Shown here: piece after piece, positions 1 to 64,000 of the stretch
Layout of the letters: every line of letters starts with the position of its first letter
Numbering within the stretch: the stretch's first letter is position 1
Assembly: GCF_963676685.1 (NCBI RefSeq)
Contig: NC_092345.1
Span: 88,536,001 to 88,600,000, forward strand
Length of the DNA stretch: 64,000 bases
Origin: Mytilus edulis
Lineage: Eukaryota
Direction: 5' to 3'
The notes under the pieces: model-generated
Databases searched by the model: none
What the model saw: the letters and a program-made list of their open reading frames with translations, nothing else
What the model was told of the DNA's origin: nothing
Program-made: the position numbers and the translations under genes

Positions 1-238
1 ACAGATAAGGTAATAGGTAACAGGTGATTATACTATTGGTATCGGTATCAGACTCGACCCGGAACTTCCTTATTATTGGCAATATTAATTACGTGGAAAA
101 TAAAAGGGCCTGGAGTGGTGTAATTTTTAATCTACACCTTTGTACTATATTAGTTGTATATAAAGTTGAATTCTTTGATTCGTCCTTTTTACGTGATGAC
201 GGCTGACAAATTGGACCTCGTAATTTTAGTATTTTAGA
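1..238 (-). mobile_element. Probable 5' end of a non-autonomous Helitron-like repeat, truncated by the window edge
   Basis: Minus strand reads A|TCTAAAATACTAAAATTACGAGG, i.e. a 5'-TC start after host A, as in Helitron 5' termini. The 3' end is not visible. Confidence 0.35.
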
Positions 239-1441
239 TGTTATTAGAATTCAAGCTTTCTCATTGGCTTAGATCATTGTTTTTTAGTTCTATTTTTGGA
301 AATGTTACATGAGATTTATGAAACATTCCAATACTTTTCCCCCAACAGAATCAATGAAATCATTGTTACTACAGTTAAAAAAAACACCAAAGAATTACTC
401 TTTATATTGGTTATAAACATGAGTGGAAAATTGTTTTAACCTTAAATAGACTAAAGCTTAATAAAATGAAATATTCCCAAGTCTGTCCTTATGTCCATCT
501 CATTAAAGAATTATCAATTATGACCTTCATAAATATTTAATATCCAAAATTATTTAATCATGGAAAAGTTATTTCCTTGAGGTCTGTTAGACAAGGGAAA
601 AAATGGTCTTTCAAGATTTTATTATTTTGATATTAATTTTGCAATGTCAATTTATCAAAGACCCAAGACCTACAATGAAAATGTAAAACGAAGACCCAAA
701 ATTTCGACATAAATATTTCTACTGTAAGACGAGTGTAAATTTTATTGCAGACAATATTTTGAGATGTTTTTTTGCAAAATCTGATCAACATTACACAGAA
801 ACAAAATAAAACATAAGTTTATATGTCTGTTTTCTAGTAAATCAGGGAACATTTATGGGGATTTTTGTAATTTAGTTGAAATTTTTGACATTTTAAAAAT
901 TTGAAAACTGGTATTTGATAACAAAAAATACAAATGTTGGAATATCACTTTACCAATATATTAAAAAAGTTAACATTTTCAGCAAGATATAGACGATACA
1001 GAAATGAAGCAATATGATTGATTAATATACAAATATTTATCTTCTGTTAAAAATTACCCAAAAATTTCTTCATTCCATGTTTACATTGATCTACAAAAGT
1101 AGGGGCATTATGTTTTCCAGTCAGTGTGTCTGTCCCATTTCAGAATGAAGCTAAGTTTAAATTGTTTAGCAAGAATTCGTCTTCACATCAACCTGAAATT
1201 TGTTGCATATGTTAATCAAAATGTGAACTTTTAAAAATATGTGTGATTAGGGTTTTTTGTCCAGTTTTTGTTGCTAACTAGACATGGAAAATTGATATTG
1301 CAAGTATAGTATTCCATGGAAAGGTATTCTCTGATAAAATTTCCAGAAGGAGTGTTCTCCCCTGTGTTGACTCATCAAGAAGACTGAATAAAATGTCTTT
1401 GAATTGAAGAAACTTAGATATTGTGTTTTTGTCATTTTCAG

Positions 1442-1582
1442 TCTTCATTCGAATTCTCAGCTTGACATTAATATAAAGGGACACATGATACGAGATCTAT
1501 TTAACATTGCTGGATTCCGAATACCAGACAAGACAGATGTCTCACACAGCAGTGCTCCAGGAACAAGTGCTACAGAATTCAG
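1442..1582 (+). CDS. TTLL4: TTLL4 tubulin glutamylase, internal exon (end of TTL domain). In-window model: join(1442-1582,2493-2604,2975-3185,3686-3759,4540-4643,5513-5690); 5' part lies upstream of the window
   Basis: tttcag| acceptor and AG|gtaaac donor. Encodes SLHSNSQLDINIKGHMIRDLFNIAGFRIP, matching the TTLL4 segment SLHSSSPLDISIKGQMIRDLLNLAGF. Phases are consistent across all six exons. Confidence 0.9.
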
Positions 1583-2492
1583 GTAAACATACATGGCTAC
1601 AATATTAACACTAAATTTATTTTTTCATTTATCTATAGTTTGTTGAATAATTACATACTATGAAAATGAATGTTTGATATTATAATGAAGACATTAAATT
1701 AGCATTTGCTGATATTGTTTTAAGTAAAGGACATTCAGAGTAAAAAAATAGGCTTGTCAACTTGGAGTTCAAAACTACCTGTCTGGGATTAGATGGGAAA
1801 GACTTCCACCAAAAGTCCAGTGATTTGTTATGTCCTCATCAGGTCAGAGTGGGCATTAAGTTTTTAACTTTGTCCATATGTATGCCCTACGTCCTAAAAT
1901 TAGTTTCCATCCTCCAGCTTTAGTTTGCCTGTTATGAAAATTGTACCCAATGCATAGCACCGCTAAGCTCTGATTAATTTGGATATGGGTGGCGTCATTT
2001 TAAATATTCTAGAGTTATGTCCCATTCTTATTTTATTATACAACATTTGCCCTAAAACTCAGATGTAAAATGTACTCAAAGCACACCCTTTTATAATACA
2101 CAAGACCATCACTACTGGAAAAATAGCACTTTATATTGTGTAGAATGTGGTTACTTCATTTCTATTGAATCCACATAAGAATTGATTGCATTGTTCTATT
2201 ATTAAACCTAGAATATAATAGTGGAGGTGTTACAAATAAATATTCCATTATTATTCAAGTCATGTGGGTAACAACCACTCCTTTCTGGCCTGACCCTGTA
2301 TATAGTGAAGAAGATTTTCACTTATTTAAGAAGTGAATTGATTTTTATATTCCAAATGGGTGACCATTTTTGTATGAGGTTGACTTTCTGTCTTTCCATT
2401 GGTATAGGGTATTTGAGCATGTCCACTAAGATTGTTTTATTATATACTATATTATAGTAAAACAAGACTTTCAATTTATTTTTAATTTCCAG

Positions 2493-2604
2493 TTCATACC
2501 ATCCCCCAAATGATTACTGTATGGACAAACGACTGTTTACCCAACAGATGGCACCAGATGAGAGAGCCAAGCATGCCTTTTACTGCCAAAGACACCAAGA
2601 TGAT
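2493..2604 (+). CDS. TTLL4: TTLL4 exon (SYHPPNDYCMDKRLFTQQMAPDERAKHAFYCQRHQDD)
   Basis: tttccag| and |gtaagt; phase 2 in, phase 0 out; open frame. Confidence 0.85.
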
Positions 2605-2974
2605 GTAAGTTGTGTGATAAGAATATGTAACCATATATAGGTCATCATGTCTCCTCCACACTATCACAATTCCATGAACAGATCTAGAGAACTGTAATTA
2701 ATTAACAAGTTTCTAGTTGTTGTGACCATAAACTACCTTAAATCCAAACTTCAACCTTAACTCACACATAGTACTGAAACATAATGCCCCTCTACTATTG
2801 TAGGCAGTCAAGAAAATATTTCATGTTCAATGTTGAATTGTGTTTGAGAGACTGAAGTAGAGATATTTTATTTCTTGCATATTTGAAATATCAAGGTGAT
2901 AGTCTAGTTGAGGATAGGTAAAAAAAGTTTAAAACAAGAAAAAATAACTCTTTGGAAATTTATTTACATTTCAG

Positions 2975-3185
2975 CAAACTCTACAAACAATGTTAGATGT
3001 TTTAACACCAGATGACATGAGAGTGCTGATTGAGAGTATAGACGAAGACAGTCGGAAAGGGGGTTTCCAGAGGGTATTCCCCACACCTAGTACTCACAAA
3101 TACCTACGATTCTTTGAATCAGCCAGGTATTATAATTTACTGTTGGATCAGTGGGTGCAGAGATTTAACAGAATGGAACAGAAAG
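2975..3185 (+). CDS. TTLL4: TTLL4 exon (LDVLTPDDMRVLIESIDEDSRKGGFQRVFP...YLRFFESARYYNLL)
   Basis: tttcag| and G|gtatt. Strong match to the TTLL4 LDVLTPDDVRIL...RRGQFERIFP...YLRFFEQPRYFN region. Confidence 0.92.
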
Positions 3186-3685
3186 GTATTATTATGGCCT
3201 GGTTACATTACACAATCAGACAAAAAACAATGTAAAATGAGGAGATATGGTCAGATTGGCAATGTGACACTTATAATAAAGTAAAGAAAAAAACTGTCAT
3301 CATGTTTTGAAAGAAAACATTGTCATTAAACATATCCAAAGAATTCAATTTATATTTGTATGTCTGATTATTTATTGTTTTAGAATCATAATTTATATCA
3401 GTTCTAACCTAAATATTGTGAATTATAAAGTATCTTGTATAGGGTAGAATAGCATAGAATAGAATATTTTCATTTACCAACTTAGGGCCCTAGGAGGGCA
3501 TATAGCATACAAACAATTTTATTATAAACGATAATATATGTATATAAATGTTAATAAACAAGAAAACAACATTTTACAGTACTATTTGATATAATTTTCA
3601 TTGGTGCAGATGTGATACATTGTAATCTGTTTGAACATATGCCTTATAAAATTTTCACCTGAAATATTGTCAATAATTGTTTCAG

Positions 3686-3759
3686 GTATACTTATTCTGG
3701 AATCATTTTGTGAAGAAGGTGTTCATTTAGAAAACCCATCATCTAGTCCTCATCATCAG
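3686..3759 (+). CDS. TTLL4: TTLL4 exon (GILILESFCEEGVHLENPSSSPHHQ)
   Basis: tttcag| and CAG|gtaaat; phase 1 in, phase 0 out. Confidence 0.85.
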
Positions 3760-4539
3760 GTAAATATAGACAGTTCTACATTGTTTACTGACTAGGGGAA
3801 AGTTGTTATTAGTTTGGTGTTAGTCTTCAGTGTACACAGAATAAAAATCAGAGTCTTATTACATTCATTTGATCACCCATAATTTTAGAATCTTTAAAAA
3901 AAATCATCTCCAAAACCTGTAGCTCAGTTAAAAACAAACATCATTACATTCATTCCATTGCTATCTTACATTGAAATGTGTAGTTATTTTCCTCTCATTC
4001 AACCAATATAGGCAGGTGTCAAACTTGAGCTGTTAACCTTTGGATTAACGATAATTTAAGATCATCTATGAGAATATATCTTATAAGCCTAAACTCTGGT
4101 CTTAAACAGTTAAACAGATTATTCCATGATGATGGGCATCATTTGGTATCTATGGCAATTTGTATAAACAATGGGTTATTTCAACTACAAAAATTACCAT
4201 TGTATTACAAGTATGTTAGAAGGTATAAAAATGATTTCCATATGTTTATAAACCAAATATTATCTTTAACCTAAAAGGGATTACAACTAATTATTGACAC
4301 AACTTTGAGCTTCATTGCTGCAAAACAGTTCTACTGGCTCAGTTATTGAAATAACTTGCTACAAATGATAATTTCAGAGTATGATTCCTGATTCCTGAAA
4401 TGAGTTTATATACAGGGTTATATGGTTTTAAAATGCATTTGCTTTTAATGGTAATAAACTTTATGATAGCACCAAAGTATATTTAAGTAAAGTCTGTTGC
4501 ATAAAATAAATGTAATAGTATAGAAACCTCTTATTGTAG

Positions 4540-4643
4540 TGGAGTTCTCCCAATAGTCTTAACAGTCATAGAGATCTTAGAATGCAGAGTGCTCCATTGT
4601 CAAAACATGCAGAGAGTAAGGACCCAAAGTCAGTAAAACACAG
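4540..4643 (+). CDS. TTLL4: TTLL4 exon (WSSPNSLNSHRDLRMQSAPLSKHAESKDPKSVKH)
   Basis: ttgtag| and CAG|gtacgg; phase 0 in, phase 2 out, which fits the next exon. Confidence 0.75.
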
Positions 4644-5512
4644 GTACGGAGTTCTTAGATCTCAATCCTGGCCATTGATATTTGATGCCAATGAGGAGGA
4701 TTATTTGTTAGACATGGATGAGGAGGAGGTTTTATGATGTCTTTATTGGACAATTTTAGTGATTTATGATTATAAAACACAATTTGATATACAATGATGC
4801 TTTGATACGGCTGTCCAAAATAAATGAGTTATTTATATATTATTGAACAAAGACTGCTGATTTGATACACATCCATTTTACAAAACTTATCAGTAAAAAT
4901 TGTTTTTACTTATTTTGGGATTTAGGATTTAGAATAACTCTTCCTCTGAATCTGATGTAAATAAAAAATTGGGGAGAGAGAAATCTCTTTTGTATGTCAA
5001 CAGATTTGAGGAAGCATTAATGGTTAACATTATAATAGCATTGTAGGGTTGGGGTATCCCTTTTTCAGTTTACTCATAGTTTTAAGTTTTATTTTCATTC
5101 ATCTTTTCCAGACATTTGTTTTAGAATTTATAACACTAAATTTTCAAGATCAATGATCAAACAAGAAAAAAAATTACAATGAAATTTAGAGATAAAAGTA
5201 TTGTAGTATTTTGAAACGTATCACCTTTATTTATGTAAATAGAGAACAAATACTCTAGAGAAAAAAAATGGTTCAACCGTCCATCCTTTCTTCCAAAAAA
5301 CAAAACCAAAATAGCTCAAATTGAACATCAAAATCAAAAGAATATTTGTCAAAAGTTTCAGCATATATTTTGTTGTAAACCTGTTCTAATTCACACTTAC
5401 AAGCTGTTGTAAAACCTTATCCACTTGTTATTGTCTTTATACTATATGTTTATTTTCATTTTCTTGTCAACTTGTTATTGTTTTTATACTATATATTTAT
5501 TATTATTTTCAG

Positions 5513-5690
5513 TGCTTCATCCTCACAGCTGCCAAAAGTTTCTAAAAAGCCTCCCAAGGCACCAGTGCATGCATCCAGTCACACTTCACAAAATGGTTCT
5601 GTGTCACTCAGCACAACCCCGTCTCCCTCATATGCCCAGTCACCTGCGCCTAGTTACGCAAACGCTAAAGTGACCGTCAATCCAAGATGA
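5513..5690 (+). CDS. TTLL4: TTLL4 last coding exon (Ser/Pro-rich tail ending NAKVTVNPR-TGA)
   Basis: Polypyrimidine tttttcag| acceptor, phase 2; TGA at 5688-5690. Confidence 0.75.
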
Positions 5691-8600
5691 CTGGCGGTCC
5701 GCCTGCCCCCACTTAAAGATATATTTAATGGAAGCTTGCCCATGTTCACCTCACGTCGTTATCAGCGCCAAGTCAAGTCAACGACAGTCTCTCGTAGTAC
5801 TGAATCTGGTGCTCGCAGTGTAGACCCAAGCGAGACTAGAAAAGAAGGAAGGAAATTTCTAGCTAAGAAATTTGAAGACTATTTCTATTGACTGTCAGAG
5901 ATAACAGTTGGCTGGTTCACACCTCATGTTGACCTTGTCATTATTGACCTTGTCATTGTTCACATTTTAGTTTGTCCTTTTTATGTGTATTTATTTTTTC
6001 CACTATTTCCCACATGTTACTGTTGTATTGTTATGAGAAAAGACTTTACAGATCAAAACATCTGGTCAAGGATTATAATAAATACTAAATTGAATAAAAT
6101 TATATTGAATAAGCATCTTATCTTCAGTGTAACCATCAAACACAAGTTAAGTGAAGCTGATATGAATATTTTTTCTAAAGAAGATGCTATTTTTATGAAA
6201 ATTGGCCAACATGTAGGTACTTTTACTAAATCACTTTTAAAGTGTCATTTATATAAAAATGTTATTACATTTAGTATAATTTTATTGAAAATTAGACTTA
6301 ATTATGACCTATACTCCCTGTATTTATACAATATGCAATATTCTTTACAGACTTCAATGAAAAAAAAAGATAAGATATTTCAACAATAAAATCCATTTAA
6401 CTGAAGACTACAAAACATTTATTAAGTGTAATTTGGAAAACAATGGAATTTTCACTTTTACAAAAATTTATTTGATATATAATTCCAACTGTCTAACTAT
6501 TGATTCATAAGAATGACTTGACAGTGTATTTACTAAGTGAAGTCTTTTCCCATTGAGTACAGTATTATCATTATGTCAGTGTTAAATATATATAATGTAT
6601 TGTGATGCTCAGCACACAATAATACAACTATCTGGTGCAGTATGAATGAGTGAAGAAAGTTTATTGTCCTGTATTTAAACACATTTTATAGGTATGGCCT
6701 TAGAATGACACTGATTAGGTATATATATATTCTCAGGGTTAATAACAAATGCTATCATTCCAAATTGTATTTAAAATTTACATGATTAAATAAGAAAAGT
6801 TTGCTCAACTTAATGACACACAATAAACTTTTTGTTTCGTTCTTTTAAAAGTTGGATAAAACTGCATTCTAGCAAAGAGTGAAGTCTCTCAGCAGAAATT
6901 TTTAATCATGAGCAGTCATAAATTTCTCCTTGATTTTTTTTATGAATAGCCTACAAAAGGTTAGGTTTTATGCTACATCTACAATAGAAGGGGGCATTAT
7001 TTTTTCTGGTCTGTGCACCCTTTTTTAAAATTCAAGACAATTTACACAAGTAATAAATTTTGGTCACCTTGAAATCTTGTACATGCCTTCAATATGTTTA
7101 GAACCTTTTGAAAATATAAAATAAATCAAATCATATTTCCTTTTTTCTTTCTTTTGGTATGATGATGTTGAGCTAATAAACCTTGATTTCTTTTATTTGC
7201 ATGATTCTTGTACTTATTAATTGGCAAACTAACTTACGAATAGAGAAAAATGGCCTAAAAAAAAGACCGTCTTATCTTTGCACCATGACCCAAAAGATCT
7301 AAACCTAAATATCCTAAAGTTAAAAGGAAGAAAACAGATTTTGAGTTAGTCTATCAGTATTTATGAGAAAATGAATAAAATTTGAGTTATCTTTCTTTGT
7401 GTTCAGAGGTGCTCTTACCAGCGGAGGCTTATACACAGTAGAAGTAAATACAAAATGGCGTCAAGTTAAATCAGAACTGGACGGAAACATTTCTAATTTC
7501 AAAAATTTTAACGGATTTCAAGATAAACGTTGTTTTCTAAAGAGTTCATAACAGTTTTCGTCCTTCAGTTAATTACGATTTTGTTTTCATGAAACTACGG
7601 TAAACGTTGCAAATTTTGATCATACGATAAATTGATTAAAATAGAAAAGCCGACTGACCGATTCTGTTAACAAATTAATTAATTTTGAGGATAGTTATGA
7701 TCCATCAGATAAGCAGATTACCTGTAACAACAAATTATGACACCTGTTTTGACTGTTGATTAGCACAGGGAAGTAAACCTGTCATGATAATGCCGCCAGG
7801 TAATATTATAGATTTATAGAAATTGATCAGAAAAAATTCAAAATCGGTAACCAATAATTTGTTCAGGTAAATTTTGTGAAAATCAGGATTTTGACTTGTT
7901 TTATGATCACGATATCAGGATTCTGGTTGAGGCATGAAAATCAGGATGATACCGCTAAAATTGGGATAGTTGTCAGGTCTGAACTAAGATTTTGACCCTA
8001 ATTTTGTAGTTCACTGAACAATAAAATTTGAAGATGTAATCAGGGTATGCTGTCCTCAAGATACATATTCTTGTAAAAGATCAGATAACAGATGTATTAA
8101 ACAAAAAAAGCATTTATTTTGTTGTCAAACATTTTCTTGGTTTTTGCCAAATTTATACATAAGTTAATATCTCTTTCTTCCTGATAATTATTATACCATT
8201 TTTTAACGGAATTCAAATTGGTAAGTCTTTCAGTAAATGGTGTTTTATAACTTTGAATCTCTTGTTTGTTTGGTCTTATTAAATCTCCAGGGCTCCATCA
8301 TCATGTCACCTGATTTAGGAATATAATCTATCTCCTGATACAAAAGTTTTTGGAAGTGTTTTATTGAATGAAGATGTAGAAATGTTTAGATGATAATTTA
8401 TTTGTAAATAAATTCTGTTCATGAATGCTATGGAGACTGAATGGATGAATGTTTGAAGAATTCTTGTATTATATGAATAAATGAAGGATTGTAGATTGTA
8501 GAGAGTAAGAAGAGTGGGTGTGTTTACTCACCCCAGTAATGATTTAGGTCATGTTGAAGTTGATGTAAATTTTGTACATATATTTTACTGTTTTAATATG

Positions 8601-10369
8601 GATTGTACACCAGAAATGGGACCAAGTGCATTTCAAAAGAATTTTACCGCAACATGCTGTTACTAATTGATTGTTTATAAAGTATCACTTAATGCATATC
8701 TTATTTTGTTTTATAAAAACTTCTGAACCTCAGTTTTTTTTTTCAATACATTTATTGTATGAAAGTGGCAAAGTAAAACAATATTATGACACATACTGCT
8801 GTTTAACATTATGTGACATCCTTACACCTTTATGCATCATTTAGCTATAGTTTAGAGATTAGTAACAACTTTTAATGGTCAAATAAGAGCAATCTGCTTT
8901 AGTTTGGAGGAAAAGTACTTATCTCATATTAATGTAATGTATTGAAGAAAGAAATGTATTGGAATAAACACACTATGTCATCACTATCTGTTATAACCTT
9001 TGTCCTCTGACCCTGTTATGACCTTTGTCAGTTTTTTTGTTGTTTTTTTTTAATTTGGGAATCAAAATTGTTCAATAATTTGGTAAAATTTGGATTATGA
9101 AGAATAATATAAAAAAAATGGTACAAAATTATGTTTCAGTGTTACTTAAAGCTTGTCAAGAATTAATCATTCCTACCAGAGTTCAAAGTTATGTCAAACA
9201 TTCCCCTCTTAAACTGCAGCACACTGATATTTTTATGTTGTTGATGTTATTTTATTTACATATTTTTAATGGTATATGTATTCATGTTTACATCATTTTA
9301 TTAATCTGTTACTTTTAAGGTGCTATATCTAGAATAGTTGTCCATTTGTTTTATATATGTATCATTACTACACACAACACATTCACATAAATTTGGGCAC
9401 ACAATTCCATCAAATATGTTTGGGGACAGGCGGGTATAAAACTAGCTAAAGAAGTTAGCAATTTGAGTTTTTCTGTTGTATATTTTTGTTTATTTGTAAT
9501 ACCTTTGATATGTAGAATTAGGGAATTAATCAAACTTCAGGGTTTTTAAGAACAGGGTTCAAATTGTACTGCTGTTATTTGTTACTAATTATTGTTTGAG
9601 ATATCAGGTAGCTAGTTTGACGATTCAGGTTAAAATGATAAAAGAATATTTTCATTTTTCAAAATACTGTTTCAAAGATTTTTTCTAGGTTACTTTTAAC
9701 CATGAATTAGTAATGACATTGTAAAATTAAAAAAAAAAAATAAGAAAATTAATGTTAATTATTAGCTGAAGAGATTTTTTAAATGTTTTGTTTTAGTATG
9801 TAACTGAGTTGTAGATAGATATTATTTATTACATCACTTTATTTATTTGCAATGGCCAAGTAAACTAAATATGTAGATTTTTGTCATCTGTGTAAACAAT
9901 AGTTTTGGTATAAAGATTTTTTTTTTCAAGTCCAGCAGACAAGTAATATCTACCACAATATGTGTATGAGTAAAAGTGACCAAAACAATAGAAATTTAAC
10001 ACTCAAAAAAGATAGTCTCATCTTCTGATAGTATATAGGAATTAGACTGGAATGATTATCTACTATTGAGATTTATTTGGCCACATAATTTACAATATTA
10101 TTTGCTTTTAGATGATAGACCAAAGATGAGAATAAAGTTGTGATAAGTATGTCAGTACAACTTGTATTATACAGTATGTTAGTACAACTGGTATTATACA
10201 GTATGTTAGTACAATTCGCATGTATACAGTGTACTTAAAGAATTTCTGTGATAATATTGTGTTCTTAGCAATCATGCAAAGTATTCTTGAGTATAGATAG
10301 TAATCTTTCTGATGTAAGCATACATATGATTGGGCAGTAATATTCCAAATGTAAGCATAGAAATGTATG

Positions 10370-10475
10370 AAATGATTGGATAGAACTATTTTTATGAAAG
10401 CCTAGATATGATTGGATAGAACTGTTCTTATGAAAGCCTAGATATGATTGGATAGAACTGTTCTTATGAAAGCCT
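10370..10475. repeat. Short tandem repeat, ~36-bp unit, ~3 copies
   Basis: gatatgattggatagaactgttcttatgaaagccta repeated. Confidence 0.8.
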
Positions 10476-12132
10476 TTTTACTTTTAGACATCAAATTCTT
10501 TTTAAAGGTTTATTATCCTTTCATTGTTCTAGAAGCTTCTGTGATATAATGTACAACCTGATCACTAGGAGTGTTTTAGTTCGAGAAAGAAGAATGATAA
10601 GAGCAATTTATTTGCCCCTGATATTGAAAAAAAAAGGAAAATTCGGTCATTTCTTTTTAAAATTCGATGATGTTACTGATAAACAGATGTCCTTTTTCAG
10701 ATGTTATTTGGTTACTTTGGTGCAGAAATATTATTTGTGTACATATAAAAATTTTTGGCAAAATTAAAAATGAACAACTGCCTCCCCTAAAAGAAATTAT
10801 ATCCACATCAACTTCCATGCTTTAGGTAAATTTTGGCAAACTATCCAAAATGAGGTAATTTTCATAGTTTTTCTTTACAATTTTTTGTTGTTGTTGAGAT
10901 TTGAAGCAAATATGTAAGACTAAATTTAAAAGATATTAAATTAAACAAAAATAAAATTTCTCAAATAAATGTAACTTCCATGATCTTCCATGACTGCACA
11001 TGCAATCCATGACAACAATGTGGAGGAATATAAAAAGAAATGCTTTAATTACCTCATCAAATACTGGTGTTCGAAATGTTTCCAAAGGATACAAATTTTA
11101 CTAGTTCAAATATTTACAAGGAACAATCTTAGATGCTCGTGCTTAGATGTAAGAGGCAATTTCTAACCTCCTGAAACCAAACTTCTTACTTAAGCGTTTG
11201 GATTCTTAAATATAAGGTAACTCAAACATTGTTTTTAATGAATTATGCAGTGTATTCTCTATTACTTTCGTTTGTTCTGTGTGAGATTATTGAGGAATAA
11301 TGTTTAAGTCTATGCTAGATCATTTGCAAGAAAGATTTTCAAAAATGAGAACTATAGAATTATCACTTTATCCTGGATAGCTTCTTGGATGCATTACTAC
11401 TAAGTCTTTTTATCTGCTCTGGTTTTGTGCTATGAAAATGTTAATATATTTGAATGATTCATTGAAACATCTATGTAAAGATTTTACTGTTACTTAAGAT
11501 AGAAAGGAGTTATGCATAATTTGTAAGTTATCAAAATACACATGTTTTTGAGATTCTGACAGAAATTATCGCAGAAAGAAGAGCTTGCCAGTTTATAAGC
11601 TATGTCAATATAATTTATACCTTGAACTATGACTCTGTCATATTGTGATTAGCTAGTCATGACATATAATAGATTGTTTTGCAAAACAACTGTTATAAAT
11701 TTTCAGATCAATCTTAATGTCAATTTAAAAAAAACATAAATTAAAGTTGATTTTTAATGTAGAAATTTGCATTTTAGAATATCAATAATTTATTTTTTTC
11801 ATTGCGACTTTTTAAAGTCGTGAATGAAAGCAGTAAGGTTTTTATACTGTTAAGGATTTGATCTTAGAAATTAAATGATAACTCAGTGTTAGTGCCAATA
11901 TATACATGAATTATCAATCTAGTTATTAAATAAAATATTCAGTACACCTAGACTTTGTTTTCTCTGCTTGACTAATAGTATTGATGAAGCAATGCAATTA
12001 TGAGTTTTATTATCTGTGGTTAGAAAACATAAAAATAAGATGCGGTATGCTTGCAAACAAGACAAGTCTCCTCCACCGACTTTTAATGTATTACTTGCCA
12101 CTATGAGTTAAGCTATTATTGGTTACTTATTG

Positions 12133-12280
12133 AACACTGAGGCATACTGGTCCACTCTTGTTTCCTACAACACTGTGGCATACTGGTCCACTCATGTTTC
12201 TTCCAACACTGATGCATACTAGTCCACTCATGTTTCCTACAACACTGAGGCATACTAGTCCACTCATGTTTCCTCCAACA
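12133..12280. repeat. Minisatellite, ~37-bp unit, ~4 copies
   Basis: caacactgaggcatactggtccactcatgtttcctac repeated with substitutions. Confidence 0.85.
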
Positions 12281-12496
12281 TTTAATTTAAATAAAAATGT
12301 GGGTAATTCGTCCCTATTATGCAGTTAAAAATGTTGGGACCATATACTGTTAGTTTGTTTCATGTTGTGCTGTTACACTACTGTGCCAGGATAGAGAGGT
12401 TTGAGTGCTTACCAGAGCTTACAAGTGTTTAACAGGCCACATTTGATATCCACCTTGTCCCAAGTTTGAAGCCTGTATTTCAGTGGTTGTCATTGT

Positions 12497-15119
12497 TTTT
12501 ATACGACCGCAAAATTTGAAAAAATTTTCGTCGTATATTGCTATCACGTTGGCGTCGGCGTCGTCATCGTCGTCGTCGTCGTCCGGCGTCCGAATACTTT
12601 TAGTTTTCGCACTCTAACTTTAGTAAAAGTGAATGGAAATCTATGAAATTTTAACACAAGGTTTATGACCACAAAAGGAAGGTTGGTATTGATTTTGGGA
12701 GTTTTGGTCCCAACATTTTAGGAATTAGGGGCCAAAAAGGGCCCAAATAAGCATTTTCTTGGTTTTCGCACTATAACTTTAGTTTAAGTTAATAGAAATC
12801 TATGAAATTTTGACACAAGGTTTATGACCACAAAAGAACGGTTGGGATTGATTTTGGGAGTTTAGGTTTCAACAGTTTAGGAATTAGGGGCCAAAAAAGG
12901 GCCCAAATAAGCATTATTCTTGGTTTTCGCACAATAACTTTAGTTTAAGTAAATAGAAATCAATGAAACTTAAACACAATGTTAATGACTACAAAAGGAA
13001 GGTTGATATTGATTTTGGGAGTTAGGTCCCAACATTTTAGGAATTAGGGGCCAAAAAGGGCCCAAATAAGCATTTTCTTGGTTTTCGCACTATAACTTTA
13101 GTTTAAGTTAATAGAAATCTATGAAATTTTGACACAAGGTTTATGACCACAAAAGAACGGTTGGGATTGATTTTGGGAGTTTAGGTTTCAACAGTTTAGG
13201 AATTAGGGGCCAAAAAAGGGCCCAAATAAGCATTATTCTTGGTTTTCGCACAATAACTTTAGTTTAAGTAAATAGAAATCAATGAAATTTAAACACAATG
13301 TTAATGACTACAAAAGGAAGGTTGATATTGATTTTGGGAGTTAGGTCCCAACAGTTTAGGAATTAGGGGCCAAAAAGGGACCCAAATAAGCATTTTTCTT
13401 GGTTTTCGCACCATAACGTTAGTATAAGTAAATAGAAATCTATGAAATTTAAACACAAGGTTTATGACCATAAAAGGAAGGTTGGTATTGATTTTGGGAG
13501 TTTTGGTCCCAACAGAATAAGGGGCCCAAAGGGTCCAAAATTAAACTTTGTTTGATTTCATCAAAATTGAATAATTGGGGTTCTTTGATATGCCGAATCT
13601 AACTGTCATGACTGTGTATGTAGATTCTTAACTTTTGGTCCCGTTTTCAAATTGGTCTACATTAAGGTCCAAAGGGTCCAAAATTAAACTTAGTTTGATT
13701 TTGACAAAAAATGAATCAGTTAAGTTCTTTGATATGCTGAATCTAAAAATGTACTTAGATTTTTGATTATTGGCCCAGTTTTCAAGTTGGTCCAAATCGG
13801 GGTCCAAAATTAAACTTTGTTTGATTTCATCAAAAATTGAATAAATGGGGTTCTTTGATATACCAAATCTAACTGTGTATGTAGATTCTTCATTTTTGGT
13901 CCTGTTTTCAAATTGGTCTACACTAAAGTCCAAAGGGTCCAAAATTAAACTTAGTCTGATTTCAACAAAAATTGAAATCTTGGGGTTCTTTGATATGCTG
14001 AATCCAAAAATGTACTTAGATTTTTTATTATGGGCCCAGTTTTCAAGTTGGTCCAAATCAGGATTTAAAATTATTATATTAAGTATTGTGCAATAGCAAG
14101 TCTTTTCAATTGCACAGTATTGTGCAATGGCAAGAAATATCTAATTTCACAATATTGTGAAATAGCAAATTTTTTTTTAATTAGAGTTATCTTTCTTTGT
14201 CCAGAATAGTAAGCAAGAAATATCTAATTGCAAAATATTGTGCAATAGCAAGATTTTTTTTTAATTGGAGTTATCTTTCTTTGTCCAGAATCAACTGAAA
14301 TCTTTGTTATATACAATATACAATGTATATTCACTTTTTACTACCAACTGATAAATTATAATAAATAACATTCAGTGATAACAAGCAGTTTTTTTTACAT
14401 CTTAATATTTTATGATGTATTTAAATGAGTAGTTATTGTTGCAAACTCCATTAGAAATTTTAATTGAGATTAGTTTTGGAATAAGGGAAAGGGGGATGTG
14501 ATTAAAAAAATTGGGTTCAATTTTTCTCATTTGAAATTTCATAAATAAAAAAGAAAATTTCTTCAAACATTTTTATGCCCCACCTACGATAGTAGAGGGG
14601 CATTATGTTTTCTGGTCTGTGCATCCGTCCGTCCGTCCGTCTGTCCGTTCGTTCGTCCGTCCGTTCATCCGTCTGTCTGTCCCGCTTCAGGTTAAAGTTT
14701 TTGGTCAAGGTAGTTTTTGATGAAGTTTAAGTCCAATCGACTTCAAACTTAGTACACATGTCCCCTATGATATGATCTTTCTAATTTTAATGCCAAATTA
14801 GAGTTTTTACCCCAATTTCACGGTCCACTGAACATGGAAAATGATAGTGCGAGTGGGGCATTCGTGTACTGAGGACACATTCTTGTTTTGAGAGGATTAA
14901 TATTCAACAGCATAGTGAATTGCTCTAAGAGAAAACAAAAATTTTAAGTTCATTAGAACACATTCATTCTGTGTCAGAAACCTATGCTGTGTCAACTATT
15001 TAATCACAATCCAAATTTAGAGCTGAATCCAGCTTGAATGTTGTGTCCATACTTGCCCCAACCGTTCAGGGTTCAACCTCTGCGGTCGTATAAAGCTACG
15101 CCCTGCGGAGCATCTGGTT
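12497..15119 (+). mobile_element. Non-autonomous Helentron/HINE-like element carrying internal satellite arrays (copy 1)
   Basis: Subterminal inverted repeat TTTATACGACCGC...GCGGTCGTATAAA; (GTC)n microsatellite near the 5' end; ~160-bp tandem units with GGGCCC sites, then ~130-bp units; T-rich insertion site with no TSD. A second copy lies inverted at 39218-41253. Confidence 0.75.
14571..14887 (+). mobile_element. Short HINE/DINE-like element nested in the larger element
   Basis: SubTIR ATGCCCCAC...GTGGGGCAT; (CGTC)n microsatellite; 3' hairpin GTGTACTGAGGACAC. The empty site (cttcaaacat-T run-gagagg) is visible in copy 2 near 39443-39465. Confidence 0.8.
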
Positions 15120-16868
15120 GTCTGTTATATTTGTTCTATGTTTATTGTTTTGTCTTAAATTGAGCTGTTGGTATTTTTGACATGCCTGCAATAAAAGTGG
15201 AAGAATGTGAGGATGGAATGCTGGTATGAACTATTGGTACAAAGCTGTGTGTTTCAGAGTGTAGAAGACCTGGATGATTCATACCTTGTATGAAGATTCC
15301 ATATATATTACAAAGTTTTATATGTCAATTGTCCTTGATCTTATTTTCATGGTTCATGGACTGCTTGAAAAAAACTATGTATTTCTGACACAATTATTTC
15401 TCACCTACTAAGAGTAATCGGATAACTATAATTAGTAAATGGGATCCTTGTTAGACATGGTTTCCCTGTCCTGAACAATATTTCTGTGATCAGTTGTTAA
15501 GGTTATGCTTTCATGTCTCTATCTCATATACTGTAGTCAGTAGGTCAGCTTTATTTGGTGTACAGAAGATATACATGTCAGTTTGACAGGTTTTATCTGA
15601 CCTTGAGTTTATTTTCAGTTTATTAGGTCAATGTTAAGTTTGTCTCTCATAGTCATCTGACCTTGACTGAATTTTCACGGATCATTGATATCAAGTTTAT
15701 GTAAAGCTTGTTATAATATAACCCTTTTCTTTAAGAAATTCAACATAAAATTGATTCATGATCAGTATATAGCCAGTTGGATATTTCAGCTTGTTCTGTT
15801 GTCTAGTATTGTTTCACATTTGGTCTTTTCATGGCCTTTTATAGCTGACTGCGTTTTGGTTTTGCTCATTGTTGAAGGCCATTTATATATGGTATCTGAT
15901 TTGCTCATTTTTGAAGATCATAGTTAGCTGCAATCTATATAATCCACATCATTTGGACTACTGTCTCAGCTAAAATCATACATATGCTTATTTAAATAAT
16001 GATCAGCAGACAATCAACTCTTTGTATGAGTATTTGTGCCTAAATCACAATTTCAATCAGTTTTGTCGTTCCTAAACACAGTGAAACAGTAGAGACAAGG
16101 AATTGCAATTTCTGAGGGCATTGACTGTGGCAGCAATCTGAAAGATTTAGGTAACCACAAATGGTATATGTCAATGAAGTTGTAACAGTGTTAGCACATC
16201 TCTTTTTCAGACGATATTATTTGATCCCGAGCCTGCAGTCCTGCTTCATTGACATTGAATGGTTTGCATAATATAAATGTTGAAGCATTGTCATTTTAAT
16301 ATCAATATTTGTATTTAAATATCAAAATCATATATAGGAAAGACATATCTCTGTGTTTATTATCATTATTTTGTCATTTATCTTTAAACCTATAATGGAT
16401 AGACAGAAACTTGGGCCAGCAAATTGTGATCAGCATGACAAAATTTTGTCTCACATAGTTTAAATTCAAAACAAATAGTCTAATCATATTGTATTCATTA
16501 TGCAAAAATGCCAAATGAGGGATACAGCCTCTTTGAAGTCTCTAAAATAAAAATAAATTTGTCGACTGAATTAATATGCACTTACTTTTCTGAAAAAGTA
16601 CACAAATGTTGATTGACTTTGAGGGTACTTATGAGCATCTACTCTTAAGAAAAATTGACATCCTAATATTCTACTTATATGAAACATGCAAAGGATTTAG
16701 TGCAAAGTTTACTTCCAAATAGAATTGAGAATGGAAATGGGGAATGCATCAAAGAGACAACAACCTGACCAGAGAGCAGAAAATAGCAGAGGACCACCAA
16801 TGGGTCTTCAAAACAGTAAAAAAATCCAGCACCCAGAGGCATGCTTCAGCTTCCAAAGCTTGTTTAAT

Positions 16869-18320
16869 ATTACTGTGCTTATCCAGTGACCATTGGGGTC
16901 TCACAATAGCAATGGCTCAAACAGTTTACCAAATTGCAGTTTGATTTCTTCTCCCACAAACTGATCAACTGGTAAAATATTTTAGCAGATTGCTCAAGTG
17001 AAATGTTGTTAATATGAAGTGAGTGCTGTAAAATCAAAAGTAATACTTACCATGCAGATCCAGTTAGTTGATATCTTTGTCATTCTTTTCAAACAAAAAA
17101 ATTATTTACTATAGTACGAGTCACTGAATAAGAAGGTATAATTTTGACATGGAAACTTCTATCATAAATAGATTTTATAAATAAATAGTTCAAACCATTC
17201 TTTTGTAGATGTATATTTTATGGCTTTGTCTTCTAAGACAAAGTTATTGTGTAATTATGATTCGTATAATATTTTCTATACAAATTACTTATCTGCTGGC
17301 ATTAAAGGGAAATAATTTTTATTGAGTTATTGAGTACACTAAAAAATTAATCAATGATACCAGGCTTATGATTTAAAAAAAATCATCAATACGTCTTGAA
17401 TAAAAAAAAAATTGAATTGCCAAATTAGGAGGAAGTTGAAGGGTATTTAGGACACAAATTACAGAGGTTTTGCCAAATACTGCTTATAAGTTATCATGTG
17501 CTCCATGGTAGAGAATCCTTAGTACTTTGAACAATACAAAGTTTTGCAAAACAGCTGTTAATCTATAATTTTACCATATCAATAAAAATTCATGTCAAAA
17601 TAAAATTACTGGCTACTGGACTGGTGACAATTTCTTAATTTACAGGGGAATTTGTATGATTTATAAAACTTTGAATGTGTTCAATAATAGGTTTTTAACA
17701 GTTTTTTTTTCAAAATTTTAATCATCTTAAAAATAAATTTCATTGTTCTTTTCAAAACAGAGGATAAAAGTTTAATAATCATAGAAATAATGTTTCAAAC
17801 AAAATAAATGAGGAAAGTTGATATTTGTCAGACAAAAATTGTGACAAAATTTTGCTGATTTTCAGTAATGTAAATTATTTCCCTTTAATGGTAGCAGATA
17901 AGTAATTGCTTTAGAAAAAAAATCCAAATTACAATTATGCACTAACTTGTTGTTGGAAAACGGAGCTATAAATAATAGACTTACAAAACAATGTTTTGAA
18001 CTATTTATTTATAAAATCTATTTATGATAGAAGTTTTCTTGTCAATATTAGACCTTCTTATTCGGTGACTCATACAATAGTGAGTCATTATTGTGTTTGA
18101 AAAGAATGACAAAGATATGAACTAACTGGATCTGCATGGTAAGTATTACTTTTGATGTTACAGCACTCACTTCATACTAACAACATTTCACTTGAGCAAT
18201 CTGCTAAATTATTTTACCAGTTGATCAGTTAGTTGGAGAAGAAATCTAACTGCAATTTGGTAAACTGTTTGAGCCATTGCTATTGTGAGACCCCAAAGGT
18301 CACTGGATAAGCACAGTAAT
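16869..18320. repeat. Long imperfect inverted repeat, arms ~16869-17320 and ~17865-18320
   Basis: tactgtgcttatccagtgacc...gggaaataattt in the left arm is the reverse complement of the right arm with scattered mismatches. Spacer ~0.55 kb. Confidence 0.9.
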
Positions 18321-19165
18321 AAAAAACTTCCAAGCTGAGAGTACATAAAATAAAAACTCAATGTAGTGGTCAACAGGAATTAACTGCTGGACAGGTCTTA
18401 AAGTAACTAATACTTTACAACACATTACAATACTATTCTTAACCAAATATCAATTCGTTCCTTAATAGAGGCTGAGAAACAAGTGACAAAATATTACTTA
18501 AATTTAATGTATAATTTAACAGCAAATACTGTTGAAACAGATCTAAAAATCACTTACACAGCACAATTCATCAAGTATTAAATCATTTCTAGCACAGAGT
18601 TATAAGTAACAAATATGGACGGATGAAAATGAAGCATACCACTCATTCTGTTTAAAAGTTACGTAATTTTTATATATAATAATTGTCAATGTAAATTTTC
18701 AACACTATCTTTAGATTAAAAACAACATATATAATCAAATTCGAGTTTGCTCACACTCAAATTTTTTTAATAATCATAACCAAATATTGGTAATTCCAGA
18801 TGAGAGTTCCTTCTAAGGAGTTATACAATGCACCAATTCATTGATTAAGTGTCATTAATGGTTCTAATGGCAAGACATTCACATACAATTCTTCTTAGAA
18901 CAATTAAAAGGTAGAAATCACAAAATGTCAGTATCATGAAAAAGTATTCTTAAAAGTTGTATTTCAACAAAACTTCAAAGCAATATGTCTGAAAAGCTTT
19001 AAAGAATTGCATAGATTTATAAATACATATGTAGTTTGATCCTTTGTAACTTCATTGTTTGTGACTGTTTTGTGACATCACTGTCACCTCAAAAGAAAAT
19101 TTACAGCTAAAATTTTAATTAAAAATTTGCTGATTTAATTCTAAAGATTGAAGGTAATTTTTCTT

Positions 19166-19330
<165 letters not shown>

Positions 19331-20294
19331 TTAAAATACAATAAAAACATTTTAATTAGATCTGATGTAATATATTATCATACATGATCTTAGTCCATTT
19401 TCAACATTTTGGACCAGAACATAATTCATGACTAAGACATTCTTTGTTGATCTAGTATGTATTGGTGATATTTTTTTCTGTTTTCAATTTTTCTGTACCT
19501 TAATTGTTTTGGTTCTAATACAAAATATTAATAAAATCATCTTTCAACGGCAATAACTTCTATATACCTGAAATAATTTACGCATTTGTACCAAATGCAT
19601 CTTTACTAGCCAAGAGCTGCAATCCACTCCCCTCCTCCCCAGGTGGAGAGAAGGGGGAGTGGATCATAACCCTTGGCTAGGTAAGACGACCAAAATGATG
19701 ATTGTATCCAAAGTTATGTCCAATTGACAAGGCAGTTGAAAGTCATACGAAACAAGTGATTGGTGAAAAATAATGTTAATCTAATTCTTGAACCGATGGA
19801 TGTATTTATATATATAGTCTTCTGTGCATGATTTTATCCTTCTTTATGCATATATATAACGTATTATTGTCAAAAAAATATTTCACTTGGGTGGTTTAAT
19901 TTGAAAATATGGCAGCTAATTAGTTGTCGTATTTTGAAGCTGAAGTTTATGGATTGTCACCTAGGTAAACAATCAACAAAAAAGCATGGTATAAGCATGG
20001 TATAAGCATGTGTAGAGCATGTACAATAAGATATACCGTAGTTTATTTCGATGACAGAATGATGCATATTGCTATCACCGTATTTTTACAAGAAAGGTCA
20101 TGCTGAGGTTATAGCATACAGGAAACATTTTGGTAGAAGTTAAGAATGACACCAGACAAGATTGGTGACGGTGGATGACAAGTGATACGAAAAGCTCACA
20201 TGAGCCTTTAATAAAAAATTTTGTAAATAACCATTTTTGAAATAAGCCTAATATTTATACAAGTTATATGTAATCATTTAATATAATTATTTAC

Positions 20295-20381
20295 CTGTTT
20301 TGATGTAAACCCTATGACATTAAATAATGGCTTCTGTATGTCGATGTCGTCTTCATTTTCTGCATACCTATTTTGCCATGC
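20295..20381 (-). CDS. CCDC148: CCDC148 exon (AWQNRYAENEDDIDIQKPLFNVIGFTSKQ)
   Basis: GT-AG boundaries; QKPLF motif. Confidence 0.9.
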
Positions 20382-20693
20382 CTGCAATAGTTTTTATATA
20401 TATGTTAAAATAAAAGAGACAGATAAAATAGAAAGGTCTGAGATTAATTCATCAAAGAGATATGTTTGTTGCAAATACTGTTATCAAATAATTTGTTGAG
20501 AATGATATTCACCAACACTCATGCAATGACTAGTTTTTATGTACAGCAATGTTTTGAAAACACATGAACACCAGTTAATGTCATCTTTGGAAACAAAACT
20601 ACTATTTACAGTAATATTTGAGAGTATTGTAAGCTAGCTTTGGTAACATTCTACATAGAAAGTTATCTTGCTACATATGATAACTCAACTTAC

Positions 20694-20744
20694 CTCAGTT
20701 TGTTGTAATATCCTGTGTGGATCACTTTCAGCTACAACCCGTAC
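20694..20744 (-). CDS. CCDC148: CCDC148 exon (VRVVAESDPHRILQQTE)
   Basis: GT-AG boundaries; matches VAVVAQFDPVRMM. Confidence 0.88.
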
Positions 20745-21069
20745 CTGTGAATTAATAAATAAAATAAAAGTTGACTATATGGTAGGGTAGGTATCTTTTA
20801 TGTTAACTATGTTGTATAAGAAAGATTTACACTAGACCTGTTATTATTTAGGTACACTTATAGGTAACCAATTTCCAATGTCATATGTGATATCTTTACA
20901 GTCTTAAAATATAACACTCATTTTGTGCATAGGAATTTTATCCATTTTCACATTTATAGAATAGATCATTTAATTTTTGTTGCAGGAATCCAATCCTCTG
21001 GAAATCATCAAATTTATATAATTTATAATATGAATTGTGTCTATAAGAATTATAGGAAGATGTTCTAGA

Positions 21070-21837
21070 TGTCACCGGATATATTTATCCATTTTGGTTC
21101 ATTATTATGCATTTCATATTAATTGTGTTTTCCGTGTTATATGTTTTCCATTCATATCATATTCATATTTCATATCATCATGTTTCTTGACGATTGACGA
21201 CAATAGTTTTGCGCTGCATATTTTGAAATAGACTATAGCTTTATACGCTATGCTTTGCTTTACGTACTCAATATTTAAATTAGTACAATAGAAAGTTAAA
21301 GCGATTCTTATTATTTAAATGATATATATTTATATTTAAATAGCATGAGTTTTGCATGAGCTCAAAGCGCGGCAATACTAACCATATATATATTAATACA
21401 ATTTCACTTTTAAAGTTAGTCACTGGTCATTATTACAATCGGGGAGGCGGCAGACTAATGTCTACGCTGCAGGTACTTGTAAATTTATTTATTCTTTTAG
21501 CAATGTTTAAATTAAAGTAAAGTTATTTTAGTATTTCATATATAGAATTCAGTATGGCTTGAAAGCCGCATTTTGGTATATAAGTTAAGGTCAGAATAAA
21601 GCTCCGTTGCATGCAAATATTTCAGTATAGATATTGTTCATATTTATTGGAACATAATTGTAAACTTGGGTTACAATTTGTATACTTGCAGATTATATAA
21701 TAAAGTATTTATATATTGGACGACTCATTAAATGCAGAAATGGCCCACACGCATTACAACGACAAGTTTATGGGTTTATGGTGATTTATCCCTCATCCCA
21801 AGTCGATTTTATATGGTGTTCCATTCTTCCTGCGACA
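21070..21837 (+). repeat. 5' LTR (768 bp)
   Basis: TGTCACC...GCGACA; direct repeat of 29064-29840. Confidence 0.97.
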
Positions 21838-21840
21838 TTT

Positions 21841-21858
21841 TGGAGGTTCCACCGAGAT
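21841..21858 (+). promoter_or_regulatory. Primer-binding site complementary to the 3' end of tRNA-Gln
   Basis: TGGAGGTTCCACCGAGAT, 3 nt after the LTR, is the reverse complement of the eukaryotic tRNA-Gln 3' end ATCTCGGTGGAACCT-CCA. Confidence 0.9.
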
Positions 21859-22607
21859 CGTCCAACGTTTATTGTTATACAGTCAAATTCGAGAAAATGG
21901 TTCCGGAACAATTAGTACCGCTACTTCATGGTGAGACAACAACCACTTGTCAACTTTGATGTCAGCAACTGCTTTATATATTGTGAATTTACGACTGTGA
22001 AACCCTGTTGTTTGAAAGGTATATTTGAAATTCATATTTCTTATAGTGCGCATATCTACCGGGAAGCTCATACTACATCATGTAAATATGTTTGATGTTA
22101 TTTATTATTAGTGAAAGTCAATTTACAAATTTCAACTGAAACATGCACGGTCAGCATACCTGTGAAGGTGAATGTGTATTGCTTTATCACGTGACAACCT
22201 AGACATAGAAGGAATTTAATCGATCAACGTTCCGCACGGATGGAGATTTTTACAACTGTTGCCGGTGAACTGTAGTAGTATTTATTTGACATTCATTTAT
22301 GAAAACAAACTGTTATAAATATTTATTGATTTAAAAATTCATTGTGTTTTATTGTTTGAATATATTTTATCATCTTTACTGTATTTTACAGATTTGATTA
22401 TTGTTTGTGCATGAATAGAAGCACGCACCTGATTTAACAAGTTACGCACTAATAGTTACAGCAGCGACGTAAGAAAGCGACTTGCATTGACACAGACATA
22501 TGAGTAAGTTCATCATCATTACATCATTTTCATTTCATTCATGTGTATTGTCCTTGTTTTGTTTTGTTTATTTTGTGTTGTTTTTGTCGTTGGTTAAAGT
22601 TCAAGTG

Positions 22608-23747
22608 ATGGCTGAAGCGGAGTCAAAACAAGGTTTAAAAACTGAACCTAAGATTTCAGAAGAACACGTTCAGAAAATGATTGAGTTTTTGAATCATAAT
22701 ACAAGCTTTAGAGTTGTAACATCAGATGAGTTTGATAAATTAAGTAGTGAGAAGCATGTATCTTTTGGACATAGTACTCCTATAAGGGGAACTACTGCTC
22801 ATACTAAGCCTCCTTTGGCACCTGTTAGGTCTTCGTCTATAGCAAGAGTGGCAACTTATGCTGCAGGTTTTGGTAATAATACTACCGTTTCTTGTTCAAA
22901 CTCTTCATATGCAAAACCCAAGATACCTGTATTTTCTGGGGAAGAAAAAAGTGAAGTGTCTTTTGACGTATGGAAGTTCGAAGTTAAATGTATAATACGG
23001 GAAGGTAATTATACAGATACTATATTATTGCAGTGTATAAGAGGGTCCCTAAAAGGTAAAGCTAGGGGTTTATTGTTATCACTCCCAGATGGGGCTACAC
23101 CCACACAGATTATTGAAAAATTAGATGGGATATATGGAAATGTGTTCAGTAGTGAAGCATTGCTTCAAAAGTTTTACATGGAAACTCAGAAACAAGGTCA
23201 GTCTGTTGCTGATTATGGTATGAGACTTGAAGATATTGCCCAAAAAGCTGTTGAAAAAGGTCAAATTAGCTCACAGGCTAAAAACGACATGCTTAGATCA
23301 AAGCTGTGGTCAGGTCTCAGAGATCCCCTTTTGAAAAATGCTAGTCGTTATAAATACGATACTGTTGAAAAATTTGATCAGTTATTAAAAGAGATCCGAT
23401 CTATTGAATTGGACTTATCAAATTATGCCTCAGGTTCTGACAATAAGATTCAACATCAACCTGCGGTTGTTGAACAGTCAGGTATGCAAGAGATGATTAA
23501 GTCCATGAAGCTCTTGAATACTAGAATGGAATCATTTGAGGGAGAGTTAAAGAAATTAAAAGAAAGTAAACCTGATGATCATACAAGTTCGTCAAATAGT
23601 CAGTTTCGTGGCCAAGGTCGCGGGAACTATCGAGGGTCTGATAGAAGGGGTAGATTTAATAATAACCGTGGCTGGCGTGGCCGTGGTTATACAGGAAACC
23701 AACAAAACCAGAATTATAATTCTCAGACGAGGGGTTTAAACGGGTAA
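22608..23747 (+). CDS. gag: Gag, PNMA-like capsid with an RG-rich C-terminus (frame is also open from ATG 22500)
   Basis: FSGEEK...FDVWKFEV...IRGSLKGKA...Q..GQSVADYGMRLE capsid motifs; no CCHC knuckle. MAEAES at 22608 is the likelier start. Confidence 0.9.
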   Translation: MAEAESKQGLKTEPKISEEHVQKMIEFLNHNTSFRVVTSDEFDKLSSEKHVSFGHSTPIRGTTAHTKPPLAPVRSSSIARVATYAAGFGNNTTVSCSNSSYAKPKIPVFSGEEKSEVSFDVWKFEVKCIIREGNYTDTILLQCIRGSLKGKARGLLLSLPDGATPTQIIEKLDGIYGNVFSSEALLQKFYMETQKQGQSVADYGMRLEDIAQKAVEKGQISSQAKNDMLRSKLWSGLRDPLLKNASRYKYDTVEKFDQLLKEIRSIELDLSNYASGSDNKIQHQPAVVEQSGMQEMIKSMKLLNTRMESFEGELKKLKESKPDDHTSSSNSQFRGQGRGNYRGSDRRGRFNNNRGWRGRGYTGNQQNQNYNSQTRGLNG

Positions 23748-23806
23748 AGGTCTCGGTTGAGGGACAAACCAGAGACTTATATAGGCCTGAGAATGTGCCT
23801 AGTCCC
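23735..23806 (+). promoter_or_regulatory. -1 programmed ribosomal frameshift signal (slippery heptamer plus pseudoknot)
   Basis: T TTA AAC at 23735-23741 in gag phase. Stem AGGTCTCGGTT (23748-23758) pairs with AACCAGAGACTT (23767-23778); loop GGGAC can pair with GTCCC at 23802-23806. pol is in the -1 frame and open from the slip site. Confidence 0.85.
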
Positions 23807-26800
23807 AAACTTGTTGATACTTGTACGCAGAGCATTCTTGCTCAACGTATGATTGGTTTAGCAAATGAATCTTTTATTTACATTAATAATACAAAGTGTA
23901 AGGCTTTGATTGATACAGGGTCCATGATATCAACAATATCTGAAGGTATGTTGAATGAGTTAACACCTCCACCTGAATTGAAAAGTTTAGATGACTTTAG
24001 CTTATCAATTAGTGTGGCAGGAGGTACCACTTTACCGTATTTAGGTTACATAGAAGCTAGTATAAAGGTTGATTTTGTAGAGCAAGATTTTATGATACCA
24101 TTGTTGGTTGTCTCTCTTACTGATTATAACAAAAATGTACCTGTTATTATTGGTACAAATGTTATCAGATTGTTAGATTCATGTTCTATGGTTGGTAGAC
24201 AGCAAACTAACATAGACAAGATCCCAAGAGAGTGGGATATTGCTTTTAATTCTATCAAAGATGAAGCAATAGGTCAAGTTTACTCTACGAATAAAAATCC
24301 CATCAAGATCAAACCTTTATCTGTCTTAAATGTATCTGGTTTAGCAAGGTCTAAGACACCAGAAGCATGTACAGTAGTGACTGAGAGTCTGTCAGATGAC
24401 TTGTCAGATGTGTCAGTATGTCCACGGGTAGTAAACGTTAAGGGGTCAACTTGTCGGGTCCCAGTTAGAATATTTAACATGACGGCCAAAGCTATGGTCA
24501 TAAAACCTAAAACACACTTGTGTTCTCTGAACGAGGTTAAGGTTGTCCGTCATGTAGATGTACACAGTGCTGAAAGCGCTGTTGATGAAGAGAAAGGGAG
24601 TTTGTCTGATCAGGAGTTATCATCCCTAGGAATTAACTTAGAGAGTTTCGATGTTCCTGAGGATACTAAACTCAGATTGAAAGGTTTAATTAGCAGGTAT
24701 AGGTCTATTTTCTCCCAAGGACCCACTGACATTGGGCTCACAGATCTGATGGAGCACGAGATCCAGTTATCTGATGACAAACCCTTTAGACAACCCTACA
24801 GGCGTATTCCTCCAGCATTGTTCGATGAGGTAAGAGAACATGTACGTGAAATGCTGGAGGCGGGCTGTATAAGGGAGTCTAACAGTCCTTACGCCAGTAA
24901 CGCGGTTCTCGTGCGTAAGAAGGACAGTTCTTTGCGCTTCTGTTTAGATTTTAGATCTTTAAACAAGAAGACAATTCGGGACAGTTATTCTTTGCCTCGC
25001 ATTGACGAGACAATTGATTGTCTAGCTGGGGCTAAATACTTTACGCGACTGGACCTTCGATCGGCATATTGGCAAATGGGCATTAAAGAGTCAGACAAGC
25101 ATAAGACCGCGTTTTCGTTAGGTCCATTGGGGTTCTATGAATTTAATAGGCTCCCCTTTGGTCTGACAAACGCAGGGGCATCGTTTCAAAGATTGATGGA
25201 AAGATGCATGGGAGAAGCTCATTTACGTGAATGCTTAGTATTTTTAGACGATATTGTGGTATTTTCACGTAACATAGATGACCATTTTGCTAGGCTTGAG
25301 TCTGTTTTTAGTCGTCTTAAACACCACGGCTTAAAACTCAAAGGTAGCAAGTGTGAATTTTTTAAGAAGGAGATTAAATATCTTGGTGTTATAGTGTCCG
25401 CCGACGGTATCAAAACCGACCCAGAGAAAGTTATAGCAGTCCAAAATTGGCCAGCTATAAAGAGCATTAAGGACCTTCGTAGGTTTATAGGTTTCACTTC
25501 CTATTACAGGAAATTCATTAGAGACTACGCTAAGATTGCAAAGCCTCTTAATGACCTATTTCTTGGACACCCTACGAACAAGAAGAACCTTGGGTCTAAA
25601 CGAAAGAAGTCTAGTAAGCCTAGTCCTTGGAAATGGGGTCCCGAGGAACAGAATGCTGTTGATCTTATTATTGAAAAGTTGACAAACCCACCAGTTCTTG
25701 CATATGCAGATTTTTCATTACCTTTCATTGTAAACGTTGATGCAAGTGGTACCGGTTTAGGTGCCGTCTTGTATCAAGAACAGGAGGGTAAAGAACGGGT
25801 GATAGCTTACGCTAGTCGTAGCTTACGTGGCCCAGAGAAGTTATATCCAGCCCATAAAAGAGAATTTTTGGCGCTTAAATGGGCTGTAACTGACAAGTTT
25901 CATGATTATCTCTTTGGTAGCAAATTTACCGTTAGAACGGATAATAATCCACTTACGTACGTTCTCGGTAAAGCTAAATTAGATGCTACCGGCCATAGAT
26001 GGGTTGCTTCATTGTCAAACTATGATTTCAGCATTGTGTATAGAACAGGCAAGTCAAATATTGACGCTGACGCTCTTTCTAGACTTCCGTCCGATTGTAA
26101 AGAAGTTTTTAGTGACGTAGTTCAGGCTATTTGTAAATCTATAGTATTAACTCCAGATACAAACCCTGCTATTGAAACTGTATGTTTGTCACATGATATT
26201 CAGTTTATAGACAGCGATAGCGAGATTTTAGCCGATACATCCAAATTCGCTGATATAGATTGGACGTATGAGCAGAGACAAGATTCATGCTTAAGTAGAG
26301 TTATTGATTTAGTTACAACCGGTCATAGACTCACTAAGCGTCAGATGTCTCATGAGACGGATCTTGTCCGAAGATTATTGAGAGAATGGGATAAACTTTG
26401 TCTGAAAGATAAGGTTTTATATAGGAAAAGCTACATTAATCATGAAGCTGTGTTTCAACTAGTATTACCTTCTATTTACCATGAACTAGTACTGACTGCT
26501 CTGCACGACGATGTAGGTCACCAGGGGCGCGATCGTACTTTATCACTTGTGAAATCAAGATATTTTTGGCCGGGTATTGATAGAGACGTAGAGAGAAAAG
26601 TTTCGAACTGTCAGAACTGCATACTCAGAAAGTCGAAGTGCAGGAATTCTGCATCATTGGTAAATATATGTTCTTCCTACCCTTTGGAGCTCATTTGTAT
26701 AGATTTTCTAACTCTTGAGCAGTCAAAGGGAGGATATGAGAATATTTTGGTCATTACGGATCATTTTACGAGGTACGCTCAAGCTATACCTACGAAAAAT

Positions 26801-28081
26801 CAGTCCGCTAAAACTACAGCTAAAGCATTATGGGAAAATTTTATTCAGCACTATTCTTTTCCATCTCGATTTCACAGTGATCAGGGACGAAATTTTGAGG
26901 GTAAGGTTATCCAGGAACTGTGTAGATTAGCAGGCATAAAAAAATCTCGCACTACTCCGTATCACCCGCAAGGGAATGGTCAGTGCGAGCGTTTTAACCA
27001 GACTTTATTAAACATGTTGGGTACTCTTGATGATGAAAAGAAATCCAATTGGAAAGTGTATGTTGCGCCGTTAGTACATGCCTATAATGCAACAAAACAC
27101 GATACAACTGGATACAGCCCACATTATCTGATGTTTGGTTGGCACCCGCGGCTTGCCATTGATGCTTTTATAGGTAATCCAAACCAGTCTGTTACAAAAG
27201 ATCACTCTGCATACGTGAGTGATTTGAAAAAACGACTGCAGTTTGCCTATAGAACAGCTGAAAAATCAGCCGAAAGGACTGGGAGACGTCATAAAACGCG
27301 ATATGATTTGAAAGTCAGACAGTCAGTACTGGAGCCTGGTGATAGAGTTCTACTTAAAAATGTGGCGTTTAGAGGGAAACATAAATTAGAAAATAAGTGG
27401 GGTAAACAACCTTATGTTATAGTTTCAAAACCTGACTCTGATATTCCGGTTTATATCATCAGACAGGAACACGGTCGGGGCCGTAAAACAGTACATAGGA
27501 ATATGTTACTTCCCATTACTTCCATTCCCATTTTAAACCCTCAGTGTAGTGAGAACTCCCAAGATAAGAGAAATGTAGTTTCAAAGAAAGATTGTCCGTC
27601 TGTATTAGTAGACAAAGTTTTAGACTCTGATAAAACAGTGGACGAAATCACTACGGACGACCAAGTTGTTTCAATTACTTCATCTGATATTTCTGAATCT
27701 GAGTCAGAAGAAGAGTTTTTAGTGCACGATTGCCCGAGGCGTCGAGTAGATATAGTACTGCCTCTGAACCCTTTAGCGGATGAATTTCATCCGGGCATTT
27801 TGAATCTAGATGAAGTAAGTCAGCGATCTAGTAGTCCTGACAGTAGTATTGAACAATCTGATGGTCAGAGGTCAAGTATTTTAGATGTATCTGAGTTTAG
27901 CAACCCAGTTCCCGTCAGTAGTGAATCAGAAACCAGTCCTGATAATCAAACGTCAAGCGCCTCTGATAATCATGCGCCGAGCGCTTTAGATTATGTCCAA
28001 CCAGAGTCTGAAATTCAAGTGCGGCGGTCGAGTAGACAAGTGAAACCGCCAGTCCGTTTTCAAGATTATGTTAGATACTAG
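23735..28081 (+). CDS. pol: Pol polyprotein: aspartic protease, reverse transcriptase, RNase H, integrase
   Basis: ALIDTGS (PR); LPFGL and FLDD (RT); NVDAS...E...TDN (RNase H); H-H-C-C, IDF, SDQG, GQCERFN (IN). Uninterrupted. Confidence 0.97.
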   Translation, partial: FKRVKVSVEGQTRDLYRPENVPSPKLVDTCTQSILAQRMIGLANESFIYINNTKCKALIDTGSMISTISEGMLNELTPPPELKSLDDFSLSISVAGGTTLPYLGYIEASIKVDFVEQDFMIPLLVVSLTDYNKNVPVIIGTNVIRLLDSCSMVGRQQTNIDKIPREWDIAFNSIKDEAIGQVYSTNKNPIKIKPLSVLNVSGLARSKTPEACTVVTESLSDDLSDVSVCPRVVNVKGSTCRVPVRIFNMTAKAMVIKPKTHLCSLNEVKVVRHVDVHSAESAVDEEKGSLSDQELSSLGINLESFDVPEDTKLRLKGLISRYRSIFSQGPTDIGLTDLMEHEIQLSDDKPFRQPYRRIPPALFDEVREHVREMLEAGCIRESNSPYASNAVLVRKKDSSLRFCLDFRSLNKKTIRDSYSLPRIDETIDCLAGAKYFTRLDLRSAYWQMGIKESDKHKTAFSLGPLGFYEFNRLPFGLTNAGASFQRLMERCMGEAHLRECLVFLDDIVVFSRNIDDHFARLESVFSRLKHHGLKLKGSKCEFFKKEIKYLGVIVSADGIKTDPEKVIAVQNWPAIKSIKDLRRFIGFTSYYRKFIRDYAKIAKPLNDLFLGHPTNKKNLGSKRKKSSKPSPWKWGPEEQNAVDLIIEKLTNPPVLAYADFSLPFIVNVDASGTGLGAVLYQEQEGKERVIAYASRSLRGPEKLYPAHKREFLALKWAVTDKFHDYLFGSKFTVRTDNNPLTYVLGKAKLDATGHRWVASLSNYDFSIVYRTGKSNIDADALSRLPSDCKEVFSDVVQAICKSIVLTPDTNPAIETVCLSHDIQFIDSDSEILADTSKFADIDWTYEQRQDSCLSRVIDLVTTGHRLTKRQMSHETDLVRRLLREWDKLCLKDKVLYRKSYINHEAVFQLVLPSIYHELVLTALHDDVGHQGRDRTLSLVKSRYFWPGIDRDVERKVSNCQNCILRKSKCRNSASLVNICSSYPLELICIDFLTLEQSKGGYENILVITDHFTRYAQAIPTKNQSAKTTAKALWENFIQHYSFPSRFHSDQGRNFEGKVIQELCRLAGIKKSRTTPYHPQGNGQCERFNQTLLNMLGTLDDEKKSNWKVYVAPLVHAYNATKHDTTGYSPHYLMFGWHPRLAIDAFIGNPNQSVTKDHSAYVSDLKKRLQFAYRTAEKSAERTGRRHKTRYDLKVRQSVLEPGDRVLLKNVAFRGKHKLENKWGKQPYVIVSKPDSDIPVYIIRQEHGRGRKTVHRNMLLPITSIPILNPQCSENSQDKRNVVSKKDCPSVLVDKVLDSDKTVDEITTDDQVVSITSSDISESESEEEFLVHDCPRRRVDIVLPLNPLADEFHPGILNLDEVSQRSSSPDSSIEQSDGQRSSILDVSEFSNPVPVSSESETSPDNQTSSASDNHAPSALDYVQPESEIQVRRSSRQVKPPVRFQDYVRY

Positions 28082-28174
28082 TATTTTAATGTTTTAACCT
28101 TTGAATATTTTTTTATTGATATTTGGAATTTAGTTTTATTTCTATTTAGTTTCATTTTTGTTTGTTTCACAGAA

Positions 28175-28849
28175 ATGAATCAGCATACATATATTTATAC
28201 GTCTAGTAGAGGAAAAGTTCTAGAAGGCAAAGTTCGTTGTAAAACGTTAGTACGTGTAGTGCCTGGAGGAAAATTGGAAACTTTGTGCAAATATGCATAT
28301 GAGGATCTTAAAGATATAGACGGTCTGAAAATCGTGTATTTCATAGCTGGAATACCGGATATTTGTTCTTTAGAAAGGAATCGTAGATCAAATTATGAGG
28401 AATCATTTCTTAAAAGAACTGACAATAGTTGTTTTGAACATGCATTGAGACTAAAGAATACTATAGTAAATACAGAAACTAAATTGAAAAGTATAAATTG
28501 TAAGGTAGTTTTTGCTACTATTACAACTATGAGTTTCTGTCTTTGGAATTTACATAGATTGTCTATTGGAAAAACAAGTCATTTAAAGTATGAGAATGCA
28601 TACGATAGGATGCAGCTAGAACTTAACTCCATTATACAGGATGTAAATAATTTTATTACAGAATTTAATCATACAAATCATGTTATCACTCCATTTTTTC
28701 ATTCTCCTGTACATAAATGTAAGAGTGGAAAATTTAGATATTTGTATAACAGATTAGTGGATGGGGTACATCCTACATTTGATTTGGCAAGAATTTGGAT
28801 TGATCGTTTGTCAACGGCAATTCAAAGCAATGAGGAAAGATTTTTTTAA
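28175..28849 (+). CDS. ORF3 in the env position: SGNH/GDSL-hydrolase-like protein, 224 aa
   Basis: Block I IYTSSRG (GDS-like Ser), block II VPGG, block III FIAGIPD, block V LVDGVHP (DxxH). Lies between pol and the PPT; preceded by a strong splice acceptor. Confidence 0.8.
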   Translation: MNQHTYIYTSSRGKVLEGKVRCKTLVRVVPGGKLETLCKYAYEDLKDIDGLKIVYFIAGIPDICSLERNRRSNYEESFLKRTDNSCFEHALRLKNTIVNTETKLKSINCKVVFATITTMSFCLWNLHRLSIGKTSHLKYENAYDRMQLELNSIIQDVNNFITEFNHTNHVITPFFHSPVHKCKSGKFRYLYNRLVDGVHPTFDLARIWIDRLSTAIQSNEERFF

Positions 28850-29050
28850 TTTTATTTAACTTTTTGATATTTTTTTGTTCTGTTATTTGTTTGTGAATCC
28901 TATTGGTTGTCTTGAATTTTGGTCATTGCTATATGGTATAGAGGCGTTTGCCGCATACCTATCTAGAATGCCCAAATTTCAAAAGTGTCATATTGTTGTA
29001 TAAGGTTTGATATATTGGTTTCGATATAGTTTCGAGACGAAACTTTTTGT

Positions 29051-29059
29051 AGGAGGGGG
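29051..29059 (+). promoter_or_regulatory. Polypurine tract
   Basis: AGGAGGGGG just before the 3' LTR. Confidence 0.85.
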
Positions 29060-29063
29060 TGTA

Positions 29064-29840
29064 TGTCACCGGATATATTTATCCATTTTGGTTCATTATT
29101 ATGCATTTCATATTAATTGTGTTTTCCGTGTTATATGTTTTCCATTCATATCATATTCATATTTCATATCATCATGTTTCTTGACGATTGACGACAATAG
29201 TTTTGCGCTGCATATTTTGAAATAGACTATAGCTTTATACGCTATGCTTTGCTTTACGTACTCAATATTTAAATTAGTACAATAGAAAGTTAAAGCGATT
29301 CTTATTATTTAAATGATATATATTTATATTTAAATAGCATGAGTTTTGCATGAGCTCAAAGCGCGGCAATACTAACCATATATATATTAATACAATTTCA
29401 CTTTTAAAGTTAGTCACTGGTCATTATTACAATCGGGGAGGCGGCAGACTAATGTCTACGCTGCAGGTACTTGTAAATTTATTTATTCTTTTAGCAATGT
29501 TTAAAATGTTTCAATTAAAGTAAAGTTATTTTAGTATTTCATATATAGAATTCAGTATGGCTTGAAAGCCGCATTTTGGTATATAAGTTAAGGTCAGAAT
29601 AAAGCTCCGTTGCATGCAAATATTTCAGTATAGATATTGTTCATATTTATTGGAACATAATTGTAAACTTGGGTTACAATTTGTATACTTGCAGATTATA
29701 TAATAAAGTATTTATATATTGGACGACTCATTAAATGCAGAAATGGCCCACACGCATTACAACGACAAGTTTATGGGTTTATGGTGATTTATCCCTCATC
29801 CCAAGTCGATTTTATATGGTGTTCCATTCTTCCTGCGACA
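29064..29840 (+). repeat. 3' LTR (777 bp)
   Basis: Matches the 5' LTR by eye apart from an extra 9 bp (aatgtttca) near 29505. Confidence 0.97.
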
Positions 29841-30124
29841 TAGACATCACTTTGAATTAGTATTTCTATGCAGTAAAATGAAGACACTTTCAAAACAAAA
29901 GAAAATTATTTATCAAAATACAAAATAAATTATTTTTGCCTCTTCTAAGAATCAGAAAACAGTTATAACTAGTACTAGATTCTCCTTTGATGGTGTGCAA
30001 TGTTGAATCTGACTATAGTAGATTTCTGTTCATTATTTGACTTATTGGTTAAGATTATAGTGATCAGTGTAGTTGTTTTGTTATCTTGTTTGTCTTTGAT
30101 ATATACTAATTGAGTAAAACAAAC

Positions 30125-30242
30125 CTGCTCTCTTAAGGCCTCAAGTCTTTCTTCTTTTTCTATTTCTGCTTGCTTTTTTTCTTCTTCTAAGTATTTTCTC
30201 TCCTCAATTTTTGCATCTAATTGTTCTGCTCTATATTTAATC
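30125..30242 (-). CDS. CCDC148: CCDC148 exon (RIKYRAEQLDAKIEERK...ERLEALREQ)
   Basis: GT-AG boundaries; matches RVKYRQE...RLEALRKQ. Confidence 0.9.
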
Positions 30243-30443
30243 CTAGAAGGAATACATAGTTTACATAGTTTTGTATTAAACTATTGATGCAACTAGATGC
30301 ATTTAAAACATATTTTTTTATTATAGTAATTTTTGTATAAACATAATTTTAGATTTGGAAATAATTTTGATGATAATACATTTACTGCATAAATTTTGCT
30401 ATTCAATTTTAATGTACTGAGTACAAAACTATGTACAATGTAT

Positions 30444-32155
30444 GATTATTCTAGGTAAACATGCAGTGTTGGTAAGATTATTCCAGGTAAACATGCTGTG
30501 TTGGTAAGATTATTCCAGGTAAACATGCAGTGTTGGTAAGATTATTCCAGGTAAACATGCTGTGTTGGTAAGATTATTCCAGGTAAACATGCAGTGTTGG
30601 TAAGATTATTCCAGGTAAACATGCTGTGTTGGTAAGATTATTCCAGGTAAACATGCAGTGTTGGTAAGATTATTCCAGGTAAACATGCTGTGTTGGTAAG
30701 ATTATTCCAGGTAAACATGCAGTGTTGGTAAGATTATTCCAGGTAAACATGCTGTGTTGGTAAGATTATTCCAGGTAAACATGCTGTGTTGGTAAGATTA
30801 TTCCAGGTAAACATGCTGTGTTGGTAAGATTATTCCAGGTAAACATGCAGTGTTGGTATGATTATTCCAGGTAAACATGCAGTGTTGGTATGATTATTCC
30901 AGGTAAACATGCTGTGTTGGTATGATTATTCCAGGTAAACATGCAGTGTTGGTAAGATTATTCCAGGTAAACATGCTGTGTTGGTAAGATTATTCCAGGT
31001 AAACATGCAGTGTTGGTAAGATTATTCCAGGTAAACATGCTGTGTTGGTAAGATTATTCCAGGTAAACATGCAGTGTTGGTAAGATTATTCCAGGTAAAC
31101 ATGCTGTGTTGGTAAGATTATTCCAGGTAAACATGCTGTGTTGGTAAGATTATTCCAGGTAAACATGCAGTGTTGGTAAGATTATTCCAGGTAAACATGC
31201 AGTGTTGGTAAGATTATTCCAGGTAAACATGCAGTGTTGGTAAGATTATTCCAGGTAAACATGCAGTGTTGGTAAGATTATTCCAGGTAAACATGCTGTG
31301 TTGGTAAGATTATTCCAGGTAAACATGCAGTGTTGGTAAGATTATTCCAGGTAAACATGCAGTGTTGGTAAGATTATTCCAGGTAAACATGCAGTGTTGG
31401 TATGATTATTCCAGGTAAACATGCAGTGTTGGTAAGATTATTCCAGGTAAACATGCAGTGTTGGTAAGATGGTATGATTATTCCAGGTAAACATGCTGTG
31501 TTGGTAAGATTATTCCAGGTAAACATGCAGTGTTGGTAAGATTATTCCAGGTAAACATGCAGTGTTGGTAAGATTATTCCAGGTAAACATGCTGTGTTGG
31601 TAAGATTATTCCAGGTAAACATGCAGTGTTGGTATGATTATTCCAGGTAAACATGCAGTGTTGGTAAGATTATTCCAGGTAAACATGCAGTGTTGGTAAG
31701 ATTATTCCAGGTAAACATGCAGTGTTGGTATGATTATTCCAGGTAAACATGCTGTGTTGGTAAGATTATTCCAGGTAAACATGCAGTGTTGGTAAGATTA
31801 TTCCAGGTAAACATGCAGTGTTGGTAAGATTATTCCAGGTAAACATGCAGTGTTGGTAAGATTATTCCAGGTAAACATGCTGTGTTGGTAAGATTATTCC
31901 AGGTAAACATGCAGTGTTGGTAAGATTATTCCATTATTCCAGGTAAACATGCAGTGTTGGTAAGATTATTCCAGGTAAACATGCAGTGTTGGTATGATTA
32001 TTCCAGGTAAACATGCAGTGTTGGTAAGATTATTCCAGGTAAACATGCAGTGTTGGTAAGATTATTCCAGGTAAACATGCAGTGTTGGTAAGATTATTCC
32101 AGGTAAACATGCAGTGTTGGTAAGATTATTCCAGGTAAACATGCAGTGTTGGTAA
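30444..32155. repeat. Intronic tandem array, 32-bp unit, ~53 copies
   Basis: GATTATTCCAGGTAAACATGC(A/T)GTGTTGGTA(A/T) head-to-tail with no spacers. Confidence 0.97.
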
Positions 32156-32821
32156 GTGTTGTTCTCACACCCATCATCTATGCAAAGCAAAGGGTGTCAT
32201 ACACATGGTACAGGTCTATTATTCTGCCTTATTTTTCACTGAAATCTTCATTCAAGATTTCCATTTTTTCTTTCCACAAATAAGGTAACACAAATAAAAA
32301 AACAGGTAATGCCAGGTACGTTTGTTTACAATCCATGAGGTGAACATAAATGTTTTTCTAATGTCATGGAAAAAGTCCTTCCACACTAAAAATTGGGTTG
32401 AAAAAGTTATTTAAGGAATTTGTCTGACAAATAGGCTATTATGTTATAATCGAAATCCCTGCATTTAATTAATGTAATTGAAATCTAATAAGTCTTTCCA
32501 AATGCATTACAGTACACTTCTTTTCTTTACATTTTGTAACCAGGTATATAAATCATGTGCACAATTACATAATCAATGGTAAGGGAGACAACTTTCACAA
32601 TGAAACTCTTGGATACCAAATAAGCATCTGAAGTGCAGACATAAGGTTGAAAAAATTATCTGTGGAATTACCAGAACAATCTTAATGCTGCCTTGCCACA
32701 ATGTAAAGTGGAAACTGATACATTTATTTAATCAATATATTCTATGAGAAAGGATTATTAAAAAGATTACTTTTACAATAAAATAATTACTTTGATCCAG
32801 CCAAAATACACAAATCATTAC

Positions 32822-32940
32822 CTTTCTTGATCAAATATGGCTTGTTCAGCAAGTTGTGCCTGTAACTCGTCATATCTCTTTTGATCTTTCTCTGCTTGTT
32901 TTTGTTGTTTCTTTTCAATTTCTTCATGGAACTTGGCTAC
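32822..32940 (-). CDS. CCDC148: CCDC148 exon (VAKFHEEIEKKQQKQAEKDQKRYDELQAQLAEQAIFDQE)
   Basis: GT-AG boundaries; coiled coil; phase fits. Confidence 0.9.
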
Positions 32941-33133
32941 CTATAAAAATATAAACATTGTTTAACATTTTTTACAGAATAGATTGTAGCTTTAATTAAA
33001 AAAATAAATAAATACATACATAATACTATAAATGAATCATTACCTAATGAAGTTCATATAAATATAATTTTATACTGCTTTTAAGAAGAAAAACTTGATT
33101 GCATTGAACAAATGAAATAATAGATTTTTATAC

Positions 33134-33274
33134 TTGTTCTTTTTCATGAGCTCTTTTCTTTGTCTCTAATTCTGCTTCCATTTTAAGTCTTTCTCTAACG
33201 GCTTGAAGTTTTTCAGATTCCATTTTATGTTGAATTATCAAAGCTTCCATTTGCTGTTCTCTGAAATTGCGAAT
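33134..33274 (-). CDS. CCDC148: CCDC148 exon (IRNFREQQMEAL...RAHEKEQ)
   Basis: GT-AG boundaries; 141 nt, phase 0/0. Confidence 0.9.
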
Positions 33275-33971
33275 CTGAAAAGATAAAAATTAAAATGTAT
33301 AACCTTTATACTTTTGATATTTTTGAGTAGCTGAAACTTTTAAGCTTTGCAATTTTCCAAGTTAAAATGGAAAATATCGGAGTTTTAAGATTATAAAATG
33401 ATAAAATACTTCCAAAAGCCTTGTAACTTACACTTTTTCAATACATTATGATTATAGACTCCTTATGGTTATAAGAAAAGAACTGAGTTCCAATATCCCT
33501 AACATGGCATTTATTTTATCTATCCTATAAAATGAGTTAAAGTATGATCTGTTGGTTCTTTAAAAAATTTCTTCCAAGGGGCATAACTCTGATAAAAATA
33601 GTTGATCAGCACTAATTTGTAAGTAACACTGCTTATATATACCTCAGATATAAGTTTTATAAATTTCTGTCACAAATTGTACAAGTGAGAGGGATTGCAA
33701 TGCATTTTTCCATACAACAAACATCTCCAAGGGGCATAACTTTAAAAAAAAAAAAAGTTAATTAGCACTGATTTTCAAAATTGTTGATAAAAATTGTGAG
33801 AGTGCATACAAGACCAGAACTGAAGGACCCACAGTATCCCCCCTCCCCCTTAAAAAAATAATTATGGTTTGATAGACCAAAAATAATCTGTTTAACACTA
33901 TTTCCAAGGCAATGTCAATTACCTTAGATTATGATGTCATCCTACTCTCATTTTCCTGACAGAGAATATTA

Positions 33972-34545
33972 GTTACATAGTGTGCTAGTGACCTAATACG
34001 GTATACCGGTATATGGGGTCAGTAAATTCCATATGGGGTGAGAGGGAAGCCCATTTATACCGTATTAGGTCACTAGCACACTATGTAACGAATTTATCTT
34101 ATCGACTATCTTTAAATAACGTGTGAAATTTAGACCTATCAAAATGAGCAAGTCCTCAATACTGTTAGCATTAAGAAACTACTTCCATTGATCCTACAAA
34201 AACAGATACCAACAATAACAACTTGTGGGGGTTAAATTTGTTATATGAATTTATTTCAATCTTAATCATCAATTTCTTCGTGTGTTGAAACCTTTACGAT
34301 TTTTTTTCTCAGTACCGTTTTGTTTTTATAAAGGGACGTAACACCACTACTAACCGTGTATGAAATAAGCCCTGCCTCCCTACTACCTTATATGGAATAT
34401 AAAAGAACGTAGCTCCACTACTAACCGTGTATGAGATAAGCCCCACCTCCCTACTAACCTAATATCAAATATACACGGTCTCCACGAGGGCGCTTTTAAC
34501 CAATCACATTCCTAGAAATGTATAGGAAGTAAGATAATAAATTAT
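33972..34545. mobile_element. Non-autonomous element with a terminal perfect 34-bp hairpin (family uncertain)
   Basis: Arms 33972-34005 and 34056-34089 are perfectly complementary. The adjacent aatttatctta is echoed, inverted, near 34530-34543. There is an internal ~60-bp duplication. Confidence 0.5.
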
Positions 34546-34657
34546 CTCAGTTTAGTAGCTTGAGATGGAAATTATTGAGTAAAAAAATCAATGGATTTTC
34601 TATGTTATGAGCAATGTTGAACTTTAAACTTTGTACCTTTGTGTGAATTAAATTTAC

Positions 34658-34864
34658 CTTTTCATGCAGGACTTCTCTCACTTGTCTCTGTTTACGGTTG
34701 TACTCAGCTTTAACTTCATCTAATTGAGCAGCCATCTCTGCCTCAGTGAATATTGACTCGGCTTTGTGATACAATGCTGATCTTCCTTTCTGCCAAGCCA
34801 CCATTAAAGCTTTCTTTCTTTCACGAAAATATTTGTTAGAATCACACCATTCTTCATGTGACAC
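34658..34864 (-). CDS. CCDC148: CCDC148 exon (VSHEEWCDSNKYFRERKK...EVLHEK)
   Basis: GT-AG boundaries; matches VEHEKYCDQYRF. Confidence 0.92.
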
Positions 34865-35435
34865 CTGCATATAAATATTGCATCAATAAATGTTTTTCCA
34901 TAGTTTTTGAGCACCATATAACAATACTTGAACATTACCTATAAGCTAGGTTTCAAAGGAATAATTCAAGTGAACAATTATGTCTATTTTAATACAAAAA
35001 CTATTTCTTGCTTCCATCATTCTTAGTTTACATATACTTAATGTTGTACATTGTATTTAATAATGAATTCTGCAATACTTATTTGTGAACTCTGAAAATA
35101 ACTGGACATTCCTCTAAATTCCTGTTAGTGATGAAATCTTCAAACTGTTTAAACAGTTATTTTAGTTTTATTAATCCCCATGCCTGCTCATGTAAAATGT
35201 CTTAACTTACCATTCCATTTGTCTTTCTATGGTCTTTAATAACTCACTTTTAGGTATTGATTTTGTTCATTGATGAAGGACTTACAGTGACCTATAGTTG
35301 TTAACTTCTGCATCATTTGGTCTCTGGTGGAGAGTTGTGTCATTGGCAATCATAACAAATCTTATTTATTTATATTAACTGCTAGGTGTTATCAATATTT
35401 TTATAAACAACATTAAGTATAATGTATATCATTAC

Positions 35436-35583
35436 CAAATCAGCTCTAAGTTTCTTTGGTAGATGTCGCTGTAATCTGTCGATTATCATTTTCCGTCTAT
35501 TTTTCATCTCATGTGGATACTGCTCATATATCACAGTGAATACATAGTGGTCATCATCTGACCAGCCCCCATTCCTTCCTAAT
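35436..35583 (-). CDS. CCDC148: CCDC148 exon (GGWSDDDHYVFTVIYEQYPHEMKNRRKMIIDRLQRHLPKKLRADL)
   Basis: GT-AG boundaries; matches SEEDHWIYQAILDQYP...LQRYFPHKSRHDL. Confidence 0.92.
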
Positions 35584-36166
35584 CTAAAACATAATTATCA
35601 TATATCTATAGTCTCTCATAATTCTTTTTAGAGTGGCTCTTGTTTAATATGTGAAGTTGTAATATTATGTATAAATGTTTAAGTGGTGAGACTCTTAATA
35701 AAATATTGTCTTGTCTTGTCTATTTCAATGAATACATAGTGGTCATCATTTGAACAGCCACCATTCCTTCCTAACCTGAAATATAATCATCACCTATCCC
35801 AGTAAATATATAGTGGTCATCATCTGACCATGCTGTCCCAATTTCTACCTAATCTAAAACATAAATTCCTCTTTAAAGGTTCCTATGACGAAAATTTAAT
35901 ACATGGTCTGAAATTATAAGAAAGAATACATGCATATTCTGTAGACCAGAAATTGATGAGTGATTAAAATATACTATCCAGAATAGCTGTGACAAAATAA
36001 TTTTTAAAATTACCTCATTTTTAACGTAACTAGCAGATAATATTTTGGTGAACTGCCTTAGAAATATTAAACACATCTGGGTCCTCTAGTATGATTAGGT
36101 GAAATTTTGTTGTAGCTGATAATTTGAAATTCAATCAGCAGAAGTGTTTTCAATTGAAGTACTTAC

Positions 36167-36362
36167 TTTAGAATTTTAGAATGTTCCTCTTCCAGATATT
36201 TTAACCTTTCTCTGAACTTTTCATCCATAAGAATAAACTCCTGTAAGACTGAGACTTTGAGATCAAAGTCAGAACATTCGAGATCATAAGCTTCCTCTGG
36301 AATACCACCTTCTACATGAACCTTCTGACTGTCTTCATTTGGAGTTATTGTAGCAAGAAATC
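36167..36362 (-). CDS. CCDC148: CCDC148 exon (GIPEEAYDLECSDFDLKVSVLQEF...)
   Basis: GT-AG boundaries; matches LECPYPDLKSSILSEF. Confidence 0.92.
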
Positions 36363-37138
36363 CTGTAAATATAATTTTATTATACATAATTGGCAAGCAA
36401 GAACAAAAAAAAAACATCTGTTACCGTTCAAATTGAAATTATATACAAGTTTGTGATTTGCATTGCAAAAAATTGTGTATTCCTGTGCATGTATGTAATC
36501 AGTCTATATTGAAGTACAGCCACCAGTATTAGAGTTAATGACAGCATGATTTTATATCAAAAGGTTATGAAGTGTTAGCTTGCAATCTGTGTAAGTACCT
36601 TTTACCATAAAGTTTTGCTCATAACTGTTTTGTTTGTTTGATTAACATACAAATTGTATAGGTACTCATTTTTTTGCAATCTATTGTACAACTATTGAGT
36701 TACGTGCTTATCTTCTACTGATTTTTATCACATGTTCTAATTTCCTGGTATTGTAATTTTACAGTAATTTTTTTGTTAAACATTTAAAATTGTGGTTTCA
36801 CTACATGTGTTACTACACAATCCAAGAAATTTGGCACCCCTGAAAGATAATGAACTTGTAATAACTATGGGACGTTCACAACAGACTTCATAGTAAACAT
36901 AATTATGGTTAAATTATTTTATTTTATTTGATATCCTCATTAGGCCAAAAAACATAATATGTGTGGTTCCTTTTACATCTTTGAAATAAATAGGGTAGGT
37001 AGACAGGAATTTTATTTTATTTTACATTTTTTTTTACATAGAGTCTATGGGAGGGATACTCTGACTAAAAAAAAAGGTGGGTACCGTAATAGGAAACACA
37101 CATCTTTTTTTATTTGGCCATACCATACTGAGCCTTAC

Positions 37139-37317
37139 CCATTCCTAATTCCTGTTCAAGACAAATCTGTTGATGGTGTAACTTTTCCAGAACCATTTTT
37201 TGTTGTCCCTTTACATTATCAATGGTACACTGAATTTCATTATGTTTTTGTACTGTGTCAGGCGAGCCCATTCGTAGATCTTCCATATTTTCCTGTAACC
37301 AATACTGCAGATCTTCT
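37139..37317 (-). CDS. CCDC148: CCDC148 exon (EDLQYWLQENMEDLRMG...QICLEQELGM)
   Basis: ttacag| and G|gtaagg; phases fit both neighbours. Confidence 0.88.
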
Positions 37318-37693
37318 CTGTAATTATATTTATTATAATAAGTAGTAAATAAGGAGTTTTACATTTACAAGTATGATTATTTATCATAAGAATATCAATC
37401 AAAAATAAGTTTCTGTAACACATACAGTTTAATATCACAAATCAGTAAAGGCTGACTAAAGTTCTTTTTCTAAGTACATAAACAATTTGTTTTTCTATTT
37501 TTTTTGTATTCCTAATTCTCAACCATTGAAGAATATCAGACCCTGAAGCTATTCACTCAGGGTGATACACGTAAGGATGTTTGGGTTGAAATAGCCTGTG
37601 AGTAATTATACTGCCACTGAGTGAGGATTGGTAAAAATATATTTAAAACATTTGAATTTTTGTTCGATTCTTTTTCAAACAGCTTCATACACA

Positions 37694-38445
37694 ATGAGAA
37701 GATGTCTGATTACCTTAGATTCCATACTGGTTGTGTGGTGCTTGCTTTAAACTTAGCAAACTCTATATCTATTACCTTAGATTCCATACTGGTTGTGTGG
37801 TGCTTGATTATGAGAAGATGTCTGATTACCTTAGATTCCATACTGGTTGTGTGGTGCTTGCTTTAAACTTAGCAAACTCTATATCTATTACCTTAGATTC
37901 CATATACTGGTTGTGTGGTGCTTGCTTTAAACTTAGCAAACTCTATATCTATTACCTTAGATTCCATACTGGTTGTGTGGTGCTTGCTTTAAACTTAGCA
38001 AACTCTATATCTATTACCTTAGATTCCATATACTGGTTGTGTGGTGCTTGCTTTAAACTTAGCAAACTCTATATCTGTTACCTTAGATTCCATATACTGG
38101 TTGTGTGGTGCTTGCTTTAAACTTAGCAAACTCTATATCTATTTCCTTAGATTCCATACTGGTTGTGTGGTGCTTGATTATGAGAAGATGTCTGATTACC
38201 TTAGATTCCATACTGGTTGTGTGGTGCTTGCTTTAAACTTAGCAAACTCTATATCTATTACCTTAGATTCCATACTGGTTGTGTGGTGCTTGATTATGAG
38301 AAGATGTCTGATTACCTTAGATTCCATACTGGTTGTGTGGTGCTTGCTTTAAACTTAGCAAACTCTATAGAGAAGATGTCTGATTACCTTAGATTCCATA
38401 CTGGTTGTGTGGTGCTTGCTTTAAACTTAGCGAACTCTATATCTA
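37694..38445. repeat. Complex tandem amplification of the CCDC148 exon 3' end and splice donor
   Basis: About a dozen copies of ttaccttagattccatactggttgtgtggtgcttg with two alternative continuations, derived from 38370-38445. Confidence 0.9.
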
Positions 38446-38775
38446 AAGATGCTTCAAAGTCTTCAAAATCTTCAAATAATGAACAACATGGGTTTCCTTG
38501 AGTCAGGTTAACTCCTCTATGAACATCAATGTCTGATTGTAGCCTTTTACGTAAATTGTTAAGTCGTATCAGTTCTTTATTCCACACAAGTTTATGTTGT
38601 TTAAGCAGAGTATTTTCCTTGGTTTGTTTAGACAATTGTTCTATTTTCTTCACCTTGAGGAGAGACTTATGAGCACTAAACTTTTTCTCTGCAGCGAGTA
38701 GTCGTAACTTGTCATAATCTACAGCTTTATATTTATTACTTCGAACTCCATTTGTAGCTTTGTTTACAAGTGTGT
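38388..38775 (-). CDS. CCDC148: CCDC148 coding exon 2 (DTLVNKATNGVRSNKYKAVDYDKLR...TLLKQHKLVW...QPVWNLR)
   Basis: Matches KYKPVDYQQLR...TLIKQHKQVW; GT-AG boundaries. Confidence 0.93.
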
Positions 38776-39217
38776 CTAAAAAATAACAATGTACCATCAT
38801 TTAAGCATTTGAGATCAAATATTTTCTAAAAGAATTATTAAACAATAACTTTGACAATGATTTAAGTCAGAAACATTCTAATAGCAAGGCCAGTTCTGTG
38901 TCTGACATGTAGTTTTTTAAACATCCTTGTCCTTTGGTTTGTGGTGGATACTTGTCTCATCAGCCATCATATCACACATGTTCTTATACAGTCATCAAAT
39001 GATTCTGAAAGAACAGTCATGTAACAGGAAAACACTATAGTATGTAACCATGAAGCCCATAAATTATATTTGTTCTATATTATTTTTACAGTTAAGATGA
39101 AGATGTTTATTATAAGGGACATTCAATATTAATAAGGAAAAACCAGTAGATCAACACTATTTTTCACTCAAAAAAGCTTTACTGCACTTAACCTAATACT
39201 GTCTTTGAAATAATAAA

Positions 39218-41253
39218 AACCAGATGCTCCGCAGGGTGCAGCTTTATACGACCGCAGAGGTTGAATCCTGAACGGTTGGGGCAAGTATGGACACAACATT
39301 CAAGCTGGATTCAGCTCTAAATTTGGATTGTGATTAAATAGTTGACACAGCATAGGTTTCGGACACAGAATGAATGTGGTCTAATGAACTTAAAATATTT
39401 TTTTTTGCCTTTGAGCAATTCACTATGCTGTTGAATATTAATCCTCTCAAAAAAATGTTTGAAGAAATTTTCTTTTTATTTATGAAATCTGAAATGAGAA
39501 AAATTTAACCCCCCCCCCCCACCATTTTTTTTTCACATCCCCCTTTCCCTTCTTCCAAAACTGATCTCAATTCAAATTTCTAATGGAGTTTGCAACAATA
39601 ACTACTCATTTAAATACATCATAAAATATTAAAATGTAACAAAAGGTGCTTGTTATCACTGAATGGTTAAGATTGTTTTAATTTATCAGTTGGTAGAAAA
39701 GTGAATATACATTGTATATTGTATAAAACAATGATTTAAGTTGATTCAACTACTATTCTGGATAAAGAAAGATAACTCCAATCAATTGAAAATTTCTTGC
39801 TATTGCACAATATTGTGCAATTAGATATTTCTTGCTATTGCGCAATACTGTGCAATTGAAAATATTTGCTATTGCACAATACTGTGCAATTGAAGATTTC
39901 TTGCTATTGCGCAAAACTGTGCAATTGAAAATTTCTTGCTATTGCACAATACTGTGCAATTGAAGATTTCTTGCTATTGCTGAATACTGTGCAATTGAAA
40001 ATTTCTTGCTATTGCACAAAACTTAATATAATAATTTTGGATCCTGATTTGAACCAACTTGAAAACTGGGTCCATAATCAAAAATCTAAGTACATGTTTA
40101 GATTCAGCATATCAAAAAAGCCCAAGAATTCAATTTTTGTTAAAATCAAACTTAGTTTAATTTTGGACCCTTTGGACTTTAATGTAGACCAATTTGAAAA
40201 CGGGACTAAACATTAAGAATCTACATACACAGTTAGATTTGGCATATCAAAGAACCCCAATTATTCAATTTTTGATGAAATCAAACAAAGTTTAATTTTG
40301 GACCCCGATTTGGACCAACTTGAAAACTGGGCCAATAATAAAAAATCTAAGTACATTTTTAGATTCAGCATATCAAAGAACCCCAAGGATTCAATTTTTG
40401 TTAAAATCAAACTTAGTTTAATTTTGGACCCTTTGGACCTTAATGTAGACCAATTTGAAAACGAGACCAAAAATTAAGAATCTACATACACAGTTAGATT
40501 CGGCATATCATAGAACCCCAATTATTCAATTTTTGATGAAATCAAACAAAGTTCAATTTTGGAGCCTTTGGGCCCCTTATTCCTAATCTGTTAGGACCAA
40601 AATTCCCAAAATTCCCAAAATCAAACCCAACCTTCCTTTAGTGGTCATAAACCATGTGTTTAAATTTCATAGATTTCTATTTACTTATACTAAAGTTATG
40701 GTGCGAAAACCAAGAATAATGCTTACTTGGGCCCCTTTTTGGCCCCTAATTCCTAAACTGTTCAGACTTCAACTCCAAAAATCAATCCCAATCTTCCTTT
40801 TGTGGTCATAAACCTTGTGTTTAAATTTCATTGATTTCTATATATATATACTTATACTAAAGTTATTGTGTGAAAACCAAGAATAATGCTTATTTGGGCC
40901 CTTTTTTGGCCCCTAATGCCTAAACTGTTTGAACTAAAACTCCCAAAATCAATCCCAACCTTCCTTTTGTGGTCATAAACCTTGTGTTTAAATTTTCCTA
41001 GATTTCTATTCACTTTTACTAAAGTTAGAGTGCGAAAACCAAGAATAATGCTTACTTGGGCCCCTTTTTGGCCCCTAATTCCTAAACTGTTCAGACTTCA
41101 ACTCCAAAAATCAATCCCAACCTTCCTTTTGTGGTCATAAACCTTGTGTTTAAATTTAAAAGTATTCGGACGACGACGATGATGCAGACAACGACGCCAA
41201 CATGATACCAATATAAGACCAAATTTTTTAAAATTTTTGCGGTCGTATAAAAA
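39218..41253 (-). mobile_element. Helentron/HINE-like satellite-carrying element, copy 2 (inverted), in a CCDC148 intron
   Basis: Reverse complement of 12497-15119 without the nested insert, and with different unit numbers in the internal arrays. Confidence 0.78.
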
Positions 41254-41639
41254 TTGAAAAAAAAATCATCCCCATTTAGCCCCAATTACAAAATTGCATG
41301 CAAAATTGGAAAAATGCTGAGAGATTTTAGGATTACAGATGACACCAAGTACATTTTGTAGGTAATGATAAACATGTTCCATATCTAATACATTCAGGAA
41401 CAGAGGGTTTACTAAATTCCTAGAACAATAAATGTGGAATCAAGAATTTCCATAAAAAAGTAAGCATCCTTTACTGGATCCTGAAAAATCAATCTTTAAG
41501 TTATATGATATATATACATGTACAAAATGTATATCATATGTAATTAAAACTATACATATAATTTGTTACATGATGAGAATTGGAAAAATGATTGGTATTG
41601 TTTATTGTTGAGTGGTCTAAGAATATGATCTTGATTTAC

Positions 41640-41694
41640 CTGTGTCATGAGAGGTATACTGCATGACAAAAGGATCTACTTGCTTGGATGTCAT
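41640..41694 (-). CDS. CCDC148: CCDC148 first coding exon (MTSKQVDPFVMQYTSHDT)
   Basis: ATG at 41694 and G|gtaaat donor give phase 1, fitting exon 2. An upstream acceptor near 41734 implies a further 5' UTR exon. Confidence 0.7.
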
Positions 41695-42327
41695 TTTGTA
41701 TGATCAGATCTGTACTCAATTATATATTAACCATCTGAAAAAACAAAACATTGTAATATCAACTAAATATACATTTTTTACAATAATGTTATATATATAT
41801 ATATATATATTATATTATCAATATGTGAATGTTTCCACTACAAAAAAACCTCTAATATAAGATACATGTGCAAGTTGAGTGTAGTACAGCTATTTCTAGA
41901 ATGCAGTTAGTAAGATTATGGGCATGGAACTGAGATAGCCAAATTAAAGATGTACACGTAGTTAAACAAGCCCCCATCCCTAAATGATCATTTTTTTATC
42001 AAATCAAAATATCGTAAGTTCAGTCCAAATGTCAATTGAAGTGAAATGACAAAGTAGATGGACTAAAAGCAGAGATTTGTCACATGTATAGTACTGTCAA
42101 TTCTGCATGAACTTTCATTGTTACGTGTGAAAGTTGTGCAAATGGACTTACAAAACCCTGAGATAGGAAGAGTTTTATTAGAGCTTTGAACAAACTTCAA
42201 GAGATTGAACTATTCCCAAAATCAAATAAGATAATCTCTCTGCCATATTGTGAATTGTGTGAAAAAGAGTCTACCGACAAATACTAACTTAATTGTCCAA
42301 AAAACCAATATAAAAGAGAAAAAAAAA

Positions 42328-44090
42328 AAGAATGTGTCCAGAGTACACAGATGCCCCACTCCCACTTTCATTTTCCATGTTCAGTGATTCTTCAGTGGAC
42401 TGTGAAAGTGGGGTCAAAACTTTAATTTGGCATTACAATTAGATAGATAATATCATAGGGAACATGTGTACTAAGTTTCAATTTGATTGGACTTCAACTT
42501 CATCAAAAACTACCTACCGATAGACCAAAAACTAAGTGGACCGTGAAATTGGGGTTAAAACTTTAATCTGGCATTAAAATTAGAAAGATCATATCATGGG
42601 GAGCATTTGTACTAAGTTTCAAGTTGATTGGATTTTAACTTCATCAATCAAAGAGCTGAATAGCTCTGAGGGGAAAGACGGCCCTTGTTTCTATTCAATA
42701 TTTTTTTTGGGGGGGGGGGGGGGAATTTTTTGATGTCTTCATATAAAGATTGAAAACAAGAACAGCTAGAACATGTAGAAAGGTTGACAATATTGAAATC
42801 AATTGTTGTTTAATGTAATTTCCTTTCTTTAGTTTAGGATTCAATTTGGACCAAAGGAAGAGATCTGCATCTTCTAAATCTAAACATTCGATTAAAGTTG
42901 ATAGTTAATTATCTAAAATTCAACTGAAATCTGTCATTTAACAACAACTACAATATATTTGGAAATCTTAATTGCGTACCACTGAACTGCAGGCTAGGGC
43001 CATTTTCCATTTTTTGTGACAGTACTCTAAGATTATAAAGTTTTTTCTTAAGAAAGTTTGGACTGAAAAATCTATTCAGTTTTAGATTTCCATTGATAAA
43101 GTTCCCAGTTACAACTCTCATCACAGGGATATAGGTACCTATAAAAAAAATATGATTGATGTAAACTGTGTGAAGCTTGTTTCCAAATCCTACATTTTGA
43201 AATATTTCTAAATTTCATGAATAAATAGGTACACACAACAAAATGTAACATTTTTAATTTATCTCAATTTATTTTTACCATTACAATGATTATGTTGGTA
43301 CACAAAGATTTAGGTTAAATGGAAGACTACTAATCATAAATCAAATGAAATGTCACATTTTAATTGTTCAAATACATTAACTTTTATTTTATAGATTTTC
43401 AAAACAGACTTTTACAGAAAAAAATGAAAAAAACCGTTTCTCTCCCCTATTTCGTGTATCACCCACGATCTTGGTTTACTTTGAAAGTTGTTGACCTACA
43501 AATTAAAGTACTGCATGTTGATGTTTGAATCATCTACAGCAAACATTACTATGTTTAAATTTAACAAGTACCAATTTTTAATTAGTGCACGATCTCTGAG
43601 AATGTTTTAAATAACCAGTGAAGGATATCTTTGCTTCTGTGTAGTGTGGCATTCCAACAATGACGTCACTATTAAATACAATGTAGGTTGGATATATTTA
43701 GAATATCTCGTCATACTGATTTTTCCGGATTGTAAAAGAAACGTAAATAGTGTAAAGGAGAGCTCGAAATACGATAATTTCGCGAGAAACAGAAGGGAAA
43801 TGTGTAAAAAAGTGTTTAAAGTAAACTATTCATTTGTGTGTCTCCCTCTCATAAATTTCAGTAAGATTTGTTGGGGGATTTTCCACACTATAAAAATAAA
43901 ATGAATGATGTGAGGGAATGTCACTCTGGTCAACCCCATAGGGGATTGACAGCTTGAAGCCGTCTTTCCCCAAAAACTACATTTGTACCTTGACCAAAAA
44001 CTTTAAACTCAAGCGGGACAGTCAGACGGACGGACAGAACAGAAAACATAATTTCCCTCTACTATTGTACATGTAGGTGGGGCATAAAAA
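42328..44090 (-). mobile_element. HINE-like element (same family as 14571-14887) split by a second HINE-like element at ~42650-43972
   Basis: The outer halves rejoin at acttcatcaa|aaaactac. The insert has subTIR GGGGAAAGACGGC/GCCGTCTTTCCCC and terminal hairpin AGAGCTGAATAGCTCT. Confidence 0.65.
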
Positions 44091-45100
44091 TGATTGCTGA
44101 GACAAATGGACTGGACTTGCATGCTGAAGTCAGAAAAAAATCGTTTTTACTTGCTCTTGAATTTTAAAAATTAAACTAACTAGTGTTAATCCCGAATAAC
44201 CGTAAACATTCATGTCTAATCCTCAATTCCTGGTTAGTGGTATGATTATAGAACCTATCTACAGTATAAAAAAGAAGATGTGGTGTGATTGCCAATGAGA
44301 CAACTCTCCACAAGAGACCAAATGACACAGAAATTAACAACTATAGCTATAGGTCACTGTACGGCCTTCAACAATGAGTATAAAGCCCATACCACATAAA
44401 CAGCTGTAAAAGGCCCTGGAGGACAAATGTATTTTTGAACTTTGCCATATTTATAAACGGAGGAATGTATTTTTGCTAACACAATATCGTTCAAATAATG
44501 CATGAAATATTTGACACTGGACGTTACATTGTATGTCTATTGTTCGTGTGTCTGTAGTGATGCTCAAAACCTAAAATTTATTAAAAAAAAAACGACAACC
44601 AGTTTATAGTTTGAAGAGCTTTTACAATACCAGACTGAGAGTTGAAAAAAGGAAGTCAATTCTGCTGAAAGCCTCATCATGCAATATTCAGATTAATATA
44701 AAAGCATCATTGGAGTTTGTTAGTACAAAATAATTTACATAGTAAACAATTAATTCAACTGTACAAGAATAATTTGTATGTTTTCTCAAAATGAGCATGA
44801 AATACTTGCAACTGGCCAATAAGCAAATACAGTCAAAAGTTAATTCATAGTTTACAGATTGAATTTAAAATTATGATAATCATTATTATTCCATATTGGT
44901 ATTATTTTAGTAGGTTTCTCTATATGAATTGGAATTTGAATAAAAAAGCATATTCACCTGAGGAAGTGTTATTCACCGCGCTAAACGTCACACGCTTTTT
45001 CATGCAACGTTATGGTAAAATGTTGCATGTACAATTTGTTTTGATACATATATGTTTGACATTAAATACATTATTTTCTTCCCTCGGAATATGGAATAAA

Positions 45101-45247
45101 ACAATTACTGTCTTTTGTTTCGGTAAAGATGTGGTTTTATTGACTTTTGAAAAACTGATATTCACTTCGGCCGTCGGCCTCAGTGAATATCATTTTTTCA
45201 AAAATCAATAAAACCGCATATTTACCTCATCAAAAGACAGTAATTGT
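45101..45247. repeat. Long imperfect hairpin (~65-bp arms), probably the end of a non-autonomous element
   Basis: acaattactgtcttttg...gatattcact pairs with agtgaatatc...caaaagacagtaattgt around a GC-rich tcggccgtcggcctc apex. Confidence 0.75.
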
Positions 45248-46505
45248 ATAATATTTTATACATGCAATAACCGGCATTGAACAAATTAATGTTAACTTTT
45301 TATATATGACCACTTCATCAACTGTGTCCCCCATCTTAGAATAGCTGTGAACATTATTTCATTCGGGAAATGAGTGTATTATTAAAGCTAGAAGACGTGA
45401 GGCATTCTGGCGTGTAATAGTGGACACGTTTTGGCGAATAACAATTATTTGATACTTTTGGGGATATTGAATATTATGGAAATGTTTGGGGAAAATAGAC
45501 ACGTTTGGGGGAATCGGACACATAATTTGGGAGTGTTACATATATACAACAAGTAGACTAGCAGCCACCATATTTCAGTATATATTATATTGAAATTATA
45601 TTCTAACATATATGTCTTTCTAAATAAACATCTTGTTTATATTTACATGTTTTACATAGTTTGTCAGATGTCCCAGAACTAATGGATCGAAAACGAGAAA
45701 ACGAAGCCAGTAGAAACTCCAATCCCGTTACATATAAAAAAAATGTGGTATCAAAATAAATAATTCAATATTCACAGCAAACAACAACAAATCTAACATG
45801 TCTAATATCGAAATCCTGTACCAAAACGCTTATGGAACTTTCAAGAAAAACTCACTGTAGGTGAAACTCGATGAGTGCATTCCACCAAGGACGTGTATTA
45901 GATTAGTTGTACGTCTTTGATTCCACGAAGAAGTTTATACACCTGAAAATTTACATTGTTTACCTTCCCAACAAAATGACGCCATTTTTGTGAGGTAAAT
46001 ATATGACTCTGTTCGGAAAGGACATGTTATAAATCCGACTATCATCAACACGAATACCATTGTTAAAATGCCAACTCGTACCAGGAACATATATATATAC
46101 TGTTCCCAGCTCGTACCAATTATTGTTTTAAATATGCTTTTCTATCATATTACTATATACAAATCCTTGCACGTACCGTTACGCATGATTTCCAACGAAA
46201 CAAAAATTCATGACTTTGAATTTCCATATATGATTCATATATACCATGATATAAATACTGGCTGGGACTAAATAAACTCATCATAGCTGGGACTAAGTTA
46301 TACCTATATATATATAATACTATAATAGTCCCAGATACTGGTGGGGCCTTTTAATAGCAGATTAAGGCAAGTCGTTTTTATATCTATCCAATGTTTCATC
46401 ACTGAAATGAATATTAAAATATCTCACAATGTTTATATTAGATGTTGTATTCTATTTGAGATATCTGATTTATGATTTGAAGCCATTAATGAGATTTTTT
46501 TTACA

Positions 46506-47642
46506 TATGTTGTGTACAAGTTATCATTTTGTACAAATCAAAATTTAAAATTACAATTTGTATTTTGTACAATATGTGCCTCTACAAATTACAATTTGTA
46601 CATCATAGTATTTCGACTAAAACTCACTTATAATCACTTGTACAATAATTTCAGTATTGACTTTAGTGATAAAACTGAAGCATTGCTACTGAGACTATAG
46701 AATTTTTATTCAATGACCGCATAAATCTATTTAAAAAAATACAAACATACCCAGATAGAGACAGGAAAAGTAATTGATACATGCATGCCAGTTAATTCCG
46801 ATAGTCATTGTACAACAGAAATTGGCCTCACTGATAAATCTGATGTAATGATAAAAAATGACAACAGTGACATTTCTAATAGTATAATAGAAATTGGCCC
46901 AAGCGACAAGTAGGATTACACTGACGTTGAAACGCCAATCATATCTTACCATGAAAACGAAACAGGAATTATCAGAATTTGCTGTGGGGGATAATGTCAA
47001 CATACCAATTCCAAAGTATGATAAATGCCCAAAACTGATCCTCGAAATATTCTATGTGTAATTATTGAATCTTTGGGATTTGGGTACCGCATTGAAATTG
47101 CTATAGGAATTTTAACAGGATGTTTGTCAAGGAACCAAATTGTATACATGTTAAAGTCACATCTGTATTCGCAGCAACGATTTCTGGGCTTCAACTTTCG
47201 CTACGTGAAGCAGTTAAAAGACGGTTTTCAAACACTGGTGGCCAAAGATTTATTTCATGTAAATGCCAAGGGCAGCATGTTTTACAATTTCCGATGCCAT
47301 AATTCAACAACATGCTCAAACAAATGATACAGAACTATTCTTGTATTTTGTAAATAAGGATTATTGTGTGGTAATTGAATAAAATTTATGAAACTGTATC
47401 AATGCTTTTTTTACAAGATTCATAATGTGAATTATTGTACAAATTAGAAATGAATTTTAGTCAAATTTTGTACAAATTAGAAATGAATTTTAGTCAAATT
47501 TTGTACAAATTGTTATTTTGTACAAGCACGTCAAGTTTTGCACAAATTACAATTTGTACAAAGTCAAAGTACAAATTATAAAGTGTACAATTTTTTCGTT
47601 CACATTATAATTTGTACAAAATGATAACTTGTATACAACATA
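46506..47642. mobile_element. Non-autonomous TIR DNA transposon, ~1.1 kb
   Basis: 33-bp TIR TATGTTGTGTACAAGTTATCATTTTGTACAAAT with 1 mismatch; subterminal TTGTACAA motifs; the outer TA may be the TSD. Confidence 0.8.
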
Positions 47643-47794
47643 TACATTAAAAAATACATTATATTTCATTACTCATTTGTAAATTTGAAAAAAAAATGAA
47701 ATTTATAATGAACAACCATAATGAACTTTCTTCAATCCAGTTTACAGAAACACATAAGATAAGGGATCGTGTGTGAACAAACCTGACATAAACA

Positions 47795-47843
47795 ATGGAG
47801 TTTACAATGGCGCCTTCGAAGTCATGTTTCCATATTCTAATAG
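47795..47843 (+). CDS. Secreted Cys-rich VWC/pacifastin-like protein, exon 1. Model: join(47795-47843,48663-48815,49619-49786,50141-50328), 185 aa
   Basis: MEFTMAPSKSCFHILI then G|gtaaga; joins in phase 1 to VLVLTYNGNA to form a signal-peptide-like N-terminus. Confidence 0.65.
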
Positions 47844-48662
47844 GTAAGACAAATTGTATTAATACTTTTTAGTTTTCTTTTCAGCTGATCGGTATTTACA
47901 ATATCGACACATATATACATGCGTTTGTTTTGGATAGGATTATTTAGGAACTGGCGTACAGTTTGTGGCAGTATAGACTCAGTATAACTTGAGCTGCATG
48001 ACGAAAGTTGCACACTTAATAGTGTAGGTACTTAAAATGTATATATAATTTGAAAAAAAACTCAGTTTGCAAAGCCTCGTGCAAAATATGGTAAACTATG
48101 ATAGGTAATGAGACAACTTTCCAACAGAAAACAATGAGTAGAAGTTATAAATTATAGGTCACCGTATACGTACAATGAGCAAAACCCATACCGCATAGAA
48201 AACTATAAAGGACAATGACATGCACCGGGAGAGGATTGGATCTCAACCTAAAAAGAATGAGTATAGACGTCAGGCTAAATTAAATGTTTAAAAATACCCC
48301 CGTTCATATACTGATTTATGCGAAAATCCATACCTATTCATATTTCACGAACAAATCACAAGGTAACAGTGATGTCATCTCCTCGAACTTTTTAAGACTT
48401 GCAGTTGACTGTTACAGAATGTTTGTATCAGCTATAATAAATGAATTGTAACCGAGATGACGTCACGTTATTCTTCTCGTTGTTTATGGCTTTTCACAAC
48501 AAACATTTTTTCTGTGTTCCGATGGAATTTATGTCCTAGCTTATTTTCTTTTCTTTCGGCCAAGCTGTTGTTTGTCATATCTAAAAGATATAACTTCTGA
48601 TATCAGTCCCCAACCTTCTTTTGGTTTGTACTTATTTTTATTTTACCACTTACTGCTTCTAG

Positions 48663-48815
48663 TTTTGGTACTTACGTATAATGGAAATGCCTACACCCAG
48701 TCAGCACCAAGCGTAGGACAAGTTTGTACCGATGGATGTCATGTCTGTTTTGTGAATGAATACCACGAAATTGTTAAGTTACCCATCAAAAAGACCGGAA
48801 TATGCGACACCACAG
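48663..48815 (+). CDS. VWC/pacifastin-like protein, exon 2 (degenerate Cys module)
   Basis: cttctag| and G|gtaaat; CTDGCHVC...C. Confidence 0.75.
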
Positions 48816-49259
48816 GTAAATAATTCGCAGTTGTAATATCAAATTATGATTCAGACGATTTTTTATTATTCATAACTAGTACTGTTCAGTTTGACCCCCA
48901 ACTAGAAATAAAAAAAAAAAAAAAACTAAAAAAAAAAAAATCCTCAAATTTGAATGCTGTATGCACTCAATATGGAGATGGTCTATTTTTAAATGAAAAT
49001 GTTTTGCTCCTGCTATACATGATATCATATATCGTTATTTTTTTCAATAAAACATACGAAAACAGTGCAATTAACCATTTTGGAGTGTAAACGTTTTTTG
49101 GATGTTTTAGATAAATAACGTGCATTTGATGGTCCTTTTGATTCGGTTGACACTTTTTTACTTTTTCACTCTTTATATACTACACTTTGACACAATTTTA
49201 TCGAATAAATAATTTCCTATCTAATAAAATGATCGCTTGATAAATCTGGTTGAAGTTTC

Positions 49260-49480
49260 TTTTTCTACAATTCATAAGCCTCTTTCTCTAAAGAAAAAAA
49301 GTTTATATGCTATATACTTACTGGAGGTGTGATGAGATGATTAAAGCACTTGTTTTCTCCTGTTCATTTCGGCAATAAATTTTATCGACATATCGCAAGT
49401 ATTCCTATGGGCACCAATTGTGCCCCTTTGATAGCAGACTAGTTCCTTAACTGTTATGAATCACAGTTTATCTACAGACT
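49260..49480 (+). pseudogene. Decayed Penelope-like RT fragment in an intron
   Basis: IPMGTNCAPLIAD*FLNCYESQF at ~49400-49470 is the RT motif-B region of PLEs, with a stop codon. Confidence 0.7.
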
Positions 49481-49618
49481 CAGTAGAGATTCGTCTAATG
49501 GATAGTTGTCTGAATGGAAATCATACCAAATATCTTAAATTTTATTTATTTGAACATATCATTTCAAACTATTTTCGATGCCATAAATAAATAATACATA
49601 AAATTCCTCTTTTTAAAG

Positions 49619-49786
49619 GAAAAACACTCAACAACGACGACTTTGTTTGTATGTATGGTTACAATTTCAGACCCAAGACTTATTTAGTAAACGAAACCAT
49701 AACAACAGCAGATGGATGTAACTCTTGTCTTTGTACAACACGTGGTGCTCTTTGTACAAAGGTTGCATGCAATAATGATGGTTTTG
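49619..49786 (+). CDS. VWC/pacifastin-like protein, exon 3
   Basis: ttttaaag| and G|gtaagt; C...YLVNETITTADGCNSCLCTTRGALCTKVAC. Confidence 0.85.
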
Positions 49787-50140
49787 GTAAGTTTCTGGGA
49801 ACTTATATATACACTTATGGTATAGTAATGGGGAAAAAAATGAAGCATCTTACTAGTATTTAAAATCTATGTTTTGTTGGGTAAATTGCTTTTTCTTTTT
49901 ACTGAAAACGTAAGATTTTCTGTGCAATTGTCTACAAGCAACCAATTTCAATAGTCTGTGACCACCTTGTTGGTTTCGTTGTTGAATCCATGAATAGACA
50001 CTTAAAATAAAGGTAATGAGAATTCACAGTAAACCACGGATCAATTTAACATCTGAAATAATATATTTTGACAACTTAATAAAGATAAAATATAATCTGT
50101 GAACAAGTGAATATTTCAATACCCTTTTTATCTTCCCCAG

Positions 50141-50328
50141 CTAAACCAAGTGATGTCCCACTATACGGAGACTGTAATGACAATGGAAGATGGTACAAGT
50201 TCAAAGCATTGTGGGAGGCTGATGACGGATGTAACACTTGCACATGTGTTGGTATTGGCAATTATCAAGGGCCTTTTATTTGTACACAAGGACTATGTAC
50301 CAACAAAGAATCTGCAGTTGTTGGTTAG
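50141..50328 (+). CDS. VWC/pacifastin-like protein, exon 4 (last)
   Basis: ttccccag|; C...WEADDGCNTCTC...CTQGLC; TAG followed closely by AATAAA. Confidence 0.85.
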
Positions 50329-52901
50329 AAATAGAATAATAAAATAAAAACCCAGCCGAATACGTATTGTAAGCAGAAATAAAACATGGAAAATGGTGTA
50401 ATTAATTCGGGAAAGTTTTTAATCTTCAAACAAAAAGTGCTGCCACTGTTGGGATAAACCAACTGCGTCCGTTAAACTGATTCTTTTTTCCGATGGTTTG
50501 ACGATTTTAACTCTTACTTGTCTCTAAAAATACCTACCTACTTCAAATGTATGTTTTGATGACACTTCCTGAAACCTGTTGTCTTTTATAATCAGTTTAT
50601 ATTTTTTTGAGTTGTCGTATTCAACCAACAGCTATGTCTACCTATCTTAGCTAGCTTCCTGTAGTAGTGAACACTTTTGACTTTTATCTTTTTCTTCAGG
50701 TAAGGGGACTGCATTCCGTTCTACTTGTTCTTTATATGGTGTTTTGTTACGTCCTTTACTTTTACAACATATGGCTTAGATAAGCAATGCAAGCAGAGAG
50801 GTTTTCGCTTATACGTAAGACGAATTCCCACCAATGTGTACTTGTACCAAGTTCGGCTAACTGGACAATGTGGTGTTTGTTGTTTGTGTTTGTACGCTAT
50901 TTTGTCGGATGAGTTTGTACTTTTTTGGTTTGGTAAGTATAGTTATACTGTCCAATATTTGTGGTTATGCTGTTGTTCGTTTCATGTACATATATACAGT
51001 CAGTTATCATAACCCCTTTAAACTATATCAAAACTCTATATGAGATATGTTTTTTTGTTTTTTTTTTGAGGTTGGTTATATAATGACTCTCATTTTAAAA
51101 TCAAATGTTTACAAATTTCTGAGAGGCAGCAAAACACAATTTTGAGGATTATTACCAAAATATCAACGACAGCAAAATTATTAGAAATATGTTTTTCTCT
51201 CTCTCAGTTCATCTTTGTTCAGTTTTCCAAACATATTTCAGAAAATTGAGAGGAGCTTCAGCCTTGGAACAACATCACAAGGAACACGTTGTCCCATAGC
51301 TGAGGTCCGCCAACTTTCCTCTAAGATATTAGTTAGGTTTTATGTCTAGTTATCAAAGTATAATACGCCATCAAATTGCAGAAAATAGACCAGGGTTTTC
51401 CCTCAAAACAATTTTAATCAACTTGTGTGTATTTGGTTAGACTTTATGATTGTACAAAAGATTAAGTTCGACTTTTTATTAAACGTTTATATTTTAACAG
51501 AAAACATAAGTGTGCTCCAATTTATTTGAAGATAAAACAGACAAGATTTATAGCATGATTTTTGGGGTTATCTAAATATTTTTGGCTAGCTATCTACGTT
51601 CCGAAGCCCGTGACTAACTTTTGAAGTGGCCTTACATAGACGGAATACTACATTGAACGCACCATGTGAACTGGAAGAAATCCACACTATCTGTTCATCT
51701 TACAAGTGAGGTAAGTACATAAGATTTAAGATATTTACTCCTCCACTTTTTTTAATTTCAATTGTAGCATATTTTTAATTTGGTCTTTTGAATTATTTAT
51801 AAAGAATGTATTAAAAGATCTTTCGGACACATTCAATTTTGTAATGCACACCATATTTGATACTCATAATACAATAATCAATATTAAATTCTTTTTATTC
51901 TATCTATAATACAATCACCATATTATATAACTTCCGCGCACATGACAGCATTCTAAGAAGTAGTGACATAAACTTAAACAGGAAATAAAAATGTATAAGT
52001 AGTGCATCCAGTCATGAACATCTAAATTGAGGTATTTTGGAATTTGAACGGTAAGTATTATTTCATATTCGGACTGTCAGTTCCAATATATAATTGTGTA
52101 CGTCGTATTTTTATTATCATGATTATGTCTGTGCAAGTTTCTCAAGCGTCATCCGCCGACTCTTTTTCATGGTTTGTTACATAGTAACACGATATATGAT
52201 AAAAATGGTAAATAATATTGCTACAAAAATTTGAAAAAATCTTTTGCGTACCGGAAATCTGATTGGTTAGCGAATAATAAAGATGAAAAAGTGTAATCAG
52301 AATTATGCATATTCATTAAAAAATATGAAAAGTTGTGATAGGATTGATCTCAATATTACAATGTTCTCTTGGTGAGTTCTAGAGCACCGTCCATTGGTTG
52401 ATCTTGCATGGTTGCAATGGGGATAATTCTCATTAATATCTGTTGCTAGTTCTGAGTGACCGCCCTTGATGACCTCTGCATTGTGGTGATGCAAAGTTCC
52501 TCACGGATGTGCATTTTTCATGAGGAGAACTACTAGTACAACAAAATAATAAGAAACTATATTTTTGTTCTATAATTTCCGGTTAATCCATTTTTATATT
52601 TATTTATATTTCAATCGACCTCATTACACTATATACACTTTATATTGTAATAATATCCTATTTCGCTAACATTTGAGTTAATATTTTTGTGTATTGTCAA
52701 TTTTCACTAAAAACTCGCATGTTTTATAAAAACAGGACAGTCTTTGTCCCTTTTAGTACGCAACTGAATAATGTATTATTTTATTGCCAAAGAATGAGAC
52801 AATCATCCACAGAAAAGTAAATGACAAGGATGTAAAAAGCTACAGTTTTAAACAACTACGACTTAAGTTTCGTTCATTCATTTTGCTCTAAATGTATCTT
52901 T

Positions 52902-53030
52902 CAGTGGCGGATCCAGCAATTGAAAAAAAGGGGGGGGGGGTTCCAATTTTATGCTCCCATTCAAATGCATTGATCGGCAAAAAAAAGGGGGGTTCCAACC
53001 CCCGGAACCACCCCTTTGGATCCGCCACTG
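52902..53030. mobile_element. 129-bp MITE
   Basis: 14-bp TIR CAGTGGCGGATCCA/TGGATCCGCCACTG, flanked by direct TCTTT on both sides. Confidence 0.8.
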
Positions 53031-53060
53031 TCTTTTGTTGAATATTATTAAGCCTATTAA

Positions 53061-53654
53061 GGTGGTATGGGTGTCTTCCTCCATCTTGGATTGTAAAAAA
53101 ACAGAGAACCAAAGGTCCAGATTTTTTATCAAGTTAGCAAAATTTGATGCAGGAATGCAAATATTTAATGTGAATTTTTATTTAAAAGAACTAATTCATA
53201 AGAATATAACTTATAAATATTGATATTTTTGCAAATGATGATTATTTTTGGTTGTTTTTAAAAATAAATTAAATTGGCATTTTAAGGGGAGGTAACTCTA
53301 AAACAGTGCATTTTCTGAAGGATTCTACATAGAATTTTCCTATTTTGTATTTTAGCCGGAAAAAACGTACGGTGACCCTATCTTTTCTTTTGATATTCTC
53401 AAAGCATTGTCTACAAGCTATCTTTTCCTTAAGTATTTAACAATTCTATCATTTTGTTTAGTTTCTAATCACAAAATTGTGTTTTTTCCTGTATAATCCA
53501 TACAAAATTTGTCATTTTGTCACGCCCTGTAGCTTGAGAAAATGCGCGGTGACCTATCATTTTTATAACATTTTTCAACATATATCAATAGATACTACAT
53601 TTTGGCAAAGTATGAACAAATTCTATCATTTTTAATTTAGACTCCCATACCACC
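53061..53654. mobile_element. Kolobok-type non-autonomous DNA transposon (594 bp)
   Basis: TTAA on both flanks; GG...CC termini; 16-bp TIR GGTGGTATGGG(T/A)GTCT. Confidence 0.8.
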
Positions 53655-53988
53655 TTAAGGATATATTATACCCATTTATCGTCTGTTTGGTTGTTACGAA
53701 TTAAAGCTCAAATTGATATCCGAATATGTTAAAAACAAGTTACCATTTGCTTCGATCCGATTAAAAACTTATGTACTAAGTATTACAATATACCTTCTTA
53801 TTTTCAATTTAATCATGTATTTTGGTTTTCCAAACTTTCTGCCCCGGGCGTAATTTACAGCATTTTTCCCTCATGCTCAGCATTTTTTGGTGTTGATCAG
53901 ACATAAGATTATTTCATTTTTAAACTGCAATACTTAATTCTCAAGTAGCAATTTTAATGGTTATAATGTGTTTTTTTTCTTCAGGAAT

Positions 53989-55938
53989 ATGTTACGATCC
54001 ATATCCACACACAACTTCATACACTTTATTAAGCCACAAAGATTAGAGTTCAAAGATGGCACCAATTATATAGTTGGTGGAAACTCGACTGGTAAATCGG
54101 CCATTTTTGAACTGATACGTAGAAGTTTGTCAAATGATATCAATACAACGTCATCCTCGTTCACTATTGATTCTAACATTGCATATTCAATCTGTCATTT
54201 CAAAATCCCAGATGGGATCAAGCAACAGTTTCCTTGCAATCCAACCGATATCATCTCTGGTCTCTTTGTGGAGAAAGCAAACAAAGGCGACGAAGGCCAA
54301 CTTTCTTATTACTATTACAAAGTTTTAGTAATGACAAAGGAGTTCAATAGCTTAGAAATATTAATAACTAGATTTGAAGGGTTACGTTCATGTAATTCAG
54401 ATCAATTTCATTCCCAATTATATTTGTATTATAATTTTAACAATGATAAAGTATCAGAGTCTATAAAAGATGTAATGAGAGAAGGCAACCATGATACCTA
54501 TCATAAAAGTATCCAGTCTCTTTTTGATGAAATAAAGCAAAATGCTATCTTTGATGAAAACATTTGCAACCAAGATAAAGTTGACAATCTATTCAAGAGC
54601 CTTGAAGATAGTTATGTGAGCGTCCTACCAATGCGTTCAATTGGGCCTTTACAGTGGACTAGAAGTGAAAAGAATTGTCACAGCGAGAGAGAGAACAACT
54701 ATGCAATTACATGTCAAAGAGCAGAGATTATAAATAATCTCCTAGACAGCGATAAAACTGACACATATCTTCACAATAAGTATCACACGTTGCTAGTTGC
54801 TCCATATAGATTTCAAAAAGAGGGAAGCGACGTTTTTATGTATAACGACGACGGAGCTACAATAATTAAAAAGCCCCTCTTAAAAACTCCCGAGGGCATA
54901 ATAGAGGCTGAACAGCTAATACTACTGTTATCACAAAGCAACTTGTTAACAATTACACTAGAAGAGCCAGACAGAGGAATGCACCCACAAATGATAACAA
55001 AAATGCGAGACTGGGTTTTAAAGAAAGTGAAGAATAAGACCGTTCTTGTTATATCCCACAATCCGTCCATTTTGGATCATGCAGTTCTTGACAGAACATA
55101 TATATGCTCAAAAAGTATCCAAAGTGGATATATTTCTCACTCTGTCATGAAATTCCCTGATGGATATAGAAAATATGGAAGAATTGAGGAAACGAAAAAT
55201 CTGTTATTTTGTGAACGCATTTTATTTGTAGAAGGATTTACCGATAAAATCTTCATTGAGGCAATTTTTGATGTCCTGATAAATGATAGTAAAAGGAACA
55301 ACAAAATCATTGGTCAGAAACAGATAATCAATACTGAATTGTTTAGGAAATACCTATCAACCATTCATGTCGCAGAATTGGTAGAGGGATGCGGAAGTGG
55401 ACCAAAAAAGATGGAATTTTGTGACAAATTACGACGGGAATGTTGCATTGTCTATGATGCTGACGTATTAAAAACATCACCAAAGAAAGAGACACTGTCC
55501 GAGCCTAGAATATTTATTTGGAAGGAAGGGGCACTGGAAAATGTAATCAATAAAGCTGCTATTCACATGCCCCAAGAAATCAAGGATAAGCTAGACATAC
55601 CTATTTCGAGACGAAATTTTAAGAATTGGAAAACTAGTTTAGTTGATAAGAGTGACAAGGACATTGCTTTATTAGCCAATGCCCTTCTTGATTCATCTGA
55701 CGAGATCAATAGGTTTTTAGAATTTTTACGTAAGATGATGGAAAATCCGAATATTGCTCTTAATATAACTAGATCGGAAAAAAGAAAACTGTCATTTCCT
55801 GACTGTAGTTCTAAAAGAATGACTGGAGAACAACATCCAGTTGAGGATCTAGAAACAATTGACGATCCGGAAATGGAACCAAGAACAGGAATTTCTCAAG
55901 ATTTCGATGATGTTGTTTTAGATGACGTCGAAAAATGA
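53989..55938 (+). CDS. OLD-family ATP-dependent nuclease-like protein: N-terminal ABC ATPase plus C-terminal TOPRIM, 649 aa, single coding exon
   Basis: MLRSISTHNF start typical of Rad50/OLD ATPases; Walker A GGNSTGKS; degenerate signature TPEG; Walker B/D-loop TLEEPDRGMHP; H-switch VISHNP; TOPRIM LFVEGFTD, YDAD and EGALE. Acceptor ttttttttcttcag| lies 4 nt before the ATG; AATAAA cluster near 56000. Confidence 0.88.
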   Translation: MLRSISTHNFIHFIKPQRLEFKDGTNYIVGGNSTGKSAIFELIRRSLSNDINTTSSSFTIDSNIAYSICHFKIPDGIKQQFPCNPTDIISGLFVEKANKGDEGQLSYYYYKVLVMTKEFNSLEILITRFEGLRSCNSDQFHSQLYLYYNFNNDKVSESIKDVMREGNHDTYHKSIQSLFDEIKQNAIFDENICNQDKVDNLFKSLEDSYVSVLPMRSIGPLQWTRSEKNCHSERENNYAITCQRAEIINNLLDSDKTDTYLHNKYHTLLVAPYRFQKEGSDVFMYNDDGATIIKKPLLKTPEGIIEAEQLILLLSQSNLLTITLEEPDRGMHPQMITKMRDWVLKKVKNKTVLVISHNPSILDHAVLDRTYICSKSIQSGYISHSVMKFPDGYRKYGRIEETKNLLFCERILFVEGFTDKIFIEAIFDVLINDSKRNNKIIGQKQIINTELFRKYLSTIHVAELVEGCGSGPKKMEFCDKLRRECCIVYDADVLKTSPKKETLSEPRIFIWKEGALENVINKAAIHMPQEIKDKLDIPISRRNFKNWKTSLVDKSDKDIALLANALLDSSDEINRFLEFLRKMMENPNIALNITRSEKRKLSFPDCSSKRMTGEQHPVEDLETIDDPEMEPRTGISQDFDDVVLDDVEK

Positions 55939-56776
55939 TTGAAAATGAAACTGTTGGAAGTATTTCCTATCACATGTGAAGTAAATTTATAGACAACAAA
56001 TAAAATAAAATAAAAATGAAACAAGAAATATGAGAGAAATTTTTAATTATTAATTCGGATTAAGTAAAATATAATAAACAGTTTAGGTCACCGTGCTATT
56101 TTTCAAGCAACGAGTCGTTCAAAATTGCTGACATTTGCTTATATTGTTCCTGAAAATAAATCTATGAGATAGAATTTTGAAATAAAAAAGAAGATAGTTT
56201 TTTTTATACGAAAATGAAAAGAAAAAAAATAGTGTTACCGATAAACTCATCATAGATACCAGGATTACAATTTTATATTTACGACAGACGTGCGTTTCGT
56301 CTACAAAAGATTCATCAGTGACGCTACTTGTTTTCTTGCTACAAGTAAAAAATAAAAATTTCCCTATCGGTCCAGCATAAATTTTGTACCAAAAGAGTTA
56401 CCTACCCTTATATGGCTAAGTTGAAAGTTTTCATTCTGAAAAACACAAATGTTTTGTATTTGATTAAACATTTTGGATAATACAATTATATACTCAGTTT
56501 TCCTTATATAAATAAACAGTCTAACCAATAGAGTGCAAATCTGTCTCCAATTTGCAGATTTGGACAAAGAGTTAGACCGATCTTGTACTGCAATTGTACA
56601 TTCCAAGATGACCGTATACCCTGAATTATCTTATCCAAAAATTTATTTGAAATTATGTTTAAGAATGAAAACGAATATTCTATAAATAGATAATTTTTAC
56701 AATCAATGATTTTAGTGACAAATTACCAATAGCAAAAAGATGTAAAGAATAGTGAGTTCGTGCACAATGCAAAAAA

Positions 56777-59700
56777 TAGCACGGCAGCTTTGTGAACAAT
56801 ATGCACATCCTGCTACAAGATGAAATTTGGCATAGACCTTCCTCAACTATTACTCTTTAATTTCAGATAGGGAGGCATTTGTAAAAAAATGTCTCACTTC
56901 CGGTAAAATCCAAAATGCCGGACATCATACTTAAATCAGCCCAGAATCAGAGGCTATAGTGTGTGAATATGTGTTTTTATCATGCTGCTATAATAATATT
57001 TGGTACAAACCTTTGTAATGTACTACTTTTGGATATATTATATAGATTAGATGTCTTTAAAAACCCTTCTTCCGGAAAAATCCAACATGGCGGACATTGT
57101 ACTAAAACAAGATTATTTTTTAGGGAGGGCGATTGAAATGTGTTTTGACGTATTGCTACTATCATTAAATTGTGCGGGAACCTTTCTTTGAAGCTGCTAA
57201 CGGATACAATGTACAAGACATATGTCTTTAAAACCTTACTTCCGGTAATATTCAAAATGACGGACATAGAAATATCATTATTTTATTTTGATATTCAACT
57301 TTTTTTCAAAATGTAAAGAAAATGTTGTTTTTTTTGTGCTGGTTATTAAACTTTTGGCTTTAAGTTATCCTCTAAACCACTTATTCTATTCTATAGTTAA
57401 TGTTTAAATACAAAGTTAAAACTTCCAGTAAATAAAACCAATATGGCGTAAATTTCAAAGATGAGTCCGCAGTCCATATCTTCGATGTAGAGTTTTGGAT
57501 AGATTGATTAAAAATAAAATTAAATAACTTAGGTACTAAAACATCTTTAAAATTACTGATTTATGTCCGCAAATACATGTTTATTCACAATCGGAGAGCT
57601 GATTTTCCTCATTTACAAAGACCGTGGTATTGTTTCTTACATAAATAATGTACAAGCTCTTGATAAGAGAAGCACAAATATGGCAGTGATAGGTGAGCTA
57701 GGGAGATATCCTTTATTTATTGAAGTTATAGTTAATATGTTTTCATACTTATCACGTTTAACAAGTACAGAGGACCAATTATTGTCTGAAGCTCTCCTTG
57801 TATCAAAATCCTTATCAAACCATAGTAAGAAAAGTTGGTTTAATTCTATAAGTTCACTAGCAAAATACTTAGACATAGATTTATCGCAAGTTTTTAATAT
57901 GAAATCAAACTTGAAAAGATTTATTTTAAACAAACTTAAATTAAAGTATAATAAGTTGTGGTATTCATCTTTAAACAATGACAGAAAAAATATGTCATTT
58001 GTGAATAAATTTAGAACATACAGACTTTTAAAGAGAAATATATATTTTGAACCTTATTTGGCTATAGGTAATAGGAATCTGAGAATTCAGATGACAAAAT
58101 TCAGAATTAGTAATCATGATTTAGAAATAGAGAGAGGTAGATACAGGGGACTTCATGCAATGGATAGAACTTGTAATCTTTGTAAAAAAGAAGTGGAAGA
58201 TGAACTCCATTTTTTACTTAAATGTTCATATTTGGAAAGTGAGAGAGTTTCCATTATTTCCAACATAGTTAAAAGTTACAAAAACTTTCACAATTTATAT
58301 TATCAATCACAATTTATTTGGCTAATGTCCAATGAAGATAGTCACATTTTTAATCAAGTAAGCAATTTAATTAATAATTTAAATGTTGTTCGAAAACAAC
58401 TATTAGAAACTTAGTGAGTTTATATATTTTACTATAAAAAGACAGAGGCATAATTTAGATATTTGTACAGTTTCTTATTGTAGGATCATAAAAGCACCAG
58501 GGGAAAAACCAGGATATTTAAATTCAGTTTCCTATTTTTTAGGATCACTGTATTTGTCAAAGTTGAAACATGATACATTTTATAAATATACATTAGTGTG
58601 TCTTTCTTTTCTCTTCGTTGTAATCATTGATTTAATTGTACTCAAATAATTGTAATCATTTTGTAATCATTGTACATAATTTAACTTGTGATTATTCTGC
58701 TTGTAATGGGCGTCTCTAATTGACAATAAAATATATTTGATTTGATTTGATTTGATAAGATGAAGAGGACTCACAAAGAGTTGTCCAAAAGGGTTCCAAT
58801 GAATCGTATTATCCCCTTTGCCGTTCATAAGCGTCTAGACTGGTAAGCATAGGAACTAATTCCAAGCTTGTTACTCATCCACACCTTCCATGGTATATTT
58901 CACGTTTTACATGCTGAAAAAACTAGACAGAGTCGTTCAAATAGCATCATAAGCGTCTGGACTAGTTAGCATAGGAAAAAAATCCAAGCTTGTTTCTCAT
59001 CCACACCCGCCATGGTATATTGCACGTTTTACATGCTAAAAACACTAGACCAAGTCGTTCAAATAGCATCAATAAGTCTTTTCTCTTCCAAAAACATGTT
59101 TTCTTGCTTCGTAAATAAAATTGAGAATGGAAAAGAGGAATGTGTCAAAGAGACAACAACCCGACCATAGAATAGACAACAGCAGTAGGTCACCAACAGG
59201 AAACCCCATCTGATAAGTTTGTTCGATCTTACTACAAAACCATGTATCGCTTTATCAATGACATTATCAAATCCATATCTGGTGATGTTGGCTGATCAAT
59301 CATCATTCTAAATCAATAAAGTCACATCTTCAAACACCATCCATGTCAACAACGAAGTTCCCTTTCAAGTAAACGTACATATGAAAGGTCAGGGATAGAT
59401 ATATATCTAAAGCTTTTCCCACTTCCAAATGCAAGCCAAAGTTCGTCTGCCCTATGTCACGGAATAACGAAACAGCAATGACAGCAACATCAGTATCGAC
59501 TGTTCGAGTCATGACTCAGTTAAGTCTATGTATCACTGTATCATACAGCAAGCTCATGTGAATAACAACTAAAACGTTCTTTCTTAATGTCGTCACCTCT
59601 CAGAAAACGTTGCCAATTTTGAGAATTTTTTTTTGACCATGGATTCGTCTATGTATTCCCTTTCCCCTAAATGTAGCTCTTGTTTCTTATAGCAGCCTTC

Positions 59701-61477
59701 AAACTACCGGTATTGTCGATGTACGCATCCGAAACTACATCCACTGTTGTTACAGTTTCAAGGTGTTTCATAACGAGTATGCTGATAGGGTATTATGCCC
59801 TTACCTTAAAATAAAACGTGAACCTGTTACAAGAGTGGATGAAGTCTTGGATGCATATGGTATATATGCAACACATGTTAGGATATTCTATCTTAACCAC
59901 CACGTCATGTATTTCAAGTTAAGCACCATATTCACATTAAAATCATGGTGCATGTGTCTGATGCAGTGAAACACAAACTTAAACGAGTCATTTTTATCAA
60001 GCAGTCGTTACTGATGATGATGTCATTACTGTTTTGCTATTCCGTGACATATGGGTAGACGAACTATGGATTGCGTTTAGGAGGGGGAAAAGCTTTGGAT
60101 AAATATCTATCAACGACCTTTCAAATGCACTACCGATGAGTGATCACACACACATATTGTGATCCATGTATTTACTGGTTGTGATACGTTTTTCTGTTTG
60201 CCTGAAAAGGTAAAAAAAGACTGCGTGGGGGACATTGATGGCATTTGAAGATGTGACTTTAACATTAAGAATGATAATTGAACCGCCTAAATAACCGGTG
60301 TTTACTGTAAGACCACTTATCAGATGGGGTTAGCATGGTTAACAAAGCAAGAAATAACTATTTATTTACGCAAAAGGGAAGACTAATTGAGGCTATTCCC
60401 TCAACTTAGTCTAGTTTTTTCCAGCATGCAAAACGTACAATATACTAAGACACGTGTTTAGGGGACGAGCTTGAAATTGGCTCTTATGCTACCCAGTCCA
60501 GACACGATGACGAAGGGACAAAGAGGATCACTTTTAAAACTCTTTCTGAAGCCTCATCTTTTTGTCAGAAGCTTGCACATTGTGGATGTAATAAAGGTTG
60601 CCGCGGTTGTTGTTAATGTGGAAATCAAGTCTCCCGTGCCATGTGTCGTGTACATGAGGTGTTGACTGGAAATTAACATGTTTTTGGCCAAATAGTGGTA
60701 ATTTTTAAAATGTTTTAGTACTTAAGTGATTTTATTTTGTTTTAATAAATCTATCAAAAACTCTACATGGGAGATATGGATTGAGGACTCATATCTTACA
60801 TCTACGCCATATTATTTATTTTTTTACAGGAAGTGTTAATTTTGGCTTTAAATATCAACTACAGAATATGATCAATGGTTAGGAGGATAACTTAAATCCA
60901 AAAAGTTAATGACCAACACAAAAAAAACCACTTTCTTCACATTTTGAAAAGAAGTTGAATATCAAAATAAAAAAATGATATTTCTATGTCCGCCATTTTG
61001 AATATTACCGGAAGTAGTTGTTTAAGACACATGTCTTATACATTGTATCCCTTAGAAGCAACAAAGAAGGGTTCCTGTACGATTTAATGATAGTAGCAAT
61101 ACGTTGAAACACATTTCAATCATCCTTCCTAAAAAAATATTTTAGTACAATGTCCGCCACGTTGGATTTTACCAGAAGTAGGGTTTTTAAAGACAACTTC
61201 TCTATATAATATATCTAAAAGTAGTACATAACAAAGGTTTGTACCAAATATTATTATAGCAGCATGATAATAATACGTTTTACATACTAGCCTTTGATAT
61301 TGGGCTGATTTAAGTATGATGCCCGCCATTTTGGATTTTACCGGAAGTGAGACATTTTTTCAAATGCTTCCTTATCTGAAATAAAAGAGTAGTAGTTGAG
61401 GAAGGTCTATGCCAAATTTCATGCTTGAAGCAGGATGTGCACAATTCGTCTGGAATATGCTTGTAGCCGCTGGACTA
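56777..61477. mobile_element. Decayed Academ-like (XPG nuclease-bearing) DNA transposon with a palindromic layout
   Basis: TAG...CTA termini; long inverted arms. Remnants RTVDTDVAVIAV, LWxAF, HxFTGCDT, GKKTAW and CGCNKGCRG occur on + (60020-60660) and again inverted on - (58760-59520). Confidence 0.65.
57669..58755 (+). mobile_element. 5'-truncated non-LTR retrotransposon (LINE) 3' end inserted in the Academ-like arm
   Basis: ORF2 C-terminus GELGRYPL...FRISNHDLEIERGRY...CNLC...EDELHFLLKC (stop 58414); AATAAA at 58725; (TTTGA)n tail; flanking direct repeat TTGATAAGA (57660-57668 and 58752-58760). Confidence 0.85.
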
Positions 61478-62206
61478 ATACCGCATATAGAATCATATTT
61501 TAAATTTCAAAATCGAAAAACAAATGTTAGTAAGTATTAATATGAAGACAAGAATTTGTTCCTTACTGACAAAAATGTAAAACACATACAGTGTTGTCTT
61601 AAGAGTTGCATGTCAATATAAAAATAAAGGAGATTGATTGCCTATGAGACAACTAATCAACCAACGTTGAAATGTAGTGGATGTAATAAAATTGAGAATG
61701 GAAATGGGGAATGTGTCAAAGAGACAACATCCCGACCAAATAAAAAACAACAGCAGAGGGTCACCAACAGGTCTTCAATGTAGCGAGAAATTCCCGCACC
61801 CGGAGGCGTCCCTCAGCTGGCCCCTAAACAAATATATACTAGTCCAGTGATAATGAACGCCATACTAATTTCCAAATTGTACACAAGAAACTAAAATAAA
61901 AATAATACAAGACTAACAAAGGCCAGAGGCTCCTGACTTGGGACAGGCGCAAAAATGCGGCGGGGTTAAACATGTTTGTGAGATCTCAACCCTCCCTCTA
62001 TACCTCTAACCAATGTAGAAAAGTAAACGCATAACAATACGCACATTAAAATTCAGTTCAAGAGAAGTCCGAGTCTGATGTCAGAAGATGTAACCAAAGA
62101 AAATAAACAAAATGACAATAATACATAAATAACAACAGACTACTAGCAGTTAAATGACATGCCAGCTCCAGACTTCAATTAAACTGACTGAAAGATTATG
62201 ATTTCA

Positions 62207-62265
62207 TCATATGAACATCAGGCACAATCCTTCCCGTTAGGGGTTTAGTATCATAACATATATGA
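62207..62265 (-). promoter_or_regulatory. Type-II SECIS-like hairpin in the element's 3' UTR (5' strand appears shortened)
   Basis: Minus strand: catatatgtt-ATGATACT-AAA-CCC-ctaac-GGG-a-AGGATTGTGCC-TGAT-gttcatatg, ~50 nt after the stop. Confidence 0.55.
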
Positions 62266-62315
62266 GAAGAACATAACCTGTGTCATGCCAATAACTGTTT
62301 TTAGAATAAATGTGT

Positions 62316-63447
62316 TTAGTTCCGATGCAAAGACCGTATCAGTGACTCAATATTAACGCCAAAATATGCAATCTTTAATGACTTGACAACAGTATCGTAA
62401 TTATATCCCTTCTTAATAAGTCTATTCAAAGGTTTTGTAAGTTTCTGAGGTGAATACTGACATCTTTGTGCTTTATAAAGACTATTTCCATAAAAAATTG
62501 GATGTGAAATACCTGAACGTATTAGAAGTCTGCATGTTGAGCTATATTTACGAATGATGTCTTTATACCGATGATAAAATTTAGTAAATGTTTTGACTAG
62601 TTTGTGATATCGAAAACCCTGGTGTAATAAGATTTCAGTAATACATAAATTTCTCTCGTTAAAATCTAAAACATTGTTATATACATGGGCGAATCGTGCA
62701 AGTTGAGATATATAAACACCGTAAGATGGTGACAAGGGAACGTCACCATCTAAAAACGGATAATTATCGATAGGACCGTGAGATTGTTTTTTACGAACAG
62801 TTTTAGAAACTATATCCAAAATGTTAACGGAATTGGTTCTAGATATATTACCAATTCCCATGATATTATCATTTAGACCGAGAGGGTAAACTGTCTTGTA
62901 ATTTTTTAATCCAATTTAATTCAATTCTTTTCCGTGATCGTACAAACTTTGAATGCGATTCACCAGGCTGCTTATTTACTACTTTTAAAGGTTGAACTGC
63001 TAAATATTTAAAAGGATGGTTGTGCTTCTTAAGGTGTTGGTAAATGACACTTTTGAATTTATTGGGTCTTTTAAAACGATACAGATGTTCTTGAGTGCGT
63101 TTAGATAAATATCGTCCAGTTTCTCCTACGTACTGAATACCACACCCCGGTTTGTTTCATGTGAGTAAATAAATAATACTGTTTGTTTTTAAAGTTATAT
63201 CAGTTTCAAAATGTAAAGAAAATGTGCGACCATTAAACGTGGATCTTACCGTAATGTTGGTTGAAAGACGGGGACATGTAAGTCATTTTTTGGCATGACA
63301 CTTATCGATAGAAGGGTAAACACGATTCTTATTGTTAAAAACGTTAGTGATGGTAGTATTTTTAGATAACCGATTTTGAAGATTGAGACGTGTAGATACC
63401 CTTTGAACAAGTTTAGTATTTAGTAATTTTCCATTTCTAAGCTTCAT
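62316..63447 (-). pseudogene. Naiad ORF remnant: Zn-finger/GIY-YIG fused to the post-RT C-terminal domain
   Basis: Two in-frame TGA (63283-63285, 63157-63159); one +1 frameshift near 62895; in-frame deletion junction near 62775; TAA at 62316-62318. Confidence 0.85.
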
Positions 63448-64000
63448 AATTGTTTTGTTAGTGAATTATATAATAAAGGAGCAAAGATTGGCGTCCAGAA
63501 TATGAACCAACATACAATAATTTAAGTTATATAAAATGGATAAATTTGTTCGGCTAAAAATGTCAAACGCTATCAGTATTAATTACCCGAAAAAGATAGG
63601 GTATATCAGGGTAGGACTGATGGCTGACTAAAGAGTAGAATGGGGCTGAATATTGAAATACTGCTTTTTGATAATTATTCCTAAAGTAATGAACTAGAGC
63701 AGTTCTCGCTCGGACACACCCTCCATAATCTAGTATATTATAAGAGCATAAACCTGAAGCACGGGGAGGCACTCTACTGCCTCCATACGGCACTAAAGAC
63801 AAACTCTGTAAAAAATCAAATTGAGAATGGAAATGGAGAATGTGTCAATGAGACAACAACCCGACCAAATAAAAAACAACTGCAGAGGGTCACCAACAGG
63901 TCTTCAATGTAGCGAGAAATTCACACGTAAGTAATTATAGGAAACTGTACGGCCTTCAACAACGAGGAAAACTAAACCCATATAGTCGGGTATGAAAGAA

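Follow-up and report, generated by a model that had tools for sequence, protein, structure and literature searches.

A young Ty3/Gypsy retrotransposon of a Mytilus mussel with an env-style spliced RNA for a predicted SGNH-fold hydrolase

The stretch of DNA analysed here, 64 kb in length and hereafter called the window, holds at 21070-29840 an intact, full-length Ty3/Gypsy LTR retrotransposon (Metaviridae) with three genes. The insertion is recent, the only difference between its two LTRs is one 9-nt indel, and no second copy of the element was found within the 64-kb window. The host is a Mytilus mussel, since the closest named relatives of ORF3 (98%) and Gag (93%) are M. edulis proteins. The features of the element are the following, X16 and X19 being two public sequencing runs presented further on.

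21066..21069 and 29841-29844: left and right copies of the target-site duplication TAGA
21070..21837, + strand: 5' LTR, 768 nt, with TG...CA ends
21473..21691, + strand: LTR intron, 219 nt, GT..AG, with two joint rows in X16 and none in X19
21841..21858, + strand: primer-binding-site-like stretch read from the sequence, beginning with TGG 3 nt after the LTR
22019..22391, + strand: optional leader intron, 373 nt, GT..AG
22392..22503, + strand: final exon of the leader (112 nt), which includes an upstream ORF of 8 codons (22411) as well as the ATG at 22500
22500..22502, + strand: upstream ATG, in the gag frame when unspliced and in the ORF3 frame (two more residues) when spliced
22504..28172, + strand: major intron, 5669 nt, GT..AG, which takes out gag and pol
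22608..23747, + strand: gag, 379 aa counted from the conserved Met
23720..28081, + strand: pol, 1453 open codons in the -1 frame
23732..23741, + strand: two overlapping -1 slippery heptamers at the end of gag
28175..28849, + strand: ORF3, 224 aa, predicted SGNH/GDSL-fold hydrolase
29051..29059, + strand: polypurine tract, read from the sequence
29064..29840, + strand: 3' LTR, 777 nt

The gag product contains a PNMA-type capsid domain (PF14893, E 2.7e-11, Pfam) and has an RG-rich tail with no CCHC motif. Its PNMA type is the sole pointer to a clade within Gypsy. Pfam places protease, reverse transcriptase, RNase H and integrase in this order after gag, and no dUTPase family was matched in pol at E up to 1. 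The first of the two slippery heptamers was located by script and the second by reading the sequence; they are followed by a predicted hairpin of -21.7 kcal/mol, a value computed without a shuffle control. The primer-binding-site-like stretch may be that of tRNA-Gln, and a tRNA scan found no tRNA. A bacterial promoter scan, unsuited to an animal LTR, returned chance-level counts.

The nature of ORF3 emerges from its modelled structure and its family alignment. Pfam gave a match under the cut-off for the single protein (E 0.023) and a Lipase_GDSL match at E 0.01 for 10 of the 98 rows of the alignment. The model built on these 98 rows has a pLDDT of 97.1 and a pTM of 0.92; its best Foldseek E value is 1.8e-07, and all PDB rows listed are of the GDSL/SGNH type. 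Fold comparison gave a Z of 18.5 (rmsd 2.3, 162 aligned), with the OSK domain also among the matches (Z 15.8). The ZfL2-1 esterase is not among the fold rows listed, which excludes nothing. Language-model neighbours of ORF3 include Lipase_GDSL clusters. Solved structures searched by sequence gave nothing meaningful with the single protein or with an 11-row profile; the 98-row profile reached GDSL-like chains. The model thus assigns ORF3 to the SGNH/GDSL superfamily by fold.

The catalytic blocks were mapped by sequence against Table 2 of PMC10792757. The putative Ser-Asp-His triad (S11, D196 and H199) is kept in 95 of the 98 rows, at about 30% identity among them, and 91 rows retain all four residues when G31 is added. 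The place of the block III Asn is occupied by P61, and the rows have Pro (61), Cys (27), Thr (7) or Asn (3) there. SGNH-type enzymes without this Asn exist, namely DltD and acetylxylan-esterase-like proteins, according to the same table (PMC10792757, Table 2). By its residues, ORF3 would be a deviant lacking the oxyanion Asn, of the sort placed with DltD in PMC10792757, and not a canonical SGNH enzyme. Its pI is 9.2, as is the median of the rows; its best hydrophobic window scores 1.37, and no row of the 98 reaches 1.9. From fold and composition, a soluble, basic serine hydrolase or acyltransferase is predicted. ORF3 has no signal peptide, membrane anchor or fusion-protein fold. Its identification as env was rejected on its 224 aa, its alpha/beta SGNH fold and its lack of a membrane segment. 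The term "env-style" used in the earlier note fits the mode of expression but not the protein, an SGNH-fold hydrolase by its model. The family profile matches 1156 representatives at E up to 0.001.

The same note, made from the letters of the window, had predicted a spliced subgenomic RNA devoid of gag-pol in which ORF3 is brought to the 5' leader. Re-reading of the sequence found its coordinates for donor, acceptor and both ATGs all correct. The donor side consists of the ATG at 22500-22502, an A at 22503 and GTAAGT at 22504-22509; on the acceptor side, a T-rich tract leads to a CAG ending at 28172 (AG 28171-28172), followed by two A's and the ATG at 28175-28177. Six bases separate the A's of both ATGs after splicing, and the join to ORF3 is in frame as foreseen. 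The acceptor ranks first of the 601 AG sites of the element by a crude matrix, and the donor takes place 35 among its 523 GT sites. The donor had been called perfect; its intron hexamer is indeed the consensus, but the exon side is TGA and only 6 of 9 positions match. With 18 GTAAGT hexamers on the + strand of the 64-kb window, the donor alone is within chance expectation. T makes up 54% of the tract after the donor and 60% of that before the acceptor.

The predicted splice is real. Among 24 matching public runs, 20 contain half or more of the query words (15 studies, none recorded as RNA), and four, X16, X19, X21 and X24, were aligned to 21070-29063. A contig of X16 with a depth of 78.8 joins 22503 to 28173, exactly to the predicted base, skipping 5669 nt between GT and AG with an unambiguous cut and 30 letters on the short side. 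X16 comprises assembled contigs (75 million letters) of a kind, RNA or DNA, that is not on record, and contigs show neither strand nor level. Neighbouring contigs start at 22474 and 28173 and end at 28202, which are the assembly-graph branch points expected for a splice, and at 28198 the joint contig and the two flanking ones carry the same allele (depth 530.9 = 255 + 197.1 + 78.8). Unspliced pieces are present in the same run (22474-23782 at depth 27.7 and 27227-28202 at depth 197.1), and depth climbs towards the 3' end from 27.7 to 46.1, 169.8, 197.1 and 255. X16 is very probably RNA, because it combines three canonical introns on the same strand with this rise in depth. At the donor the spliced share is roughly 74%, at the acceptor roughly 29%; since the depth of contigs is a poor measure, we conclude only that spliced and unspliced forms coexist and that both are common.

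None of the three X16 joints was found in the DNA-like run X19, of which about half of 5.9 billion letters were read and which carries a different organism label from X16; its long contigs run unbroken across the donor (21840-24612) and the acceptor (26864-28935). One X19 joint from 22583 to 28149 (depth 2, TT..TA) was discarded as a T-rich artefact. The junction that the earlier note proposed to look for is present in assembled contigs of X16; the raw RNA runs X21 and X24, with 24 reads and 1 read, show no junction and are too shallow to count either way. No change is listed at the donor or at 22500-22503 in the X16 and X19 contigs covering them, nor at the acceptor in X16; in the X19 acceptor contig, none of the 10 listed differences (of 12) falls at the acceptor site. 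The expressed X16 copy differs slightly from the window copy, and the transcript evidence comes from a near-identical sister copy in one run that is not provably the locus 21070-29840.

Two leader introns, 21473-21691 and 22019-22391, were absent from the earlier prediction. The joints of the LTR intron have depths of 47 and, for an allele with a small insertion, 98.3, and the intron contains one AATAAA (21595). Splicing of the LTR intron at the 5' end of the transcript, at the 3' end or at both is compatible with the X16 joints. For the optional leader intron, joint depth is 95.4 vs 98.2 unspliced, and its acceptor ranks fourth of the 601 AG sites by the crude matrix; its splicing takes out six upstream ATGs. 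Ten upstream ATGs still precede 22500 after removal of all three introns, counted from an assumed start at 21400, and because of them translation may be poor.

Start codons were compared among relatives, for which both Gag and ORF3 starts are called and not measured ones. From 155 ORF3 relatives considered, 121 are 200-320 aa long, and 114 of these have the block I Ser; 103 of the 114 have a Met 7-12 residues before this Ser, which is the called start in 89. The residues that precede the Met in the other 14 contain 10.8% Phe vs 2.7% and are rich in residues with T-rich codons, as would be expected if these N-terminal extensions reflected a pyrimidine tract before the Met. An "acceptor-compatible" pattern in the same extensions (13 of 14 match) was dropped as too loose and devoid of a null. 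The Gag N-terminal motif was found in 40 of 74 relatives, whose starts lie 16-29 residues before it in 37 cases, 39 in two and 5 in one; ATG 22608 stands at a distance of 20 and ATG 22500 at 56, a distance seen in no relative. The description of 22500 as the first gag-frame ATG is correct as to order, but the conserved Gag start is 22608, and the donor would accordingly be placed upstream of the true gag start. Sequence context is weak at 22500 (-3 C), with -3 A at 28175 and both -3 G and +4 G at 22608. ORF3 has its own Met two bases after the acceptor, nearly invariant in the 11-row alignment. Because of this conserved Met and of the conserved Gag start at 22608, the upstream ATG should matter little: it adds two residues at most and is probably dispensable or incidental for ORF3.

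The genomic company of the gene was deduced from eight longer hits. All of these are gene models of Mytilus species (M. edulis, M. coruscus and M. californianus), produced automatically and informative on gene neighbourhood, not on real splicing. Six of them join pol pieces like those of this element to an ORF3 relative, most right at the Met, one combines an env piece with a chromo-like domain and a distant integrase, and one has no pol match. The M. edulis model P0092 joins a Baculo_F-type envelope (TM 0.78) to an ORF3 gene with 49% identity. The two longest contigs of one Gag cluster measure 16561 and 8787, as do those of one ORF3 cluster, which suggests that the two clusters share contigs. 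The gene models also suggest that an ORF3-type gene travels with a true env in a sister lineage, and this speaks against the view that it replaces env. ORF3 would be an accessory enzyme and not an envelope substitute, since sister families carry the gene behind pol and one lineage has it beside an F-type env. A metagenome scan for related DNA yielded two degraded fragments among 98 candidate stretches, with neither leader nor pol; viral contigs gave no hit with the ORF3 alignment as query (0 of 55) or with the gag alignment (0 of 60), and prokaryote genomes none in 28. A tree of 27 rows was rejected as a basis for origin claims (6 of 24 inner branches supported, long-branch warnings).

We regard as likely the view of an LTR retrotransposon with one transcript and two fates, in which ORF3 is an accessory enzyme occupying the env slot and expressed in the env way without being an envelope. 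Transcription would be driven by the LTR. RNA left unspliced at 22504 would serve both as genome and as mRNA for Gag, from the start at 22608, and would yield Gag-Pol by a -1 frameshift. RNA spliced from 22503 to 28173 loses gag-pol and would be the ORF3 mRNA, a step encountered at the RNA level in the near-identical copy. Both forms are observed, and a weak donor combined with a strong acceptor may keep splicing partial. ORF3 translation would start mainly at its own ATG 28175, to which ATG 22500 could add two unneeded residues. The product, with its modelled fold, intact triad and non-standard oxyanion hole, would be an active enzyme; by analogy with the ZfL2-1 esterase, it would most likely act on an acylated substrate at membranes in particle assembly or transport, a proposal about evenly balanced against other substrates. 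The earlier description of ORF3 as a regulated, expressed gene and not passive cargo is borne out for expression by the joint in X16 and supported for "not passive cargo" by the conservation of catalytic residues across a large family; regulation and production of a protein are presumed.

The splice could be real and ATG 22500 a functional switch, starting ORF3 on spliced RNA and, on unspliced RNA, giving Gag a 36-residue hydrophobic leader and membrane anchorage, in parallel to the glyco-Gag of murine leukaemia virus. This ATG is the first in-frame one for a scanning ribosome, and no change is listed at 22500-22503 in the X16 and X19 contigs covering it. The 36-residue extension is open and hydrophobic, with a best 19-residue window of 2.54 that 2.0% of 20,000 shuffles match in a post hoc test; however, T-rich tracts give hydrophobic residues by composition, and another frame of the tract is also open. 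Hydrophobic extensions of 17, 18 and 25 residues occur in the relatives P0029, P0022 and P0248, but extensions in relatives vary in length and sequence. In Springer-type insect elements, sequence 5' of the donor does supply a portion of the env start codon (bioRxiv 10.1101/2023.08.03.551782). With the weak context of 22500 (-3 C) set against those of 28175 (-3 A) and 22608 (-3 G, +4 G), and with the conserved Mets being ORF3's own and the second one of Gag, we consider such a switch unlikely.

It is quite improbable that the spliced RNA encodes a non-catalytic SGNH-fold domain binding RNA or protein, like the OSK of Oskar, for example so that unspliced RNA is exported or packaged, in the manner of CERV in Cer1. 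Several features point that way: 88 of the 98 rows have Pro or Cys where block III normally carries Asn, the median pI is basic (9.2), the OSK domain appears in the fold comparison with a Z of 15.8, and CERV, a spliced LTR-element product, is able to serve RNA export (PMC10309623). On the other hand, the OSK domain has lost the Ser-Asp-His triad, which persists in 95 of the 98 aligned rows at an identity of about 30%, and enzyme families lacking the Asn are known, DltD and acetylxylan-esterase-like (PMC10792757, Table 2). Very improbable, finally, is a joint that stems from a deleted or processed DNA copy or from cryptic splicing of read-through RNA, with ORF3 as passive cargo. The joint comes from a single run whose kind is not on record, and X19 was about half read and bears another organism label, which leaves room for a deleted copy in the X16 animal. 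Yet X16 alone shows three independent GT..AG joints, each in the orientation of the element, and the cut falls exactly at the best of 601 acceptors. Spliced contigs account for roughly 74% of the depth at the donor and roughly 29% of that at the acceptor. The ORF is intact and belongs to a family, 1156 representatives strong, with a conserved triad; even a processed copy would presuppose splicing.

A splice first predicted from sequence alone has now been observed, and the env slot known from retroviruses, complete with a separate subgenomic mRNA, can be put to use for a predicted enzyme. Why several retroelement classes keep SGNH esterases has been a question since their discovery in non-LTR elements and in rotifer LTR elements. 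ORF3 is small and stand-alone, is predicted to be soluble, is confidently modelled and comes from a farmed animal in which its family is intact and transcribed; this makes the substrate question directly testable. A broader picture can be offered as a tentative possibility, itself rather doubtful: an undescribed and widespread family of retroelement accessory enzymes, with over a thousand clusters at 50% identity, may occupy the env slot of marine invertebrate Gypsy elements, with a conserved subgenomic splice whose acceptor lies right before the Met. The module might move between env-less and env-bearing lineages and act on host lipids or acylated proteins to aid particle travel or to blunt host defence; the Pro/Cys-for-Asn site might define an SGNH subfamily that is new, and the output of genome, Gag and ORF3 might be tuned by the several introns of the leader, one of which lies within the LTR.

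There are precedents both for a spliced ORF3 and for a GDSL ORF3, so that the surprise is limited; an arrangement like this one has so far been described mainly in rotifers. No paper on an SGNH ORF3 in molluscan Gypsy elements was found in the literature searched, mostly devoid of subscription papers, Repbase and supplements; in term searches of the main text of two mollusc surveys (PMC6238403, PMC10294476), the relevant terms were absent. The bdelloid rotifer Vesta LTR retrotransposons carry a GDSL esterase ORF3 (Rodriguez et al. 2017, PMC5408684; also PMC6431247). Like the mussel element, Vesta has gag and pol together with a GDSL/SGNH ORF3 that takes the place of env and has neither coiled-coil nor membrane domain (PMC5408684). 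Its S-G-N-H residues are reported intact and a dUTPase is present in the clade (PMC5408684), whereas the Asn is replaced in the mussel protein and Pfam shows no dUTPase in pol. The Vesta authors describe splicing of ORF3s as usual, with reads mapped per ORF, and left activity open while suggesting an auxiliary role; no mapped ORF3 junction was noticed in the portion used of PMC5408684, whereas the mussel joint is mapped in X16.

Insect errantiviruses express env from a spliced mRNA with mapped junctions (in part of bioRxiv 10.1101/2023.08.03.551782). In errantiviruses as in the mussel element, subgenomic splicing links the 5' region with a third ORF located after pol, and in some errantivirus subclades a start codon or short peptide comes from upstream of the donor (same portion of bioRxiv 10.1101/2023.08.03.551782). 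Unlike errantivirus env, mussel ORF3 has a predicted soluble SGNH fold, no signal peptide, membrane anchor or fusion-protein fold, and its own conserved Met, and the mussel leader contains two further introns. The MDG1 group expresses small accessory ORFs in the absence of splicing, by the part of the source consulted (10.1101/2025.03.14.642691). CERV of C. elegans Cer1 is, like mussel ORF3, a non-env accessory protein from a spliced LTR-retrotransposon mRNA, but it is an RNA-export regulator and not an SGNH-fold enzyme (in part of PMC10309623). The esterase of ZfL2-1 ORF1p hydrolyses esters and binds acidic phospholipids (in part of Schneider et al. 2013, PMC3905857). The ORF3 family profile gave no sequence match to this esterase at E up to 10. 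The two proteins have in common that they are retroelement-borne and basic, with an SGNH fold and a catalytic triad, as judged from that portion of PMC3905857. The ZfL2-1 esterase is a domain of a Gag-like ORF1p, behind a coiled coil and with its oxyanion Asn kept (PMC3905857), whereas mussel ORF3 is a stand-alone gene with its own spliced RNA.

The SGNH gene, the third open frame of the Ty3/Gypsy element and predicted to encode an SGNH/GDSL-fold hydrolase, is also carried by a second lineage, represented by the Mytilus gene models P0092, P0099 and P0011. This lineage also encodes an F-type env, a distant integrase and a chromo-like domain. In a M. trossulus RefSeq isoform, the SGNH gene bears an N-terminal extension of 44 residues. 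Two further models display other architectures: in the M. californianus RefSeq model P0245 the SGNH gene is fused to a long N-terminal portion (714 aa) that does not derive from pol, and P0103 is a protein of 2135 aa in which the SGNH domain is present in five or six copies. Host co-option of the SGNH gene is a possible reading of both.

Within and around the element, the following features were recorded.

23732-23810, + strand: overlapping -1 slippery heptamers with a predicted hairpin downstream, at the end of gag
12600-15100 and 39200-41200: two stretches rich in tandem repeats that form a long inverted pair with 86-96% complementarity
30125-30242 and 38654-38775, - strand, opposite to the element: two stretches resembling exons of a host gene for a coiled-coil protein
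30440 to about 32000: array of a 32-nt unit in dozens of near-identical copies, beginning about 600 nt past the 3' LTR

A Leu-Asn motif similar to that at the end of gag is found at the end of the Gag relatives too. The two stretches of the inverted pair lie one on each side of the element, with about 25 kb between them. The coiled-coil gene is presumably CCDC148-like, and the element probably lies inside or adjoining it, in antisense orientation.

Contigs of X16, an assembled public run taken to be RNA, exit from the LTR precisely at the LTR donor (21472-21473) and continue into non-element sequence; these continuations possibly correspond to LTR-driven transcripts spliced into host genes. 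In the same run, contig depth rises abruptly from 46 to 170 in the RT region (about 25207-25262); this jump may reflect a bias towards the 3' end, the presence of a truncated copy or a start inside the element.

Two other open frames were found in the window.

57560-58414, + strand: 284 codons, weak zf-RVT match (E 0.014)
53938-55938, + strand: 666 codons, ABC-type ATPase and OLD-like TOPRIM domain

The shorter frame, which has an inverted repeat on either side (at about 57000 and 61100), is probably a fragment of a mobile element. The longer one is an OLD-nuclease-like gene, uninterrupted in the mussel genome; OLD nucleases are best known from the anti-phage defence of bacteria.

Follow-up and report, generated by a model that had tools for sequence, protein, structure and literature searches.

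A complete Gypsy element at positions 21070-29840 of the window, which is the whole 64,000-nt stretch of the Mytilus edulis genome analyzed here, carries a third open reading frame (ORF3) in addition to intact gag and pol. We consider it very probable that ORF3 is a real SGNH gene of this element that has been under selection. The initial annotation, made from the sequence alone, described an intact 224-aa ORF3 between pol and the polypurine tract (PPT) of a mollusc Gypsy element. Both points held up, as the carrier is complete and its named close matches come from Mytilus. The features of the element and its target site are listed below.

21066-21069 (no strand): 5′ copy of the target-site duplication, 4 bp, TAGA
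21070-21837 (+): 5′ LTR, 768 nt, TG...CA
21841-21858 (+): primer-binding site (PBS), 18 nt, begins with TGG
22500-23747 (+): gag ORF, 415 aa, PNMA-type capsid domain (Pfam PNMA, E 2.7e-11)
23720-28081 (+): pol ORF, protease-RT-RNase H-integrase by Pfam, with an acidic/Ser-rich tail
23735-23778 (+): candidate -1 frameshift signal, T TTA AAC heptamer in the gag frame, then a hairpin
28143-28172 (+): polypyrimidine tract and CAG, candidate splice acceptor that ends 2 nt before the ORF3 ATG
28175-28849 (+): ORF3, 224-aa protein with a modelled SGNH fold
29051-29059 (+): PPT, AGGAGGGGG, 4 nt ahead of the 3′ LTR
29064-29840 (+): 3′ LTR, 777 nt
29841-29844 (no strand): 3′ copy of the target-site duplication, TAGA

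The TG...CA LTRs, target-site duplication, PBS, PPT, and pol domain order (protease, RT, RNase H, integrase) are those of Ty3/Gypsy elements, and the closest PDB relative of pol is Ty3 Gag-Pol (E 6e-99). The two LTRs have zero substitutions and differ by a single 9-nt indel; given this near identity and the TAGA duplication, the insertion is very recent. The PBS presumably pairs with the 3′ end of tRNA-Gln. On the plus strand, a short open frame begins within the 5′ LTR and crosses the PBS (by eye, 21732 to about 21930-21959). The Gag C-terminus is RG-rich and lacks a CCHC knuckle. No Pfam match at E ≤ 1 was obtained for dUTPase or zf-CCHC in the element, and a chromodomain match was likewise absent from pol. 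A pyrimidine-rich stretch coincides with gag codons 1-36 (22500-22607, plus strand). This segment resembles a small leader intron, with a donor-like site at 22504 and a pyrimidine tract, and the true start of gag may instead be Met37 at 22608. The pol frame is open from 23720, with its first ATG at 23849. Because this frame is -1 relative to gag, we propose that the heptamer and hairpin are a probable -1 frameshift signal; the hairpin has a predicted energy of -21.7 kcal/mol (z -2.1), and equally good ones arose in six of 200 shuffles.

A host gene on the minus strand contains the element in one of its introns, in antisense orientation, and the nearest exon is ~285 nt from the 3′ LTR. This gene encodes a coiled-coil protein that we take to be CCDC148-like, with minus-strand exons near 38384-38800, 34547-34870, 30125-30242, 20300-20400, and 19200-19330. 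A tandem array of 32-nt units extends from 30312 to ~32300, beginning ~470 nt from the 3′ LTR. At 16862-18327, a probable non-autonomous DNA transposon has 413-nt inverted repeats that are 89% complementary and separated by 640 nt. Two plus-strand ORF fragments (57560-58414 and 62316-62915) look by eye like the terminal parts of proteins from non-LTR or Penelope-type retroelements. A single plus-strand ORF at 53989-55938 encodes a 649-aa protein with an ABC-type ATPase and an OLD-like TOPRIM domain (Pfam AAA_23, AAA_21, and OLD-like_TOPRIM; PADLOC GajA, E 2e-14, and Old, E 7e-11). It has a splice-acceptor-like tract ahead of its ATG, and its resemblance to the bacterial Gabija A/OLD anti-phage nucleases suggests an animal homologue of these.

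ORF3 starts 93 nt past the pol stop and ends ~200 nt ahead of the PPT. A chance ORF can be ruled out, as shuffling the pol-to-LTR interval never produced a frame of 224 aa (0/2000; longest 133 aa). The SGNH blocks are in the order that had been annotated, namely, TSSRG (residues 9-13), PGG (30-32), GIPD (59-62), and DGVHP (196-200). The key residues are Ser11, Gly31, Pro61 (at the block-III Asn position), Asp196, and His199. Pfam Lipase_GDSL matched ORF3 below the cut-off (E 0.023) and matched 11 of 100 family members at E ≤ 0.01. The proposed fold was upheld by structure prediction: the AlphaFold2 model, built from a 100-row alignment, has a pLDDT of 97.1 and a pTM of 0.92; its best structural match in a search of 48,161 chains has a Z score of 18.3 (rmsd 2.5 Å over 165 residues); and Foldseek matched it to SGNH hydrolases at E 2e-7. 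The model confirms a flavodoxin-like α/β/α SGNH hydrolase fold that spans residues 1-224. The structural neighbours include O-acetyltransferases, sialate and xylan acetylesterases, PAF acetylhydrolase, and lipases. Because the best of these mix carbohydrate/sialate acetylesterases with lipases, the fold gives no pointer to a particular substrate.

The 19-residue Kyte-Doolittle mean of ORF3 peaks at only 1.37, so a transmembrane segment is absent. In the model, the protein begins with strand β1, and both model and hydropathy lack a hydrophobic leader. The annotated absence of a signal peptide and of membrane-spanning segments is thereby supported, and with the SGNH fold covering its whole length, ORF3 can be rejected as a fusogen or Env. 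The statement that the element carries an esterase “instead of env” stands for the position in the env slot, but not for a functional or historical replacement of env. The calculated pI of ORF3 is 9.2. Homodimer prediction, run twice without the alignment, scored 0.00 both times, which weighs neither for nor against a dimer. One extra residue near aa 25 (28247-28255, in frame) was observed relative to three near-identical proteins and all 10 other rows of alignment A1.

At E ≤ 1e-3, the ORF3 family has 457 representatives (50% clustering); tightening the threshold to 1e-10 leaves 212, and the analysis drew on the best 150 of these. Overall, 198 proteins were retrieved. Conservation was assessed in 110 aligned proteins of 200-310 aa, drawn from 159. 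In this alignment, Ser11 is conserved in 102 proteins, Arg12 in 101, Gly31 in 105, Asp196 in 108, and His199 in 109. Of the 103 relatives that have a residue in each of the three triad columns, 100 keep Ser-Asp-His whole, although relatives gathered by similarity to ORF3 are biased toward motif retention. The Ser, Asp, and His columns rank with the best conserved across distances of ~30% identity. The annotated retention of Ser and Asp-x-x-His was thus correct, and the nucleophile is the second Ser of TSSRG. Since the residue preceding Ser11 is S, T, or D (D in 14 relatives), Ser11 corresponds to the serine of GDS and Ser10 to its D position. A Thr preceding the nucleophile is known in AlgJ and AlgX (PMC10792757).

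Replacement of the block-III Asn had also been annotated, and we found that it extends to the whole family: this position is P in 70 of the 110 proteins, C in 29, N in five, T in four, V in one, and a gap in one. With Pro or Cys family-wide, decay of a single copy can be rejected as the source of the loss. ORF3, with Pro61, lacks the Asn of a canonical GDSL enzyme. This bars the term canonical but not membership in the superfamily, because some accepted SGNH families lack this residue; active examples are SASA (Gln), PatB1 (Arg), and XOAT1 (none) (PMC9487903). Catalysis by ORF3 is nevertheless not guaranteed, because an Asn-to-Ala change kills SrL and SaOatA (PMC10779480; PMC9487903).

A basic core is common in the family (pI >8 in 98/111 proteins). 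A hydrophobic window above 1.6 was found in just four of 111, in each case beginning within residues 1-25. The taxonomic range is judged from Mytilus-named matches and from look-alike clusters in Atlas, whose few taxon records include molluscs and annelids; of 30 homologues looked up by cluster, one had a species name. A scan of GTDB genomes with alignment A1 gave 28 pattern-matching stretches, none of which was confirmed, and tblastn against 50,697 phage records gave no match to ORF3. The BFVD fold search found nothing beyond distant phage GDSL esterases (8-17% identity), and ORF3 matched no family in PADLOC. One relative, P0021 (2135 aa, on a 1.39-Mb contig), has an N-terminus that is RRM-like by eye, followed by five to six tandem SGNH repeats that lack the catalytic Ser and His; it is possibly a domesticated or ancestral pseudo-enzyme. 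A C-terminal [KR][RS]xW motif, often behind an acidic tail, is present in 46 of the 110 aligned proteins (e.g., P0034, P0035, and P0194) and missing from the mussel ORF3.

The expectation that ORF3 is retained in sister copies held across diverged families but found no support among the nearest database copies. The near-identical proteins in the databases are named from M. edulis and M. galloprovincialis, and none of the three is full length: P0001 diverges ahead of the Asp-His block, P0003, from a 770-nt contig, stops at 132 aa, and P0013 passes into unrelated sequence. Decay of the copies or errors in the models may account for this. Several modelled ORF3 copies have altered motifs. Genomic context is known for eight of the 198 retrieved proteins, and ~90 distant rows share 25-40% identity. 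Among the nine of 198 proteins longer than 400 aa, seven have gag or pol ahead of the SGNH domain, as does the short P0109. A search for longer proteins containing ORF3 found eight, all of them Mytilus gene models. P0060, P0160, P0161, P0164, and P0165 represent one pol-SGNH family (family B) and P0162 a second. The pol-then-SGNH order is common to three Mytilus families when the mussel element is included, and in family B the SGNH join is placed after the same C-terminal motif that closes the pol of the mussel element. Pairwise identity among the three families is 51-52% in the protease region and 45-49% in ORF3, and this similar divergence argues for long co-descent under purifying selection. 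All three share one ORF3 clade (18 rows, SH-aLRT 98) in a quick tree of 100 A2 rows and 13 added segments, which is a subset of the 198 proteins.

A different arrangement was observed in the M. coruscus model P0020, which contains an integrase end, a chromodomain, a Cys-rich stretch, and then a related SGNH domain. We assume that the Cys-rich stretch is env-like; it had no Pfam or PDB match. Either the model is a chimera, or the P0020 element carries env and esterase together.

ORF3 is likely expressed by splicing in the manner of env, as judged from its sequence context. Its candidate acceptor (19 of 25 pyrimidines) is in a three-way tie for the best among 263 YAG sites of the internal region. 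The ORF3 match begins at residues 1-4 in eight of nine extended gene models, all of them predicted, which fits an acceptor at the start of ORF3. Five donor-like sites match at least 7/9 of the consensus, each with an open in-frame upstream ATG, and do not discriminate among donors. In two named gene models, P0163 (M. californianus LOC127700987) and P0011 (M. trossulus LOC134721030), the SGNH start is joined to non-pol N-termini, which suggests that host exons were spliced onto the ORF3 acceptor.

We tentatively propose that ORF3 is an auxiliary factor, not a fusogen, that works at membranes during particle assembly or traffic; this reading is plausible but falls short of probable. A spliced subgenomic mRNA, like that of env, would give a soluble, cytosolic protein of ~26 kDa that acts as a slow serine acyl-hydrolase. 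Its oxyanion hole would lack the block-III Asn, for which the near-invariant Arg12 possibly substitutes. The basic surface would direct ORF3 to acidic membranes, where it would bind or deacylate a lipid or a lipidated protein and thereby aid particle assembly on, traffic with, or exit from a membrane compartment. The membrane-directed role is suggested because the esterase of ZfL2-1, which is likewise basic and of low turnover, binds acidic lipids, and its association with phosphoinositides and liposomes does not depend on catalysis (PMC3905857). The basic pI of ORF3 suits nucleic-acid binding equally well.

Other roles can be envisaged for an intact SGNH protein in this position. ORF3 could be a counter-defence or host-modifying deacylase, which would blunt restriction of the element by stripping an acetyl or acyl group off a protein, glycan, or signalling lipid of the host, with no involvement of particle membranes. 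The conserved triad, the acetylesterases, O-acetyltransferases, and PAF acetylhydrolase among the top structural neighbours, and the action of several Asn-less SGNH families on carbohydrates (PMC9487903) are compatible with such an enzyme, and an acceptor of its own would provide the separate expression suited to a regulatory product. However, surface or lumenal glycans are unreachable without a signal peptide, and the ZfL2-1 esterase showed no activity as a histone-peptide deacetylase (PMC3905857); we regard this role as unlikely. Somewhat doubtful as well, and in our judgment rather improbable, is a pseudo-enzyme scaffold or RNA binder like the OSK domain of Oskar, which would bind element RNA or germ-granule components with catalysis being incidental. 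The family-wide loss of the block-III Asn, the basic pI, and the catalytically dead repeat form P0021 would fit, as would the structural proximity of OSK (5a4a, Z 15.4, rmsd 2.9 Å, 165 aligned residues) and a weak Pfam OSK match in one of 100 family members (E 0.008). Yet OSK lacks the nucleophile and triad (PMC10792757) that are whole in nearly all relatives of ORF3 (100/103), and it is placed under ~15 active esterases in the structural ranking.

Capsid-borne phospholipases of non-enveloped viruses offer an analogy for an env substitute, in which particle-borne ORF3 would breach a membrane lipolytically and allow non-fusogenic passage between cells or hosts. The env-like position, the candidate spliced expression, and the very recent insertion agree with this idea, and the possibility has been raised for rotifer elements (PMC5408684; PMC6431247). 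We consider it improbable for the mussel element, as ORF3 has no transmembrane segment, signal, or coiled coil; there is no sign of horizontal transfer, with equal divergence of protease and ORF3 and named close matches from Mytilus only; and P0020, if real, means that an env-like stretch and SGNH can coexist. An extended version, for which the chances are similarly low, is that the Asn-less SGNH family is an ancient dedicated membrane-penetration enzyme of retroelements, packaged with Gag particles. If true, env-less Gypsy elements would cross membranes lipolytically by a non-fusogenic counterpart of env, which would explain in a testable way how LTR elements could pass from soma to germline, or through water, in marine invertebrates. 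Finally, ORF3 might be a passenger, recently captured from the host or another element and now drifting. Its GC and GC3 (0.31 and 0.21) differ from those of pol (0.40 and 0.34), the near-identical database copies are incomplete, and ORF3 has an extra residue near aa 25 that its relatives lack. This is nonetheless highly improbable, given a layout common to families that are ~50% identical and an active site that is the focus of conservation; moreover, a near-identical cellular source gene was not found, and the GTDB genomes and phage records had no match.

SGNH genes are found repeatedly in unrelated retroelements, namely, LINE ORF1, Penelope-like elements, Ngaro, and rotifer LTR elements. A probable independent capture in molluscs, kept over ~50% divergence in an element that is still transposing, strengthens the case for an acyl-hydrolase step of general use. 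ORF3 is also a small, single-domain, and confidently modelled protein for assay, with an unusual oxyanion hole. Among the literature matches listed, with Repbase entries and supplements outside the scope, none described a mollusc Gypsy element with an SGNH ORF3. The accessible text of two mollusc transposable element surveys and one survey of env-carrying metazoan elements makes no mention of an esterase or hydrolase, nor, in one of the mollusc surveys, of SGNH or GDSL (PMC7599744, PMC10294476, PMC13524379). The concept of a GDSL ORF3 is already known from rotifer Vesta; the mussel carrier, the size, and the active site differ.

Both precedents that the initial annotation cited, GDSL-type ORF3s in LTR elements of bdelloid rotifers and lipid binding by LINE esterases, were traced to published descriptions, of Vesta (PMC5408684) and of the ZfL2-1 esterase (PMC3905857), respectively. 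Vesta shares with the mussel element a Gypsy-type gag-pol-ORF3 layout, with an SGNH protein in the env slot that has no transmembrane segment or coiled coil; for this reason the rotifer proteins were argued to be auxiliary rather than env-like (PMC5408684). In contrast, Vesta has a dUTPase and a CCHC Gag (except for Vesta1b), whereas the mussel element has a PNMA-type Gag and no Pfam match for dUTPase or zf-CCHC, which excludes membership in Vesta. The Vesta GDSL amplicons are 1.3 kb compared with 0.67 kb for the mussel ORF3; their invariant residues are intact, whereas the mussel family has Pro or Cys in place of Asn; and they group with the GDSLs of Athena (PMC5408684). It is probable that the env slot of the mussel lineage acquired its ORF3 independently, from a distinct SGNH family that lacks the Asn.

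SGNH ORFs are also described in LINEs (CR1/L2/RTEX) and Penelope-like elements (PMC3905857). The analogy with the LINE ORF1p esterase (ZfL2-1, 4c1b) that had been drawn for ORF3 holds for a basic retroelement SGNH protein with a conserved triad, but fails in other respects. The LINE esterase is in the ORF1 position with a coiled coil and ARM and keeps Asn195 (PMC3905857), whereas the mussel protein is a stand-alone ORF3 after pol, with Pro61 and no coiled-coil leader. The signature His191 of ZfL2-1, four residues ahead of the block-III Asn (PMC3905857), maps to ORF3 position 57 by ungapped offset from the published numbering, and His is present there in none of the 110 relatives. Membership in the LINE-esterase subfamily is rejected on the signature His, the N-terminal coiled coil, and the ORF1 position. 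The 4c1b structure was not among the profile matches at E ≤ 10 or the 50 listed structural matches; its likeness may be hidden by the domain-swapped crystal form.

Beyond these, a fish Helitron has an SGNH ORF (PMC4021074), and Ngaro elements have one after YR (bioRxiv 10.1101/2021.08.05.455354). Ngaro resembles the mussel element in having a separate SGNH ORF 3′ of the core replication genes, but belongs to another retroelement order, with YR and split direct repeats (bioRxiv 10.1101/2021.08.05.455354). The PNMA genes derive from Barthez-lineage Metaviridae (PMC3670739), with which the Pfam PNMA match of the mussel Gag (E 2.7e-11) suggests a likeness; the accessible text on Barthez describes no SGNH ORF (PMC3670739), whereas the mussel element has one. 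The carrier may belong to Barthez or to a MolGy clade (PMC6238403). SASA/CE6, PatB1, XOAT1/PC-esterase, and Oskar OSK combine, as ORF3 does, an SGNH fold with a non-canonical or absent block-III Asn (PMC9487903; PMC10792757). This likeness is at the fold level, and in ORF3 the compensating residue may be Arg12.

What the first reader, a model, noticed from the sequence alone, without database searches (positions are those of the whole stretch)
53989..55938. Intact OLD-family (ABC-ATPase + TOPRIM) nuclease built as an animal gene: candidate metazoan counterpart of a bacterial anti-phage effector
Seen: an uninterrupted 649-aa ORF with the ABC motifs (GGNSTGKS, LEEPDRGMHP, ISH) followed by TOPRIM acidic residues (VEG.TD, DAD, LE). 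It has a spliceosomal acceptor 4 nt before the ATG, candidate non-coding 5' exons ending in GTAAGT donors (51710/51711 and 52050/52051), poly(A) signals, host transposons on both sides, and a C-terminal tail with an NLS-like KRKL and an acidic end. Established: this architecture defines OLD nucleases (phage P2 Old, Gabija GajA) and resembles PARIS AriA/AriB, which act in prokaryotic anti-viral defence by cutting DNA or tRNA under ATPase control; it is not a standard characterised animal gene family. Inference: an ancient or horizontally acquired, domesticated stand-alone OLD that may act in innate immunity or genome defence in this mollusc. No UvrD/GajB-like partner is visible in the window.
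Basis: partly seen in the sequence, partly recalled or inferred. Interest (0 to 1): 0.92.

Follow-up and report, generated by a model that had tools for sequence, protein, structure and literature searches.

The report
Mussel OLD-family ATPase-nuclease gene
This is a real, transcribed and spliced blue-mussel gene for a stand-alone OLD-type ATPase-nuclease, the protein type bacteria use against phages; it belongs to a bivalve-wide gene family that a 2026 preprint has already described from sequence alone, and its function in animals is still untested.

Summary
Window 53989-55938 (+) is an uninterrupted 649-codon ORF. It has all the ABC-ATPase motifs and an OLD-type TOPRIM domain: Pfam PF20469 scores above its cut-off, and the best sequence and fold matches are Thermus OLD, Burkholderia/Xanthomonas OLD and GajA.

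Transcript contigs from three public runs, each from a different study, join a non-coding exon ending at 52050 to the acceptor at 53984/53985. This removes a 1934-nt GT..AG intron, so it is a genuine animal gene. The genome is Mytilus edulis.

The gene is one of about 11 loci, roughly eight intact and three decayed, mostly in tandem clusters. A younger intact paralogue lies 19 Mb away (86% amino-acid identity, dN/dS 0.46). Relatives occur in mussels, oysters, scallops, pearl oysters, clams and a nemertean. Catalytic residues are invariant in 30 bivalve homologues. No UvrD/GajB-like partner lies near any copy, so it resembles stand-alone Class 1 OLD, not Gabija.

The family is not new. bioRxiv 10.64898/2026.08.18.745644 (August 2026) describes OLD-like genes in bivalves and other aquatic eukaryotes, in silico only. 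New here are the splice evidence, the family census in this genome, and a conserved disordered tail specific to two Mytilus clades. An immune role remains inference. The scan had not noted this family before on other DNA.

The parts
51924..51930 (+). TATATAA, a candidate TATA box about 45 nt upstream of the furthest 5' contig end
   Evidence: Read from the sequence. Its role is inferred, not tested.
51973..52050 (+). Non-coding exon 1 (the 5' end is a minimum; the true start lies between 51891 and 51973). It holds two 3-codon upstream ORFs.
   Evidence: X4 contig record 21 carries 77 nt upstream of the joint. Depth is above 0 only in the bin 51891-52087. Upstream ORFs were read.
52051..53984 (+). 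5' UTR intron of 1934 nt with GT..AG ends. It carries repeat insertions at 52876-53663.
   Evidence: The joint 52049->53984 appears in contigs of X1, X3 and X4, from three studies and two organism labels. Unique intron stretches have depth 0.
53985..56132 (+). Exon 2, holding 4 nt of 5' UTR, the whole CDS and the 3' UTR. The 3' end is not mapped; the end given is the furthest contig.
   Evidence: Contigs tile 53984-55988 in four runs, and X3 record 16 reaches 56132. AATAAA lies at 55999-56014 and 56073-56078.
53989..55938 (+). CDS of 649 codons plus stop
   Evidence: The protein is identical to public protein P0001.
53989..55188 (+). ABC-ATPase head (aa 1-400) with a helical insertion at about aa 150-270. 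Motifs: Walker A K36, Q222, signature PEG 301-303, Walker B E324/E325, H332, H357.
   Evidence: Pfam. Invariant columns in A1. VIA-align Z 18-20 to SMC/Rad50 heads over residues 1-408.
55204..55764 (+). OLD-type TOPRIM (aa 406-528; E415, D419, D490, D492, E517) plus C-terminal helical bundle (aa 529-592)
   Evidence: PF20469. The family profile aligns to Thermus OLD 6p74 at 3.4e-13 with EGxxD and DxD in register. The domain model has pLDDT 84. Against 48,161 chains the top five are all OLD-family: 6p74 Z 9.3, 6nk8 9.1, GajA 8.7, retron Eco2 7.9 and Eco8 7.6.
55765..55935 (+). Disordered tail (aa 593-649) with conserved short motifs KRKLS (598-602) and TGISQDF (633-639) and an acidic end
   Evidence: pLDDT is below 50. 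The motifs are shared with the C9 clade in M. edulis, M. coruscus and M. galloprovincialis.

Best explanation
This is a bona fide nuclear gene of Mytilus edulis with two exons; the first is non-coding. It encodes a stand-alone OLD-family enzyme. The enzyme has a Rad50/SMC-like ABC-ATPase head with a helical insertion, fused to a TOPRIM nuclease with a helical bundle, and a mussel-specific disordered tail. It belongs to a bivalve-wide family that evolves by tandem duplication and loss. By analogy with characterised OLD enzymes (Thermus and Burkholderia OLD, GajA), the TOPRIM acidic residues would bind two metal ions and cut nucleic acid, most likely DNA. The ATPase head would control when the nuclease gets access to its substrate. 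The most likely biological role is defence against foreign or parasitic nucleic acid, meaning viruses or mobile elements. Shown here: the gene structure, transcription, fold, motif conservation and family dynamics. Inferred: enzyme activity, substrate, oligomeric state and the immune role. My confidence is about 0.95 for identity as an expressed OLD-family gene and about 0.45 for a defence role. The figure given below blends the two.
For: The ORF and motifs are confirmed. The splice joint 52049->53984 appears in three runs, and near-identical contigs (0-3 differences over 150-567 nt) tile the CDS. Full-length Foldseek top hits are GajA 8u7i at 3.7e-14, retron Eco8 and Thermus OLD. The family profile matches 6p74 at 3.4e-13 and GajA at 6e-10. 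The C-terminal domain alone ranks OLD-family chains first to fifth of 48,161, and Foldseek's top hits for it are the OLD C-terminal regions 6njx and 6nk8. Catalytic residues K36, Q222, E325, H332, H357, D419, D490, D492 and E517 are invariant in 30 bivalve homologues that share only 28-50% identity. The paralogue pair has dN/dS 0.46 with both ORFs intact at dS 0.15. Of 16 listed transcript variants, 7 are synonymous, 9 are non-synonymous and none creates a stop. The genome holds about 11 loci, with tandem clusters and three decayed copies, a birth-and-death pattern typical of conflict genes. The gene is stand-alone. Class definitions and mechanisms come from PMC12796447 and PMC6755086.
Against: There are no activity, localisation or infection-response data for any eukaryotic OLD-like protein. 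An archaeal OLD (Cran1, PMC12796447) acts in the cell cycle rather than defence, so the fold does not dictate an immune role. A dN/dS of 0.46 shows constraint but no positive selection. Public models of close relatives in M. trossulus (433 aa) and in another M. edulis assembly (380 aa) are shorter, so some alleles may be broken. The homodimer prediction gave no verdict.
Confidence: 0.6

Rival explanations
1. It is a housekeeping DNA-metabolism enzyme (repair, replication or chromosome handling), as shown for the archaeal OLD protein Cran1, and not an immune effector.
For: PMC12796447 shows that an OLD family member can act in cell-cycle progression. The ATPase head is structurally closest to SMC/Rad50 heads, with Z about 20. 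The tail holds an S/T-Q motif and an NLS-like motif, which would suit a nuclear protein linked to DNA damage.
Against: The family is absent from gastropods, cephalopods and most animals according to 10.64898/2026.08.18.745644. Copy number varies, copies sit in tandem clusters, and decayed copies exist. Divergence between clades is 30-45% identity. None of this is typical of an essential housekeeping gene.
Confidence: 0.2
2. It is cargo of, or was spread by, a transposable element, or it is itself a selfish addiction-type gene, rather than a domesticated host gene.
For: The gene is embedded in repeat-rich DNA. A repeated ORF lies 1.6 kb downstream, repeats lie in the intron and the 3' flank, and retroelements lie elsewhere in the window. 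The CDS has no intron.
Against: Homology between the two C2 copies covers only 53918-56066, plus patches to 56752. That is the gene itself, with no terminal repeats and no transposase or reverse transcriptase in the unit. There are only about 11 loci, mostly tandem. Each Mytilus clade has members in several species. The promoter exon lies 1.9 kb upstream and is not part of the duplicated unit.
Confidence: 0.07
3. It is an expressed but functionless relic drifting towards decay.
For: Three loci in the genome are already broken. Models in other assemblies are truncated. Constraint is moderate, with dN/dS 0.46.
Against: The ORF is intact at 649 codons, as is its paralogue at dS 0.15. All catalytic residues are kept. 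Non-synonymous change per site is less than half the synonymous rate. Transcript variants contain no stop.
Confidence: 0.08
4. It is bacterial contamination or an assembly mis-join.
For: The protein type is mostly prokaryotic. GC is slightly higher than in the flanks, 0.349 against about 0.30-0.33.
Against: The gene lies inside a 108-Mb chromosome-scale contig. It has a spliceosomal intron confirmed by transcripts and mussel repeats inside the intron. Homologues exist in more than ten bivalve genomes. A scan of 185,579 prokaryotic species genomes found nothing beyond a 45-57-residue Walker B match.
Confidence: 0.01

Closest known systems
Eukaryotic OLD-like proteins of bivalves (Magallana gigas OLD-like; bioRxiv 10.64898/2026.08.18.745644)
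   Same: Same architecture and motifs, including the D-loop histidine. It is multi-copy, with a mix of intronless and intron-bearing genes, and has no GajB partner. The window protein is 27-30% identical to oyster members and sits in the same tree.
   Different: The Mytilus C2 and C9 clades carry an extra disordered tail of 55-70 residues with conserved KRK[LI]S and TGx[ST]Q[DE]F motifs, which the oyster, scallop and C7-clade copies lack. The main text of the preprint does not mention Mytilus.
Class 1 OLD nucleases (phage P2 Old; Thermus scotoductus OLD, PDB 6p74)
   Same: It is a stand-alone gene. 6p74 is the best sequence-profile match (3.4e-13), with Walker B, H-loop, EGxxD and DxD in register. 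It is also the best structural match of the C-terminal domain, at Z 9.3 and 23% identity over 133 residues.
   Different: Overall identity is only about 13%. It is a eukaryotic gene with an intron. A longer helical region follows the TOPRIM. Its activity is untested.
GajA of the Gabija system (Class 2 OLD; PDB 8sm3, 8u7i)
   Same: GajA is the best full-length Foldseek match (3.7e-14) and the best PADLOC model (2e-14). Both have a helical bundle with the TOPRIM.
   Different: No UvrD-like GajB lies beside any copy. Class 2 is defined by that tandem partner (PMC12796447).
PARIS AriA/AriB and retron-associated OLD (Classes 3-4)
   Same: They share the ABC-ATPase plus TOPRIM modules. Matches are AriA 4e-10, retron Eco8 and Eco2 at Z 7.6-7.9, and AriB at Z 6.2.
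   Different: The domains are fused rather than split. There is no retron reverse transcriptase or non-coding RNA context. The matches are weaker than those to Class 1 and Class 2.

Membership tests
OLD family ATPase-nucleases | N-terminal ABC-type ATPase with Walker A, Q-loop, signature, Walker B and H-loop | tested here: met
   Pfam AAA_23, AAA_21 and AAA_15. K36, Q222, G303, E325 and H357 are invariant in 30 homologues. Z 18-20 to SMC/Rad50 heads.
OLD family ATPase-nucleases | C-terminal TOPRIM with the conserved glutamate, DxD and second-metal acidic residues | tested here: met
   PF20469 scores above its cut-off. E415, D419, D490, D492 and E517 are conserved. They align to 6p74 and GajA. 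OLD chains rank first to fifth of 48,161 for the domain model.
OLD family ATPase-nucleases | Helical insertion in the ATPase that mediates dimerisation | tested here: inconclusive
   The model shows helices at 157-207 and 234-269 in the expected place. The homodimer test of aa 1-400 gave no verdict.
OLD family ATPase-nucleases | ATPase and metal-dependent nuclease activity | not testable with these tools
   This needs recombinant protein.
Class 1 OLD (stand-alone) | Stand-alone gene without a conserved partner (PMC12796447) | tested here: met
   No other non-repeat ORF of 150 aa or more lies within 25 kb. The paralogue shares only the gene itself.
Gabija (Class 2 OLD, GajA+GajB) | Adjacent UvrD/PcrA-like helicase GajB | tested here: not met
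   PF00580 matches in the genome lie only on C1 and C8, with none near the OLD-like loci on C2, C6, C7 and C9.
PARIS (Class 4, AriA/AriB) | ATPase and TOPRIM encoded as separate adjacent genes | tested here: not met
   A single fused ORF. AriB structural match is only Z 6.2.
Retron-associated OLD (Class 3) | Linked retron reverse transcriptase and non-coding RNA | not tested
   I ran no search for a retron reverse transcriptase or its non-coding RNA. The only large ORFs elsewhere in the window lie at 22500-28849, which a first-reader note calls a Gypsy element. NCBI names one clam homologue 'retron Vc95 probable ATPase-like', by similarity only.
Eukaryotic OLD-like family (preprint 10.64898/2026.08.18.745644) | Eukaryotic nuclear gene with ABC-ATPase plus TOPRIM and a D-loop histidine, found in bivalves | tested here: met
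   Splice evidence. H332 is invariant. It clusters with oyster, scallop, pearl-oyster and clam proteins. A nemertean homologue was also recovered.

The most novel reading that the evidence does not exclude
In mussels a bacterial-type OLD nuclease has been rewired into a nuclear, signal-controlled restriction factor. The Mytilus-specific tail would supply nuclear import (KRKLS) and kinase control (the RKxS and S/T-Q-acidic motifs). The ATP-gated TOPRIM nuclease would then be released against DNA viruses or active retroelements when DNA-damage-type or infection signalling fires. This would be the first animal OLD-based immune effector with a regulatory mechanism of eukaryotic origin.
Probability: 0.12. 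Interest if true: 0.8.

Novelty: new member of a known kind. Interest (0 to 1): 0.5.

Why it matters
OLD nucleases are core parts of several bacterial anti-phage systems: P2 Old, Gabija, PARIS and some retrons. Whether animals kept or re-acquired this module as an immune effector is an open question in the study of immune modules shared between bacteria and animals. This locus offers a clean test case. It is an expressed single-CDS gene with every catalytic residue intact and a recent paralogue for comparison. It comes from a species whose haemocytes can be challenged experimentally. The value is tempered because the family-level discovery has already been posted, so what remains is experimental proof rather than discovery.

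Tried and rejected
- **Homodimer test.** Complex prediction on two copies of aa 1-400 returned no verdict (score 0.02). It is not evidence either way.
- **Prokaryotic genomes.** A scan of 185,579 species genomes with the family alignment found only two Flavobacteriales MAG hits, covering 45-57 residues around Walker B. No close donor was identified.
- **Viral contigs.** The scan gave one weak Walker A match in a 433-kb contig. There is no sign of a viral source.
- **Fused domains.** A Pfam scan of ten longer family members (724-968 aa) for fused signalling domains found only the ATPase and TOPRIM, plus one sub-threshold RhoGEF hit in the nemertean protein.
- **Transposon ends.** A repeat search over 50000-58000 found no terminal or inverted repeats bounding the gene.
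- **Orthologue DNA.** I could not fetch orthologue DNA from M. coruscus, M. trossulus or the other M. edulis assembly, so there are no orthologue-based dN/dS or site tests, and no check of whether the shorter models are truly truncated.
- **Literature.** A search for 'retron Vc95' found nothing. A mixed search for OLD family with invertebrate names gave nothing relevant. Krishnan et al. 2020 is not held, so its statement is cited only through the preprint. The preprint's supplementary tables are not held.
- **Protein atlas.** It listed only prokaryotic OLD-like clusters.
- **Presence/absence among individuals.** This could not be tested because the single read-laying run was used for the splice question.
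Full report
**Observation.** The window holds one long open frame at 53968-55938 (+). From the first ATG at 53989 it encodes 649 residues. Pfam reports AAA_23 (5-256), AAA_21 (260-363) and the OLD-like TOPRIM domain PF20469 (406-492; 27.9 bits against a cut-off of 23.2). The anti-phage model library ranks GajA first (2e-14), then Old (7e-11) and AriA (4e-10). NCBIfam has no family-level hit above its cut-offs. A single-sequence search of PDB sequences sees only generic ABC-ATPase similarity.

**Whose gene it is.** The window is G000:C2:88536001-88600000 of a 1.37-Gb genome. A paralogue on C9 is identical to a protein that NCBI labels Mytilus edulis, and the C9 contig length equals that protein's contig length. 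The genome is therefore M. edulis. The window protein is already in the public collection (P0001).

**Gene structure and expression.**
- I laid contigs of four public runs from four studies and two organism labels on 51300-57200.
- Three runs hold a contig that joins 52049 to 53984, skipping 1934 nt with GT..AG ends.
- These contigs differ from the window at only 1-3 positions over 160-567 nt. The paralogue has no homology to the upstream exon. The joint therefore belongs to this locus.
- Unique intron stretches have zero depth, while contigs tile 53984-55988. This pattern identifies the runs as transcript assemblies.
The second proposed donor, 51710/51711, has no support.
- The longest upstream arm is 77 nt, reaching about 51973. 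A TATATAA sits at 51924-51930.
- The non-coding exon contains two three-codon upstream ORFs.
- AATAAA signals lie at 55999-56014 and 56073-56078, but the 3' end is not mapped.
- Other contigs about 8-9% divergent, for example 13 differences in 150 nt, match the divergence expected of the paralogue. It is probably transcribed too.

**Fold.**
- An AlphaFold2 model built on 30 homologues has mean pLDDT 77.8 and pTM 0.79. Residues 593-649 are disordered.
- Foldseek against the PDB ranks GajA first (8u7i, 3.7e-14; 8sm3), followed by retron Eco8 OLD-type effectors and Thermus scotoductus OLD (6p74), all over about 650 columns.
- A second alignment pass shows residues 1-408 to be a Rad50/SMC-type head, with Z 18-20.
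- Foldseek's only hits for that domain at E <= 0.001 are the C-terminal regions of Xanthomonas and Burkholderia OLD.
- An unbiased alignment of the domain to 48,161 representative chains puts OLD-family proteins in the first five places. These are 6p74 at Z 9.3, 6nk8 at 9.1, GajA at 8.7, retron Eco2 at 7.9 and Eco8 at 7.6. AriB scores 6.2 and generic Rossmann-like folds below that.
- A profile of the family matches the 6p74 sequence at 3.4e-13 and GajA at 6e-10, with Walker B, H-loop, EGxxD and DxD in register.

**Conservation.** In 30 bivalve homologues, 28-50% identical to the window protein apart from one close orthologue at 77%, the invariant columns include G30, G35, K36, Q222, G303, E325, H332, H357, G416, D419, D490, D492 and E517. 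E415 is conserved in at least 90%. This is the full catalytic set expected from work on Class 1 and Class 2 OLD enzymes (PMC6755086; PMC12796447).

**Family in this genome.**
- Protein and profile searches find about 11 loci.
- C2 holds two intact copies, this one and one at 107.50 Mb.
- C9 holds a cluster at 46.925, 46.939 (broken) and 46.957 Mb.
- C7 holds a cluster at 3.190 (truncated), 3.209 and 3.222 Mb, and a pair at 7.681 and 7.700 Mb.
- C6 holds a broken copy at 25.797 Mb.
- In a maximum-likelihood tree of 37 sequences, the window gene pairs with the C2 paralogue (SH-aLRT 96). An M. coruscus protein is their sister (100). This C2 clade is sister to the C9 clade. The C7 3.2-Mb clade groups with oyster sequences.
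- The family is therefore old in bivalves and expands locally.

**The recent duplication.** The two C2 copies share DNA only from 53918 to 56066 (91% identity), plus patches to 56752. That is the coding exon, 67 nt of intron and the 3' flank, and not the promoter exon. Nei-Gojobori estimates give dS 0.149, dN 0.068 and dN/dS 0.46. The lowest value, 0.28, falls in the Walker B/H-loop half of the ATPase. Sixteen transcript variants listed in the CDS split into 7 synonymous and 9 non-synonymous, with no stop. This indicates purifying selection of moderate strength.

**Distribution.**
- Named relatives come from Mytilus (five species), Mizuhopecten, Pecten, Argopecten, Pinctada, Ostrea, Crassostrea/Magallana and Saccostrea.
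- They also come from the heterodont clams Mercenaria and Ruditapes and from the nemertean Tubulanus.
- An exhaustive HMMER pass over 1.84 billion representative proteins gives only 277 hits at E <= 0.001.
- Scans of prokaryotic species genomes and viral contigs find nothing beyond short Walker-motif matches.
- The bivalve proteins are therefore far from any sampled prokaryotic OLD, and I can say nothing about a donor.

**Partner genes and mobile elements.**
- Besides this gene, the window has ORFs of 150 aa or more at three places. These are a block at 22500-28849, which a first-reader note calls a Gypsy element and which I did not check; the ORF at 57563-58414; and one at 62316-62861 on the minus strand. 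The last two have no Pfam match.
- The 57563-58414 ORF is a highly repeated element piece, with more than 9000 first-look candidates in the genome.
- UvrD-helicase domain matches lie only on C1 and C8.
- No terminal or inverted repeats bound the gene.
- Longer family members carry no extra recognised domains.
- The gene is stand-alone, which is the defining context of Class 1 OLD as summarised in PMC12796447. It fails the defining feature of Gabija.

**Prior knowledge.** A preprint posted on 19 August 2026 (10.64898/2026.08.18.745644) reports OLD-like genes in the following groups:
- SAR protists, Capsaspora and chytrids;
- Placozoa, Cnidaria and Rotifera;
- Nemertea and bivalves (absent from gastropods and cephalopods);
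- Hemichordata and Cephalochordata.

For Magallana gigas it describes multiple copies with and without introns, and AlphaFold3 homodimer models on DNA. It found no eukaryotic GajB. It states that Krishnan et al. 2020 had already noted OLD transfers to Capsaspora and Crassostrea; I could not read that paper. The preprint is computational only. Its main text does not mention Mytilus, transposons or infection response. No other paper in the searchable library treats the subject. At the family level the finding is therefore already known. This particular gene is an undescribed member.

**What is added here.**
1. Direct transcript evidence for a spliced 5' UTR and an intron-free CDS at this locus.
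2. A census and tree of the M. edulis family, with a dated recent duplication under constraint.
3. A tail of 55-70 residues found only in the Mytilus C2 and C9 clades. It is disordered in the model. It keeps KRK[LI]S, E[DE]L[EN]T[IL] and TGx[ST]Q[DE]F across clades that are otherwise about 43% identical, and across M. edulis, M. coruscus and M. galloprovincialis. Oyster, scallop and C7-clade proteins stop right after the helical bundle. Reading these motifs as a nuclear import signal with basophilic-kinase and S/T-Q kinase sites is my speculation from general knowledge of such motifs. It is not a result.

**Mechanism.** From established work on the family (PMC6755086; PMC12796447 and the studies it reviews), the TOPRIM acidic residues bind two metals for phosphodiester cleavage. 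The ATPase head governs oligomerisation and the nuclease's access to substrate. In GajA, ATP binding holds the nuclease closed until nucleotides fall. In Cran1, an active ATPase is required for cutting. The mussel protein keeps every residue needed for both activities, so an ATP-controlled nuclease is the most likely reading. Which way ATP acts, what the substrate is and what triggers the enzyme are all unknown. A defence role is favoured by the patchy taxonomic range, tandem expansion, decayed copies and fast divergence. A housekeeping role like Cran1's is the main rival.

**Verdict.** Interest is moderate, at 0.5.

Noticed in passing
window 55765-55935 (aa 593-649): The disordered tail carries short motifs KRK[LI]S, E[DE]L[EN]T[IL] and TGx[ST]Q[DE]F. 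These are conserved between the Mytilus C2 and C9 OLD-like clades in three species. They are absent from the C7-clade, oyster and scallop proteins. This may be a lineage-specific regulatory or localisation tail.
   Followed up: partly
window 55931: Transcript contigs of runs X3 and X5 lack one A of the A-run just before the stop. This would change only the last residues and give an ending like the paralogue's (...ND). It is probably a harmless length polymorphism.
   Followed up: partly
window 51973-52050: The non-coding first exon holds two three-codon upstream ORFs (ATG TAT AAG TAG and ATG AAC ATC TAA). A TATATAA lies at 51924-51930. Translational control is possible but untested.
   Followed up: no
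window 52876-53663 and 56225-56421: These short repeats have very high summed contig depth in all four transcript runs, in the hundreds to tens of thousands. The stretch near 52903-53031 has G/C runs flanked by a 13-nt inverted repeat (CAGTGGCGGATCC ... GGATCCGCCACTG). They look like abundant transcribed SINE- or MITE-type elements.
   Followed up: no
window 57563-58414 (+): This 283-codon ORF has no Pfam match but more than 9000 first-look candidates genome-wide, often inside open frames of 1000-1200 aa. It is a fragment of a very abundant mobile element.
   Followed up: partly
G000:C1:42886585-43213590: Four UvrD-helicase-domain matches with open frames of 317-468 aa cluster within 330 kb on C1, and two more lie at C1:78.16-78.27 Mb. 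They are unrelated to the OLD-like loci, and I did not determine what they are.
   Followed up: no
P0003 (M. trossulus, 433 aa) and P0004 (another M. edulis assembly, 380 aa): Public models of the closest relatives are shorter. P0003 departs from the family right after the TOPRIM EGxxD motif. P0004 ends at residue 279 and has an unrelated 95-residue N-terminal extension. These are either broken alleles or gene-model errors.
   Followed up: partly
G000:C2:107496204-107498147 (L002): The intact 650-codon paralogue shares no upstream exon with the window gene. Contigs 8-9% divergent from the window suggest it is transcribed as well, presumably from a different promoter.
   Followed up: partly
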